This document shows, one piece after another, positions 1 through 39,677 of a stretch of 39,677 bases of DNA. The translations under genes were made by a program, and so were the position numbers. Origin of the DNA: Acidimicrobiia bacterium. Lineage in GTDB: Bacteria > Actinomycetota > Acidimicrobiia > Acidimicrobiales > CATQHL01. Every line of letters begins with the position of its first letter. Position 1 is the first letter of the stretch. The notes beneath the pieces were generated by a model. That model worked only from the letters and a program-made list of their open reading frames with translations. It was not told where the DNA came from and did not search any database. Where the stretch lies: NCBI GenBank assembly GCA_021296435.1, contig JAGWAK010000003.1, positions 1 through 39,677 on the forward strand, written 5' to 3'.

Positions 1-207
1 AGGGCCGAGGACCGCGATGTCATCTTCGACCGCTTCTCGCGCGGCAGCCGGCAGACCTCGGGCGGGCGTTTCAGCGGCACGGGGCTGGGGCTGGCGCTCG
101 TGGCCGAACATGTGCGCCTGCACGGCGGCACGGTGCGCGTGACCGAGCGAGCCGACGGTGCGGGCGGCGCCCGCTTCGTTGTCACGCTCCCGGTGAACGA
201 GCTGTGA
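1..207 (+). CDS. Sensor histidine kinase, C-terminal fragment (HATPase_c end, MtrB-like); 5' end lies outside the window
   Basis: Frame 1 is open from the window edge to TGA at 205-207. The translation ...DRFSRGS..GTGLGLALVAEHVRLHGGTVRV..ARFVVTLP is the G2 box/ATP-lid end of a histidine kinase. The stop overlaps the GTG start of the next gene (GTGA). Confidence 0.75.
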   Translation, partial: RAEDRDVIFDRFSRGSRQTSGGRFSGTGLGLALVAEHVRLHGGTVRVTERADGAGGARFVVTLPVNEL

Positions 208-845
208 GTCCCTTGCGCGCGCGACGTCCCGCCCGGCGGTCCCGACCTGCACTGCTGGCAACCCTGGCGATGCTGATCGCAGCCGCGGCCTGCGGCGTTC
301 CGCAGGATCCGGCGCCGCGTGTCCTGGACGCCTCGGACCTCCCGGAGGAGTTGGCCATACCCGCCACGACCACGACCTCCACCGAGGCCCCGGTGCCTCG
401 CCAGAGCGTCTACCTCTACTTCGTGGACGGTGAGGTCCTGAGCCAGCCCGTCGAGCGCGAACTGGCCACGCCCGCAGGCCTGGTGGCCGCCCTGGACGCA
501 CTCATCGAGGGGCCGACCACAGAGGAGGCCTCGGCCGGGCTCACCTCGGTCATTCCCGCCGAGACGGTGGTCCTTGGCAGCGATCTCACCAACGGCGTCC
601 TGCAGGTGAATCTCGCCGAGGGGACGCTGGAGCAGATCGAGGGCGCGCTGCAGAGCCTGGCGATCGCCCAACTGGTCTACACCGCCACCGAGCTCCCGGG
701 AGTGGACTGGCTCTGGGTGCTGATCGAGGGCGAGCCCCGCGCTCTGCCCACCGACGAGGGCGACGTGGAGGCGCCGGTGGGGCGGGTGCACTACGCCTCA
801 CTGGGACCGCCCGGACCTCCGCCCGGACCAGGCGGGGGCGGCTAG
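204..845 (+). CDS. GerMN-domain lipoprotein (short LpqB-like partner of the upstream kinase)
   Basis: The Arg-rich N-terminus is followed by a hydrophobic stretch and a lipobox-like LIAAAAC. The body (VYLYFVDGE...LVAALDALIEGPT...GVLQVNL...IAQLVYTATELPGV) resembles a GerMN fold, and the tail is Pro/Gly-rich. It is translationally coupled to the kinase. Confidence 0.7.
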   Translation: MSPLRARRPARRSRPALLATLAMLIAAAACGVPQDPAPRVLDASDLPEELAIPATTTTSTEAPVPRQSVYLYFVDGEVLSQPVERELATPAGLVAALDALIEGPTTEEASAGLTSVIPAETVVLGSDLTNGVLQVNLAEGTLEQIEGALQSLAIAQLVYTATELPGVDWLWVLIEGEPRALPTDEGDVEAPVGRVHYASLGPPGPPPGPGGGG

Positions 846-1873
846 AAGCGGCAGGCCTCCGCCACCCCCCAGAGCCCATCGGGTATTGGCTTGGTCGCCG
901 CGGTGGCGTCCGCCAGCGGCACCAGCGCGATCCTGCCGGCCTCTACCGCCACCATCTGGCCGAACGCGCCGGCGTGGGCGGCCTCCACTGCCGCCACGCC
1001 GAAGGAGCTGCACAGCACGCGATCGAAGGCCGTCGGGGTGCCCCCGCGCTGGGTGTGGCCCAGCACGGTGATCCGGGTCTCCACGCCGGTGCGCTGCTCG
1101 ATCTCGGACGCCACGATGGCCCCGATCCCACCGAGGCGAAGGTGCCCGTACTCATCGAGGCCGGGCTCGGGCACCTCCAGGGTGCCGGGCACCGGCCGGG
1201 CGCCCTCGGCCACGACGACCACCGTGGACTGGGCGCCGTCGTCGTGCAGGCTGCGCAGGTCCGCAGCGATCGCGGCGATGTCGAAGGGGCGCTCGGGCAC
1301 CAGGATCGCCGCGGCGCCCCCGGCGATGCCGGCCCACAGTGCCACGTGACCGGCGTGGCGGCCCATCACCTCCACCACCATGACTCGATTGTGCGACTCG
1401 GCGGTCGTGTGCAACCGATCGATGGCGTCGGTGGCGGTCTGCACTGCTGTCTCGAAGCCGAACGTCAACTGGGTGCCCCCCACGTCGTTGTCGATGGTCT
1501 TGGGCACGCCCACGAGAGCCACGCCGTGATCGCGGTGCAGCCGGTGCGCCACGCTCAGAGTCCCCTCACCGCCGACGACGATCAGCGCCGCCACGGCGCG
1601 GCGCGCCAGCACCTCGACGACCCTGTCGGGTCCGTCGTCGGTCATGTACGGCTGGATCCGCGACGTGCCGAGGATGGTGCCGCCGCGGGACAGGATCCGG
1701 GCGGCGCGCTCGGGAGTGACCGGAACCGCCTCGTCCTCGACGACTCCCCGCCATCCGTCCCGGAAACCCAGCACCTCGTCTCGGTAGCGCCGGGCGCCGT
1801 GCAGCACCACGGCCCGGATCACGGCGTTCAACCCCGGACAGTCGCCACCACCGGTCAGGATGCCGAGCCGCAC
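842..1873 (-). CDS. pfkA: 6-phosphofructokinase (actinobacterial ATP-PFK type)
   Basis: MRLGILTGGGDCPGLNAVIRAVV, GGEGTL and PKTIDND motifs; 343 aa; GTG start at 1873. Confidence 0.9.
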   Translation of the reverse strand: MRLGILTGGGDCPGLNAVIRAVVLHGARRYRDEVLGFRDGWRGVVEDEAVPVTPERAARILSRGGTILGTSRIQPYMTDDGPDRVVEVLARRAVAALIVVGGEGTLSVAHRLHRDHGVALVGVPKTIDNDVGGTQLTFGFETAVQTATDAIDRLHTTAESHNRVMVVEVMGRHAGHVALWAGIAGGAAAILVPERPFDIAAIAADLRSLHDDGAQSTVVVVAEGARPVPGTLEVPEPGLDEYGHLRLGGIGAIVASEIEQRTGVETRITVLGHTQRGGTPTAFDRVLCSSFGVAAVEAAHAGAFGQMVAVEAGRIALVPLADATAATKPIPDGLWGVAEACRF

Positions 1874-1879
1874 GGAAAC

Positions 1880-3055
1880 TCAGCCGAGCGCGGGCAGGGC
1901 CTTGCGCAGGTTCCGCACCGCCTGGCCGATGCGCTGCTCGTTCTCGATGAGTGCGAAGCGCACGTAGCCCTCACCGCCGGGACCGAATCCGCCGCCGGGC
2001 GAGGTGGCCACGTTCGCCTCGGTGACGAGGAAGGAGGCGAAGCCGACCGAGTCCATGTGGCGATACGCCTCCGGGATCGGCGCCCAGACAAACATCGTTC
2101 CCTTTGGTGGATCCACCTGCCAGCCGATGCGCGCCAGACCCTCGCAAAGGCTGTCGCGGCGACTCTGGTAGGTGTCGCTGACCAGCTTCGGGTAGTCGGC
2201 CGCCTCGTTGAGGGTCACAGTGGCGGCGATCTGGACGGGCTGGAACGTGCCGTAGTCCAGATATGACTTGAGCTTGGCGAGTGCAGCCACCGCCTCGGCG
2301 TTACCCGCCATGAAGGCCACCCGCCAGCCGGCCATCGAGAAGGACTTGGTGAGCGAGTAGAACTCCACGGCCACGTCGGTGGCGCCGTCGGCCTCCAGGA
2401 TCGACGGAGGCCGGTAGCCGTCGAAGGCGATGTCGGCGTAGGCGAAGTCGTGGACCACCAGGACGTCGTGCTGGCGGGCGAAGTCCACGACCCGCTGCAT
2501 GAAGTCCAGATCCACGCAGGTGGTCGTCGGATTATGTGGGAACGAGAGCAGGATGACCCGCGGCTTGGGCCACGAGTACTCCCATCGCTGCCGGAGCACC
2601 TCGTCGAGATCGTCGCCCACCGAGAGGGGGATGTTGCGAATCTCCGCACCGGCGAAGAGGGGCGCGTAGAGGTGGATCGGGTACGAGGGCGCCGGCACCA
2701 GCACGGCGTCGCCCGGCTGCAATACCACCCACATCAGGTGCGAGAGACCCTCCTTGGCGCCGATGGTGTTGATGACCTGCGTCTCGGGGTCGAGCTCGAC
2801 GCCGAACCGGCGGAGATACAGGTCCGCCACGGCGCTCCGGAGCTTGGGAATCCCTCGGCTGAGCGAGTAGCGGTGGTTGCGAGGGTTGCGGGCGGCTTCG
2901 GCCAGCTTCGCCACGGCAATGTCGGGCGACGGGATGTCGGGGTTGCCGAAACCCAGGTCGATGATGTCCTCGCCGCGGCGACGGCCCTCCACCTTGAGGC
3001 GGTCGATCACCGAGAACACGTACGGTGGGAGATTGGTAATCCGGCGGAATTCCAT
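1880..3055 (-). CDS. Class I/II PLP-dependent aminotransferase (AlaA/AspC-like)
   Basis: 391 aa. N-terminal LPPYVFSVI...IDLGFGNPD and the PLP-lysine region [16 protein letters not shown] at 3055. Confidence 0.88.
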
Positions 3056-3066
3056 CGGTTCCGAGG

Positions 3067-4056
3067 CTAGCGAACGCGCCCGCTTGCTCCGTGCAGTTCC
3101 GGCCCGCCGAAGGTGTCCCGTGCCAGGTGGGCCGCACCGATGACCCCCGCCCGGTCGCCGTGGCGAGCCTGGCGCACCTCGACGGAAGGTCTCCTGTCCT
3201 GCTCCACGAAGATCTCCGACAGTGCGTCGCGCACCGGCGCCAGGAACACCTCGCCCAGTTCGGACAATCCACCGCCGAGCACGATCACCTCCGGCGACAG
3301 CACCAGGATCAGGTTGTTGAGCCCCAGCGCCACCCAGGAGGAGAACTCGCGCAGCAGCCGGCGCGCCACGGGGTCGCCGGCGGTCGCCAACTCCCCCACG
3401 TGCTCACCCCGGAGCGTTTCGATGCGACCCGCCGCCCGGTCCCTCAGCGCCGGCGCCTTCCCGGCGCCGGCGGCCTCCCGAGCGGCTCTCCCGAGCGCCT
3501 CTCCGGAGGCCAACTGCTCCCAGCAGCCCCGGCGGCCACACAGGCACTCCGGCCCGTCAGGGGCCACGATCATGTGCCCCGCCTCGCCGGCCAGGCCGTG
3601 CGCGCCGCGCCGGATCTTGCCGTCGAGCAGCAGCGCCGCTCCGATCCCCGTCCCGAAGGTGACCAGCAGCCCATCGGCGACACCGGCCGCGGCCCCACCC
3701 TCCATCTCACCTCGCAGAGCCGCTGTGGCGTCGTTCTCCACGACCACTGGACGCTGCAGGCGCTCGGTCAGCATCGAGTGAAGCGGGAAGTCGGCAATGG
3801 CGGGAATGTTCGGCGATGTGACGACCACACCCGACCGGTCCACGAGCCCGGCGCATCCCACCCCGAGTGCGGCGACCGGCTCGGCCAACGCCTCCTCCAT
3901 CCCGCGCACCATCTGGCAGATCGCCTCGACGATGCCGGCCATGCTGTCGGGGCGGTCGCTGCGGCGGGCGCCGAGCCTCTCGGCGGCGCCCGGACCGAGC
4001 GCCTCGGCCCGGATGTTGGTCCCGCCGATGTCGAGGCCCGCCAGGCGACCGGCCAT
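3067..4056 (-). CDS. glk: ROK-family glucokinase
   Basis: [13 protein letters not shown]-binding start and the ROK zinc motif [16 protein letters not shown] prefer ATG at 4056 because a GGGGG Shine-Dalgarno-like run precedes it and it leaves 6 aa before DIGGT. The longest ORF extends to a GTG at 4122. Confidence 0.82.
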
Positions 4057-4134
4057 CACGACACCCCCACTGGCAGCCGCGGGTTCAACCCGATGCACAA
4101 GGGTGCCCGGGCTGGTCGTCACTTGCCGCGGGTT

Positions 4135-4608
4135 TCACCCGCGGCGCTTCGCCTGCTCCGCGCTGACCGACTCGATGCGGCGCCGCAACTGGTCCAGCGC
4201 CGCCTGCATGATGCGCGACTCCGCCCGGCGCTTGACGAACCCGGGCACGGCCACCGCCAGTTCGGCCGCGAGCGAGTAGGTGATGAGAGTCTTGCCCTCG
4301 TCGTCGGCCGACGGCGCCAACTCGTACTCGCCGTCCAGGTGGCGAACCTGGTCACCCTCCACAAGCCGCCACGCCACCCGCAACGGGTTGGAGCCGTAGA
4401 AGTACTTGAGTGTGTAGGTCACGCTGCGGCCCATCGCCGCCGCCCGGAATGCCACGAGACCCCCCGCGCCGCTGTTGTCCCGCCGCAGGACGCGGGCCTC
4501 CTTGATGTCCGGCGCCCACTGCGGGTACTGCTCGAAGTCCACAACGACGTCGAAGCAGTCCGACGGCGAGGCGTTCACCAGCATCCGCCGGGTCGAGAAC
4601 TCAACCAT
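4135..4608 (-). CDS. SRPBCC (START/polyketide cyclase-dehydrase-like) family protein
   Basis: MVEFSTRRMLVNASPSDCFDVVVDFEQYPQWAP... is a typical SRPBCC N-terminus. ATG at 4608 overlaps the upstream stop by 8 nt. The longest ORF runs to 4662. Confidence 0.72.
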   Translation of the reverse strand: MVEFSTRRMLVNASPSDCFDVVVDFEQYPQWAPDIKEARVLRRDNSGAGGLVAFRAAAMGRSVTYTLKYFYGSNPLRVAWRLVEGDQVRHLDGEYELAPSADDEGKTLITYSLAAELAVAVPGFVKRRAESRIMQAALDQLRRRIESVSAEQAKRRG

Positions 4609-5089
4609 CTCGCCTCCGCTGGCTGTGCGGGGAACGGCTGGGGAACTCGCCGTGGTTGGCACCCCACAGAGCTATTGCGCCCAAGCCGTACACACCCGCA
4701 AGAATACCGAATGCGAGCGGGCCAAAGGGGCGAACCGCCGCGCCGGTGAGTCCGGCGGCGAACTGCAACCCGGCGGCGAGCCGCAATTCGACGCGCACCG
4801 ACCGGGGCGCTCCGGGCATTCCGCCGAAGGCTGCCATCGTCGACACCTGCTCGGCGCGGCTCCGGCGCACGGCGGTGGCGTAGGCCCGCCCGAAGGCGAG
4901 ACTCCCGGCGCCGAACAGCACCAGCGCCACCACCTGGGCGGCCCCGCCGGCTTGATCGGGCCACACCGCACCCAGCACGATCGCGACGCACAGCACCGCT
5001 GTGCCGGCGCGGGAGGCCACGAGCAGCCACTGCCACGGCGGGGCGCCGCCGGAAGCCGGCGCCGGGGAATTCAGCACAGGGCGCGGCAC
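4601..5089 (-). CDS. Small integral membrane protein, unknown function
   Basis: 162 aa with several hydrophobic helices (WLLVASRAGTAVLCVAIVLGAV, VVALVLFGAGSLAF, FGILAGVYGLGAIALW). It sits in frame-consistent tandem with its neighbours. No recognisable motif. Confidence 0.5.
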   Translation of the reverse strand: MPRPVLNSPAPASGGAPPWQWLLVASRAGTAVLCVAIVLGAVWPDQAGGAAQVVALVLFGAGSLAFGRAYATAVRRSRAEQVSTMAAFGGMPGAPRSVRVELRLAAGLQFAAGLTGAAVRPFGPLAFGILAGVYGLGAIALWGANHGEFPSRSPHSQRRRDG

Positions 5090-6213
5090 CGGTCCCCCGC
5101 CAGGCGGTCGTAGCTGAACTGTGCCGCGGCGCGCCGGCGCGCCGCGGCGCCCATGCGGCGCCGACCCACAGGATCGTCGAGCAGGGTCGCCAGGGTGTCG
5201 GCCACGGTGGGATCGGTGACCACCAGCCCGCTGGTGCCGTGCTCGACGGCTTCAGCTGCTCCCCCGCTATCGCCGGCCACCTGCGCCACCCCGGCGGCCG
5301 CCGCCTCCAGGAAGACGATCCCGAATCCCTCCTGCTCGAGGCCGCCCCAGCGCCTGCGACACAGCATGGCGAACAGGTCGGCTGCGCCGTACAGATCGGC
5401 CAACTCCCTCTCGGCGACCCGCCCCACCAAGCGCGCCGGCGCGTCGGCGCGGCGCACGAGCCGCTCCAGTCTCCCGCTGTCCCTTCCCGCTCCGGCGATG
5501 CACAGGCGTAGGTCCGGCCGGCCGGGTGCCAGGCGGGCCACCGCCTCGATCAGCCTGTCCATACCCTTGCGGGGCACCAGCCGGCTGACACAGAGCACGA
5601 GGGTCTCGCCGTCACCCACACCGAGGCGGCGGCGCGCTTCCCGCCGATGTTCGCCGGACAGCGGTACGAAGCGCCCGACGTCGACGCCCGGCGGCACGTA
5701 GTGATCCGCCGCCATGTCGGGACACAGCCGCCGCGCCTCGCCGGCCGCGTAGCGGCTGGCGGAGATCACCACCTGGGCACTCGCGAGGGTTCGCCGGAGG
5801 GCTCCCGCGGCGAGCGGCAGGCGCGCCGGCACCGTCACCTCGGCGCCGTGCAGCACGACCCCGTAGGGCACGCCCAGGCGCGGCCCCAGGACCCCCACGG
5901 GGACGGCCGGATCGAATACGACCAACTCGGCGCCGGTGGAGTCCAGCAGGTCGCGGATCTCCGCCAGCACCAACGGCGTGGGCAGCAGGAAGGAGGCCGC
6001 ACTGCGCACGATGGGGTACGCCTCCCCGGCGTCGAAGGCGGCGGCATCGGGGTGCGGGCGGGTCAGGACACAGAACAGATCGGGGGGCAGCCGCCGCCAG
6101 AGTTCCCAGAGGTAGTTCTGGATCCCACCGACCTTCGGCGGGTAGTCGTTGGTGACCAGCAAGTGGCGGCGAGGGCGAGGCTCACCGCCGGCTGATGCGG
6201 GCGGCGAGCTCAC
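5071..6213 (-). CDS. GT4-family (GT-B) glycosyltransferase, PimB/mannosyltransferase-like
   Basis: LLVTNDYPPKVGGIQNYLWEL N-terminus and the C-terminal EGFGIVFLEAAAAGV...GG..E motif. The start overlaps the queG stop (ATGA). Confidence 0.85.
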   Translation of the reverse strand: MSSPPASAGGEPRPRRHLLVTNDYPPKVGGIQNYLWELWRRLPPDLFCVLTRPHPDAAAFDAGEAYPIVRSAASFLLPTPLVLAEIRDLLDSTGAELVVFDPAVPVGVLGPRLGVPYGVVLHGAEVTVPARLPLAAGALRRTLASAQVVISASRYAAGEARRLCPDMAADHYVPPGVDVGRFVPLSGEHRREARRRLGVGDGETLVLCVSRLVPRKGMDRLIEAVARLAPGRPDLRLCIAGAGRDSGRLERLVRRADAPARLVGRVAERELADLYGAADLFAMLCRRRWGGLEQEGFGIVFLEAAAAGVAQVAGDSGGAAEAVEHGTSGLVVTDPTVADTLATLLDDPVGRRRMGAAARRRAAAQFSYDRLAGDRCRALC

Positions 6214-7304
6214 GAGCCGTCCGCCGTGCCATCCCCGTGGCCGCCTCCCAGGCCGGCGGTGGGTGCGGGCACAGACTCCGGTTCCAGCCCCAGGCGCCTC
6301 GCCGCCCAGGCCGCGTGGCGAGCCAGCATCCGGTCGGGATGCCGCTGGTAGCGTCGCAGCGTCCCGACGACCTCGACATCGCCGCCATCGGCGGTGTTAC
6401 CGAGCACGACGAGGGCGTTGCGCCGAAGATAGCGAGGGTCGCGGGCCGGGATGTACCAGCGCCCGTGACGCTCCATGAGTTCCTCGTCGCCGGCGCTCAG
6501 AAGGTCCAGCACATCCACCGAGGCCTGCTCACCGGGGTCCGCCGCCTGTGCCATGCGCCGGTTGGGCGGGCAAACCTCCTGGCAGTCGTCACAGCCGTAC
6601 AACCGGTCCCCGAGTGCCTCCCGGAACTCCGTCGGGAAGTCGCCGGTGGCCTGCAGCAACCACGCAAGGCAGCGGCGGGCATCGACGACTCCTGGAGCCA
6701 CGATCGCGCCTGTCGGGCAGCCGTCCAGGCAGCGGCGGCAGGGACCACAACCGTCGGGCACCCGCTCGCCGGTGGGCGGCAGTGCCGCATCGGTGACCAC
6801 CGATCCCAGCACGACCCAACTTCCGGAGTTCTCCAGCAGCAGATTGCTGTTCTTGCCGTAGTGGCCCAGACCGGCTCTGCGCGCAGCCTCCCGGTCGACC
6901 AGGGCGTTGTCGTCGGCCACCACGACGGCCCGGTGCCCGTGATCGGTCAACACCCGCACCACGACCCCGAGGGCGGACCGCAGCGCGCCGTAGACGTCAT
7001 CGCTGGCGTAGCGGGCAACCCTCGCCGTCGGACGACCCGGGACGGGCTCCGGGGCCGCGGCACGGGCGTAATTCAGCGCCCCCACCACCAGGGCGGCCGC
7101 CCCCGGAAGGATCCGTGCGGGGTCGGTGGAGCGCTCCGGGTTGCGGTAGGTGAACTGCATGCCGCCGTGGTGACCCTGTGCCTTGCGGCGGTGGAGAATG
7201 CGCCGCGTGCTCTCGAAGACCTCCACCGGCGCCACACCCACGGCGGTCAGTCCGGCTCGCTGCCCCGCTTCCAGAACCTCACGTTGCAGACCCACCGACG
7301 GCAT
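6210..7304 (-). CDS. queG: tRNA epoxyqueuosine(34) reductase
   Basis: GHYGKNSNLL, two 4Fe-4S motifs (CGPCRRCLDGCPTGA and CDDCQEVCPPN) and a HEAT-like C-terminus. I chose ATG at 7304 (MPSVGLQREVLEAG...) because it aligns with QueG N-termini. The 571-aa ORF to 7925 overlaps the upstream gene and is rejected. Confidence 0.83.
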   Translation of the reverse strand: MPSVGLQREVLEAGQRAGLTAVGVAPVEVFESTRRILHRRKAQGHHGGMQFTYRNPERSTDPARILPGAAALVVGALNYARAAAPEPVPGRPTARVARYASDDVYGALRSALGVVVRVLTDHGHRAVVVADDNALVDREAARRAGLGHYGKNSNLLLENSGSWVVLGSVVTDAALPPTGERVPDGCGPCRRCLDGCPTGAIVAPGVVDARRCLAWLLQATGDFPTEFREALGDRLYGCDDCQEVCPPNRRMAQAADPGEQASVDVLDLLSAGDEELMERHGRWYIPARDPRYLRRNALVVLGNTADGGDVEVVGTLRRYQRHPDRMLARHAAWAARRLGLEPESVPAPTAGLGGGHGDGTADGS

Positions 7305-7443
7305 GTCCCCCGCCGGTTCCTCCCCGCTCGGGCGGTGCACGGCGCACGCCGGTGCGAGCCGCACCGCGCCGTCGTACCCCGCGATACCTACCGCTGTCAC
7401 CCCTTGAGCGTAGGCCTCACCGAGACCTCGATGGCCCTTACCG

Positions 7444-10400
7444 CTACCCGGAGACCTCCGTGGCGGGTGCCAGATCCAGCCGGGCCCGGCGCCGCTGCTC
7501 GTAGAGGCCGAGGGCGTGGAGGGGGAAGTACTGCCGGTACAGGCCGTAGTCCAGAATCGCCGTGCGGAAGAACACTCCGGACCCGTCCTGGCGGGGCCAT
7601 CCCCCATCGGTCTCCTGGGTGTCCAGCAGGAACCGGGCACCCTGGGAAATCGCCGTCCAATTCGAATCGTCGGCCTCGAGAAGAGCGAGCATCGCCCACG
7701 CGGTCTGGATGACCTGACTCTCGGTATGCGCCACGTATCGACCGGCCAGGCAGCCGTTGTGGTGCTCGCCCCATCCCCCGTCGGGCCGCTGGCGATCCAC
7801 CAGCCACCGGCATGCCCGGCGCAGCGCCGGATCACCGGGGCGGGCTCCGGCGGCAAGCAGACCTCTGACCCCGAAGAAGGTGCCGTAGATGAACTGAACC
7901 CCCCAGACGCCGCGCCACGACCCATCGCTTTCCTGGCTCCGGCGGAGCCAAACCTCGCCCCGTGAGACCGCGGTCGTGACCTCCGGATTCGCGACCTCCC
8001 CGAAGTGCTCCCTGCAAGCGGTCAACGCGGCGAGGCACGACGAGGTGCACTCGACATAGGACCGCTCGGTCATCGACTCACCAAACATCTCGGCCGGGTT
8101 CAGCCATTCGAGGCCGACCGCAGAGCGCCGCGCCTCATAGCTGCCGAACCCGCCGTCGCGGTTCTGACCACGCAGCATGAAGCGAACCGCATCGCCGAGC
8201 ATTGTCGTGCTCGCGGCGCCGCAGTCGGCAGCGAACATCCCGAGCACCGCCTCCGCGGTGCAGTCGGTCACCGGCCAGCCATGCCAACTCCCGGCGAGAC
8301 ACCAGCCGCCCTTGGGGTCGGTCCGGTAGGCCTCGTCGAATCCTTCGAAGCTGGTATCGATCTGTTGCCGCCCCAGGAAGTCGAACCCGCGCCGCCGTGC
8401 GCTCCCGACGCCGTCGAAGTCCGGCACGGTCGCCAGCGCCTGCAGGGAGAACCCGGTATCCCACGAGGCGGTTCTGGCTCCGCTGACGCGCGTCCCGCCC
8501 TCCTCGTCCTCCCAGATCCAGCCGTCGAGTCGCGCCAGAGCCTGCTGGCAGTCGGTGTCATTCGGGTCGCGCAGCCACAGGGCGAGAATGTTGAGGAAGC
8601 CACTCACCGGAGAGATGCTCCGATGGGTGGTCGTCTGCAATTCCCACCTGATGTGCCGGACGATCGACTCGGTACATCGGGCCCGCCGACCCTCGGTGTG
8701 GAACCGTTCGTACCACAGCGCAAGCCCGAGGCCGGTTCGGAGCCACACACTGGGTCGGGCGAAGAGGTCGCCGTCCCGCAGGCGATTGCGGCCCGCCTTG
8801 AAATCCACGTTGTCGAAACCCTGAGGAAACAACTCCTCCTGTATGGCGGCGATCGCGGGCGTGACGGGCGCGCGGAACCGGAGCGGGTAGATGGCCGCCA
8901 TCGCCATGTAGATGAGCCGAGTGTGGCAGTACCACTTCGAAGGGTGTAACGCCATCCAGCGTGGCAGGCTCCACAGTTCCGGCAGAACGGCGTTGACGCC
9001 TCGCCAGTCGTAGAGGCCGACGAGCGCCAGCCAGAACTTCCCCCAAGTCGGGATGCTCAGAACCCCTTCTGCCTGCAGGAATCGCCGGGCCGGTTCGATC
9101 GATGGGTCATCCGGCTCGACGCCGAGCAATCGCGCCGCGACATAGACCAGGGTGGTGACGAACAGGTGGGGCGATGAGTGCTCGTGCAAACCCCACGAAC
9201 CGTCTTCGAGGCGGGATCGCTCGAAGTAGCGCAGCACGAGCCGGCGCCGGTCAGGGTCCAACGGCCGTCCCAGAACGTGGTGCAGCAGCACGTACTGCGC
9301 CGTGAGCATGGGACACCACGCCATCTCGCTTTCCCAGGCACCGTCGGCACCCTGGAGACTCACCAACCGCGCGCTTGCGTTCTTCAGCGCCTTGCCGGCA
9401 TCGGGTGACGCGACCTCCTCCGGGCGGCTGGGCCGGAGCTCCCCCGCTCGCGAGGGCATGGACATCAGGAACCCGCGAGCCAAGGAATCCCGAGCTCGTT
9501 GATCCTTCTGTCCACCGGCGTTGCGCGCTCTGCGCAACTGCCGCACCCCGCGGAGAACCCACCCGACGCGCACCGACAGCGCCCGCACGATGTCGCGGGC
9601 CCGACGCCAGGCGATCCGGTCGCAGGATCTCGGAAGCTCGCTGACCATCGCCCGGGTCGCCATCGCCCCACACGCCAGACTCAAACTGGCAATGGATGTG
9701 TTCTCACAGGCGAGCAAGCCGATGGTCCGGTCGCGGACCGCTCGACTCTCCCGCCAGCGCCGGTAGACCGCGTGCCTGAGCGCCACGCTCTCGACCCGAT
9801 GATCCGCGAAGACCTCGTACAGCCCCATGGCGAGGAGTTCCGGTGCGCGGGTCGCCCGGAGTCGCCGATTGGTGAAGTCGCGAAAGTCCCGTCCTTCGGC
9901 CAGTGCGAGCGCATCACCGAAGCCGAGGGTCATTCCCACCGCCGTAAGCGGGTGGTAATGCCCGGCCGCATCCCCGATGAGCACCCGCCGTGGGCTCCCG
10001 TAGGTGGCGCGCGGCCTCAGCGCATTGGCCGCCGCGAGGAATCTCCGTGCCCGCAGGGCCTCGACGAACGCAGGCCTGAGTGTTGCCGGCATCCAGCCGG
10101 CGTACGAGTCCGACAGCAAGGCAACCAGGTCCCGCGGTGAGTACCCCAATGGGACGTCGACGATTACCCGAACCGAATCGTCTCCCAGGCGATAGATGAG
10201 AATCGGACCCGGCCCGCCGCAGACGACATGCCCATAGCCCTCCAGTGGCAACGTCACCCCTCTCAGTGCGATCCCCATCATCCGCGAGCAGTTCCTCGGA
10301 CTCGTCCACAGGCCCAATGAGCGACGCACGGTCGAGGCGCGGCCATCCGCACCGACGATCAGCGCGGCCTCAAGGGATTCATCGGCGCCGTGACGGGTGA

Positions 10401-10863
10401 ACGTGACACGATGGTCTTCGACGGCCCGCACACGCGCATGCAGCACGAAGTCGACACCCGGCTCCTCCTCGACGGCTTCACGCAGGTGCGAGACCAGTGC
10501 CTCGTGTTCGCATACCAAGCCGAGAGATCCGTCCGGGTACGGAAGCACGATCGGCTCCGACCGGTCTTCGGGAAACACCGCAAATCCCTTGCCGTCGGAG
10601 CTCCGCGGCTGCGTATCGAGCTCGATCCCGAAGTCTCGGAGTGTGCGCAGAGCGGGGGGATGGAGCCACTCGCCGGCGAGTCGTTTGGAGACATTGGGGT
10701 TCGCCTCGAGCAGAGCCACCGAGGCGCCTCGACGCGCCTGAGCGAGCGCGCAGAGGCTTCCGACCGGACCCGCGCCGACGACGACGACGTCGTAACTCCG
10801 GGCCCCGGCGCCGCTCATCGGTAGATGCCCGCCCGCGAGCGCCGGCGGCAACGGAACCGACAC
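7444..10863 (-). CDS. Fusion protein: squalene monooxygenase (epoxidase)-like FAD domain plus oxidosqualene cyclase-type triterpene cyclase domain
   Basis: Single open frame of 1139 aa. The N-terminal part has YDVVVVGAGPVGS, GADGRAS and GDAAGHYHPLTAVGMT (the squalene-epoxidase-family signature). The C-terminal part has at least 6 QW-type repeats and VTDCTAE (the OSC form of the catalytic acid). An alternative ATG start lies at 10818. Confidence 0.85.
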   Translation of the reverse strand: MSVPLPPALAGGHLPMSGAGARSYDVVVVGAGPVGSLCALAQARRGASVALLEANPNVSKRLAGEWLHPPALRTLRDFGIELDTQPRSSDGKGFAVFPEDRSEPIVLPYPDGSLGLVCEHEALVSHLREAVEEEPGVDFVLHARVRAVEDHRVTFTRHGADESLEAALIVGADGRASTVRRSLGLWTSPRNCSRMMGIALRGVTLPLEGYGHVVCGGPGPILIYRLGDDSVRVIVDVPLGYSPRDLVALLSDSYAGWMPATLRPAFVEALRARRFLAAANALRPRATYGSPRRVLIGDAAGHYHPLTAVGMTLGFGDALALAEGRDFRDFTNRRLRATRAPELLAMGLYEVFADHRVESVALRHAVYRRWRESRAVRDRTIGLLACENTSIASLSLACGAMATRAMVSELPRSCDRIAWRRARDIVRALSVRVGWVLRGVRQLRRARNAGGQKDQRARDSLARGFLMSMPSRAGELRPSRPEEVASPDAGKALKNASARLVSLQGADGAWESEMAWCPMLTAQYVLLHHVLGRPLDPDRRRLVLRYFERSRLEDGSWGLHEHSSPHLFVTTLVYVAARLLGVEPDDPSIEPARRFLQAEGVLSIPTWGKFWLALVGLYDWRGVNAVLPELWSLPRWMALHPSKWYCHTRLIYMAMAAIYPLRFRAPVTPAIAAIQEELFPQGFDNVDFKAGRNRLRDGDLFARPSVWLRTGLGLALWYERFHTEGRRARCTESIVRHIRWELQTTTHRSISPVSGFLNILALWLRDPNDTDCQQALARLDGWIWEDEEGGTRVSGARTASWDTGFSLQALATVPDFDGVGSARRRGFDFLGRQQIDTSFEGFDEAYRTDPKGGWCLAGSWHGWPVTDCTAEAVLGMFAADCGAASTTMLGDAVRFMLRGQNRDGGFGSYEARRSAVGLEWLNPAEMFGESMTERSYVECTSSCLAALTACREHFGEVANPEVTTAVSRGEVWLRRSQESDGSWRGVWGVQFIYGTFFGVRGLLAAGARPGDPALRRACRWLVDRQRPDGGWGEHHNGCLAGRYVAHTESQVIQTAWAMLALLEADDSNWTAISQGARFLLDTQETDGGWPRQDGSGVFFRTAILDYGLYRQYFPLHALGLYEQRRRARLDLAPATEVSG

Positions 10864-11080
10864 GGTTCCTGAGGACCGGTCACCCGGCCACCTTAGTTCG
10901 GGCTGCGAGAGCGCTCATTCTCCGGAACCGCAGACCTACGTGGGCCTCGCCCGACGCTCTGCCCGGCCCTCGACCCCCTCGCCCGGCCGCGATCCGCCGG
11001 CAGTGCCGATGCCGACGAATGCTTCCGCCGCGGAGAACCGAAGCGGCGCAGCGCGCCTCGTCGACGAGTCAGCCCGGGAA

Positions 11081-12154
11081 TCAGCCGCCGTCGGCGAGAC
11101 GGCGCGACACCTCCACCCAACGGGACAGCTTGGCCGCCGCCGCTCCGCTGTCGAGTGCCTCCGCCGCCAGACGCAGCCCCCCGGGGAGGTCGGCGGCCAG
11201 ATCACCCACGACGAGCCCTGCGGCGGCGTTCAAGCACACGATGTCTCGCCATGGCACGGCTTCGCCCGCCAGCAGCGCCTGAGTCGCCGCCACCCCCGCG
11301 GCCAAGTCCGCGCCGGCGAGATCGGCCAGCCCGACAGTGGCCAGACCCAACTCCTCCGGCGTCACGGTGTAGCGCTCGATCCGGCCCCCACGCAGCTCGA
11401 TCACCCTCGTCGGCCCGATCGTGGAGAGCTCGTCGAGGCGGGGATAGCCGTGCACCACCATGGCCCGTTGCGTGCCGGTAACGGCCAGCACCTCCGCCAT
11501 CCGCTCGGCCATGGCGGGATCGTTCACGCCGATCACCTGGCGCCGCACGCCGGCGGGATTCGCCATCGGACCGAGGTAGTTGAACGCCGTGGGTACACCC
11601 AGGCTGCGCCGCGTGGGGCCGGCGTGGCGCAATGCCGGATGGAACAGAGGCGCCAGGCAGAAGGCGATGCCGGCGTGCTCGAGGCTGGCGGCAACGTCTT
11701 CCGGCCCCAGGTCCACCACCACACCCAGGGCCTCCAGGAGGTCGGCGGAGCCGCAGGCCGACGACACCGCACGGTTGCCGTGCTTGCAGACGCGGGCACC
11801 GGCGCCGGCGGCCACGAGGGCCGCCATGGTGGAGATGTTCAGCGAGCCGCTGCCGTCGCCGCCGGTGCCGGCGGTGTCGATCAGTCCCATCGCCTCGGCG
11901 TCCACGCCGACTTCCAGCGCCGCTGCCCGCAACCCCTCGAGTAGCCCCGCCAACTCGGCAGCCGTCTCGCCCTTGGTGCGTAGGCCGATCAGCAGCCCCG
12001 CCATCTGGGCCTCGGAGGCGCGGCCGGTCAGCATGGCGTCGGCCGCGGCCCGGGCCTGGGCTCCCGACAGGTGCTCGCCCGCCACCAGCGTCCTGAACAG
12101 CTCGGCGAAGTCCACATGGCTGTCGGAGCTCGGGGTGTCGGGATGGGTGGACAT
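11081..12154 (-). CDS. trpD: Anthranilate phosphoribosyltransferase
   Basis: 357 aa with DTAGTGGDGSGSLNIST, KHGNRAVSSACGSADLLEALG and FHPALRHAGPTRR. ATG at 12154 is preceded by GAGGAA. The 684-aa upstream extension is rejected. Confidence 0.92.
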   Translation of the reverse strand: MSTHPDTPSSDSHVDFAELFRTLVAGEHLSGAQARAAADAMLTGRASEAQMAGLLIGLRTKGETAAELAGLLEGLRAAALEVGVDAEAMGLIDTAGTGGDGSGSLNISTMAALVAAGAGARVCKHGNRAVSSACGSADLLEALGVVVDLGPEDVAASLEHAGIAFCLAPLFHPALRHAGPTRRSLGVPTAFNYLGPMANPAGVRRQVIGVNDPAMAERMAEVLAVTGTQRAMVVHGYPRLDELSTIGPTRVIELRGGRIERYTVTPEELGLATVGLADLAGADLAAGVAATQALLAGEAVPWRDIVCLNAAAGLVVGDLAADLPGGLRLAAEALDSGAAAAKLSRWVEVSRRLADGG

Positions 12155-12248
12155 GCTGTTTCCTCGGTTCTTGGGAGTTCTCGGTCGGTCCAAACCCGCA
12201 GTGATGCGTTCGGGCCTCCACCTGACCCGGCGGGAACCTACCTCTAGC
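12155..12248. promoter_or_regulatory. Divergent intergenic/promoter region between trpD (-) and the GlpK-like kinase (+)
   Basis: 94-nt gap between two divergently oriented starts. GC content is visibly lower than the flanks. No specific -10/-35 elements are asserted. Confidence 0.35.
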
Positions 12249-13721
12249 ATGCCAACCGTGCCCGGCCGTGCCGCATCCGGCTCCGCGAGGATCCTGGTGA
12301 TCGACATCGGGAGCACGAGCGTGCGAACGGCGGTCGTTGACCCCTCCGGCCACCTCCGCCACAACTGCCGCCTGCCGACCCCCCGGCACTCACCCGGGCC
12401 GGGGCTCCTGGAGTTCGACCCGGTCGCCCTGGCCGATGCCGCCATGCAGGCCGCCACGGCGACACTGGCCGCTGCGGGAGAGGTGGACGCGGTCGGCATC
12501 GCCAACCAGCGCGCCTCGACTGTGGTGTGGGATCGCCTCAGCGGCGAGCCGGCCGGTCCCGGGCTCGGGTGGCAGGATCTCCGCACCGCGCTCGACTGTC
12601 TCAGCCTGCAGAGCGAGGGGCTGCGCCTGGCCCCCAACCAGCCCGCCACCAAAGCCGCCCATCTGATCGGCGCGGCCGGCGCACCACTCGAGCGACTCTG
12701 CGTCGGCACGCTGGACTCGTGGCTCGTCTGGAACCTCACCGGCGGGACGCAGCACCTCACCGACGCCACCAACGCGGCGATCACCGGCCTGTGCCATGAG
12801 GACCGCGTGGAGTGGGACCCTGCCGTCGCCGAGAGGCTCGGCATCCCCGACGCCGGCCTGCCCCGCATCGTCGACAGCAGCGGGCAGCTGGTCGAGGCCA
12901 CGGCGCTCCCGGGGAGCCCGTTGATCACCGGGGTGGCCGGCGACCAGCAGGCGGCGCTCGTGGGAGCCGGCTGCGTGCGGCGCGGCGACGTGAAGATCAC
13001 CTTCGGAACCGGAGCCACACTGGACGCCTGCCTCGGACCCGGTGACCCCCCTGCGGAGATCCGCGGCCCCAGCGGCACCTTCCCGATCGTCGCCTGGCAG
13101 CAACAGGGACAGGTCGTGTGGGGCATCGAAGCCATGATGCTCAGCGCCGGCAGCTGCGTCGCCTGGCTCTGCGAGTTGGGCCTGCTCGAGGATCCCGGCG
13201 AGTCCGACGCCGTCGCCGCCGGCTCCCTCGACAGCGCCGGCGTGCGCTTCGTCCCCGCTCAGATGGGACTCGGCACGCCCGACTGGGACTTCGGGGCTCG
13301 CAGCGCATTCACCGGCCTGACCACCGCGGCCGGTGCCTCCCACCTCGTGCGCGCCGTGCTGGAGGGCGTGGCGCACCGCGGGGTCGACCTGCTCGAGGCG
13401 GCTCGCGCCGACAGCGGCCTGGAGCTCCTCGAGGTGGTTGTGGACGGGGGCATGAGCGCCAACGGCACGTTCCTGCAGGCACTCGCAGATGCCTCGGGAC
13501 GCCCCGTGCGCGTCGCCCCCGAGGTGGAGTGCACGGCTCTGGGCGCCGGCTACCTGGCGGGCCTGGGCATTGGAGCCTGGGATGGCTGGGACGAGGTGGC
13601 CTCGCTGCGAGCGCCGGCGCGGACCATCGAGCCGCGCCGGCAGGCGGACCGGGCCGCCTGGCAGGAGGCCAAGCGGCGAGCCGCCCGCTGGCATCCCGAT
13701 CTCAGCGCCGTCTCCTTCTGA
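12249..13721 (+). CDS. FGGY-family carbohydrate kinase, glycerol-kinase-like
   Basis: 490 aa. ILVIDIGSTSVR, ANQRASTVVWD, LDSWLVWNLTGG..HLTDATNA and GDQQAALVGAGC parallel GlpK motifs. ATG at 12249. Confidence 0.85.
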   Translation: MPTVPGRAASGSARILVIDIGSTSVRTAVVDPSGHLRHNCRLPTPRHSPGPGLLEFDPVALADAAMQAATATLAAAGEVDAVGIANQRASTVVWDRLSGEPAGPGLGWQDLRTALDCLSLQSEGLRLAPNQPATKAAHLIGAAGAPLERLCVGTLDSWLVWNLTGGTQHLTDATNAAITGLCHEDRVEWDPAVAERLGIPDAGLPRIVDSSGQLVEATALPGSPLITGVAGDQQAALVGAGCVRRGDVKITFGTGATLDACLGPGDPPAEIRGPSGTFPIVAWQQQGQVVWGIEAMMLSAGSCVAWLCELGLLEDPGESDAVAAGSLDSAGVRFVPAQMGLGTPDWDFGARSAFTGLTTAAGASHLVRAVLEGVAHRGVDLLEAARADSGLELLEVVVDGGMSANGTFLQALADASGRPVRVAPEVECTALGAGYLAGLGIGAWDGWDEVASLRAPARTIEPRRQADRAAWQEAKRRAARWHPDLSAVSF

Positions 13722-13799
13722 GCGCCCGAGCCGCGCCGGGCCGGCGGTCTCCCCACTCGCAAGGTGCCGATGGCCCGGCGACTCTGGCAGACTGTCAGC

Positions 13800-14151
<352 letters not shown>

Positions 14152-14155
<4 letters not shown>

Positions 14156-14637
14156 CGGTCCCGCGGCGCGCGTGGCGCGACCGCCAGCCTCCCGGCGCGC
14201 AGGAAATCCCGCCGGCGCGCCGGATCGGTCAACCCGAAGCGCCGCCACGACCACCACAACGCCGCCGCACCGATCAGTTCCATGAGGATCAGCAACCAGA
14301 TCGGCCGCAGACCCCTCCCGGCCACCTCACCGGCGCCCAGCGGCCACCAGAACGTTTCGGTGTGCAGCCAGGCGCCGTCCAGCACGAGATGGCAGAAGAG
14401 CCCGATCGGCACACCCAGCCAGCGGCGCTGCACCAGACGCCTGCCCCACCCTCCGAGCATGACCGCCGTCATCACCGCGATCGGCAACAGCAGCGAGTCC
14501 ATGATCCACAGCGCCTCGACGGCGAGCGCCAGGGAGGGCGCCACGGCGCCCGCCAGCACGAAGCGATAGTCCAGCCCGCGGCTCGAGAACACCGCCGCAA
14601 CAGCCGGGGCGGCCAGCCCGGCGAACCAGAGCAGCAC
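14152..14637 (-). CDS. Integral membrane protein (possibly a DUF457/YdjM-like membrane hydrolase; function uncertain)
   Basis: Multi-helix hydrophobic protein. GTG at 14637 lies 4 nt after the upstream stop, and the longest ORF runs to 14712. Its 3' end abuts or overlaps the rnpB 3' end in convergent orientation. Confidence 0.5.
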
Positions 14638-14641
14638 CGAC

Positions 14642-15385
14642 TCAGATGACCAGGATGCGCCCGCAGGAGGGGCAGGTGGCCGTCCCCTTGTCGTCCTCTC
14701 CTGGGGGGGCATCCCCCATCTCGGGAAGCCTCTTCAGCCGATCCACCTCCATGAGAGGCAGCGTCAGATAGCAACCCATGCAGCTCGTCGCCTCGAGACG
14801 TGCCACGGCCACGCCGCCGATCTGGGTGCGGAGACGCTCGTAGAGCTCGAGCAGGCCCGAATCCACGTCCTTGCCGACATCGGCGCGGGCGAGGCGCACC
14901 TGATCGAGTTCGGCGTCGATCTCGGCAGCCGCGGCGCTGAGTCGCACGTTGACCGAATCCATCCTCGCCCCCAGCGCCTGGTGCGTCTGGCTCAGCGTCG
15001 CCAGTTCGGTGGCCGCGGCCTCCAGGTCCTCCATGACCTCCAGCAACTTGTCCTCGACCACGCGCTGACGCCTGCCGAGGGCGGCCACCTCTTCCTCGAG
15101 ACCCTGCAACTCGCGGATTGCGGTGACCTCGCCGGAGTAGAGCAGGTTTCTCTCGCGGTCCCGCTTGGCCAGAACCATTGCCAGATCGTCGTCGTAGCGT
15201 CGTTGGAGCCGCTCCAACTCCGCGTGCTGCTGCCCGGCCACCTCGATGCGCTCGGCGAGCTCCTGGCTCTGGCTCTCGAGTTCCCGCAACTCGGCCCGCT
15301 CGGGCAGTTGCGCGTGGCGATGCTCGAGTTGCGCGATCCGGGTGTCGTGTGCTTGGAGTTCCAGGAGGCGTTCCAGAGGGTTCAC
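14642..15385 (-). CDS. COG1579/DUF164 coiled-coil protein with a C-terminal C4 zinc ribbon
   Basis: 247 aa. MNPLERLLELQAHDTRIAQLEHR..., a long heptad-like region, and CMGCYLTLP...CPSCGRILV. Its position next to rnpB matches that seen in many actinobacteria. Confidence 0.8.
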   Translation of the reverse strand: MNPLERLLELQAHDTRIAQLEHRHAQLPERAELRELESQSQELAERIEVAGQQHAELERLQRRYDDDLAMVLAKRDRERNLLYSGEVTAIRELQGLEEEVAALGRRQRVVEDKLLEVMEDLEAAATELATLSQTHQALGARMDSVNVRLSAAAAEIDAELDQVRLARADVGKDVDSGLLELYERLRTQIGGVAVARLEATSCMGCYLTLPLMEVDRLKRLPEMGDAPPGEDDKGTATCPSCGRILVI

Positions 15386-15495
15386 GTCTCGCCGCTCGGT
15401 TCTCGCCTGTGCCTTGCCATTGCCGCCCGCGACCCTAAGCGAGACCGGCGGTGGCGCTCAACAGCACCCTGGCCGAACCCCGGCCCCGAAGAGAC

Positions 15496-15567
15496 GACGC
15501 CCCGCCGAGGGGGGGACTTCGACGGGGCGTCCATTCACCCGCGCGGCAGACTGTGCCGGGGGTGAAT
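15496..15567. other. Two adjacent strong stem-loops in a noncoding region (possible terminator/attenuator or part of an sRNA)
   Basis: Hairpin 1: GACGCCCCG (15496-15504) pairs with CGGGGCGTC (15523-15531), and its loop carries a G7 run (C7 on the minus strand). Hairpin 2 spans 15533-15567: ATTCACCC/GGGTGAAT enclosing CGGCA/TGCCG. Confidence 0.3.
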
Positions 15568-15856
15568 AGCTGTGCCGCTGGCACGGCGAATTGTGACGGG
15601 CAGGCTAACGAGCCCGCGCCGCGCCCTCGCCGCCGAGGCTGTGACATCGGCCACAGCAGGTGAACCGACGGAGAGGGGGCGGAGCCACATGGCGTGCCGA
15701 TTGGCCGGAAGGACCGCGAGAGGTATACACTAGGCGTCGCGACCAAGTCGTCCTTCGGAGGGGATGGCGGGTCTGGAGAGAATCTCGCTGATCCCGGCTG
15801 CTCCAACAGTCCCAGACCCGCACCCTCCACCACTAGCCCGCTCACAGGGCATTCGG

Positions 15857-15931
15857 TGGGCGCTGGCGGACTCGAACCGCCGACCTCTTCCTTGTAAGGG
15901 AAGTGCTCTGGACCAACTGAGCTAAGCGCCC
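15857..15931 (-). tRNA. tRNA-Val (anticodon TAC)
   Basis: The reverse complement folds as a cloverleaf: acceptor GGGCGCT/AGCGCCC, D-arm GCTCAGTTGGTCCAGAGC, anticodon arm CTTCC-CTTACAA-GGAAG, T-arm GGCGGTTCGAGTCCGCC. CCA is not encoded. Confidence 0.9.
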
Positions 15932-15942
15932 GGAACCGCAGA

Positions 15943-16686
15943 CTATCCATCGCACGCCTCGCGCAAATCGGCCAGCAGGCTCCCGGTGGCCGCCGCCAGC
16001 AACCTCCGGCGAGCCGTCGCGTCGGTCGTCGTGAGTTCTCTGCTGGTGGCGTCGACGACCTGTGCACCTGCCTCCCGGCACACCAGCATCGCTCCGAGGT
16101 AATCCCAGGGTCCGTGCGAGTGACAGTCCACGAAACCGTCGAGGCGACCGTCAGCCACCGCGCACAGATCCAACGCGGCCGCGCCGAGTGCCCGGTACTG
16201 GCGCCAGCGCAGGTGCCGGGACGGGTAGCCGGAGAGGCCGATGATCGCCTCGGACAGACTGCCGACCGACGAGGGCCGGACCGGCCGGCCGTCCCGGTGG
16301 GCCCCGCCGCCGCGGATCGCGCTATAACGCTCACCGGAGGCGAGGTTCACCACCAGCGCAGCAAGGGCCCCCCGGTCGTCCACCGCGCAGAAGCTCGTGG
16401 CGTACCAGGGGATGCCCTGCGCCGCGTTGGTGGATCCGTCGAGGGGGTCGAGCACCACGATCACGGGGCGATCGGTGCTCTGCAGCCCGGACTCCTCGCT
16501 GCAGACCCCGACTCCGGCCTCCAGCAGCGCGCGGGTCGCCACCTCGTCGGCGCGGATGTCCGAGCGGTGCTGGCCGGGCCGGGTTCCTGCCGGTCCCCAG
16601 TCCGCCAACGACGCCAAGGCATCGCTCACGGCGCGGGCGGTCTCCCCGAACAGCGATAGCAGGTCCTCCGGCGCGATGGCTGCCAC
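15943..16686 (-). CDS. Inositol monophosphatase family protein (SuhB/ImpA/HisN-like)
   Basis: VVLDPLDGSTNA and WDYLGAMLVCREAG motifs. GTG at 16686 is preceded by GGAGG. The longest ORF extends to 16821. Confidence 0.83.
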   Translation of the reverse strand: MAAIAPEDLLSLFGETARAVSDALASLADWGPAGTRPGQHRSDIRADEVATRALLEAGVGVCSEESGLQSTDRPVIVVLDPLDGSTNAAQGIPWYATSFCAVDDRGALAALVVNLASGERYSAIRGGGAHRDGRPVRPSSVGSLSEAIIGLSGYPSRHLRWRQYRALGAAALDLCAVADGRLDGFVDCHSHGPWDYLGAMLVCREAGAQVVDATSRELTTTDATARRRLLAAATGSLLADLREACDG

Positions 16687-16780
16687 GCTAGGCCGCCTCC
16701 GGGCACTCGGGCACCCAGCACCGACAGGTAGGGTGGTCCCGCCCCAGTGCCAGCGAGTCCACACGCCGAGGAGCCGTAAA

Positions 16781-17344
16781 TTGTCCGTCGTCGACTTTCC
16801 CGGTTTCGTCACCGACCTCAAGTTCCATGCGGCCGACGGGGGGTTCCACTACCACGAGGATCACCACTGCATCGACATAACCACCGGTCGCCAGTGGTGG
16901 GAGATCCACCTCCACCCGGACTACGACTGCGATGGGCCCCTGGAGTTGCACATCGTCGCCGACCTGGACCCGCGGGTGCAGATCGCCTTCGAGGACGAGG
17001 TGAACAAACTGCCCGAGGACGCCGAGTGGCCCGAGGAAGGCTTCGATCACCTGCTGCGCCTCCACTGCCGGCTGCCGCCGCTACCCAACAGCCCAAACCT
17101 GCTGGAGTTGGCCACCGAACTCTCCGCCATCGGCGGCACGGCACTTCCCCTGCACGTCTGGGCGGCGGACACCATCGCCACTGTCACCGACGACGTCGCC
17201 AGGTCGGTGCACGTGGAATCGGAGCGGGCAGTACCGCTGGCTCATCTGGTCGGCGAGCACGACTTCCTCGACGAGATGTTCGGCCTGATCGGGACCGTCA
17301 CCCGCTATCTCCATGATCGGGCGCCCGCCTGGTTGGGCGAGTGA
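16781..17344 (+). CDS. Hypothetical acidic protein with a His/Cys/Asp-rich N-terminal segment
   Basis: TTG at 16781 lies 7 nt after GAGGAG (16768-16773). 187 aa with protein-like composition (FHAADGGFHYHEDHHCIDITTGRQWWEIHLHPDYDCDG...). No family recognised. Confidence 0.55.
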   Translation: MSVVDFPGFVTDLKFHAADGGFHYHEDHHCIDITTGRQWWEIHLHPDYDCDGPLELHIVADLDPRVQIAFEDEVNKLPEDAEWPEEGFDHLLRLHCRLPPLPNSPNLLELATELSAIGGTALPLHVWAADTIATVTDDVARSVHVESERAVPLAHLVGEHDFLDEMFGLIGTVTRYLHDRAPAWLGE

Positions 17345-17390
17345 CCCGCCGCGGCGCGGTTGCGGAGGCCCGGATCGGTACCTCGGGGCG

Positions 17391-17463
17391 TGGGCTCGGT
17401 GGGGATCGAACCCACGACCAAACGATTATGAGTCGTCTGCTCTGACCACTGAGCTACGAGCCC
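17391..17463 (-). tRNA. tRNA with CAT anticodon (elongator Met, or an Ile2 lysidine-type tRNA)
   Basis: The reverse complement is GGGCTCGTAGCTCAGTGGTCAGAGCAGACGACTCATAATCGTTTGGTCGTGGGTTCGATCCCCACCGAGCCCA. The 1:72 position is a G-C pair and the anticodon stem lacks a triple G-C, so it is not an initiator. Confidence 0.88.
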
Positions 17464-17548
17464 GGCGACAACCTAGCCCCCCGGTCGCAGCACGCCCTAC
17501 CGTCGTCGCGGCGCTGTCACGGTGGTGCTGTGACGGCGGCCTCGCAAG

Positions 17549-17621
17549 CTCCGGGGGTGGGGCTCGAACCCACGACAAACGGCTTAACAGGCCGGCGCTC
17601 TGCCAACTGAGCTACCCCGGA
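17549..17621 (-). tRNA. tRNA-Asn (anticodon GTT)
   Basis: The reverse complement is TCCGGGGTAGCTCAGTTGGCAGAGCGCCGGCCTGTTAAGCCGTTTGTCGTGGGTTCGAGCCCCACCCCGGA plus a discriminator base. Cloverleaf with anticodon loop CTGTTAA. Confidence 0.9.
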
Positions 17622-17650
17622 TCGGGTTCCCACGATACCAGCGGGACAAC

Positions 17651-18577
17651 TCAGGATTCTCGCATGAGTTCCCGGAGTTCGTCCCCCAGACCGCTGCGCC
17701 GCAGCCGGGCAAGCGTGCGCGATTCGATCAGGCGGAGGCGCTCCTTCGTGACACCGAACTGGCTGCTCAGTTCGGCCAGCGTTCTGATGCGACCATCGAC
17801 GAGCCCGAAGCGCAGGCGCAAGAGCCGCCGCACCCGTTCATCGTCCACCGCGGCGAGCGCCTCCTCGGCCGCCTCGCGCACCGCAGCACTGTGCAGTCGC
17901 CCGATGACCACGTCGTCGGGACCGGAGTCCGGGCCGTCGGTGAGCAACTCCGCCAGCGACGTGTCCTCGCCGACCGGCGAGGACAGCGAGACGGGCGAGG
18001 CGCGCAACTCGCGCACCTGTGCCACCTGATCCTCGGAGATGTCGCAGTAGCGCGCCAGTTCGGCCAGCGTGGGCGCCCGATGATTCTCCTGCTCGAACGC
18101 CTGCTCGGCGCGGTAGATCTGCGTCGCCGCGGCCGCCAGGTGGGACGGCATGCGCACCACCGCCGCCTGGTTCTTGATGGCACCGAGCATGGCGCTGCGA
18201 ATCCAGGATCCCGCGTAGGTCGAGAATCGCCAGCCCTTTTCCGGGCGGAATCTGGTGACCGCCGCCATGAGCCCCACGTTGCCCTCCTGCACCAGGTCGG
18301 CGAACGGGACTCCTCGCCCCTGGTAGCCCCTGGCGAGGTAGACGACGAGGCGCAGGTTCGCCTCGGTCAGCCGGCGCCGTGCCGCCTCGCCCTCGCGCAC
18401 CCGCCGCCGGAGATCATTGCGGCACCCCACCTCCGGCTCATCGCCCCCATCGCCGTCCAGGATCGCCTGCGCCGCCAGCCCGTCCTGCACCTTGCGGCCC
18501 AGGGCGCACTCCTCCTCGGCGCTCAACTGCGCCATGCGGCCGATGCCGCTGAGGTAGGTGGTGAAGCCCTCGGTCAT
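17651..18577 (-). CDS. RNA polymerase sigma-70 family factor (RpoD/SigB-like, regions 1.2-4, no long region 1.1)
   Basis: YLSGIGRMAQLSAEEE (region 1.2), LVQEGNVGLMAAVTRFRPEKGWRFSTYAGSWIRSA (region 2), and TLAELSSQFGVTKERLRLIESRTLARLR (region 4.2). The ATG overlaps the dnaG stop (ATGA). Confidence 0.88.
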   Translation of the reverse strand: MTEGFTTYLSGIGRMAQLSAEEECALGRKVQDGLAAQAILDGDGGDEPEVGCRNDLRRRVREGEAARRRLTEANLRLVVYLARGYQGRGVPFADLVQEGNVGLMAAVTRFRPEKGWRFSTYAGSWIRSAMLGAIKNQAAVVRMPSHLAAAATQIYRAEQAFEQENHRAPTLAELARYCDISEDQVAQVRELRASPVSLSSPVGEDTSLAELLTDGPDSGPDDVVIGRLHSAAVREAAEEALAAVDDERVRRLLRLRFGLVDGRIRTLAELSSQFGVTKERLRLIESRTLARLRRSGLGDELRELMRES

Positions 18578-20367
18578 CGCCGCGGATCCTCGCCGGCGGG
18601 CGACTCCTCGGCGAGCTGCAGAACCAGCCGCTCGGCAACTTCGAGGGACCAGTTCTGGGTTCGCATCTCGGCGCAGGCGAGCTGCACCTCCGCCAAGCGG
18701 CGCCCGAGACCCGCGTCGCCGGTCGTCCGGGCCGTCCGTGTGACCTCGGTGATCCAGCGTGAGGCGACGTTGAAGACGAAGCGGCCGATCACCTGCTCGG
18801 CATGCTCGGGTGCTTCTCGCACCGAGAGCCGCGCCAGCGCCGTGGCGGCCTCACCCTCGGCGACCTCGGTCAACTGCACCAGTGGCGTGCCGTCGGCCAG
18901 GAGGCCGAAGATCCTTCCGTGGAGTTCGGAGGCGAAGAGTCCCGGGGTGATCCACGCCGGCAACTGCTCGGGGGTGTGCATGCGCAGCAGCAGGATCTGC
19001 TCCTCGATGCTCGGCTCGGAGGGTAGCGACGAACCCGCCGCCGGTGCCCCACCCCCGCCGTCGGGACCGCGCTGCCGCCGCACCCGCGCCACTTCCTCGC
19101 GGAGACCGTCCGGGGGCAGGCGACAGCGGTCGGCCACCGCCATGAGGTACTGGTCCCGGACGATCGTGCTCGGGTGCTCGTCGATCACCGCCAGCGCCGC
19201 GTCGGCCGCGCGCACCCGACCCTCGGTGGTGTTCATGTTGCCCCGCCCCAGCGCCCGATCGATCCGGTAGGCCAGGAAGGGGCGCGCCTCGGCCACCCGC
19301 TCCCGCAGGTCCTCGGCGTCGCGGCGGGCCAGGTCGTCGGGATCGCTGCCCGCCGGCAGGTCCGCCACGTACACGTCCAGCTGATGGGCGCTCTCCCACT
19401 GGTAGATCCGCTCGGCCGCGGCGGAACCCGCCGCGTCGGCGTCGAAGGCCAGCACGATCCGCTTGGTGAAGCGGGCGAGAGTCTTGACGTGATCCTCGGT
19501 GAGCGAGGTGCCGCAGGTGGCGACCGCTTGCGGCAGTTCGGCGGCGTGCAGCCCGATCACGTCGGTGTATCCCTCGCAGACGATCACCTCGCCGGCACGC
19601 ACCATGGCCTCCTTCGCCCAGTTGAGACCGTAGAGCAGACGGCTCTTGGCGTACAGCGACGACTCCGGGCTGTTCTTGTACTTGGGTCCCGAGCGTTCAC
19701 CGGCATCCGGCAGGATCCGACCGCCGAAACCAACCGGGTCGCCGCGCACGTCGAAGACCGGGAACAGCACGCGGCCGCGGAAGTTGTCGATGAGCCCACC
19801 GCGGGAGCTCACCACGGCCAGCCCCGTCTCGGTCAGGTGCTCCGCAGAGGCCTTCGACCGCAGCGCTGCGCAGAACGCGTCCCACTCCGTCGGCGCCCAA
19901 CCCACCTTGAAGCTTCGCACCTCATCGCCGGTGAGGCCGCGAGAACGCAGGTAGCCGCGCGCCGCCCCGGCGTCCGGATGATGCAGCAGCCGCTCGTGGT
20001 ACCACTCCACCGCCGTCGCCACCACCTCGGCCAACTTCTTGCGCCGCCCGCTCTGCGCCGCCTCCCCCTTGTTGTCGTAGCGGAGGGGGATGCCGGCCCG
20101 GGCGGCCAGCATCTCCACGCTGGCGGCGAAGTCGAGCCCTTCGGTCTGGCGCACGAAGGTGATGGCGTCGCCCGAGGCGCGGCAGCCGAAGCAGTAGTAG
20201 AGCCCCTCCTCGGCGTTCACCGAGAACGACGGCGTCTTCTCGGAGTGGAAGGGGCAGAGGCCCTGCCAGCGCCGCCCCGACTTGCGCAGCGCCACCGTGT
20301 TGCTGATGAGGCCGACGATGTCGGTGGCCTCGCGGACGCGGGCCACGTCCTCGGCCAGGATTCCCAC
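18574..20367 (-). CDS. dnaG: DNA primase
   Basis: Zinc finger CPFHSEKTPSFSVN...YYCFGCRASGD and TOPRIM EGYTDVI...AFDADAAG. GTG at 20367 lies 6 nt after GGAGG. Confidence 0.95.
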   Translation of the reverse strand: MGILAEDVARVREATDIVGLISNTVALRKSGRRWQGLCPFHSEKTPSFSVNAEEGLYYCFGCRASGDAITFVRQTEGLDFAASVEMLAARAGIPLRYDNKGEAAQSGRRKKLAEVVATAVEWYHERLLHHPDAGAARGYLRSRGLTGDEVRSFKVGWAPTEWDAFCAALRSKASAEHLTETGLAVVSSRGGLIDNFRGRVLFPVFDVRGDPVGFGGRILPDAGERSGPKYKNSPESSLYAKSRLLYGLNWAKEAMVRAGEVIVCEGYTDVIGLHAAELPQAVATCGTSLTEDHVKTLARFTKRIVLAFDADAAGSAAAERIYQWESAHQLDVYVADLPAGSDPDDLARRDAEDLRERVAEARPFLAYRIDRALGRGNMNTTEGRVRAADAALAVIDEHPSTIVRDQYLMAVADRCRLPPDGLREEVARVRRQRGPDGGGGAPAAGSSLPSEPSIEEQILLLRMHTPEQLPAWITPGLFASELHGRIFGLLADGTPLVQLTEVAEGEAATALARLSVREAPEHAEQVIGRFVFNVASRWITEVTRTARTTGDAGLGRRLAEVQLACAEMRTQNWSLEVAERLVLQLAEESPAGEDPRR

Positions 20368-20510
20368 GTTCAGCCTCCGCCGGCGCTCGGACCTGCGGCA
20401 ACGGTGGCGTGCGGCAGGCGGGAGAGGGTCATGCCGGCAAGTTACCAGCCGTCATTTTCCCCGGGGCAGGGTCGCCTGCGCGCCGCGCCGCTGCCGGCGG
20501 CGCCCCGGAC

Positions 20511-21884
20511 TCAGCGGGCAAGCCGTTCGTGCAGGTATCCCACCAGGTCATCGATCACCAGACGATCCTGAGCCATCGAGTCCCGCTCGCGCACGGTCAC
20601 CGCCCCGTCCTCCAACGTCTCGAAGTCCACTGTCACGCAGTAGGGGGTGCCCAGTTCGTCCTGGCGGCGGTAGCGGCGGCCGATGGACTGCGTCACGTCG
20701 AAGTCCACCATCCAGTGCGGCATCAGCCTGCCCAGCACCTCGCTGGCCCGTTCGGTGAGGTGCTCCTTGCGCGAGAGCGGCAGCACCGCCACCTGGTAGG
20801 GGGCGAGGCGAGGGTGCAGGCGCAGCACGGTCCGGGTCTCGCCGCGCACTTCCTCGGTGTGGTAGGCGGCCAGCAGGAAGGCCATCATGGCCCTCGTGGC
20901 CCCGGCCGCCGGTTCGATCACGTGGGGCACGTAGCGCTCGTCGGCGGCGGGGTCGAAGTACTCCAGCTTCTCGCCGGAGTGCTCGGCGTGGCGCCGGAGG
21001 TCGTAGTCGGTCCGGTTCGCCACGCCCTCCAGTTCGCCCCAGCCCCAGGGATAGCGGAACTCCACGTCGGAGGTGGCGTCGGAGTAGTGGCTGCGCTCGT
21101 CGGGGCCGTGGGGGCGCAGCCGCAGCAGGTCCTCGGGAATGCCCAGATCCACGTACCAGCGCAGCCGCTCGGCGCACCAGTACTCGAACCAGCGGGAGGC
21201 CTCCGCAGGAGGTACGAAGAACTCCAACTCCATCTGCTCGAACTCCCGCGTGCGGAAGATGAAGTTGCCGGGGGTTATCTCGTTGCGGAACGACTTGCCG
21301 ATCTGGGCGATGCCGAAGGGGGGTCGCAGCCGGGACGCTCGCTGCACGTTACCGAAGTTCACGAACATGCCCTGGGCGGTCTCGGGCCGCAGGTAGACCT
21401 CGGCGCCGGTCTCGACCACCGGTCCGGCATGGGTGCGGAACATGAGGTTGAACTGGCGGGGCTCGCTGAGGGTCCCCTGTGAGCCGCAGTCGGGGCAGCG
21501 TTCAGGATCCTCGAGTTGGTCCTCCCGGTGGCGGCGCCCGCACTCGCGGCACTCCACCAGCGGATCGGTGAAGCTCTCCAGGTGGCCCGACGCCTCCCAG
21601 ACCGCCGGCGGCGAGAGGATGGCGGCGTCGATCCCCACCACGTCCGGGCGCAGCTGCACCATGGCGCGCCACCAGGCCTCCTTCACGTTGCGCAGCATGA
21701 GGGCGCCGACCGGCCCGTAGTCGTAGGTGGACCGGAAGCCTCCGTAGATCTCCGCCGACTGGAAGACGAAGCCGCGCCGCTTGCACAGGTTCACGACGGC
21801 GTCGAGGCGCTCGCCGTTCTGCTCGGGGGCGAGGTCGCCCGCCGGGGTGTCCCCGGTGGATGCGGAAGGGGCTGTCTCGACCAC
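20511..21884 (-). CDS. glyQS: Glycine--tRNA ligase (dimeric class II type)
   Basis: 457 aa. NLCKRRGFVFQSAEIYGG, FRNEITPGNFIFRTREFEQMELEFF, and a C-terminal anticodon-binding domain. Confidence 0.93.
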   Translation of the reverse strand: MVETAPSASTGDTPAGDLAPEQNGERLDAVVNLCKRRGFVFQSAEIYGGFRSTYDYGPVGALMLRNVKEAWWRAMVQLRPDVVGIDAAILSPPAVWEASGHLESFTDPLVECRECGRRHREDQLEDPERCPDCGSQGTLSEPRQFNLMFRTHAGPVVETGAEVYLRPETAQGMFVNFGNVQRASRLRPPFGIAQIGKSFRNEITPGNFIFRTREFEQMELEFFVPPAEASRWFEYWCAERLRWYVDLGIPEDLLRLRPHGPDERSHYSDATSDVEFRYPWGWGELEGVANRTDYDLRRHAEHSGEKLEYFDPAADERYVPHVIEPAAGATRAMMAFLLAAYHTEEVRGETRTVLRLHPRLAPYQVAVLPLSRKEHLTERASEVLGRLMPHWMVDFDVTQSIGRRYRRQDELGTPYCVTVDFETLEDGAVTVRERDSMAQDRLVIDDLVGYLHERLAR

Positions 21885-21893
21885 GCCCGCAGG

Positions 21894-22697
21894 CTACCGG
21901 TGGGTGCGACGCCCCCTCGCCTCCCCACCGCGGTCCCCCGCGGCGCCGACGGGTCCGAGCAGGGGCGGCACGCGCAGACGTCGCTCGGTGTGCTGCTCCA
22001 GCACCGCCACGCCGAGTCGCTCCACGGCGTCGGCCGCCGCCGCCGGTGGCCGCGCCAGCGCCTCCGCCAGACGCCCCCCGAGGATCTCCTGCAGAACCGC
22101 GACGGTCTCGGCGTCGACTGCCAGCGCCGCCGGTGGCCGGCACCTCCGGCAGGTCAGGCCGCCGTGGGCGATGTCGAGGGCGACGAGCTCGGCAACCGCG
22201 CCACAGTGCACGCAGCCCTCGACGTCGGGCGCCACTCCTTCGACTTGCGCCACGCGCCACAAGAATGCGCCGACGCTGAGCGGCGACGGATGGGTCACCA
22301 GCGATTGCAGCCCGCGCCGCAGCCTGTCATAGAGGTCGGGCGCCGGCGTCCGCTCGAGGGTCAGACGGTCGACGGCTTCCAGCATCGCCATCGCCCGGCC
22401 CAGGAGCAGCAAATCCTCCCGCAGAGCGGTGAGCTGCTCCACGTCCCCCGCACTGTCCGCACCGGTGATGGTGTCGAGCTCTCCCCGTCCCCGCCACAGC
22501 GAGATGTCGACGAGACTCGCCGGCTCCAGACGCGCCCCGAATTTGCTGCGGGTGCGGCGAACGCCCTTCGCCACACCGCGGATCTTCCCGTGATCCCGCC
22601 CCAGCAGGACGATGATGCGATCCGCTTCTCCAAGCCGGTAGGTCCGCAGCACCACCGCCCGATCCCGATACGGGCCCGTCCAGTCGGGCGCGCTCAC
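21894..22697 (-). CDS. recO: DNA repair protein RecO
   Basis: AVVLRTYRLGEADRIIVLLGRDHGKIRGVAKGVRR N-terminal OB fold and the zinc motif CVHCG...CRRC. Confidence 0.88.
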   Translation of the reverse strand: MSAPDWTGPYRDRAVVLRTYRLGEADRIIVLLGRDHGKIRGVAKGVRRTRSKFGARLEPASLVDISLWRGRGELDTITGADSAGDVEQLTALREDLLLLGRAMAMLEAVDRLTLERTPAPDLYDRLRRGLQSLVTHPSPLSVGAFLWRVAQVEGVAPDVEGCVHCGAVAELVALDIAHGGLTCRRCRPPAALAVDAETVAVLQEILGGRLAEALARPPAAAADAVERLGVAVLEQHTERRLRVPPLLGPVGAAGDRGGEARGRRTHR

Positions 22698-22731
22698 CGG
22701 TACCCCTGTGGAGGCCGGACCCGGCGGCCGC

Positions 22732-23451
22732 TCACCTGTCCAGCCCCCCGAAGCGGCGCTCGCGTCGCTGGTACTCGGCGACCGCCTCGAACAGGTGGGT
22801 CCGGCTGAAGTCGGGCCAGAGCACGTCCAGGAAGACCATCTCGCTGTAGGCCACCTGCCAGAGCAGGAAGTTGGAGAGTCGATGCTCGCCGGAGGTCCGG
22901 ATCACCATGTCCGGGTCGGGCATGTCGGAGGTGGCGAGATTGGCGCGGATGGTGTGCTCAGTGATCTTGTCGGGCCGCGTTCCTGAGGCGACGATCCTGC
23001 GCACCGCCTCGGTCAGCTCCGCCCGAGCGCCGTAGTTGAACGCCACCGTCAGGGTTAGTCGCTTGTTGGCGGCAGTGAGCTCGGCCGCCGCATCCATCTC
23101 GGCCAGCAGGCTGCGGGCGAGGCGGCGGTCGCGCCCGCCGATGAACCGAAGCCGCACGCCGCGCTCGTGCATCTCGTCGCGCCGCGCCGCCAGGATCGAC
23201 CGGTTGAAATCCAGCAGGAAGCGCACCTCGTCGCGCGGGCGGGTCCAGTTCTCCGTCGAGAAGGCGTAGACGGTCAACCACTGCACACCGATCTCCAACG
23301 CCCCGTCGACAGTGTCGAACAGGGCGTCGAGCCCGGCCTCGTGTCCGGCGGTGCGCGGCAGCCCGCGCCGCGCCGCCCAGCGTCCGTTGCCGTCCATGAC
23401 GCACGCCACATGCGCCGGGACGGCGGAGAGATCAACACCCGAAACGCTCAT
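22732..23451 (-). CDS. uppS: Isoprenyl transferase (cis-prenyl/undecaprenyl-diphosphate synthase family)
   Basis: HVACVMDGNGRWA, YAFSTENW, and RTSGEHRLSNFLLWQVAYSE. ATG at 23451; the longest ORF runs to 23535. Confidence 0.9.
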   Translation of the reverse strand: MSVSGVDLSAVPAHVACVMDGNGRWAARRGLPRTAGHEAGLDALFDTVDGALEIGVQWLTVYAFSTENWTRPRDEVRFLLDFNRSILAARRDEMHERGVRLRFIGGRDRRLARSLLAEMDAAAELTAANKRLTLTVAFNYGARAELTEAVRRIVASGTRPDKITEHTIRANLATSDMPDPDMVIRTSGEHRLSNFLLWQVAYSEMVFLDVLWPDFSRTHLFEAVAEYQRRERRFGGLDR

Positions 23452-23519
23452 GTGACACCTGTTGGGCAAGTCGGCAAAGCGCCGTTCTTCAACGTCATTT
23501 GTAGCAGTACCCGCACCGG

Positions 23520-25523
23520 ATGAGTGACCTCCCACATTTGGGAGTCGCGGCCCGACATCAGTCGTGCCCGCGGCGGGAGGATTGCTACTCTGGCCCAGTG
23601 AGCCTCGCCGAGCGGAGCCTTGCGCTGCTGGCGGCGGCCACCGAGGCGCTCGGCGAGGCGGGCGAGTACCGCCCGGGCCAGGAGCAGATGACCGAGGCGG
23701 TGGCGCGGGCCTTCGAGAGCGCCCGGCACCTCGCCGTCGCTGCGGGCACCGGCACCGGCAAGTCCCTGGCCTATCTCATCCCCGCCGCCCTGAGCGGCCG
23801 GCGGGTGGTTGTGGCCACAGCCACAAAAGCGCTGCAGGATCAGCTTGCGACCAAGGAGTTGCCCTTCCTGGCGGGAATGCCGGAGTCGCGGCAACTCCGT
23901 CCCGGCGGCCGGCCGTTCCGCTGGGCCGTCCTGAAGGGGCGCTCCAACTACATCTGCCGACAGCTCGTGGCCGAGGCAACCCGCACCGGCCTTCAACTCG
24001 AACTCGACGCTCCGGGCGCGGCGAACGCTGCATCCGGCGTCGGCGACCGACGAGCCGGCGCCGATGAGGACTTCGCGCGATTGCTTGCCTGGTCCGACGT
24101 GTCCGTCACCGGTGACCAGGCCGAGGTCGACTGGGAGCTGCCGCCGGGGATGTGGGAGCGCCTGAGCGTCAACGCCACGCAATGCCCCGGCCGCAAGCGC
24201 TGCCCACAGGGCGGAGCCTGCTTCGCCGAGGCGGCCCGTGAGCGGGCCGAGCGAGCCGACATCGTCGTCGTCAACACCCACCTGCTGGTGCTGCACCTGC
24301 TGGGAACCCCCCTGCTGCCGACCCACGATCTGGTGGTTGTCGACGAGGCTCACCAGTTCGAGGACACTGTCACGGCCATCGCCGGGGTGAGCCTCACCGA
24401 GCGCAGCCTGCGCAACGCCGGCCAGGAAGTCAACGCCGTGATCCCCCGGGCGGGTACGCCGCTGGCGAATTCCGGCCGCCGTATCGGCGAGATCCTTCCG
24501 GCACACCACGGCAGGCGCCTGGCGGATGACGGCCCGCCCGAACTCACCGAAGCCCTCGTCCTGGCGGGAAATCGGCTGGCTGCGCTGGCCGCCGAGTTGC
24601 GCGCCGCCCAGCCCGGCGACGACGACGCCGAGGCACAGCGGCTGAGAGCGCTCGGCGAGGTGTCGGCGCTGGGCGAGGACATCGCCGCGTTGCTGCAGCG
24701 ACCGGAGGGCACGGTGGCCTTCGTGGCGGGATCGGTCGCCGCGCCCGAACTTCGCCTCGCCCATCTGGAGGTCGGCGAGATCCTGGCCGACCCCCTCTTC
24801 GCGGAACGGACCGTGGTGATGACATCGGCGACCCTCGGCGCCACCACGCCTGTGGCTCTCGGGCTCGAACGCGACGACTACCGGCATCTCAACGTGGGCA
24901 GCCCGTTCGACTACCGGACAGCCGGGCTGCTCTACTGCGCCGCCGACCTCCCGCCGCGCAACTCCCCGGAGTTCACCGAGGCGGCAATCGACGAACTCGA
25001 ACTGCTCGTCAACGCCGCCAAGGGGCGCACCCTGGCCCTGTTCACCAGCCACCGCATGCTCACGGCGGCCGCCGACGCCCTCCGACCGCGACTTCACTGG
25101 CCGCTGCTTCTCCAGGGCGACCTTCCGCCGCCGCAACTCCTGGAACGCTTCGCCGCCGACGAGGCCTCCTGTCTGTTCGCCACCATCGGCTTCTGGCAGG
25201 GAGTGGACGTGCCCGGATCGGCGCTGACTCTCGTGACCCTGGACCGCCTCCCGTTTCCCCGCCCCGACGATCCGCTCCTCGGCGCCAGGCGGGAACGCGT
25301 CGGCGACGACGCGTTCCGCCTCGTCGATCTCAGACGGGCCTCCATGCTGCTGGCGCAGGGGGCCGGCCGCCTGATTCGAACAGTCGCAGACCGGGGTGTC
25401 GTGGCCGTCCTGGATCCCCGCCTGGCCACCGCCCGTTACCGGGAGGACCTGCTGGAGGAGGTTCCCCCGCTGCGCCGCACAGTGAAGAGGGCTGAAGTCC
25501 TGGAGTTCCTGGCCTCGCTCTGA
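23520..25523 (+). CDS. dinG: DinG/XPD-family ATP-dependent DNA helicase (no N-terminal exonuclease domain)
   Basis: Walker A AGTGTGKSLAYLIPA, DEAH box VVVDEAHQFED, four Cys (CRQL...QCPGRKRCPQGGAC) consistent with a 4Fe-4S domain, and a C-terminal helicase_C_2-like region. An alternative GTG start lies at 23598. Confidence 0.85.
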   Translation: MSDLPHLGVAARHQSCPRREDCYSGPVSLAERSLALLAAATEALGEAGEYRPGQEQMTEAVARAFESARHLAVAAGTGTGKSLAYLIPAALSGRRVVVATATKALQDQLATKELPFLAGMPESRQLRPGGRPFRWAVLKGRSNYICRQLVAEATRTGLQLELDAPGAANAASGVGDRRAGADEDFARLLAWSDVSVTGDQAEVDWELPPGMWERLSVNATQCPGRKRCPQGGACFAEAARERAERADIVVVNTHLLVLHLLGTPLLPTHDLVVVDEAHQFEDTVTAIAGVSLTERSLRNAGQEVNAVIPRAGTPLANSGRRIGEILPAHHGRRLADDGPPELTEALVLAGNRLAALAAELRAAQPGDDDAEAQRLRALGEVSALGEDIAALLQRPEGTVAFVAGSVAAPELRLAHLEVGEILADPLFAERTVVMTSATLGATTPVALGLERDDYRHLNVGSPFDYRTAGLLYCAADLPPRNSPEFTEAAIDELELLVNAAKGRTLALFTSHRMLTAAADALRPRLHWPLLLQGDLPPPQLLERFAADEASCLFATIGFWQGVDVPGSALTLVTLDRLPFPRPDDPLLGARRERVGDDAFRLVDLRRASMLLAQGAGRLIRTVADRGVVAVLDPRLATARYREDLLEEVPPLRRTVKRAEVLEFLASL

Positions 25524-25545
25524 CCGCAGGGGCGTCCCCGGACCT

Positions 25546-26400
25546 TCAGCTGCAGTAGCGCTCCACGGCGCCCGGGCGGTCCTGCCAGTTGGGATCCACC
25601 GAGACGTGCAGCTCGAGGTAAGCCCCTGGCGGCAGCTGCCGGCGCACCTCGGTTCCCACGTGCTTCAGCACGTCGCCGCGGCGCCCGATGACGATGCGGC
25701 GTTGTGAAGCCCGCTCGACGAGGATCTCGCAGCGGATGCGCGGCCAGTCCCACTCCGTGACCTGTGTGGCGATGGCGTACGGCAACTCGTCACGCACCAC
25801 CGCCAGGAGCTGTTCCCGCACCAACTCGGCCACCGCCACTTCGTCGGGTATCGCACTCACCATGCCCTCGGGGTAGTAGGGCGGGCCCGGCGGCATCCGC
25901 GCCAGCAGATGCTCCACGAACGCCTCGACTCCCTCCCCGGTGCGCGCCGAGAGCGGGAAGTACGCCTCCGCGGGCACCTCCGAGACCCGCGCCAACTGCT
26001 CCAGGAGCCGGGCCGGTGAGACGGCGTCGATCTTGTTCACCACAACCACCCCGGTGGCCGGAAGCTTGCTCGCCACGAACCGATCTCCGGGACCGAACCG
26101 GGCGGTGGCGTCGACGACCAGGCAGGGCACGTCGACGTCGTCCAGCGCCTCGCTGGCGGTGGCGTTCAGCCGAGATCCCAGGGCCGTGCGCGGCTTGCCG
26201 ATGCCGGGCGTGTCCACGAAGACGACCTGCACGCCGGCGCGATGCAGCACCCCGTGGATGGCGCGCCGAGTGGTCTGCGGCTTGTCGCTGACGATCGAGA
26301 CCTTGGTGCCGCACAGCCGGTTCAGCAGAGTCGACTTGCCGACATTCGGCCGCCCGACCAGTGTCACGAACCCAGACCGGAGATCTCCCTCAGAACTCAC
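25546..26400 (-). CDS. era: GTPase Era
   Basis: GRPNVGKSTLLN, DTPG, NKID, and a C-terminal KH domain. The GTG start overlaps the upstream stop (GTGA). Confidence 0.95.
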   Translation of the reverse strand: MSSEGDLRSGFVTLVGRPNVGKSTLLNRLCGTKVSIVSDKPQTTRRAIHGVLHRAGVQVVFVDTPGIGKPRTALGSRLNATASEALDDVDVPCLVVDATARFGPGDRFVASKLPATGVVVVNKIDAVSPARLLEQLARVSEVPAEAYFPLSARTGEGVEAFVEHLLARMPPGPPYYPEGMVSAIPDEVAVAELVREQLLAVVRDELPYAIATQVTEWDWPRIRCEILVERASQRRIVIGRRGDVLKHVGTEVRRQLPPGAYLELHVSVDPNWQDRPGAVERYCS

Positions 26401-27650
26401 GACGGGGGTCGCGTGTCGAGTTCGGTGACCAGGACGCGGGCGATCCGGCGGCGCTGCACCCGCTCGACGAGCAAGCGATGACCGTTCACGTCGAGGCTCT
26501 CACCCTCCTGCGGAACCCGTCCCAGCAGGGTGAAGATGAGTCCTCCGACCGTGCTCCAGCGCCCCGAAGGCAGTTCCGCCTCCAGCGCTTCGGACAGCTC
26601 GCTGAGCGGCACCCGGCCGCTAACCCGGAACCTGCCCTCCTCCAGCTTCTCCACCAGCGCGTGCTCCACATCGAACTCGTCGGTGATCTCCCCCACCATT
26701 TCCTCGAGCAGGTCCTCGAGGGTGACGAGGCCGGCGGTCCCGCCGAATTCGTCGACGACGATCACCAGATGGGAACGCCCGCCCTGCATCTCGGCCAGCA
26801 ACTCGGCGGTCCGCTTGGTATCGGGCACGAATCCGATCTCGCGCATCACCTCGCCGACGGGCCTGTCGTCACCCTCGTCGCGTACCGCCGCGATCAGATC
26901 TCGCACGTGCGCGAAACCCACGATGTCGTCGATTCCCTCGCCATAGACGGGGATACGGGTGAGGCCGTTGAACAGGGCAACCTCGAGCGCTTCGGAGACG
27001 CTGAAGGTGCGCGCGATCGCCACCATGTCGGGGCGCGGCACCATGACCTCCCTGGCGATGGTGTCGCCGAAGGAGATCACCGACTCGATGAGACGGTGCT
27101 CCTGGGCTTCGATGCTCTCGTCCGCGGCCGCCAGCTCGGCAACGGCCAGCAACTCCTCTTCCGAGACCGCTTCGGGCTCGTCCCGCTCGCTCTGACCGAA
27201 TCCCCCCGCCCGCTGCGGCAGTTCCACGAGCCAGCGCAGCGGCGTGAAAACCACCAGGACCCGCAGGAACGGGGCAACGAGGCGCGCCACTCGCTCGGGG
27301 CGGCGCATGGCCAGGGACTTCGCCCCGACGCCGATGGCGAGGTAGAGCACGACCAGCTCGACGGCGAATGCGATACCCAGCGCCCCGGCCCCCCAGCGCC
27401 GCTGCGCCAGGAAGGCGACGAGCGTGGCAACACCCAGGTGGCTGGCCAGGACCAGCCCCAGCACCAGGCCGAGAACCTGCCGGCGGCGTTCCAGCAGCCA
27501 GCCCAGCGGGCTGGTCTCGGTGGGCTCCTCCTCGATCAGCACCCTGGCTTGGCTCTGGCGCAGCCGGATGAGGCTCGTCTCGGCAGCCGACAGCACGACC
27601 GCGCACAGGCTCAGAACCGCGACCGCCGCGATCGCAAGCGCTTCGGTCAC
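26397..27650 (-). CDS. Hemolysin/CNNM-family membrane protein (DUF21 + CBS pair + CorC_HlyC)
   Basis: 417 aa. N-terminal TM helices, a CBS-pair region (MVPRPDMVAI...IPVYGEGIDDIVGF), and a C-terminal transporter-associated domain. Confidence 0.88.
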   Translation of the reverse strand: MTEALAIAAVAVLSLCAVVLSAAETSLIRLRQSQARVLIEEEPTETSPLGWLLERRRQVLGLVLGLVLASHLGVATLVAFLAQRRWGAGALGIAFAVELVVLYLAIGVGAKSLAMRRPERVARLVAPFLRVLVVFTPLRWLVELPQRAGGFGQSERDEPEAVSEEELLAVAELAAADESIEAQEHRLIESVISFGDTIAREVMVPRPDMVAIARTFSVSEALEVALFNGLTRIPVYGEGIDDIVGFAHVRDLIAAVRDEGDDRPVGEVMREIGFVPDTKRTAELLAEMQGGRSHLVIVVDEFGGTAGLVTLEDLLEEMVGEITDEFDVEHALVEKLEEGRFRVSGRVPLSELSEALEAELPSGRWSTVGGLIFTLLGRVPQEGESLDVNGHRLLVERVQRRRIARVLVTELDTRPPS

Positions 27651-27653
27651 CGC

Positions 27654-28304
27654 TCAGCCCGCCCGCCGGCCCTCGCCGGTCGCCACAGAGGATTCGGCCG
27701 AACCGGACCGGTAAAGCCGGGCGAGCAGGGTCCGGGTTCGCCGCTTCATCCTGAGGGATTCCAGCGGGCCAGCGTGGTCGTGTCCCAGCAGGTGCAGCAC
27801 GCCGTGCACGATGAGCAGCGCCAACTCGTCAGCCAGCGCGTGAGGGGCTTCGCCTGCCTGGCGGGCCGCGACCAGTGGGCAGACGACGACATCGCCGATG
27901 AGCAGCGGCGGGTCTCCGGCGCGCACGGCGCGACGGGCGCCCCGTACGCGCACGTCCACCGGGAATGCCAGGACGTCGGTCGGATGGTCGCTCTGAAGCC
28001 AGTCGGCTGCCAGCTCGGTGATCTCGGCCTCGTCCACGAACGCCAGACCCAGTTCGGCACGGCGCCGGACCCCTTCGCCGTAGGCGGCCGATGCCGCCAG
28101 CAGACCCCACCGGTCGAGGTCCAAGTCCTCCTGCCCGGGACCGGAGTCGGGGCCGCGCCGGTCCACCACTTCCACGGCCACAGGTCCGTGCACGACCCGC
28201 CGGCGGTGCTGTGGGTCCTCCTCCTGGTGCCCGGCCGGTGGCCGCCCGCCGGCCGAGAGTCGCCTCCGGTCACCCGGCGAGTCCGCAGGCTCGTCCTCAG
28301 TCAC
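27654..28304 (-). CDS. ybeY: rRNA maturation endoribonuclease YbeY
   Basis: PTDVLAFP and the zinc motif HGVLHLLGHDH. The GTG at 28304 overlaps the phoH stop (GTGA) but gives an N-terminal extension of about 40 aa. Alternative GTG starts lie at 28181 and 28175. Confidence 0.86.
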   Translation of the reverse strand: MTEDEPADSPGDRRRLSAGGRPPAGHQEEDPQHRRRVVHGPVAVEVVDRRGPDSGPGQEDLDLDRWGLLAASAAYGEGVRRRAELGLAFVDEAEITELAADWLQSDHPTDVLAFPVDVRVRGARRAVRAGDPPLLIGDVVVCPLVAARQAGEAPHALADELALLIVHGVLHLLGHDHAGPLESLRMKRRTRTLLARLYRSGSAESSVATGEGRRAG

Positions 28305-29299
28305 CCCGACCGGCCCCGCACGGGCTCACGGCCCGTCTCGCTGCTGGCCTTGTCGTAGGCGTTCACAATGTCGGTCACGATGGGGTGCCGGACGACGTCC
28401 CGGCTGCTCAGATAGACGAAACGAACACCCTCGATGTCGGCCAGCAACGTCTCCAGATTGTCGAGGCCGCTGCGGCCCCCGGCAACGTCCACCTGAGTCA
28501 CATCACCGGTGATTACGGCCCGCGAGCCGAATCCGATGCGGGTGAGGAACATTTTCATCTGTTCGGGCGTGGTGTTCTGGGCCTCGTCGAGGATGATGAA
28601 ACTCCTGTTCAGCGTGCGCCCGCGCATGAACGCCAGCGGCGCCACCTCCACGACCTCCTGTTCCAGGAGCCGCTGCACCCCCTGCAAGTCCAGCATGTCG
28701 TACAGCGCGTCGTAGAGCGGTCGCAGGTACGGATCCACCTTGGCGGCGACGTCCCCGGGCAGGAACCCGAGCCGCTCACCGGCCTCGACCGCGGGCCTGG
28801 TGAGGATGATCCGCTCCACCTCGCGCGCCTGCAGCGCGGCGATCCCTGCGGCGACGGCCAGCCAGCTCTTGCCCGTCCCGGCGGGACCGATGGCGAAGGT
28901 CACCGTGGCGGAGCGAATGGCGTCGACGTACATCTTCTGACCCCGCGAGCGCGGCCGCACAGCCGACCCGCGGGCATGACGGAGCACCTCGTCGCTCAGG
29001 ACCTCGCTGGGACTCTCGTCGGCGGCCACCAAGTCGATCACGTGCACCACCGACCGGGAGTCAATCGGCTGTCCCTGGCGCACGAGGGTGATCAACTCCT
29101 CGAGGACCCGCGCCACGCTCGGCGCGTCCGGACCGCTGGCGGTCACCTCGTTGCCTCGCACGTGGATGGCGGTCTGCGGGAACGCCGCCTCCAGCAGCCG
29201 CAGATGGCGATCAGCGGGCCCGAGCAAGGCGGGCAGCAGGTGATTGCCGGGAATCGTGACCCGGCCGCGGCTCACGGGTTGCTCAGTTGTGGAGGACAA
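28301..29299 (-). CDS. phoH: PhoH-family ATPase (YbeZ-like)
   Basis: Walker A GPAGTGKSWLAVA, Walker B FIILDEAQN, and TGDVTQVD. Confidence 0.92.
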   Translation of the reverse strand: MSSTTEQPVSRGRVTIPGNHLLPALLGPADRHLRLLEAAFPQTAIHVRGNEVTASGPDAPSVARVLEELITLVRQGQPIDSRSVVHVIDLVAADESPSEVLSDEVLRHARGSAVRPRSRGQKMYVDAIRSATVTFAIGPAGTGKSWLAVAAGIAALQAREVERIILTRPAVEAGERLGFLPGDVAAKVDPYLRPLYDALYDMLDLQGVQRLLEQEVVEVAPLAFMRGRTLNRSFIILDEAQNTTPEQMKMFLTRIGFGSRAVITGDVTQVDVAGGRSGLDNLETLLADIEGVRFVYLSSRDVVRHPIVTDIVNAYDKASSETGREPVRGRSG

Positions 29300-29389
29300 G
29301 GCAACTCGCCTGCGGCGGCTGACTTCGCGCTCGCAGTTCGGAGTGGGCGCCGGTCAGCGCGCCGCCCGTGAGGAGGTCCGGCAAAGCGA

Positions 29390-29656
29390 CTAGCTCTCCG
29401 GCGACAACTCTTCCTCGCCTGCGCTCGAGGCCTGCGCGGGAATCGGATCCGGATACAGATGCTTCAGGGTGCCGGGTTCGACACGCGACTGCTCGATGAA
29501 CGCATCGACATCGCTCGCCTTGAACCGGAAGACCCGCCCGAAGCGATACGCCGGAAGCTGGCCGATATCTACAAACCTGTAAATCGTCCGGGTCGTCAGG
29601 CCAAGACGCCTTGCCGTGTCTTCAGTGCTGAGCCACTCGATATCCGACTCTACCAT
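29390..29656 (-). CDS. Small excisionase-family (HTH_17/MerR-like) DNA-binding protein
   Basis: WLSTEDTARRLGLTTRTIYRFVDIGQLPAYRFGRVFRFKASDVDAFIE. ATG at 29656 lies 8 nt after GAGGA. The longest ORF runs to 29725. Confidence 0.7.
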   Translation of the reverse strand: MVESDIEWLSTEDTARRLGLTTRTIYRFVDIGQLPAYRFGRVFRFKASDVDAFIEQSRVEPGTLKHLYPDPIPAQASSAGEEELSPES

Positions 29657-29836
29657 GTCCGTGATCCTCACAACCTCGTATTGTTCCCATCCCCCTAGTG
29701 CATTGGTGCTGCACAACGGAGACAAACGCTCGTATCACCTTGTGACAAGTTGCCCGCTGCCCTGGAAACAGAAACCAACGCACATAATCTTAGTGGATGT
29801 CCTGGCACCGAGGGTGGCAAACCGCTTCGGGCCGGC

Positions 29837-30841
29837 TCAGAGGGCGCCGTCGACCTCTTCCGGCGTCGTTACGTCGAGCAGGACTTTACCGAAATTTGCG
29901 TTGGATTGCATGTAGGTGTGTGCATTGACGACCTCGTCGAGGCCATAGCGCCGGTCGATGGTGGTCCGGAGCCGTCCCGACTCGAATAGCGGGAGGATCT
30001 CGGTGGCGAAACGCCTGCTGAGAGCGATCTTCTCCTCCAGCGGGCGTGCCCGTAGCACGGTACCCACGAGACGGGCCCGCTTCGCCATGAGGCGTCGAAG
30101 CGGGATGGTCGCCTCGCCGGCACCGAGCAGCCCCACCTGCACGATCGAGCCGCACATCGCCAACGCCGACAGGTTGCGAGCCAGGTTGTCACCGCCGACG
30201 ATGTCGACCACCACATCGGCGCCGCGCCCGCCTGTGTGGTCGCGGATCGCCTCGACGAAGTCCTCCTTGCGGTAGTCCACCGCCAGATCCGCTCCGAGTT
30301 CGCGGCATCCCGCCACCTTTGCCGCCGAGGCGGTGGCGACCACGGTGGCTCCCAACGCCTTGGCGAGTTGGATTGCGGCGGTCCCCACCCCGGAGCCGCC
30401 GCCGTGCACCAGCGCGACGCGACCCGACGTGAGCCCGCCCTGGCAGACGAGTGCGTCCCAGGCGGTGATCCAGACCTCGGGAATCGCCGCCGCGTCGGCC
30501 AGCGCCAGACCGGCGGGCGGCCGCAGGGCCATGCGCTCGTGGGTGACGAGCTGCTCCGCGTAGGCGCCGCCGTTGACGAGTCCCATGACGGGATCCCCAG
30601 CGGCAAGACTCCGCACGCGCGCACCGACCGCGGCGACCCGGCCCGCGAACTCGAGCCCCAGGATCTCGACGTCGGTCTCCGGCCCCGGGTACCGGCCCAT
30701 GCGCTGCAGCAGGTCAGCGCGATTGAGGGCCGTCGAGACGACATTCACGAGTACCTCGTCAGGTCCCGGGACCGGCGGCTCGACCTCCGCCAGCCGCAGC
30801 ACCTCGGGACCGCCGTAGCCGGCCAGAACGACAGCGCGCAC
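29837..30841 (-). CDS. NAD(P)H:quinone oxidoreductase (zinc-independent MDR, Qor/PIG3-like)
   Basis: 334 aa. MRAVVL..GGPEVL, VHGGGSGVGTAAIQLAKALGA Rossmann motif, and GKVLL near the C-terminus. The GTG start abuts the upstream stop. Confidence 0.85.
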   Translation of the reverse strand: MRAVVLAGYGGPEVLRLAEVEPPVPGPDEVLVNVVSTALNRADLLQRMGRYPGPETDVEILGLEFAGRVAAVGARVRSLAAGDPVMGLVNGGAYAEQLVTHERMALRPPAGLALADAAAIPEVWITAWDALVCQGGLTSGRVALVHGGGSGVGTAAIQLAKALGATVVATASAAKVAGCRELGADLAVDYRKEDFVEAIRDHTGGRGADVVVDIVGGDNLARNLSALAMCGSIVQVGLLGAGEATIPLRRLMAKRARLVGTVLRARPLEEKIALSRRFATEILPLFESGRLRTTIDRRYGLDEVVNAHTYMQSNANFGKVLLDVTTPEEVDGAL

Positions 30842-31708
30842 CTAGGCGATCCTACCGCCCTCGTCTCCGGCGACCGGCGGGTGAGGCCCGGGGCTTCGCC
30901 GGCCATTCGAACGGCCGCCCGGCTGACCGGGCTCCCGGAGCATGTCGCGAATCATGCGCAGCGCGATCACGATGAGCAGGCCGGCGAAGAGGACCGAGGA
31001 GACCGCCGAGGGGATCACACCCGCCAGCAGCCCGCCTCCGAACGCCGACAGCATGCCGCCGGCCCCTATCACCAGCGCGCCCCGCAGGTCGACATTGTCG
31101 TTGCGCAGGTTGCGCAGCGTCCCGACGATGGCTGTCGGGAGCACCACCAGCAGCGAGGTTCCCTTGGCGGTCACGTCGCCCAACTCGAAGAGCAGGACGA
31201 GCGCCGGAACCACGATCACGCCTCCTCCCACACCCATGAGACCCGCCACCAGGCCGACCAGCACGCCACACCCCACGAGACCGAACGCCACAGCGAGAGT
31301 CAGCGAGAGTTCGCCGGTGGACTCGGCCGTGCCGGCCAGCATGCGCCCCGCAGTGACCGCCAAGAGCACCACGAAGGCCACCTGCAGCGTGCGGATGCGC
31401 ACACGGTTGAGCATCTCCACCCCCGCCAGTACGCCGAGCCCCGAGCCAGCGAAGATCAGAGCCGCGGCGACGACGTCCACCGCCTCATTCAGCGCGTAGG
31501 CGACAACGCCGGCGGCGGCGAAGAGCGCGGAGGTGGCGAGCGAAGTGCCGTGCGCCACCCGCCGGCGAAAGCCCCCCAGCAGCATCAGACCGGGGGCGAT
31601 GAAAATCCCCCCACCCACACCGAACAACCCCGCGATGAAACCGGCGGCCACGCCGACACCGGGCAGAACCCACCGCGGGCGAGCCTGCTCGCCGGGGGCT
31701 CCTGTCAC
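30842..31708 (-). CDS. TauE/SafE-family anion (sulfite/sulfonate) exporter
   Basis: Two repeats of the LFGVGGG / LMGVGGGV motif in a protein with about 8 TM helices. GTG at 31708 overlaps the upstream stop (GTGA). The 388-aa extension is rejected. Confidence 0.8.
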   Translation of the reverse strand: MTGAPGEQARPRWVLPGVGVAAGFIAGLFGVGGGIFIAPGLMLLGGFRRRVAHGTSLATSALFAAAGVVAYALNEAVDVVAAALIFAGSGLGVLAGVEMLNRVRIRTLQVAFVVLLAVTAGRMLAGTAESTGELSLTLAVAFGLVGCGVLVGLVAGLMGVGGGVIVVPALVLLFELGDVTAKGTSLLVVLPTAIVGTLRNLRNDNVDLRGALVIGAGGMLSAFGGGLLAGVIPSAVSSVLFAGLLIVIALRMIRDMLREPGQPGGRSNGRRSPGPHPPVAGDEGGRIA

Positions 31709-32622
31709 GCGGAGGAGCTCTCGTCCCGATCGGTTGCCGGATCCGCCTCCGTCCGGCCCTCGCGACGCCGGCCGCCTGCATACTCGAAGCCGAAGCGACC
31801 CTTGATGCAGAGGTGCCCGGAGGTGACCTCGTGATCGTCCGGCGAGGTGACCCGGAAGATCTCGTCGTCCTGGGTGTGCAACTCCAGGTTGCAGCCGACG
31901 CCGCAGTAGGGACAGACCGTCGTGGTCACCGCCTGGGCCTCGGGGTCGAAACCACCCGATTCGCGGAGGTCGAATTCCCGGGTGAAGATGAGTGCTCCCG
32001 TGGGACACACCCCGATGCAGTTGCCGCAGTAGACACAGGCCGACTCGGGCAACTCGACGTCGTACTCGGTGGATATGCGGGCATCGAATCCGCGACCCGC
32101 CACGGCGATCGCAAACGTGTACTGGGCCTCGGTGCCGCAGGCGTCAACACACTTGTAGCAGAGCACACAACGGTCGTAGTCCCGGACGTAGAGCTCGTCG
32201 TGGCGCCGCACCGGCTCGCTCACCCGTGCCCGGTCCGGCCCGTGGCGTTCGGGGTCGGTTCCGTACTCCTCGAGCCAGCGCAGGATGTCCGCCTCGGCGC
32301 GGGAGAGATCCACCGAGGAGGCAAGCAACTCCAGGACCATCCGGCGCGAGGCCCGCACCCGGTCGCCGCCCGTGCGGATCTCCATGCCCTCGGTCACCCG
32401 GCGTGAGCAGGCCGGTACCAAGGTGCGCGATCCCTCCAACTCCACAACACAGACCCGGCAGGCGTTGACGGGTGTAATCGTCGGGGCCCAGCAGATCGTC
32501 GGCACCTCCACCCCGGCGTCGCGGCAGACGTCCAGGATCGTGCTGCCCTCGGCGGCGGCCCGTTCGGTGCCGTCGATGCGTACCGTGACCTTGCGCCGGG
32601 GGATCGGCACCGGGGTGCTCAT
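31705..32622 (-). CDS. NuoG/FdhA N-terminal-type iron-sulfur protein (2Fe-2S + 2x[4Fe-4S] + Mo/W-bisMGD-type 4Fe-4S domain) lacking a molybdopterin catalytic domain
   Basis: VTVRIDG...CRVCVVEL...PACS (2Fe-2S), CVLCYKCVDAC and CVYCGNCIGVCPTGAL (ferredoxin-type), and CPYCGVGCNL...GHLCIKGRFGFEY. The protein ends about 30 aa after that. Confidence 0.8.
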   Translation of the reverse strand: MSTPVPIPRRKVTVRIDGTERAAAEGSTILDVCRDAGVEVPTICWAPTITPVNACRVCVVELEGSRTLVPACSRRVTEGMEIRTGGDRVRASRRMVLELLASSVDLSRAEADILRWLEEYGTDPERHGPDRARVSEPVRRHDELYVRDYDRCVLCYKCVDACGTEAQYTFAIAVAGRGFDARISTEYDVELPESACVYCGNCIGVCPTGALIFTREFDLRESGGFDPEAQAVTTTVCPYCGVGCNLELHTQDDEIFRVTSPDDHEVTSGHLCIKGRFGFEYAGGRRREGRTEADPATDRDESSSA

Positions 32623-34385
32623 GGCCGCGCTCCGGCGCCGTCGAGAAGTCCCAGACGCCGGGCGGAGCCCACCGCCGAGGCCGCCGTGTGTCCCAGCCCG
32701 CAGATCGAGGCGTCGCTCATCACCGTGTCCAGGTCGTCAAGCAGGTCGGTGTCACCCGGTTGCGCCGAGCCGGAGCGCAGGCGCACGATCGCCTCGTTCT
32801 GGCGGACGGTACCCACCCGGCACGGCACGCACTGCCCGCAGGACTCGTCACGAAAGAAGGCGGTGATCCGCTCCACGATGTCGCCGATGTCCGCGGCGCC
32901 GTCGAAGACGGTGACCGCCCCGGAACCCAGCGTGAGGTCGGCTGCTCGAACGTCCTCAAATGTCAAGGGCACGTCGCTCGCCCCGGGAGACACGAAGACT
33001 CCCGCGGCCCCGCCCAGCAGCACGGCCCCGGGAGAGGCCGGGGCGCCGGCTAGTTCCAGCAGCTCGCCGAGCGACGTGCCGAACGGCACCTCGTAGACGC
33101 CCGGACCGCTCACGTCGCCGGCCACCGAGAACAGTTTCGTGCCGGGACTCTCGGCGGTGCCCACCGCGCGGAACCCCGCCGCGCCGCAGCTGAGGATCAC
33201 CGGCACATTGTGGAGCGTCTCGACGTTGTTGACGACGGTGGGCCGGCCGAACAGACCCACCTCGGTGGGGAACGGCGGCTTCGACCGGGGCTCGCCCCGG
33301 TAGCCCTCCAGCGAGTTGAACAGCGCCGTCTCCTCACCGCAGATGTAGGCGCCGGCCCCTCGGCGAACTTCGAGGTCGAAGCTCAGGCCGCTGCCGGCCA
33401 CGTCGGACCCCAGCAGCCCGCGGTGGCGCGCCTGGTTGATTGCGTCGACGATCCGCTCCTCGGCGGTGGGGTACTCGCCCCTGATGTAGATGTAGCCCTG
33501 CGCGGCGCCGACGGTCAACCCGGCGATCGTCATGGATTCGACCAGGGCGAAGGGATCGCCCTCCAGCAGCACCCGATCCTTGAAGGTGCCCGGCTCGGAC
33601 TCGTCCGCATTGCACACCACGTAGCGTTCCCGCTGAGCCGAGGCCGCCACGGCCCGCCACTTCACGCCGGTCGGGAAAGCAGCTCCGCCCCTGCCGCGCA
33701 GCCCCGAGTCGGCGATCTCGCGCAGCACCGCCTCCGGACCCATGGCCAGCGCGGTCCGCAGCGCCTGGTACCCGCCGTGCGCCCGGTACTCCTCCAGGCT
33801 GGTCGGATCCACGACGCCGATGCGGCCCGTCAACCAGGCGGGCCCGGCGGCGACCACCAGCGGTGGGGCCTCTGTCGCACCCTCGGCTGCCAGAGCGCCG
33901 GCGACCGATCCCGTGACCGTCAAGCGGGCCGCGTCGTCCCCCGCGCGCTGCACGAACAGGGCAGGGGCCCGGTCGCACTGGCCGAGGCACGGGCTCGGAT
34001 GCACACCGACCGGCTCCTCGCCGTCGTGACCGGTGTCCGCCGCGGGATCGCGGTACCCGGGGTGGACGCGGCAGGCAATGTCGTCGCAGACGTGGACGAC
34101 TGTTCGCGGACCCGCCTCGGTGCGCAGCAGGGCGTAGAACGTGGCGACCCCGAAAGCCTCGGCACGGGGCACCTCGAGTCGCGCGCAGAGCTCTGCCAGC
34201 GCTTCGGGGCTGATCCAGCCGATCCCGTCCTGCAGGGCGTGCAGCGACGGCAGCAACAAGTGCCGGCGATCGGGCCCTCGCCGGATCACCCGGCTGTCGA
34301 CAGGGTCGTAGCGACGCCCGACGGTCCCGTCCAGAACACGCACCTCCGCCGGTGTTGGGGCGCCGACGGAGGGCCTCGATTCCAT
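32619..34385 (-). CDS. NuoE-NuoF fusion-type NAD(H)-binding flavoprotein (FdsB/HoxF-like diaphorase subunit)
   Basis: N-terminal thioredoxin-like 2Fe-2S domain (HVCDDIAC...SPCLGQCDRAP), then GRGGAAFPTGVKW (FMN), ESEPGTFKDR, and ESCGQCVPCRVG...ICGLG (4Fe-4S). Confidence 0.85.
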   Translation of the reverse strand: MESRPSVGAPTPAEVRVLDGTVGRRYDPVDSRVIRRGPDRRHLLLPSLHALQDGIGWISPEALAELCARLEVPRAEAFGVATFYALLRTEAGPRTVVHVCDDIACRVHPGYRDPAADTGHDGEEPVGVHPSPCLGQCDRAPALFVQRAGDDAARLTVTGSVAGALAAEGATEAPPLVVAAGPAWLTGRIGVVDPTSLEEYRAHGGYQALRTALAMGPEAVLREIADSGLRGRGGAAFPTGVKWRAVAASAQRERYVVCNADESEPGTFKDRVLLEGDPFALVESMTIAGLTVGAAQGYIYIRGEYPTAEERIVDAINQARHRGLLGSDVAGSGLSFDLEVRRGAGAYICGEETALFNSLEGYRGEPRSKPPFPTEVGLFGRPTVVNNVETLHNVPVILSCGAAGFRAVGTAESPGTKLFSVAGDVSGPGVYEVPFGTSLGELLELAGAPASPGAVLLGGAAGVFVSPGASDVPLTFEDVRAADLTLGSGAVTVFDGAADIGDIVERITAFFRDESCGQCVPCRVGTVRQNEAIVRLRSGSAQPGDTDLLDDLDTVMSDASICGLGHTAASAVGSARRLGLLDGAGARP

Positions 34386-34452
34386 CGTTCCAGCCTAGAA
34401 GTGCGGCTCGGCGTCGCAGAGTCAGCCCCGCTGCGCCGCGGCGCGACTCCGC

Positions 34453-36843
34453 TCAGGCTGTCGAATGCCCCCTGAGCAGGGCGCGCAGGCGCGGCGGGCT
34501 CAGGTTGGACTGCGTGATCGACACACCCAGGGGTACCAGAGCGTCGTGCACAGCGGCAGCGAGCGCCGCCGGTGTCACGATGATCGCCCCCTCGCCTGCC
34601 CCCCGGAAGCCGCCGATCAACCCCGACGGCGTCTCGCGGTGGATGATTCGCGCCCGCACCGCGTCGCCGAATGTGGGGATCATGTAATCCAGCAGGGTCG
34701 AGGTCAGCGGTTGCCCGTTCTCGTCGTAGTGGATCTCCTCGAAGAACGTCTGCCCCACAGCCTGCGCCACCGCTCCGTGGATCTGCCCGTCCAGCAGCAC
34801 GCCGTCGATCACGGTCCCGCAGTCGTGGACGATCGTCAGGTCCTGCACCGTCACGACCCCAGTGGCCGCTTCGACCTCCACGACCGCGGCCGCCGCCGCC
34901 GTGGAATAGGTGGCGGCCACGTTCATCTTTCCCCGCTCGTCGGGGAACGGGCTGGTGTTGCCCGGGTCGTACCCCACCACGACCGACAACCCCGGATCCA
35001 TGCCGGGCGGCAGCAGGAACGTGTGCAGATACGCCACGGCAGCGATCTGGGCGAACGGGATCGCCGCCTCCCCCAGCCGGAAGAAGCCGTCGGAGGCCTC
35101 GATCTGCTCGGCGGGGGCTTCCAGCATTCCCGCGGCGATGGCCGCCATCTTGTCTCGCACCTGCTGTGCCGCCTTGATGACCGCTCCGCCACCCATGACC
35201 GCCGAACGGCTCCCCCACGTGCCGATGCCGTAGGGCAGCGCGGCAGTGTCGCCGTCGCTGACCTCGACGTCGTCAGGGCTGATACCGAGGGTTTCCGCGG
35301 CCACCTTGGCGTAGATGGTCTCGTGTCCCTGTCCCTGGGACTTGGTGCCGACGGCCACGTTCACCCTGCCGTCGGGCTGAACGGTCAGCATCGCCATCTC
35401 ATAACCACCGAAGCGGCCGGCCAGGCCGTGGATGTTGGGCGCCGTGGGCTCCACCATCTGGGCGATCCCCACACCCACGAGGCGGCCCGCCGTCCTCGCC
35501 TCGTCGCGGGCTCCGCAGGCGGCGTCGTAATCCACGGCCTCGAGAAGCTCGGTGAGCTGGTCGCCGAAACTACCGGTGTCGAGGACCGAGCCTGTCGCCG
35601 TCACGTAGGGCCGCGGCTCGTCGGGGATCATGTTCGCCCGGCGAATCGTGACAGGATCGATGCCGAGCCGCTCCCCCACCAGGTCCAGGACCCGCTCCAT
35701 CAGGAAGATGCCCTGCGGCTGGCCGTAACCGCGGTAGCCGCCCATCGGGCCCTTGTTGGTCGCCACGCAGCGCAACTCGAAGGCGTAGTCCTGGAGGTCG
35801 TAGCAGTTCGGAACCACGCTCGTGGTCACGATCGCCGGCGCACAACCCAGGATGTACAACTCCGGAGACCCGACGTCCACGACGAAGTTGGCCCGCAGCC
35901 CAAGGATCTTGCCGTCGTCGCGGTAGGCCACCTCCACCTCGTGGACCTGCTGGCGGGAGTGCAGCCCGGAGAGCAGGTTCTCGGTGCGGTCCTGCTGCCA
36001 GACGACCGGGTGGCGCACCCGCATCGCCAGCACCGCCACCAGCACCTCCTCGCGCATGAAGTGCGCCTTGTTGCCGAAGCCGCCCCCCATGTCGGGCGCC
36101 ACGACCCTGATCTTGGCCTCGCTCAGCCCGGAAATGTCCGAGATCACGGTGCGCAACGTGTGCGGGACCTGAGTCGATACGTACATTTCGAGGCGCCCCG
36201 TGGCCGGGTCGAACTCGCCGAGCGCACCGTGGCCCTCCATCGGTAGGCCGGAGATACGGTGATGGGTGAAGCGCTCCTGCAGGACCCCGTCGGCGCCGGC
36301 GAACGCCGCCTCGATGTCGCCATGGCTGCCCGGCATGAACAGAAAGACGTTGTCGCCCCAGTCCTCGTACAGCAGCGGTGCCTCAGGATCCAAGCCGGCC
36401 TCCGCGTCGCTGACCGCGGGCAGTTCTTCGTAGTCCACCTCGATGAGCTCGAGCGCGTCCTCGGCGATGTACCTGCTGTCGGCGACGACCGCGGCAACCG
36501 GCTCGCCCACGAACCGCACCTTGTCGGTGGCGAGCACCGACCATGTGATCTGCCTCAGCGTCGGGATCATGGGGAGGTGATGGCTGAACTCGCCGGTTTC
36601 GGCCGCCAGTTCGCCCCCCGTGAACACCCCGATGACCCCGGGGAGGGTCAGCGCACCGGAACCGTCGATGTGGCGGATCCGGGCGTGCGCCACGGGGCTG
36701 CGCAGGATGGCGATGTGCTTCAGGTCGGGCCGGTACACGTCGCCGAGAAACTCACCCTGACCGCATAGCAGCCGGGTGTCCTCCTTGCGCCGGAGGGCGG
36801 CGCCCGTCTCCGCCGGCGCCTGTGGCGGCGCGGTGACGCTCAC
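34453..36843 (-). CDS. Xanthine dehydrogenase/CoxL-family molybdopterin-binding large subunit (not a CO dehydrogenase)
   Basis: 796 aa. GGGFGNK, an active-site loop GGYRGYGQPQG (neither VAYRCSFR nor AYRGAGR), and the C-terminal catalytic-Glu motif FRGAGEGA. The GTG at 36843 overlaps the small-subunit stop (GTGA). Confidence 0.87.
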   Translation of the reverse strand: MSVTAPPQAPAETGAALRRKEDTRLLCGQGEFLGDVYRPDLKHIAILRSPVAHARIRHIDGSGALTLPGVIGVFTGGELAAETGEFSHHLPMIPTLRQITWSVLATDKVRFVGEPVAAVVADSRYIAEDALELIEVDYEELPAVSDAEAGLDPEAPLLYEDWGDNVFLFMPGSHGDIEAAFAGADGVLQERFTHHRISGLPMEGHGALGEFDPATGRLEMYVSTQVPHTLRTVISDISGLSEAKIRVVAPDMGGGFGNKAHFMREEVLVAVLAMRVRHPVVWQQDRTENLLSGLHSRQQVHEVEVAYRDDGKILGLRANFVVDVGSPELYILGCAPAIVTTSVVPNCYDLQDYAFELRCVATNKGPMGGYRGYGQPQGIFLMERVLDLVGERLGIDPVTIRRANMIPDEPRPYVTATGSVLDTGSFGDQLTELLEAVDYDAACGARDEARTAGRLVGVGIAQMVEPTAPNIHGLAGRFGGYEMAMLTVQPDGRVNVAVGTKSQGQGHETIYAKVAAETLGISPDDVEVSDGDTAALPYGIGTWGSRSAVMGGGAVIKAAQQVRDKMAAIAAGMLEAPAEQIEASDGFFRLGEAAIPFAQIAAVAYLHTFLLPPGMDPGLSVVVGYDPGNTSPFPDERGKMNVAATYSTAAAAAVVEVEAATGVVTVQDLTIVHDCGTVIDGVLLDGQIHGAVAQAVGQTFFEEIHYDENGQPLTSTLLDYMIPTFGDAVRARIIHRETPSGLIGGFRGAGEGAIIVTPAALAAAVHDALVPLGVSITQSNLSPPRLRALLRGHSTA

Positions 36844-37313
36844 AGCTGCTCCTCGGCAGTGCCGGCGACGGCCTCGAGGGCCTTGACAATGTTGACGTAT
36901 CCGGTACAGCGGCAGAGGTTGCCCGACATCCACTCCTCGATCCGGTCCCGACTCGGGTGGGGATCGGTCTCGAAGAGTTCCAGTGCCGTCAGCACCATTC
37001 CCGGTGTGCAGAAGCCGCACTGAAGGCCGTGGTGGGTCGACAGCGCCTGCTGGATGGGGTGCAACGACCCCGGAGAACCCACCCCCTCGATGGTGCGCAC
37101 CTCCGAGCCGCCCACCTGCACGGTGAACATGAGACAGGACCGCACACCACATCCGTCGACCAGGACCGTGCAAGCGCCGCAGGAGCCCTGCTCGCATCCC
37201 GCATGAGCCCCTGTCATGGCAAGGCGGTCGCGCAGCGTGTCCAGCAGCAACTCGCGCGGCTCGACCTCCACCTCCGCGACCTCGCCGTTGAGCGAGAATC
37301 GGACCTTCGTCAT
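36840..37313 (-). CDS. (2Fe-2S)-binding small subunit of the molybdenum hydroxylase (CoxS-like)
   Basis: GCEQGSCGACTV (plant-type cluster) and CGFCTPGM...CRCTGY (second cluster). ATG lies 9 nt after GAGGAG. Confidence 0.9.
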   Translation of the reverse strand: MTKVRFSLNGEVAEVEVEPRELLLDTLRDRLAMTGAHAGCEQGSCGACTVLVDGCGVRSCLMFTVQVGGSEVRTIEGVGSPGSLHPIQQALSTHHGLQCGFCTPGMVLTALELFETDPHPSRDRIEEWMSGNLCRCTGYVNIVKALEAVAGTAEEQL

Positions 37314-37366
37314 GCCGGCTCACTCCTCATTGCGGCTCCTCCTCGTCTACTTCGGTGTGCGTGTGC

Positions 37367-38248
37367 TCAGGCGCCACCGGCCGAGCCGGCCCGTGCCCAG
37401 GCTCTCCGCACGGCGTCGGCGGCCAGCACGGCGGCGAGTTCACGCCGGTAGTCCTTCGAACCGTGCACGTCGCCGGGAGGATCCGCCGCCGCGGCGACCC
37501 GCCTCCCCAGTTCCTCCGCCGCGCCGTCGGTCAGGCTGGACTCTCCCCGCAGGAAGTCCCCCGCGGCACTGAGATCCATCGGCGTCGGGCCGAGACCGCA
37601 ACCGGCGACCCGCACCTGCTCGCAGGCCCCGAAACCATCGCGGTGCAGGATGACGGCCACCCCTGCTGTGGCGAAGTCACCGTGGCGGCGGACGAACTCA
37701 CTGAACGCGCCGCCGTCGCCGTCGCGGTGTGCGGGGACCTCGACGGTCGTCAGCAACTCGTCGGGCTCGAGGCCGGTCGTGAAGGGACCGGCGAACAACT
37801 CGGCGGCGGGAATGGCCCGCTCGCTCCCCGTGCTGGCGACGATGACACGACCCTCCAGCGCCACCAGCAGCGCCGGCAGTTCGGCGACCGGATCGGCGTG
37901 GGCGAGGCTTCCGCCGAGTGTCCCCCGGTTGCGGATCCCGACGTGGCCGATGAGCTCCGCCACTTCCGCGAAGATCGGGGCCTTCTGGCGCACGTCGGGG
38001 TCGGTCTCCAGGAAGCGATGGCGGCACATGGCGCCGAACCGCAGCGTGCCGTTGTGGGATTCGAAACCCGACAGCGCTCCCAGGTGGTTCACGTCCACGA
38101 GCAGGCTCGGACGCGCCAGGCGCAGGTTCATCAGCGGCACCAGGCTCTGCCCGCCGGCCAGCACCCGGGAGTCCTCGGCGCTGGCGAGAGCCTCGGTGGC
38201 CTCGCCGACCGATCCGGCAGCGACGTAGTCGAACCGCGGGGGTTTCAC
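37367..38248 (-). CDS. FAD-binding medium subunit of the molybdenum hydroxylase (CoxM-like)
   Basis: FDY..AGS..EA, LAGGQSLVPLMNLRLARP, GTLGGSLAHADP, and a CO_deh_flav_C-like tail. The GTG at 38248 overlaps the Rieske gene stop (GTGA). The 415-aa extension is rejected. Confidence 0.85.
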   Translation of the reverse strand: MKPPRFDYVAAGSVGEATEALASAEDSRVLAGGQSLVPLMNLRLARPSLLVDVNHLGALSGFESHNGTLRFGAMCRHRFLETDPDVRQKAPIFAEVAELIGHVGIRNRGTLGGSLAHADPVAELPALLVALEGRVIVASTGSERAIPAAELFAGPFTTGLEPDELLTTVEVPAHRDGDGGAFSEFVRRHGDFATAGVAVILHRDGFGACEQVRVAGCGLGPTPMDLSAAGDFLRGESSLTDGAAEELGRRVAAAADPPGDVHGSKDYRRELAAVLAADAVRRAWARAGSAGGA

Positions 38249-39474
38249 GCCGGCACTGCCGCTGCCGCTCGCCGGTCCTCGGCACGGTAGCGCCCCACCA
38301 GCCAGGTGTTGAATTGGGCCAGGACCGACTCCTGCCACGAGTACCGTCCACGCGGCGCGAAACGGGACCCCATTCCCCGCTGCACCGCCGTGTTGGTGGG
38401 CAGGTCCTGGTTGTTGAACAGCTCCACGCCGTGGATGGCCGCGCCGAGCAACTCCCCGAACAGCGGCACCTCGAGTGTCGACGGCGGGAAGATGTAGGCC
38501 ATGGTCAAGGTGTGTGACGACTCGCTGACGGGTTGAACCGTGAACCAGAACGCCGAGTCGGGCTGGAAACCCATCAGCAGGCTCGGAGGCACGTAGGCGA
38601 ACAGCATCCGCCATCGTTCGGTCTCGGTCAGCGTCGGGATGATCGGGAAGATGGCCTTCTGGGTCGGATTGAAGCCACCGTCGGGAATTGTCGCCCCCAT
38701 GGCGCCGTACATGGCGGCGTCACCCTCCTCGAAGGGCGCGTACCAGGCGTTCCGCGACGGCGCGAAGTCGTGGATCCCTTTGTGGAGACGGTCGGGGTGG
38801 TAGCCCTCCATGAAGTTCTCGACCATGATCTTCCAGTTGAACGGGAGACCCGGGACGGTCTCGGGCTCCACCGTGATCATGTCATCGACGTGATAGTTCG
38901 CCAGCACCTCGTCGAGCTTCACCAGCCGGGGGCTGAGCGGTGGGGCCTCGTCATCGAAGTTGACGAACACGAAGCCCTTCCAGAGTTCCGTGCGCAGCCG
39001 GGGCAGGCTGATGTCCGAGCGAGAGAACCCGGTCGTCTCACCCATCTCCGGCGCGCCCACGAGCCTGCCGTCGAGGTCGTAGGTCCACCAGTCGTAAGGG
39101 CACCGGAAGGTCCGGCAGTTACCCGACGTCTCCGGCGGCAACTCGAACCACTCCGAGGGCGGTCGCTGGGCGGGTGCCGTCACACACATGCCGCGGTGCT
39201 GGCAGACCGAGGACATGACGTTGATCTCGCCATCGGTTCCACGTGCAACGATTAGCGGCTCCCCCGCGACCGTGATCGTGAAGAAGTCCCCCACCTCGGC
39301 GATCTGATCACTACGTCCCACGCAGATCCACTCATGGCCGAACACGGCCTCCCTCTCGAACGCGAAGAAGCCCGGATCGGCGTACACCGCAGGTGGGAGA
39401 CCCACGGCGGCACTGAAGTCCTGAGCCGAGGCGTCGAGGCTCTCCAGCGGGATGGGGCAGCGCCGGTGTGTCAT
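38245..39474 (-). CDS. Rieske-type non-heme iron oxygenase alpha subunit with an atypical Rieske motif
   Basis: CQHRG...CPYDWWTYDLDGRLVGAP (Rieske-like) and the mononuclear iron motif NFMEGYHPDRLH. ATG at 39474 lies 8 nt after AGGAGG (39483-39488), so the GTG at 39483 is unlikely. Confidence 0.83.
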   Translation of the reverse strand: MTHRRCPIPLESLDASAQDFSAAVGLPPAVYADPGFFAFEREAVFGHEWICVGRSDQIAEVGDFFTITVAGEPLIVARGTDGEINVMSSVCQHRGMCVTAPAQRPPSEWFELPPETSGNCRTFRCPYDWWTYDLDGRLVGAPEMGETTGFSRSDISLPRLRTELWKGFVFVNFDDEAPPLSPRLVKLDEVLANYHVDDMITVEPETVPGLPFNWKIMVENFMEGYHPDRLHKGIHDFAPSRNAWYAPFEEGDAAMYGAMGATIPDGGFNPTQKAIFPIIPTLTETERWRMLFAYVPPSLLMGFQPDSAFWFTVQPVSESSHTLTMAYIFPPSTLEVPLFGELLGAAIHGVELFNNQDLPTNTAVQRGMGSRFAPRGRYSWQESVLAQFNTWLVGRYRAEDRRAAAAVPA

Positions 39475-39643
39475 CACACTCACCTCCTGTTCCGTTTAGC
39501 CCCTGCAGCGCCGTGGACCGCTGGTCAGGCCACGACCGGGGCCACACCACGCAACAAGCTAAACTCGCCGGTCACGTTCGGGCGGCGACGTTAGCAGCCG
39601 TCCGAATGCGCTGGGGAAGCTCGACGACGGAGGAATTCCGCAC
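39475..39643. promoter_or_regulatory. Probable divergent control region upstream of the Rieske/Mo-hydroxylase array
   Basis: 169-nt gap between the minus-strand start and a possible plus-strand start. It contains the direct repeat GGCCAC-N6-GGCCAC (39528-39545) and the inverted repeat CGTGG...CCACG (39512-39534). No function has been demonstrated. Confidence 0.3.
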
Positions 39644-39677
39644 ATGACCAGAGACCACCGTACGCGCCCTGTAAGCC
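39644..39677 (+). CDS. Possible 5' end of a divergently transcribed gene (truncated by the window edge)
   Basis: ATG at 39644 lies 9 nt after GGAGGA (39629-39634). Only 11 codons are visible (MTRDHRTRPVS), so no function can be assigned. Confidence 0.25.
   Translation, partial: MTRDHRTRPVS

Follow-up and report, generated by a model that had tools for sequence, protein, structure and literature searches.

The question raised by this locus is whether a single long reading frame joins a squalene monooxygenase (SMO) to an oxidosqualene cyclase (OSC), and whether such a fusion is new. The first-pass annotation of the window (the whole 39,677-nt stretch of DNA analyzed) read the frame as an SMO/OSC fusion with actinobacterial flanks and implied that the arrangement was novel. 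The fusion and its actinobacterial context held in all in-silico tests, but the novelty did not, as the fusion has been described in the literature and the exact protein has been deposited. Judging from sequence comparison, we regard it as quite probable that the gene encodes a bifunctional SMO/OSC belonging to a horizontally spread family and standing alone in an Acidimicrobiia clade.

In the ORF list, the minus-strand frame at 7444..10863 comprises 1139 aa from a GTG start and is free of stop codons, as the annotation had claimed. The motifs that it quoted are all in the translation, and their coordinates agree by arithmetic from the start codon. Its 1139-aa extent stood as an open frame but not as a gene start, for which the ATG at 10818 (1124 aa) appears likelier. 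The translation from this ATG is 100% identical to GenBank MCE2530938.1 (P0122), from an Acidimicrobiia MAG, and the protein matches and family alignment placed homologs at about 1124 aa with the N terminus MSGA... Because the homologs and the deposited protein begin in this way, codons 10819-10863 are probably untranslated. The fused ORF was uninterrupted, with the same architecture and a length of 1111-1179 aa, in 83/83 copies examined (one from the window, 80 from GTDB species genomes that include Mb-scale "chromosome" records, and 2 from ENA contigs). The features of the gene are collected in Table 1.

Table 1. Features of the fused gene and its product (positions in the window; residues of the 1124-aa protein)
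Feature	Position	Strand	Basis or remark
Fused SMO/OSC CDS	7444..10818	(-)	1124 aa, ATG start, stop codon included
15 additional in-frame codons to GTG	10819..10863	(-)	Probably 5' untranslated; homolog and deposited-protein starts
FAD-dependent squalene-epoxidase (SE)-type domain, residues 1-374 of 1124	9697..10818	(-)	Pfam, PDB match
Rossmann dinucleotide-binding motif YDVVVVGAGPVGS	10756..10794	(-)	Read from sequence
GD-type FAD/substrate motif GDAAGHYHPLTAVGMT, squalene-epoxidase form	9928..9975	(-)	Alignment to human SQLE
Interdomain region, residues 375-478, Arg-rich	9385..9696	(-)	No Pfam domain
Class II triterpene cyclase domain, OSC type, residues 479-1107	7498..9384	(-)	Pfam, TIGRFAM, PDB
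Catalytic-acid motif VTDCTAE	8251..8271	(-)	Alignment to human OSC; invariant in family
Leu841, at the position of human OSC Phe444 (active-site aromatic)	8296..8298	(-)	Alignment

For the cyclase half, the profile searches that the annotation had proposed gave hits above the cutoffs with the Pfam models SQHop_cyclase_N (183.8 bits) and SQHop_cyclase_C (169.9 bits) and with TIGR01787 (492 bits versus a cutoff of 322.7), and six QW-type repeats are present in the translation. TIGR03463 (osq_cycl) was by far the best-scoring model, at 724.1 bits over profile positions 2-633 of 634, despite falling under its curated cutoff of 851; this shortfall is probably the reason why MCE2530938.1 is named only "FAD-dependent monooxygenase" in GenBank. 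The annotation had assigned the catalytic motif to the OSC form, and this reading was confirmed. A squalene-hopene cyclase (SHC) was rejected, as TIGR01507 reached 254.5 bits versus a cutoff of 431.1 and the motif is VTDCTAE, not DxDD(TA). In the PDB search, the half matched human lanosterol synthase (1W6K) with 430 bits versus 184 bits for SHC. The V, D, and C of VTDCTAE are equivalent to V453, D455, and C456 of human OSC. Pairwise and multiple alignments showed that the catalytic Asp with its Cys456/Cys533 partners and the His232/Tyr503 deprotonation site are kept, and the multiple alignment extended this conservation to W387, W581, F696, Y704, F521, Y587, W192, and Y237.

The identity of the product is less straightforward. 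Val at position 453 denotes lanosterol and Ile denotes cycloartenol, a rule validated on bacterial OSCs (Wei 2016, PMC4919349). As the equivalent residue here, Val850, is Val and is invariant in the family, the predicted product is lanosterol. An OSC with a non-lanosterol product (cycloartenol, parkeol, arborane-type, or truncated) would be the alternative, particularly for the window copy, with its Leu at the Phe444 position; relative to human OSC, this copy carries Y98M, W230Y, C233T, T381A, C449H, and F444L. The bacterial-group pattern M98, Y230, T233, A381, H449, and S524 is unlike that of animal and fungal lanosterol synthases. The Phe444-equivalent position is Phe in 78/83 fused homologs; Leu occurs only in the window and in L004, L007, L008, and L026, all Acidimicrobiia, and this substitution could change the product. 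In yeast ERG7, mutating the corresponding residue, Phe445, changes the range of products, which counts for a non-lanosterol product. Moreover, under the three-residue rule cited in Wei 2016 (PMC4919349), H449 corresponds to cycloartenol synthase. However, in the bacterial OSCs tested in that study, only V453 of the three residues correlated with the product, and it points to lanosterol. Against a different product it also counts that the residue pattern is common to unfused bacterial OSCs, that most family members adjoin the genes for CYP51 and ERG24, enzymes whose substrates are 14-methyl sterols of the lanosterol type, and that Phe and Leu alternate at position 444 among the window's closest relatives without other changes (the closest, L001-L003, keep Phe). 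Thus, a non-lanosterol product is considered unlikely, and lanosterol remains the predicted product.

The N-terminal half had been read as SE-type, and the results bore this out. The proposed profile searches placed both Pfam SE (PF08491; 80.9 bits versus a cutoff of 20.1, residues 166-389 of the 1139-aa ORF) and FAD_binding_3 (72.7 bits) above their cutoffs. The best PDB match was human squalene monooxygenase (6C6N) at 94.8 bits, leading the next match, a PqsL-like protein at 37.8 bits, by 57 bits. Similarity to the characterized SQLE is modest, with an alignment that spans residues 9-303 only. All three fingerprints of flavoprotein monooxygenases, VVVGAGPVGS (GxGxxG), GADGRAS (DG), and GDAAGHYHPLTAVGMT (GD), are present, align to human SQLE, and are invariant in the family; the GD motif aligns with GDAYNMRHPLTGGGMT of human SQLE, and its SE-form consensus is GDAxNxRHPLTGGGMT. 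In the family alignment (A1), D10, V14, G15, G17, P18, V19, G20, and S21 of the Rossmann motif and G282-G286, Y288-P290, A293, G295, and T297 of the GD motif were invariant. Homologs of the N domain that share 38-43% identity with it have squalene synthase as their fusion partner (P0271, P0282, P0290, P0324, and P0336). One such fusion (L085, 1-2425) is part of a sterol cluster that also holds an unfused OSC, a sterol methyltransferase, and SdmAB-like genes. These data support the N domain as a squalene monooxygenase, predicted to epoxidize squalene.

A different FAD monooxygenase attached to the OSC, such as a sterol or quinone hydroxylase, would account for the matches to the generic FAD_binding_3 and UbiH-family models and for the low identity to human SQLE; in addition, SQM-like genes are kept in bacteria that make no sterols (Lamb 2020, PMC7947880). 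However, the SE-specific Pfam model scored fourfold above its cutoff. A UbiH/UbiF/COQ6 identity was rejected, with TIGR01988 at 90.9 bits versus a cutoff of 224.65, as were UbiH-type and PHBH-type hydroxylases, for which all NCBIfam equivalogs scored <82 bits versus cutoffs >380. Human SQLE is well ahead of any other solved flavoprotein, and the GD motif has the SE form. Furthermore, the partners of the relatives are squalene synthase or OSC, the enzymes flanking the epoxidation step. An OSC also requires an epoxide supplier, and no separate SE-like ORF cluster was found in the upstream sterol operon of the 53 loci with the full operon. Another monooxygenase is therefore very unlikely, and the squalene monooxygenase assignment is retained below.

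In most carriers, the fused gene is the last of a sterol operon, usually in the order SdmB-like dehydrogenase, SdmA-like Rieske oxygenase, ERG24 C-14 reductase, CYP51, and then SMO/OSC. All four upstream tailoring genes are present in 53 loci, and ERG24 and CYP51 in about 11 more; outside L001-L009, about 64 loci carry ERG24 and CYP51, usually with SdmA/SdmB-like genes, directly upstream on the same strand. In the Acidimicrobiia clade of the window, the fused gene is solitary, flanked by trpD and a queG-like gene. This order is kept among the called genes of the two ENA contigs (L001 and L002), and the ORF-cluster maps of L003 and L005 are consistent with it. Neither a squalene synthase nor an electron-transfer partner, CYP51, ERG24, or SdmAB was found within the 39.7-kb window, and no ERG24, CYP51, or SdmAB was found within ±10 kb in L001-L009 or in the Acidimicrobiia loci with adequate flank. 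The lack of partner genes, together with the active-site Phe-to-Leu change, might indicate a decaying or silent, functionless remnant of a transferred sterol cluster. This is highly improbable, however, as the frame is intact in all Acidimicrobiia copies examined, the catalytic residues and the trpD/fusion/queG synteny are kept, and dN/dS is about 0.2 in both halves inside the clade. In comparisons with seven relatives, the SE half had dN/dS values of 0.15-0.30 and the OSC half values of 0.17-0.25; purifying selection acts on each half.

The interdomain region is less conserved than the domains that it connects: across phyla, the linker is 49% identical, the SE domain 68%, and the OSC domain 74%, and the linker dN/dS is 0.12-0.72. 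Between residues 390 and 478, the net charge is +11. Helices are predicted there at low confidence only, and the AF2 model is likewise of low confidence in this region. No transmembrane segment was detected in the linker by the Kyte-Doolittle scale (no 19-residue window above 1.46), nor was a transmembrane anchor predicted for the protein as a whole. An artifact of assembly or binning, joining two neighboring genes into this ORF, has a negligible probability: the window is a metagenome-assembled contig of an uncultured Acidimicrobiia bacterium, but the 83 copies were assembled independently and include Mb-scale contigs as well as "chromosome" records, the full-length fusion recurs in >120 protein clusters (90% identity) from NCBI, ENA, and JGI, and the linker holds conserved residues in the family alignment.

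A search for the same two-domain architecture, which had been suggested as a check, found it widely, with hundreds of fused homologs. All of the best 80 GTDB loci (80/80) were fused, at 66-95% identity over at least 97% of the length, and at least 80 GTDB species genomes, labeled with >15 orders or classes, carry a fused ortholog. Many carrier genomes bear the names of sponge symbionts (Ca. Porisulfidus, Ca. Poriferihabitaceae, Spongia_Bin9, and lac_sponge TsSOB). The window's closest relatives have isolate names such as APA_bin_18 and SB0668_bin_6, and we infer that the window organism may come from a sponge. In the neighbor-joining tree, clades formed at the class level on a star-like backbone. 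The GC content of the gene followed that of the host flanks only in part (r = 0.77, range compressed), and its GC3 is the lowest among the complete genes of the window. This picture would fit one tight fused SMO/OSC family that spread by horizontal transfer across many phyla, with many carriers being sponge symbionts, and that was then inherited vertically within classes.

Based on these comparisons, the protein would act as a bifunctional enzyme at the membrane surface. The N-terminal flavin monooxygenase would convert squalene to (3S)-2,3-oxidosqualene with O2 and reducing equivalents. The C-terminal class II cyclase would protonate this epoxide with the Asp of VTDCTAE and fold it to form a tetracyclic protosterol; lanosterol is the predicted product. 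Here we infer the catalytic activities, product, and electron donor of the fused enzyme, as well as the organism's squalene supply and any further modification of the product. Channeling of the epoxide between the fused domains is plausible. What distinguishes the gene locally is that, in the Acidimicrobiia clade, it lacks the usual SdmB-like, SdmA-like, ERG24, and CYP51 neighbors. A bolder proposal, which we regard as doubtful, is that the Acidimicrobiia fusion acts independently of the demethylation operon, as a self-sufficient "squalene in, protosterol out" module with direct hand-over of the epoxide. If so, the cell would stop at an unmodified 4,4,14-trimethyl protosterol, possibly altered by the Phe444-to-Leu change, or the product could be passed to the host or neighboring symbionts; the fusion and its conserved basic linker would then serve epoxide transfer between active sites at the membrane surface.

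Mohanty 2020 (PMC7074536) noted the fused gene as MsbE in the msb sterol locus (GenBank MT026193), which comes from a gammaproteobacterium living in symbiosis with the sponge Melophlus sarasinorum. The protein QIJ55911.1 (P0102; 1153 aa, "uncultured bacterium"), which matches 98% of the window protein's length at 68% identity, is likely MsbE, judging by its name, date, and length. The msb locus comprises five genes (msbA oxidoreductase, msbB Rieske oxygenase, msbC reductase, msbD demethylase, and msbE), whereas the window gene has no msbA-D-type neighbors and its host phylum is also different. "Fused SMO/OSC homologs" were recognized within the OSCs of bacteria and metagenomes, sponge symbionts included, although the fusion was named in the Methods only and the N termini were trimmed for the tree (Brown 2023, PMC10070321). 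In that study, the four demosponge-metagenome OSCs accompanying the tested SMTs fell within the bacterial Group 1 clade.

The available text of Kelly 2022 (PMC9531527) describes "clusters of steroid genes" (ERG24-CYP51-LSS) in MAGs of Ircinia sponge symbionts and LSS/ERG7 clusters in 10 phyla, explicitly including Acidimicrobiia, with evidence of horizontal transfer and purifying selection for LSS (omega, 0.17). The LSS described there belongs to the fused family. The loci analyzed here match that text in cluster, incongruent phylogeny, and low omega, and the 3765 positions of its LSS codon alignment are in keeping with the length of the fused gene. Within the same text, the gene is termed lanosterol synthase only and the epoxidase half is undiscussed; unlike the genes described there, the window copy lies outside the ERG24-CYP51-LSS cluster. 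As the fused gene is already in the literature and common among bacteria dwelling in marine sponges, it is not a new discovery. The narrower claim of the first-pass annotation, that no natural fusion has been characterized, appears true, since no biochemical test of any fused SMO/OSC was found in the literature. Corallococcus coralloides has SE and OSC genes and no detectable sterol (Wei 2016, PMC4919349); therefore, the presence of these genes is not proof of sterol production.

Compared with characterized systems, Methylococcus capsulatus (MCA2872 and MCA2873) and other cultured sterol bacteria share the same two reactions and the same protein families. However, the SMO and OSC of these bacteria are two polypeptides, whereas the window protein is a single chain with an Arg-rich linker of about 100 aa. 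The human enzymes are the best solved-structure matches (6C6N and 1W6K) and have the FAD motifs and OSC catalytic residues in common with the window protein; yet squalene monooxygenase and lanosterol synthase are separate ER enzymes in humans, while the window protein has no predicted membrane anchor. The SE-squalene synthase (SQS_PSY) fusions of uncultured bacteria likewise join the epoxidase to a pathway neighbor and occur in sterol clusters. In those fusions, the epoxidase is joined to the enzyme that comes before it in the pathway and the OSC is encoded separately, whereas in the window protein the epoxidase is joined to the enzyme that follows.

The minus-strand ORF of 1139 aa at 7444-10863 (GTG start) reported in the first-pass annotation was present without an internal stop codon. 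All of the motifs quoted from it were found, and their coordinates agreed with counting from the start codon. Translation more likely begins at the ATG at 10818 than at the GTG at 10863, because the homologues are about 1124 aa long and begin with MSGA. When translated from 10818, the protein was 100% identical in a BLASTP search to cluster P0122, which is GenBank MCE2530938.1.

Pfam and NCBIfam profiles were searched against the 1139-aa ORF, and the Pfam domains are listed in the table with the other features. The top NCBIfam model was the OSC-specific TIGR03463 (724 bits, profile positions 2-633 of 634, under its strict cutoff of 851), followed by TIGR01787 (492 bits, cutoff 322.7). The squalene-hopene cyclase (SHC) and UbiH family models both fell below their cutoffs (254 bits against 431 and 91 bits against 225, respectively). 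Among solved structures, the C-terminal half matched human lanosterol synthase 1W6K with 430 bits and the Alicyclobacillus SHC with 184, and the N-terminal half matched human squalene monooxygenase 6C6N with 95 bits, the next flavoprotein scoring 38. Profiles and structures thus agree with the earlier assignment of the halves to a squalene monooxygenase (SMO) and an oxidosqualene cyclase (OSC). The observation of a fused gene is confirmed, and its functional interpretation as SMO/OSC is well supported in silico and probably correct. GenBank titles the protein "MAG: FAD-dependent monooxygenase [Acidimicrobiia bacterium]", a name that lacks the cyclase half, probably because TIGR03463 scored below its cutoff. 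Partial copies of the family carry the GenBank names "2,3-oxidosqualene cyclase" or "squalene--hopene cyclase".

Coordinates of motifs and domains of the fused gene and of features in its genomic surroundings (window positions unless a compared locus, L, or residues are given)
Feature	Location	Strand	Score or remark
YDVVVVGAGPVGS motif	10756-10794	-	translation and coordinate arithmetic
GDAAGHYHPLTAVGMT motif	9928-9975	-	translation and coordinate arithmetic
VTDCTAE motif	8251-8271	-	translation and coordinate arithmetic
FAD_binding_3	residues 24-322 of 1139-aa ORF		72.7 bits (cutoff 22)
SE (PF08491)	residues 166-389 of 1139-aa ORF		80.9 bits (cutoff 20.1)
SQHop_cyclase_N	residues 494-787 of 1139-aa ORF		183.8 bits (cutoff 26.2)
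SQHop_cyclase_C	residues 801-1122 of 1139-aa ORF		169.9 bits (cutoff 26.1)
SRPBCC/START-like lipid-binding protein	4135-4662	-	just downstream of queG
GT4 glycosyltransferase	5071-6213	-	just downstream of queG
tRNA Val-TAC	15855-15931	-	between IMPase-like gene and sigma-70/dnaG
tRNA Met-CAT	17390-17463	-	between IMPase-like gene and sigma-70/dnaG
tRNA Asn-GTT	17548-17621	-	between IMPase-like gene and sigma-70/dnaG
GPP34-P450	L020:13382-15403	+	
GPP34-P450	L077:13427-15451	-	
GPP34-P450	L060:7758-9797	-	
GPP34-P450	L013:3220-5244 and 4920-7472	+	

The epoxidase assignment was also examined through the partners of the N-terminal domain. An exhaustive search of the full protein against 1.84 billion cluster representatives returned five kinds of match, the first being the tight fused SMO/OSC family. 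The others were more divergent SE+OSC fusions (39-51% identity; P0194, P0198, and P0206 confirmed by Pfam), unfused OSCs (40-52%), unfused SE-like proteins (42-48%), and fusions of about 1140-1190 aa in which an SE domain 38-43% identical to the N domain is followed by a C-terminal squalene synthase (SQS_PSY; P0271, P0282, P0290, P0324, and P0336). One SE+SQS fusion (L085:1-2425, GCA_039186435.1) heads a sterol gene cluster, in the order SE-SQS, 3-beta-HSD-like, Rieske/VanA_C oxygenase, HMG-CoA reductase, unfused OSC, and sterol methyltransferase. A flavoprotein lineage joined either to the maker of squalene or to the consumer of oxidosqualene shows the pattern expected of a squalene epoxidase. 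No mention of the SE-type plus squalene/phytoene synthase architecture was found in the sterol literature cited here. Among the nearest unfused relatives, nothing pointed to a split or fusion in the recent past; P0202 comes after an HMG-CoA reductase gene, and the contig of P0252 is too short for a verdict. A supposed triple fusion of 1563 aa in L022 proved to be an artifact of an ORF called out of frame across CYP51.

The cyclase half was aligned with human OSC, 11 unfused OSCs, and 16 fused proteins, of which 12 are other members of the family and 4 are more divergent. In human numbering, the catalytic Asp455 with Cys456 and Cys533, His232 and Tyr503, and the aromatic residues W192, Y237, W387, F521, W581, Y587, F696, and Y704 were all kept. 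The window cyclase has Val at position 453, and Val453 was fully correlated with the production of lanosterol, not cycloartenol, in the bacteria tested by Wei et al. 2016 (PMC4919349). The nonhuman states M98, Y230, T233, A381, H449, and S524 also occur in unfused bacterial OSCs and are thus a trait of the bacterial group, not a peculiarity of the fusion. The equivalent of Phe444 (window 8296-8298, minus strand) is Leu in the window and four other Acidimicrobiia (5 of 83 copies) and Phe in the remaining 78, among them the closest relatives of the window. The switching between Phe and Leu in very closely related Acidimicrobiia has the look of a natural polymorphism in the active site.

All 83 copies examined, of 1111-1179 aa, have an uninterrupted frame. 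With the window paired in turn with each of seven relatives, dN/dS was 0.15-0.30 for the SE half, 0.17-0.25 for the OSC half, and 0.12-0.72 for the linker, and the median identity of the window across phyla was 68%, 74%, and 49%, respectively. The linker (residues 390-478) is rich in Arg and has a net charge of +11, and no transmembrane helix was predicted in the fused protein, as would suit an enzyme bound to the membrane in a peripheral or monotopic manner. AlphaFold2 with a shallow alignment of 22 family sequences gave a mean pLDDT of 59 and a pTM of 0.41, a quality too poor for any judgment on domain packing, interdomain geometry, or a channel.

With the domain identities, catalytic residues, intactness, selection, and phyletic pattern observed, a scheme for the enzyme can be proposed. 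The N-terminal domain would epoxidize squalene at the membrane surface with FAD, O2, and a reductant, and the cyclase domain would take up the epoxide and protonate it via Asp852 (1124-aa numbering) of VTDCTAE. Lanosterol would then be released once deprotonated near the equivalents of His232 and Tyr503. The fusion would guarantee a 1:1 stoichiometry and colocalization of both activities, and it may limit the loss or overoxidation of the epoxide. In the clade of the window, the pathway may stop at this product, or the products of genes located elsewhere in the genome may act on it further.

The first-pass annotation had implied that the two-domain architecture was novel. A search for the same architecture found instead more than 120 protein clusters (90% identity) of full-length fused homologues, 68-95% identical. 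In GTDB, with one genome per species, 479 stretches encode a relative, and the best 80 of these were all full-length fusions (66-95% identity). The MAG labels among the best 80 included Acidimicrobiia, Ca. Binatia, Nitrospirales, Thermodesulfobacteriota, Syntrophobacterales, Bryobacterales, Vicinamibacterales, Opitutales, Nitrospinaceae, Rhodothermales, Longimicrobiales, Chloroflexi, Dehalococcoidia, and many Alpha- and Gammaproteobacteria. A sponge origin is suggested by many of the names, such as Ca. Porisulfidus, Ca. Poriferihabitaceae, Spongia_Bin9, the "lac_sponge" TsSOB, and the SB06xx, APA, RHO, and CAR bins. In a neighbor-joining tree, the copies grouped by class on a star-like backbone. 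The GC content of the gene partially tracked that of the host (r = 0.77) over a compressed range, and the GC3 of the fused gene (0.81) was the lowest among all complete genes of the window. Taken together, these features fit horizontal spread followed by vertical inheritance. As for traces of a mobile element around the fused gene, its flanks showed no direct or inverted repeats of note, and the nearest tRNA genes lie more than 5 kb away.

To compare gene contexts, the neighboring ORFs of the loci were clustered and representatives were annotated. In 53 loci, the fused gene is the last in a conserved operon with the order NAD-epimerase/3-beta-HSD (SdmB-like), Rieske+VanA_C oxygenase (SdmA-like), ERG4/ERG24 reductase, P450 (CYP51-like), and SMO/OSC, and about 11 further loci have at least ERG24 and CYP51. 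Unlike these loci, the window has housekeeping genes as neighbors, in the order PFK, aminotransferase, ROK kinase, SRPBCC protein, GT4 glycosyltransferase, queG-like gene, fusion, trpD, and FGGY kinase, and then sigma-70, dnaG, glyS, recO, uppS, and era. The same arrangement was seen in the called-gene tables of L001 and L002, two ENA contigs at 95% identity, and L003 and L005 resemble it in their ORF-cluster maps. No sterol-tailoring genes were found within 10 kb on either side in L001-L009, and none of the best 120 of 2547 CYP51-homologue matches was on a fusion-bearing Acidimicrobiales contig. The synteny of the SRPBCC/START-like and GT4 genes with the fusion is conserved in L001 and L002, and these genes may be linked to the handling or glycosylation of sterols. 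The high GC content of the window produces long spurious or overextended ORFs. One of them is the 571-aa ORF at 6210-7925 (minus strand), which overlaps the fusion at its 3' end. The actual gene there is queG-like (Fer4_16), encodes about 396 aa, and occupies about 6210-7400, with its start about 44 nt beyond the fusion stop codon, as in L001. The minus-strand region 31705-39483 holds a Nuo-like Fe-S/FMN pair, a 956-aa molybdopterin hydroxylase, and the alpha subunit of a Rieske ring-hydroxylating oxygenase. The latter (38245-39483) was rejected as a sterol gene, being of the Ring_hydroxyl_A type and not the Rieske+VanA_C type (SdmA-like) of the sterol operons.

A second Acidimicrobiia subclade also lacks the operon and has a different gene context. 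In its member L077, the genes next to the fusion encode a GPP34-P450 protein and an MMPL transporter that carries a sterol-sensing domain. Such proteins of about 675 aa, in which GPP34/GOLPH3, a eukaryote-style Golgi phosphoinositide-binding domain, is fused to a cytochrome P450, adjoin the SMO/OSC gene in loci without CYP51, and Binatia-type loci have them as well; L013 carries the label Thermodesulfobacteriota. In L020 and L077, such an MMPL transporter comes after the GPP34-P450 gene. Beside the full sterol operon of a Nitrospirales MAG lies a possible sterol transporter, an MMPL/RND protein that also contains the sterol-sensing domain (L011:14879-17173, minus strand).

The fused SMO/OSC family opens a pathway that seems to be the most common one for bacterial sterols in the microbiomes of sponges. 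How far sterane and 24-isopropylcholestane fossils can serve as biomarkers of eukaryotes or sponges is debated, as is the origin of eukaryotic sterol synthesis, and sterol synthesis in bacteria is relevant to both questions. The window does not hold a new kind of enzyme, but it offers a clean, cluster-free copy of the fusion. This copy is suited to asking whether the fusion alone suffices for sterol formation from squalene, whether it brings a gain in flux, and how Phe or Leu at position 444 affects the product. What interest remains comes from the gene standing alone in this clade, from the natural Phe/Leu polymorphism at an active-site aromatic residue, and from the lack of any reported assay of the fused enzyme in the open-access literature.

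The fused architecture and its occurrence in sponge-associated Acidimicrobiia are already known, since both have been published and the protein has been deposited. The earlier claim of novelty is thus outdated, the fusion being noted by Mohanty and Brown and, as LSS in steroid gene clusters, by Kelly, as is the view that this actinobacterial lineage is unconnected to sterols. Two other statements still seem correct: SMO and OSC are separate genes in cultured model bacteria, and no fusion has been biochemically characterized, as no assay of the fused enzyme was found in open-access papers and bioRxiv. As a caveat to the proposed scheme, Wei et al. 2016 reported that Corallococcus coralloides has both genes, yet produced no detectable sterol. 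A 2025 cyclase phylogeny (PMC12324236) covered only triterpenoid cyclases of 600-800 aa, a filter that would leave out the whole fused family. Four demosponge-metagenome OSCs fell into bacterial Group 1 in the work of Brown et al. 2023 (PMC10070321). Kelly et al. 2022 (PMC9531527) found ERG24-CYP51-LSS clusters in 115 of 537 MAGs of Ircinia symbionts, in 10 phyla that include Acidimicrobiia, with phylogenies indicating horizontal gene transfer and an omega of 0.17 for LSS; the length of their LSS codon alignment (3765 positions) fits the fused gene. On the basis of the same Val, Mohanty et al. 2020 (PMC7074536) classed the enzyme as a lanosterol cyclase, without reported expression work, and the gene order of their sterol locus is that of the operon loci found here.

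Follow-up and report, generated by a model that had tools for sequence, protein, structure and literature searches.

The window, the whole stretch of 39,677 nt analysed here, comes from an Acidimicrobiales MAG and carries eight co-directional minus-strand genes (29837-39474) in which a Rieske oxygenase and a molybdenum hydroxylase are followed by an NAD(H)/FMN module, raising the question of whether this module acts as a redox partner of the two enzymes or belongs to a different one. An earlier note on this DNA had described the module as attached to the hydroxylase. The ORF listing and Pfam confirmed the head-to-tail arrangement and the gene identities that it gave. Among the four stop/start overlaps that it read as GTGA, the junction sequences bear out three (Rieske/FAD, FeS/Mo and NuoG/TauE), whereas the NuoEF/NuoG overlap is ATGA; the TAG of TauE directly abuts the GTG of Qor, and the two gaps measure exactly 53 nt (37314-37366) and 67 nt (34386-34452), both the abutment and the gaps being as previously described. 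Because the window-type array recurs on six other independent contigs, it is not a product of chance. Rather than encoding one eight-subunit machine, the run combines three units: the Rieske protein with the CoxMSL-type hydroxylase, the NuoE-F fusion with a headless NuoG, and TauE with Qor. Our preferred explanation, to which we assign a probability of about 0.5, is that the first of these units, a catabolic cassette, was inserted into the operon of a split formate dehydrogenase (FDH), and that the module most likely continues to act for the catalytic subunit thus displaced.

The first gene (38245-39474) encodes a Rieske non-haem-iron oxygenase alpha subunit (Pfam Rieske and Ring_hydroxyl_A) whose ORF is listed with a start at either 39474 or 39483; the ATG at 39474, already chosen in the earlier note, is the better start because AGGAGG lies 8 nt upstream. 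The protein is of the alpha-only 'R1' type, with an insertion of ~15 aa between the two Rieske ligand pairs, and its best matches are CntA in the PDB (E 3.5e-30) and GbcA among NCBIfam models (112 bits versus a cut-off of 670). A feature that had been overlooked is that, in the window copy only, the second His ligand (CxxH) is replaced by Asp131, giving CPYDWW versus CPYHWW in the orthologues.

The hydroxylase belongs to the xanthine-dehydrogenase family and comprises a CoxM-like FAD subunit (37367-38248; FAD_binding_5 and CO_deh_flav_C), whose GTG start overlaps the Rieske stop codon, a CoxS-like subunit with two [2Fe-2S] clusters (36840-37313; Fer2 and Fer2_2) and a CoxL/QorL-like molybdopterin subunit (34453-36843; Ald_Xan_dh_C, MoCoBD_1 and MoCoBD_2). 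The large subunit matches QorL (1t3q_B, E 6e-146) and M. smegmatis CoxL (8uem_A, E 5e-144) in the PDB and contains the catalytic-Glu motif GAGEG; its loop GGYRGYGQPQG aligns with GAYRGVGFTAG of Qor and FRGYGAPQ of D. gigas MOP. The same alignment rules out a Cu-dependent CO dehydrogenase, as the earlier note had argued, there being no Cys at the position of the CODH motif AYRCSFR.

Directly upstream of coxM lies a Rieske alpha gene, represented by three different paralogues in different lineages, and the pairing with M-S-L genes also occurs outside the clade described below (loci L010-L012). The Rieske and CoxMSL-type genes are thus a genuine recurrent catabolic cassette, in agreement with the earlier proposal. 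In this four-gene cassette, the molybdenum enzyme would use water for hydroxylation and the Rieske enzyme O2; the substrate is likely an N-heterocyclic or N-alkylated compound, a class that sequence does not narrow to a named molecule.

The module has a different ancestry. The NuoE-NuoF fusion (32619-34385; 2Fe-2S_thioredx, Complex1_51K, SLBB and NADH_4Fe-4S) is a diaphorase of the Fdh1B/FdsGB type with one [2Fe-2S] and one [4Fe-4S] cluster and the motifs GRGGAAFPTG, GAGAYICGEE and CGQCVPC, matching the beta subunit of the M. extorquens tungsten FDH (7e5z_B, Fdh1B) over nearly its full length (residues 32-574). The adjoining 'headless' NuoG, or FDH-alpha N-terminal Fe-S protein (NuoG-N, 31705-32622; Fer2_4, two Fer4 and Molybdop_Fe4S4), carries one [2Fe-2S] and two to three [4Fe-4S] clusters, ends its Molybdop_Fe4S4 domain with CIKGRFG, matches the N-termini of FDH alpha subunits (9bov, 8oh5, 6tg9 and 7e5z), and retains every Cys ligand found in split-FDH outgroups. 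Together, the two proteins represent the diaphorase half of a split, NAD-dependent enzyme, an FDH like Fdh1AB of M. extorquens or FdsABG.

Gene order leads to the same conclusion. Among NuoEF homologues of at most 63% identity, the order is bis-MGD catalytic gene, NuoEF, NuoG-N, and the bis-MGD gene lies directly upstream of the module in ~110 of 115 informative loci outside the clade, comprising 58 of 62 in GTDB genomes (60 of 62 after inspection of L059 and L089) and 50 of 53 in JGI metagenomes; FdhD is found within 27 of the GTDB outgroup loci. The FDH motif CNRT[U/C]HAPSV (Sec/Cys-His) is present in the catalytic genes, where Acidimicrobiia use an in-frame TGA and Streptomyces has Cys. These matches and this gene order demonstrate the FDH origin of the module, which agrees with the FDH type recognised in the earlier note, and weaken that note's view of the module as redox partner of the hydroxylase. 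The catalytic gene and the module can also part company: an unrelated 1191-aa secreted protein is inserted at the bis-MGD/nuoEF junction in L117, the bis-MGD gene of L135 is not accompanied by the module, nor the module of L076 and L091 by a bis-MGD gene (FdhD being kept in L076), so such separation is tolerated elsewhere.

CoxMSL adjoins the module solely in loci whose NuoEF shares 74-94% identity with the window protein, which restricts the arrangement to one narrow Acidimicrobiales clade and sets aside the notion of a general architecture. Of the 8 clade loci, 7 keep coxL next to nuoEF; neither CoxL nor Rieske genes stand beside the module in any of the ~115 outgroup loci. Within the clade, the upstream flank has changed at least four times, the Rieske gene has been swapped and the downstream flank differs in L175; persistence of the junction amid these changes suggests selection for it. 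TauE, a TauE/SafE (TSUP) family anion permease (30842-31708; Pfam TauE) whose start overlaps the stop codon of the NuoG-like gene, comes after the module in all clade loci except L175, from which it is absent (7 of 8), and together with Qor, a PIG3-family NAD(P)H:quinone oxidoreductase of the MDR superfamily (29837-30841; ADH_N/ADH_zinc_N; TIGR02824, 370 bits versus a cut-off of 297), it trails the module in most of them.

The remaining clade locus, L015, lies at the same chromosomal site (TauE-Qor-HTH17-PhoH-YbeY-CorC-Era downstream). Here, coxMSL has been deleted recently, leaving a remnant, and the module sits directly behind the Rieske gene. An intact bis-MGD C-terminal ORF lies 7 kb upstream of nuoEF in this single MAG, the gene being readable only for its C-terminal 345 aa, which counters the earlier impression that no FDH catalytic partner is near. 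This gene is 61-67% identical to its outgroup counterparts and the module 50-67%, similar values which imply that the two diverged to a similar degree; a JGI scan with the L015 bis-MGD protein gave nothing above 67% identity among the matches listed. Window-type loci showed no bis-MGD gene over the distances covered, which extended upstream of nuoEF for 15 kb in L094 and for 10 kb in L001 and L002; in the window, 30 kb on the downstream side were covered.

A further element separates the two halves. The 67-nt coxL-nuoEF spacer (34386-34452) contains the hexamer TAGGCT at 34392-34397, 6 nt before the nuoEF ATG, and TAGGCT-N6-ATG is present in all 8 clade loci, even behind a different upstream gene, as in coxMSL-deleted L015. 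This putative -10 element would yield a leaderless nuoEF mRNA, and its conservation argues against the earlier assumption that both halves must share one transcript. The spacer (64-81 nt across the clade) contains a GC hairpin (z -2.3) of non-conserved sequence, and no canonical terminator was found in it.

The strongest competing explanation, which we consider unlikely, is that the diaphorase was recruited in this clade as redox partner of the inserted cassette, either making the hydroxylase NAD+-linked (Mo to two [2Fe-2S] to FAD to the Fe-S chain to FMN to NAD+), acting as an NADH-dependent Rieske reductase, or both. The conserved order Rieske-CoxMSL-NuoEF-NuoG-N on one strand, held through changing flanks with a short, terminator-free spacer, is what recruitment would produce, as is the module remaining behind the Rieske gene in L015. 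The lack of a bis-MGD gene within 10-15 kb upstream in window-type loci also fits, and so does the absence of obvious alternative partners: the cluster has no CoxG-type quinone adaptor next to it (the window's sole SRPBCC gene lies ~25 kb off), neither the window, as noted before, nor the relatives' flanks contain a Rieske reductase or ferredoxin, and the rest of the window yielded no ferredoxin reductase, small ferredoxin or bis-MGD gene. However, there is no independent second occurrence, and literature searches gave no precedent; CoxL homologues at 66-70% identity and Rieske homologues at 60-72% identity have no adjacent module, and CoxM already carries FAD. The Rieske protein in particular seems not to need the module, judging from its close homologues, which are routinely orphans (72% and 60% identity, no reductase nearby; L008, L009 and L010), and from an island of six Rieske alpha genes with neither module nor reductase; this weakens the claim that NuoEF/NuoG is the only NADH-to-Rieske candidate. 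Besides the promoter-like element, the Molybdop_Fe4S4 domain, on which a bis-MGD subunit would dock, speaks against divergence towards a new partner: it is the best-conserved part of NuoG-N, nearly invariant across the clade, including L015, where bis-MGD is present and CoxMSL absent, and ~81% identical to the L004 outgroup versus 58% for NuoG-N as a whole.

Considerably less probable is a shared hub for complete methyl or aldehyde oxidation, in which the Rieske enzyme would dealkylate an N- (or O-) alkyl compound and release an aldehyde such as formaldehyde, the hydroxylase would turn this aldehyde into the acid, and formate would be oxidised to CO2 by the displaced bis-MGD subunit, with both molybdenum enzymes unloading onto the NuoEF/NuoG-N wire at a putative shared docking site and electrons returning to the Rieske protein via NADH. 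Among characterised proteins, those closest to the Rieske protein are C-N-cleaving monooxygenases (CntA, GbcA, Stc2 and NdmA/B), all three hydroxylase subunits score best, below cut-off, against archaeal glyceraldehyde (aldehyde) dehydrogenase models, and the loop YRGYGQPQ is closest to FRGYGAPQ of the D. gigas aldehyde oxidoreductase. The relatives' neighbours (creatinase-like M24, amidase, hydantoinase A/B and Bmp-type ABC transporters) and the glycine-betaine and C1 genes beside outgroup split FDHs (OpuAC, DMGDH, GCV_T and FTHFS) are also compatible. Yet the family matches all fall far below equivalog cut-offs, the best structural relatives of the large subunit are QorL and CoxL, and the objections to a physical module link hold here too. 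That the module is a functionless remnant lying beside the cassette by accident is very improbable: although none of the window-type loci examined has the catalytic gene, both ORFs remain intact throughout the 8 clade loci at divergence down to 72-75% identity, with invariant Fe-S, FMN and NADH motifs, an almost unchanged Fe4S4 domain and maintained start/stop overlaps.

Under the preferred explanation of an inserted cassette, the module would be the NAD+-reducing Fe-S/FMN wire of a split FDH whose bis-MGD catalytic domain, a separate polypeptide, docks on the Molybdop_Fe4S4 domain, with electrons passing from formate through Mo/W-bisMGD, a [4Fe-4S] cluster, the Fe-S chain and FMN to NAD+. The ancestor of one clade of Acidimicrobiales would have acquired the cassette by insertion between the catalytic gene and nuoEF, in some lineages along with a sensor/partner-switching regulator block or an ABC transporter, leaving the wire genes behind coxL with their own conserved promoter-like element. 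We infer that, in window-type genomes, a bis-MGD subunit is still the module's working partner, and the Rieske protein is probably fed by a reductase encoded elsewhere, like its many orphan paralogues. Since the module is an FDH electron-transfer half beside an inserted cassette, new electron wiring would be possible rather than demonstrated, and a direct connection to the hydroxylase or Rieske protein appears improbable. The link between module and cassette is instead most likely one of co-regulation, and the presumed metabolic rationale for their juxtaposition would be the benefit of expressing them together, for example to regenerate NADH or remove C1 units while oxidative catabolism proceeds.

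The earlier note had described eight minus-strand genes at 29837-39474, and the ORF listing, Pfam and NCBIfam bear this description out. They encode, in order, a Rieske oxygenase alpha subunit (38245-39474, minus; Pfam/NCBIfam), the CoxM-, CoxS- and CoxL-like subunits of a molybdenum hydroxylase (ORF listing, Pfam, NCBIfam), a NuoE-NuoF fusion (NuoEF) followed by a 305-aa NuoG/FdhA N-terminal Fe-S protein (NuoG-N) that ends in a Molybdop_Fe4S4 domain (both Pfam), and a TauE permease and a PIG3-type quinone oxidoreductase (Qor) (Pfam, NCBIfam). We refer to the first four genes as the cassette and to nuoEF and nuoG-N as the module. The gene junctions lie where the note had placed them, but the NuoEF/NuoG overlap, given there as GTGA, is ATGA in the sequence. 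The Rieske gene likely starts at the ATG at 39474, which has AGGAGG 8 nt before it. The rest of the window, which has a G+C content of ~70% and derives from an Acidimicrobiales/Acidimicrobiia MAG, is of a housekeeping nature (HTH_17, PhoH, YbeY, CorC, Era, helicase, UppS, RecO, aminoacyl-tRNA synthetase, DnaG, sigma factor, PFK and others). Neither a reductase or ferredoxin gene nor a bis-MGD gene (for the catalytic subunit of formate dehydrogenase, FDH) was found elsewhere in the window, in agreement with the earlier observation that a conventional Rieske reductase and ferredoxin are missing from it.

Outside the array, a single 1139-aa ORF (7444-10863, minus) joins a squalene epoxidase (FAD_binding_3/SE, aa 24-389; E 3e-25 against human SQLE, 6c6n) to a cyclase (aa 494-1124). 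The cyclase part matches human lanosterol synthase (1w6k) with an E value of 1.6e-127, far better than squalene-hopene cyclase (E 4e-53), which points to a fusion enzyme for two steps of sterol synthesis in a member of the Acidimicrobiales.

The oxygenase has the architecture of a Rieske alpha subunit, PF00355 (E 4.8e-14) followed by Ring_hydroxyl_A, PF00848 (E 1.3e-29), and its mononuclear-iron 2-His motif (E/D-x3-D/E-x-Y-H-x4-H) reads ENFMEGYH229PDRLH234, aligned with DNYMECYH....H of CntA. The [2Fe-2S] ligand pattern CxH...CxxH, present in the family, is broken in the window copy, which reads C94-Q-H96 ... C128-P-Y-D131. Asp131 (CPYDWW; codon GAC, 39091-39093, minus) reflects a single CAC-to-GAC change at the second His ligand; the aligned residue is His in CntA, and orthologues with 86-94% identity (L001, L002, L014, L016, L094) carry CPYH(WW). 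None of the 120 homologues listed shares this Asp, a peculiarity of the window copy that would stem from an error in sequencing or assembly or else be a mutation disabling or altering the cluster.

The best-scoring characterised relatives of this protein are the alpha-only, C-N-cleaving Rieske monooxygenases CntA (6y8j), GbcA, Stc2 (3vca) and NdmA/B (4qup), with which it shares the lack of a beta subunit and the iron motif NWK..EN...YH....H. It differs from the CntA/GbcA group by an insertion of ~15 aa between the Rieske ligand pairs, by the absence of a CntB/GbcB reductase gene and by the Asp that replaces the second His ligand. Even the best NCBIfam model, GbcA, scored 112.6 bits against an equivalog cut-off of 670. 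The insertion was considered as a docking site for the module and rejected, given that two orphan Rieske homologues (L008, L009) have it and that the R2 Rieske paralogue of loci L175 and L015 lacks it although its gene lies upstream of the module.

The hydroxylase belongs to the CoxLMS/xanthine dehydrogenase (XDH) family, its three ORFs encoding FAD, 2x[2Fe-2S] and MoCo subunits, the last with hammerhead and MoCoBD_1/2 domains (Pfam). The CoxL-like subunit matches QorL, CoxL, CutL, KdhL and HcrA in the PDB over nearly its full length (residues 13-786 of 796) and carries the catalytic Glu of the C-terminal G-x-G-E motif (GGFRGAGEGAI, paired by eye with GGIKGMGESAM of Qor). Its loop GGYRGYGQPQG lacks the Cys that binds Cu in the form I CO dehydrogenase loop AYRCSFR, confirming the view that it is not a true CO dehydrogenase, and its score with the NCBIfam model CO_dehy_Mo_lg is 519 against a cut-off of 991. 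The best solved relatives of the large subunit, QorL (E 6e-146) and M. smegmatis CoxL, score almost equally and thus do not single out a substrate; for all three subunits the top NCBIfam scores, below cut-off, came from archaeal glyceraldehyde dehydrogenase models. Genes neighbouring the cassettes of relatives (creatinase-like, amidase, hydantoinase A/B, Bmp-type ABC transporters) hint at N-containing small molecules as the substrate class.

The pairing of Rieske oxygenase and M-S-L hydroxylase, proposed at the outset, is real and robust, the position just upstream of coxM being taken by any of three Rieske alpha paralogues. Window-type loci have R1, L175 and L015 have R2 (48% identical to R1; the two R2 copies are 94% identical to each other), and the soil contig L010 has Rc (42% identical to R1); we accordingly rejected a single conserved orthologue in this position. 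The likeness to the quinoline locus of P. putida 86 (qorMSL, PDB 1t3q; OxoO; OxoR) extends to the adjacency of a Rieske monooxygenase gene and an M-S-L hydroxylase and to QorL as best solved relative, but not to the oxygenase itself: the window Rieske is not OxoO-like, there is no OxoR-type reductase, and no OxoO (2-oxoquinoline monooxygenase) chain occurs among its 30 PDB matches, which are headed by CntA and biphenyl and benzene dioxygenases. Rieske homologues with 60-72% identity occur as orphans, and a CoxMSL homologue at 70% identity stands alone, with no module beside it.

A soil metagenome island (L010-L012, 1-22436) encodes six paralogous alpha-only Rieske proteins, 42-66% identical to that of the window, together with CoxMSL, hydantoinase A/B, a cupin, SnoaL, two glyoxalase-fold proteins, an AMP-ligase, RraA, and a Bmp-type binding protein with its ABC transporter. 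Within the 22 kb of this island there is no reductase or ferredoxin, nor a module.

The identity of the module emerges from its relatives. NuoEF combines a NuoE-like [2Fe-2S] domain with a NuoF-like FMN/NADH/[4Fe-4S] part (Pfam, sequence motifs), as in the diaphorases of FdsABG and Fdh1AB, and matches 7e5z_B, 6vw7_B and 6tg9_B in the PDB, while NuoG-N shows the series PF13510, Fer4, PF04879 (Molybdop_Fe4S4), with all Cys invariant against outgroups and PDB matches to FDH alpha N-termini. A bifurcating module of the HydABC/Bfu type was rejected, as the NuoF-like part lacks the extra C-terminal 2x[4Fe-4S] ferredoxin domains; only 2Fe-2S_thioredx, Complex1_51K, SLBB and NADH_4Fe-4S are present, and the protein ends 13 residues past the last domain. 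In the tungsten FDH Fdh1AB of M. extorquens (7e5z/7vw6) and in FdsABG of R. capsulatus and C. necator (6tg9, 6vw7), the beta subunit is likewise a NuoE-NuoF fusion, that of Fdh1AB aligning with the window protein over residues 32-574, and the alpha N-terminus has the same [2Fe-2S], [4Fe-4S], Molybdop_Fe4S4 series as the 305-aa protein; FMN/NADH motifs are also shared. Unlike in these enzymes, the alpha subunit of the split type is encoded by two genes, one for the Fe-S N-terminus and one for the bis-MGD catalytic part.

NuoEF homologues fall into two groups. Those at 74-94% identity (L001, L002/L003, L014, L016, L094, L175) sit in the same array as in the window, and those at <=63% sit, in every relative examined, in a different operon, with a separate bis-MGD gene directly upstream of nuoEF and nuoG-N after it. 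A NuoG-N alignment, run against GTDB genomes at one per species, yielded 80 loci, three in the clade of the window and 77 in the outgroup; 62 of the outgroup loci extend far enough upstream, and 58 of these have the bis-MGD gene directly upstream by an automatic criterion (L059 and L089 were added on inspection), while none of the GTDB outgroup module loci has a CoxL or Rieske gene. A JGI metagenome scan gave the order bis-MGD-NuoEF-NuoG-N in 50 of 53 informative loci, which brings the two scans together to about 110 of 115. The catalytic genes carry CNRT[U/C]HAPSV, the FDH active-site motif known from FdhF and FdsA, with Cys in Streptomyces and, in Acidimicrobiia, an in-frame TGA that is probably read as selenocysteine. 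Gene callers split the TGA-containing gene of Acidimicrobiia into genes of 79 aa and 534 aa.

Judged by the outgroup operon context, the FDH motif of the catalytic genes and the alignments to FDH subunits, the module represents one half of a split NAD-dependent FDH, namely its diaphorase and Fe-S part. The operon [bis-MGD]-[NuoEF]-[NuoG-N](-FdhD), as in Streptomyces spinoverrucosus (L006), forms the immediate evolutionary outgroup to the window module (50-67% identity) and has the same two-gene order, overlapping start and stop, and cluster ligands. In the outgroup loci L004, L006 and L007 the bis-MGD gene lies 5-24 nt upstream of nuoEF, whereas in the window coxL lies 67 nt upstream and the cassette stands in place of the FDH catalytic gene; TauE-Qor follows the module only in this clade, not in the split-FDH outgroups. 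A bis-MGD catalytic domain with its Sec/Cys-His site is encoded with the diaphorase neither in the window nor in the window-type loci, and FdhD, present in 27 of the 77 outgroup loci, is absent from the window and clade loci. Split FDHs, consisting of a Fe4S4-less bis-MGD gene, a NuoE-F fusion and a ~300-aa Fe-S protein (e.g. L004, 8093-9976; L007, 8093-9979; about 110 more among L017-L174), occur in Actinomycetota, Chloroflexota, Acidobacteriota, Eremiobacterota and others, with at least 588 matches in GTDB species genomes of several phyla. An exact-sequence look-up of the window NuoEF returned no record, and among the best 150 matches of NuoG-N against 1.84 billion representatives, mostly fragments and full-length FDH/NuoG, there was no informative fusion to CoxS, CoxM or Rieske.

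Throughout the clade the locus sits at one chromosomal site, and wherever its downstream flank is readable this consists of TauE-Qor-HTH17-PhoH-YbeY-CorC-Era (L175 excepted). The upstream side of the array differs among the loci. The Rieske gene is preceded by a divergent ABC transporter in L001, L014 and L016 (only the binding-protein gene being visible in L016), by HNH, amidase and creatinase-like genes in L002, by a creatinase-like gene, a second Rieske, a co-directional ABC transporter and a third Rieske in L094, and by STAS, RR-SpoIIE, RsbW-like, Peripla_BP_6 and TorS-type histidine kinase genes in L175. This last block, divergent from the Rieske-CoxMSL operon (L175, 1-4569; L015, 1084-6726) and comprising a histidine kinase with a TorS sensor domain, Peripla_BP_6, an RsbW-like kinase, a receiver-SpoIIE (PP2C) phosphatase (seen in L175) and a STAS anti-anti-sigma factor, resembles a partner-switching system that would control the cassette in response to a ligand.

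The most telling relative is L015 (MAG Acidimicrobiia SB0661_bin_55, VXNF01000014.1), in which the L175-type upstream block and R2 are followed directly by nuoEF. Since the 143-nt spacer between R2 and nuoEF (8092-8234) holds the last ~75 nt of coxL by alignment, this locus has recently lost coxM, coxS and the greater part of coxL by a natural deletion. It also retains a bis-MGD catalytic gene, upstream of and convergent with the histidine kinase gene and 7 kb from nuoEF, with an intact C-terminal ORF of 345 aa. The ORF shares 61-67% identity with the catalytic subunits of the outgroup, a divergence similar to that of the module itself and as expected for the ancestral partner. A JGI scan with it returned 67% as the best identity among at least 600 matches, with no closer clade orthologue among those listed. 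In L094, walked via the Rieske homologue P0121, no bis-MGD gene occurs within 15 kb upstream of nuoEF, where further Rieske genes, an ABC transporter and a creatinase-like gene were seen; the L175 locus, found via P0014, was read to ~1 kb short of the bis-MGD position expected from the L015 layout. In the simplest history, the Rieske-CoxMSL cassette and other blocks would have been inserted between the catalytic gene and nuoEF of a split-FDH operon. The junction between catalytic gene and nuoEF is interrupted by unrelated DNA elsewhere too, and separate encoding of the two halves is tolerated, as L117 has a 1191-aa secreted protein (3491-7066; Laminin_G_3, GSDH, PKD, CBM96) between bis-MGD gene and nuoEF in an otherwise normal split-FDH operon, L135 has a bis-MGD gene without a module, and L076 and L091 have a module without a bis-MGD gene, L076 keeping FdhD.

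The spacer between coxL and nuoEF measures 64-81 nt in the clade. In all eight clade loci the sequence ...C(C/T)TC-TAGGCT-GG(A)ACG-ATG directly precedes nuoEF, also where the upstream gene differs. TAGGCT (34392-34397, minus, 6 nt before the nuoEF ATG; equivalents in L001, L002, L014, L015, L016, L094 and L175) fits the actinobacterial TANNNT -10 consensus, and a semi-conserved GGGCTGACTCTGCGACGC box lies ~20 nt upstream of it; both elements are kept even in L015. Together they may form a putative internal promoter and operator giving a leaderless nuoEF mRNA. A consensus scan detected no intrinsic terminator in the 67-nt gap of the window, and the GC hairpin found there is not conserved in relatives.

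We favour, with a probability of about 0.5, a composite locus in which the cassette was inserted into a split-FDH operon, NuoEF/NuoG-N still act as FDH diaphorase, and the link to the cassette is one of co-expression. The earlier proposal that the module serves the hydroxylase or the Rieske oxygenase is borne out as regards adjacency but weakened as regards redox partnership, as the outgroup loci place the module behind a bis-MGD gene, with no CoxL. The alternative, which we consider rather unlikely, is that the hydroxylase, the Rieske oxygenase or both have captured the module and physically recruited it. In its favour are a coxL-nuoEF adjacency that has outlived all upstream rearrangements and the Rieske swap, the shortness of a spacer devoid of a canonical terminator, and the failure to see a bis-MGD gene within 10-15 kb upstream in window-type loci. 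It is harder to reconcile with the Molybdop_Fe4S4 domain, which carries CIKGRFG, is ~81% identical to the L004 outgroup compared with 58% for the whole of NuoG-N, and is nearly invariant in the clade and the same in L015, where bis-MGD is present and CoxMSL absent; in FDHs this domain adjoins the bis-MGD cofactor. The promoter-like element that nuoEF itself possesses throughout the clade also speaks against recruitment, as do the absence of a second, independent CoxMSL-module association among the loci found, the orphan Rieske homologues, the lone CoxMSL and the soil island, which has neither module nor reductase. Included in recruitment is a variant, itself doubtful, in which the FDH-type NuoEF/NuoG-N form a shared hub that physically links CoxMSL, and possibly also the displaced bis-MGD subunit of FDH, to NAD+ and/or feeds the Rieske oxygenase. 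Open-access literature on NuoEF/FDH-type modules with XDH-family or Rieske enzymes contained nothing relevant, which is weak evidence. That the module is a functionless relic is very improbable, given the invariant Cys of NuoG-N.

The components of the locus are of known kinds, and the arrangement and the split FDH are variants not found described in the literature searched. Physical recruitment, if true, would be a new architecture, the first case of a complex-I-type NuoEFG module connecting an XDH-family hydroxylase or a Rieske oxygenase to NAD(H); a shared hub would give the XDH family an NAD-linked architecture not described before and would constitute a new type of Rieske reductase. Such wiring would be of interest to enzymologists and to designers of NADH-coupled hydroxylation catalysts. 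If, as in the favoured composite locus, the module serves only FDH, the entry of a catabolic cassette would have divided the operon of a multi-subunit enzyme while the enzyme itself was retained, and the locus would also warn against inferring electron-transfer partners from adjacency alone. The work also brings out a widespread, apparently uncharacterised split NAD-dependent FDH.
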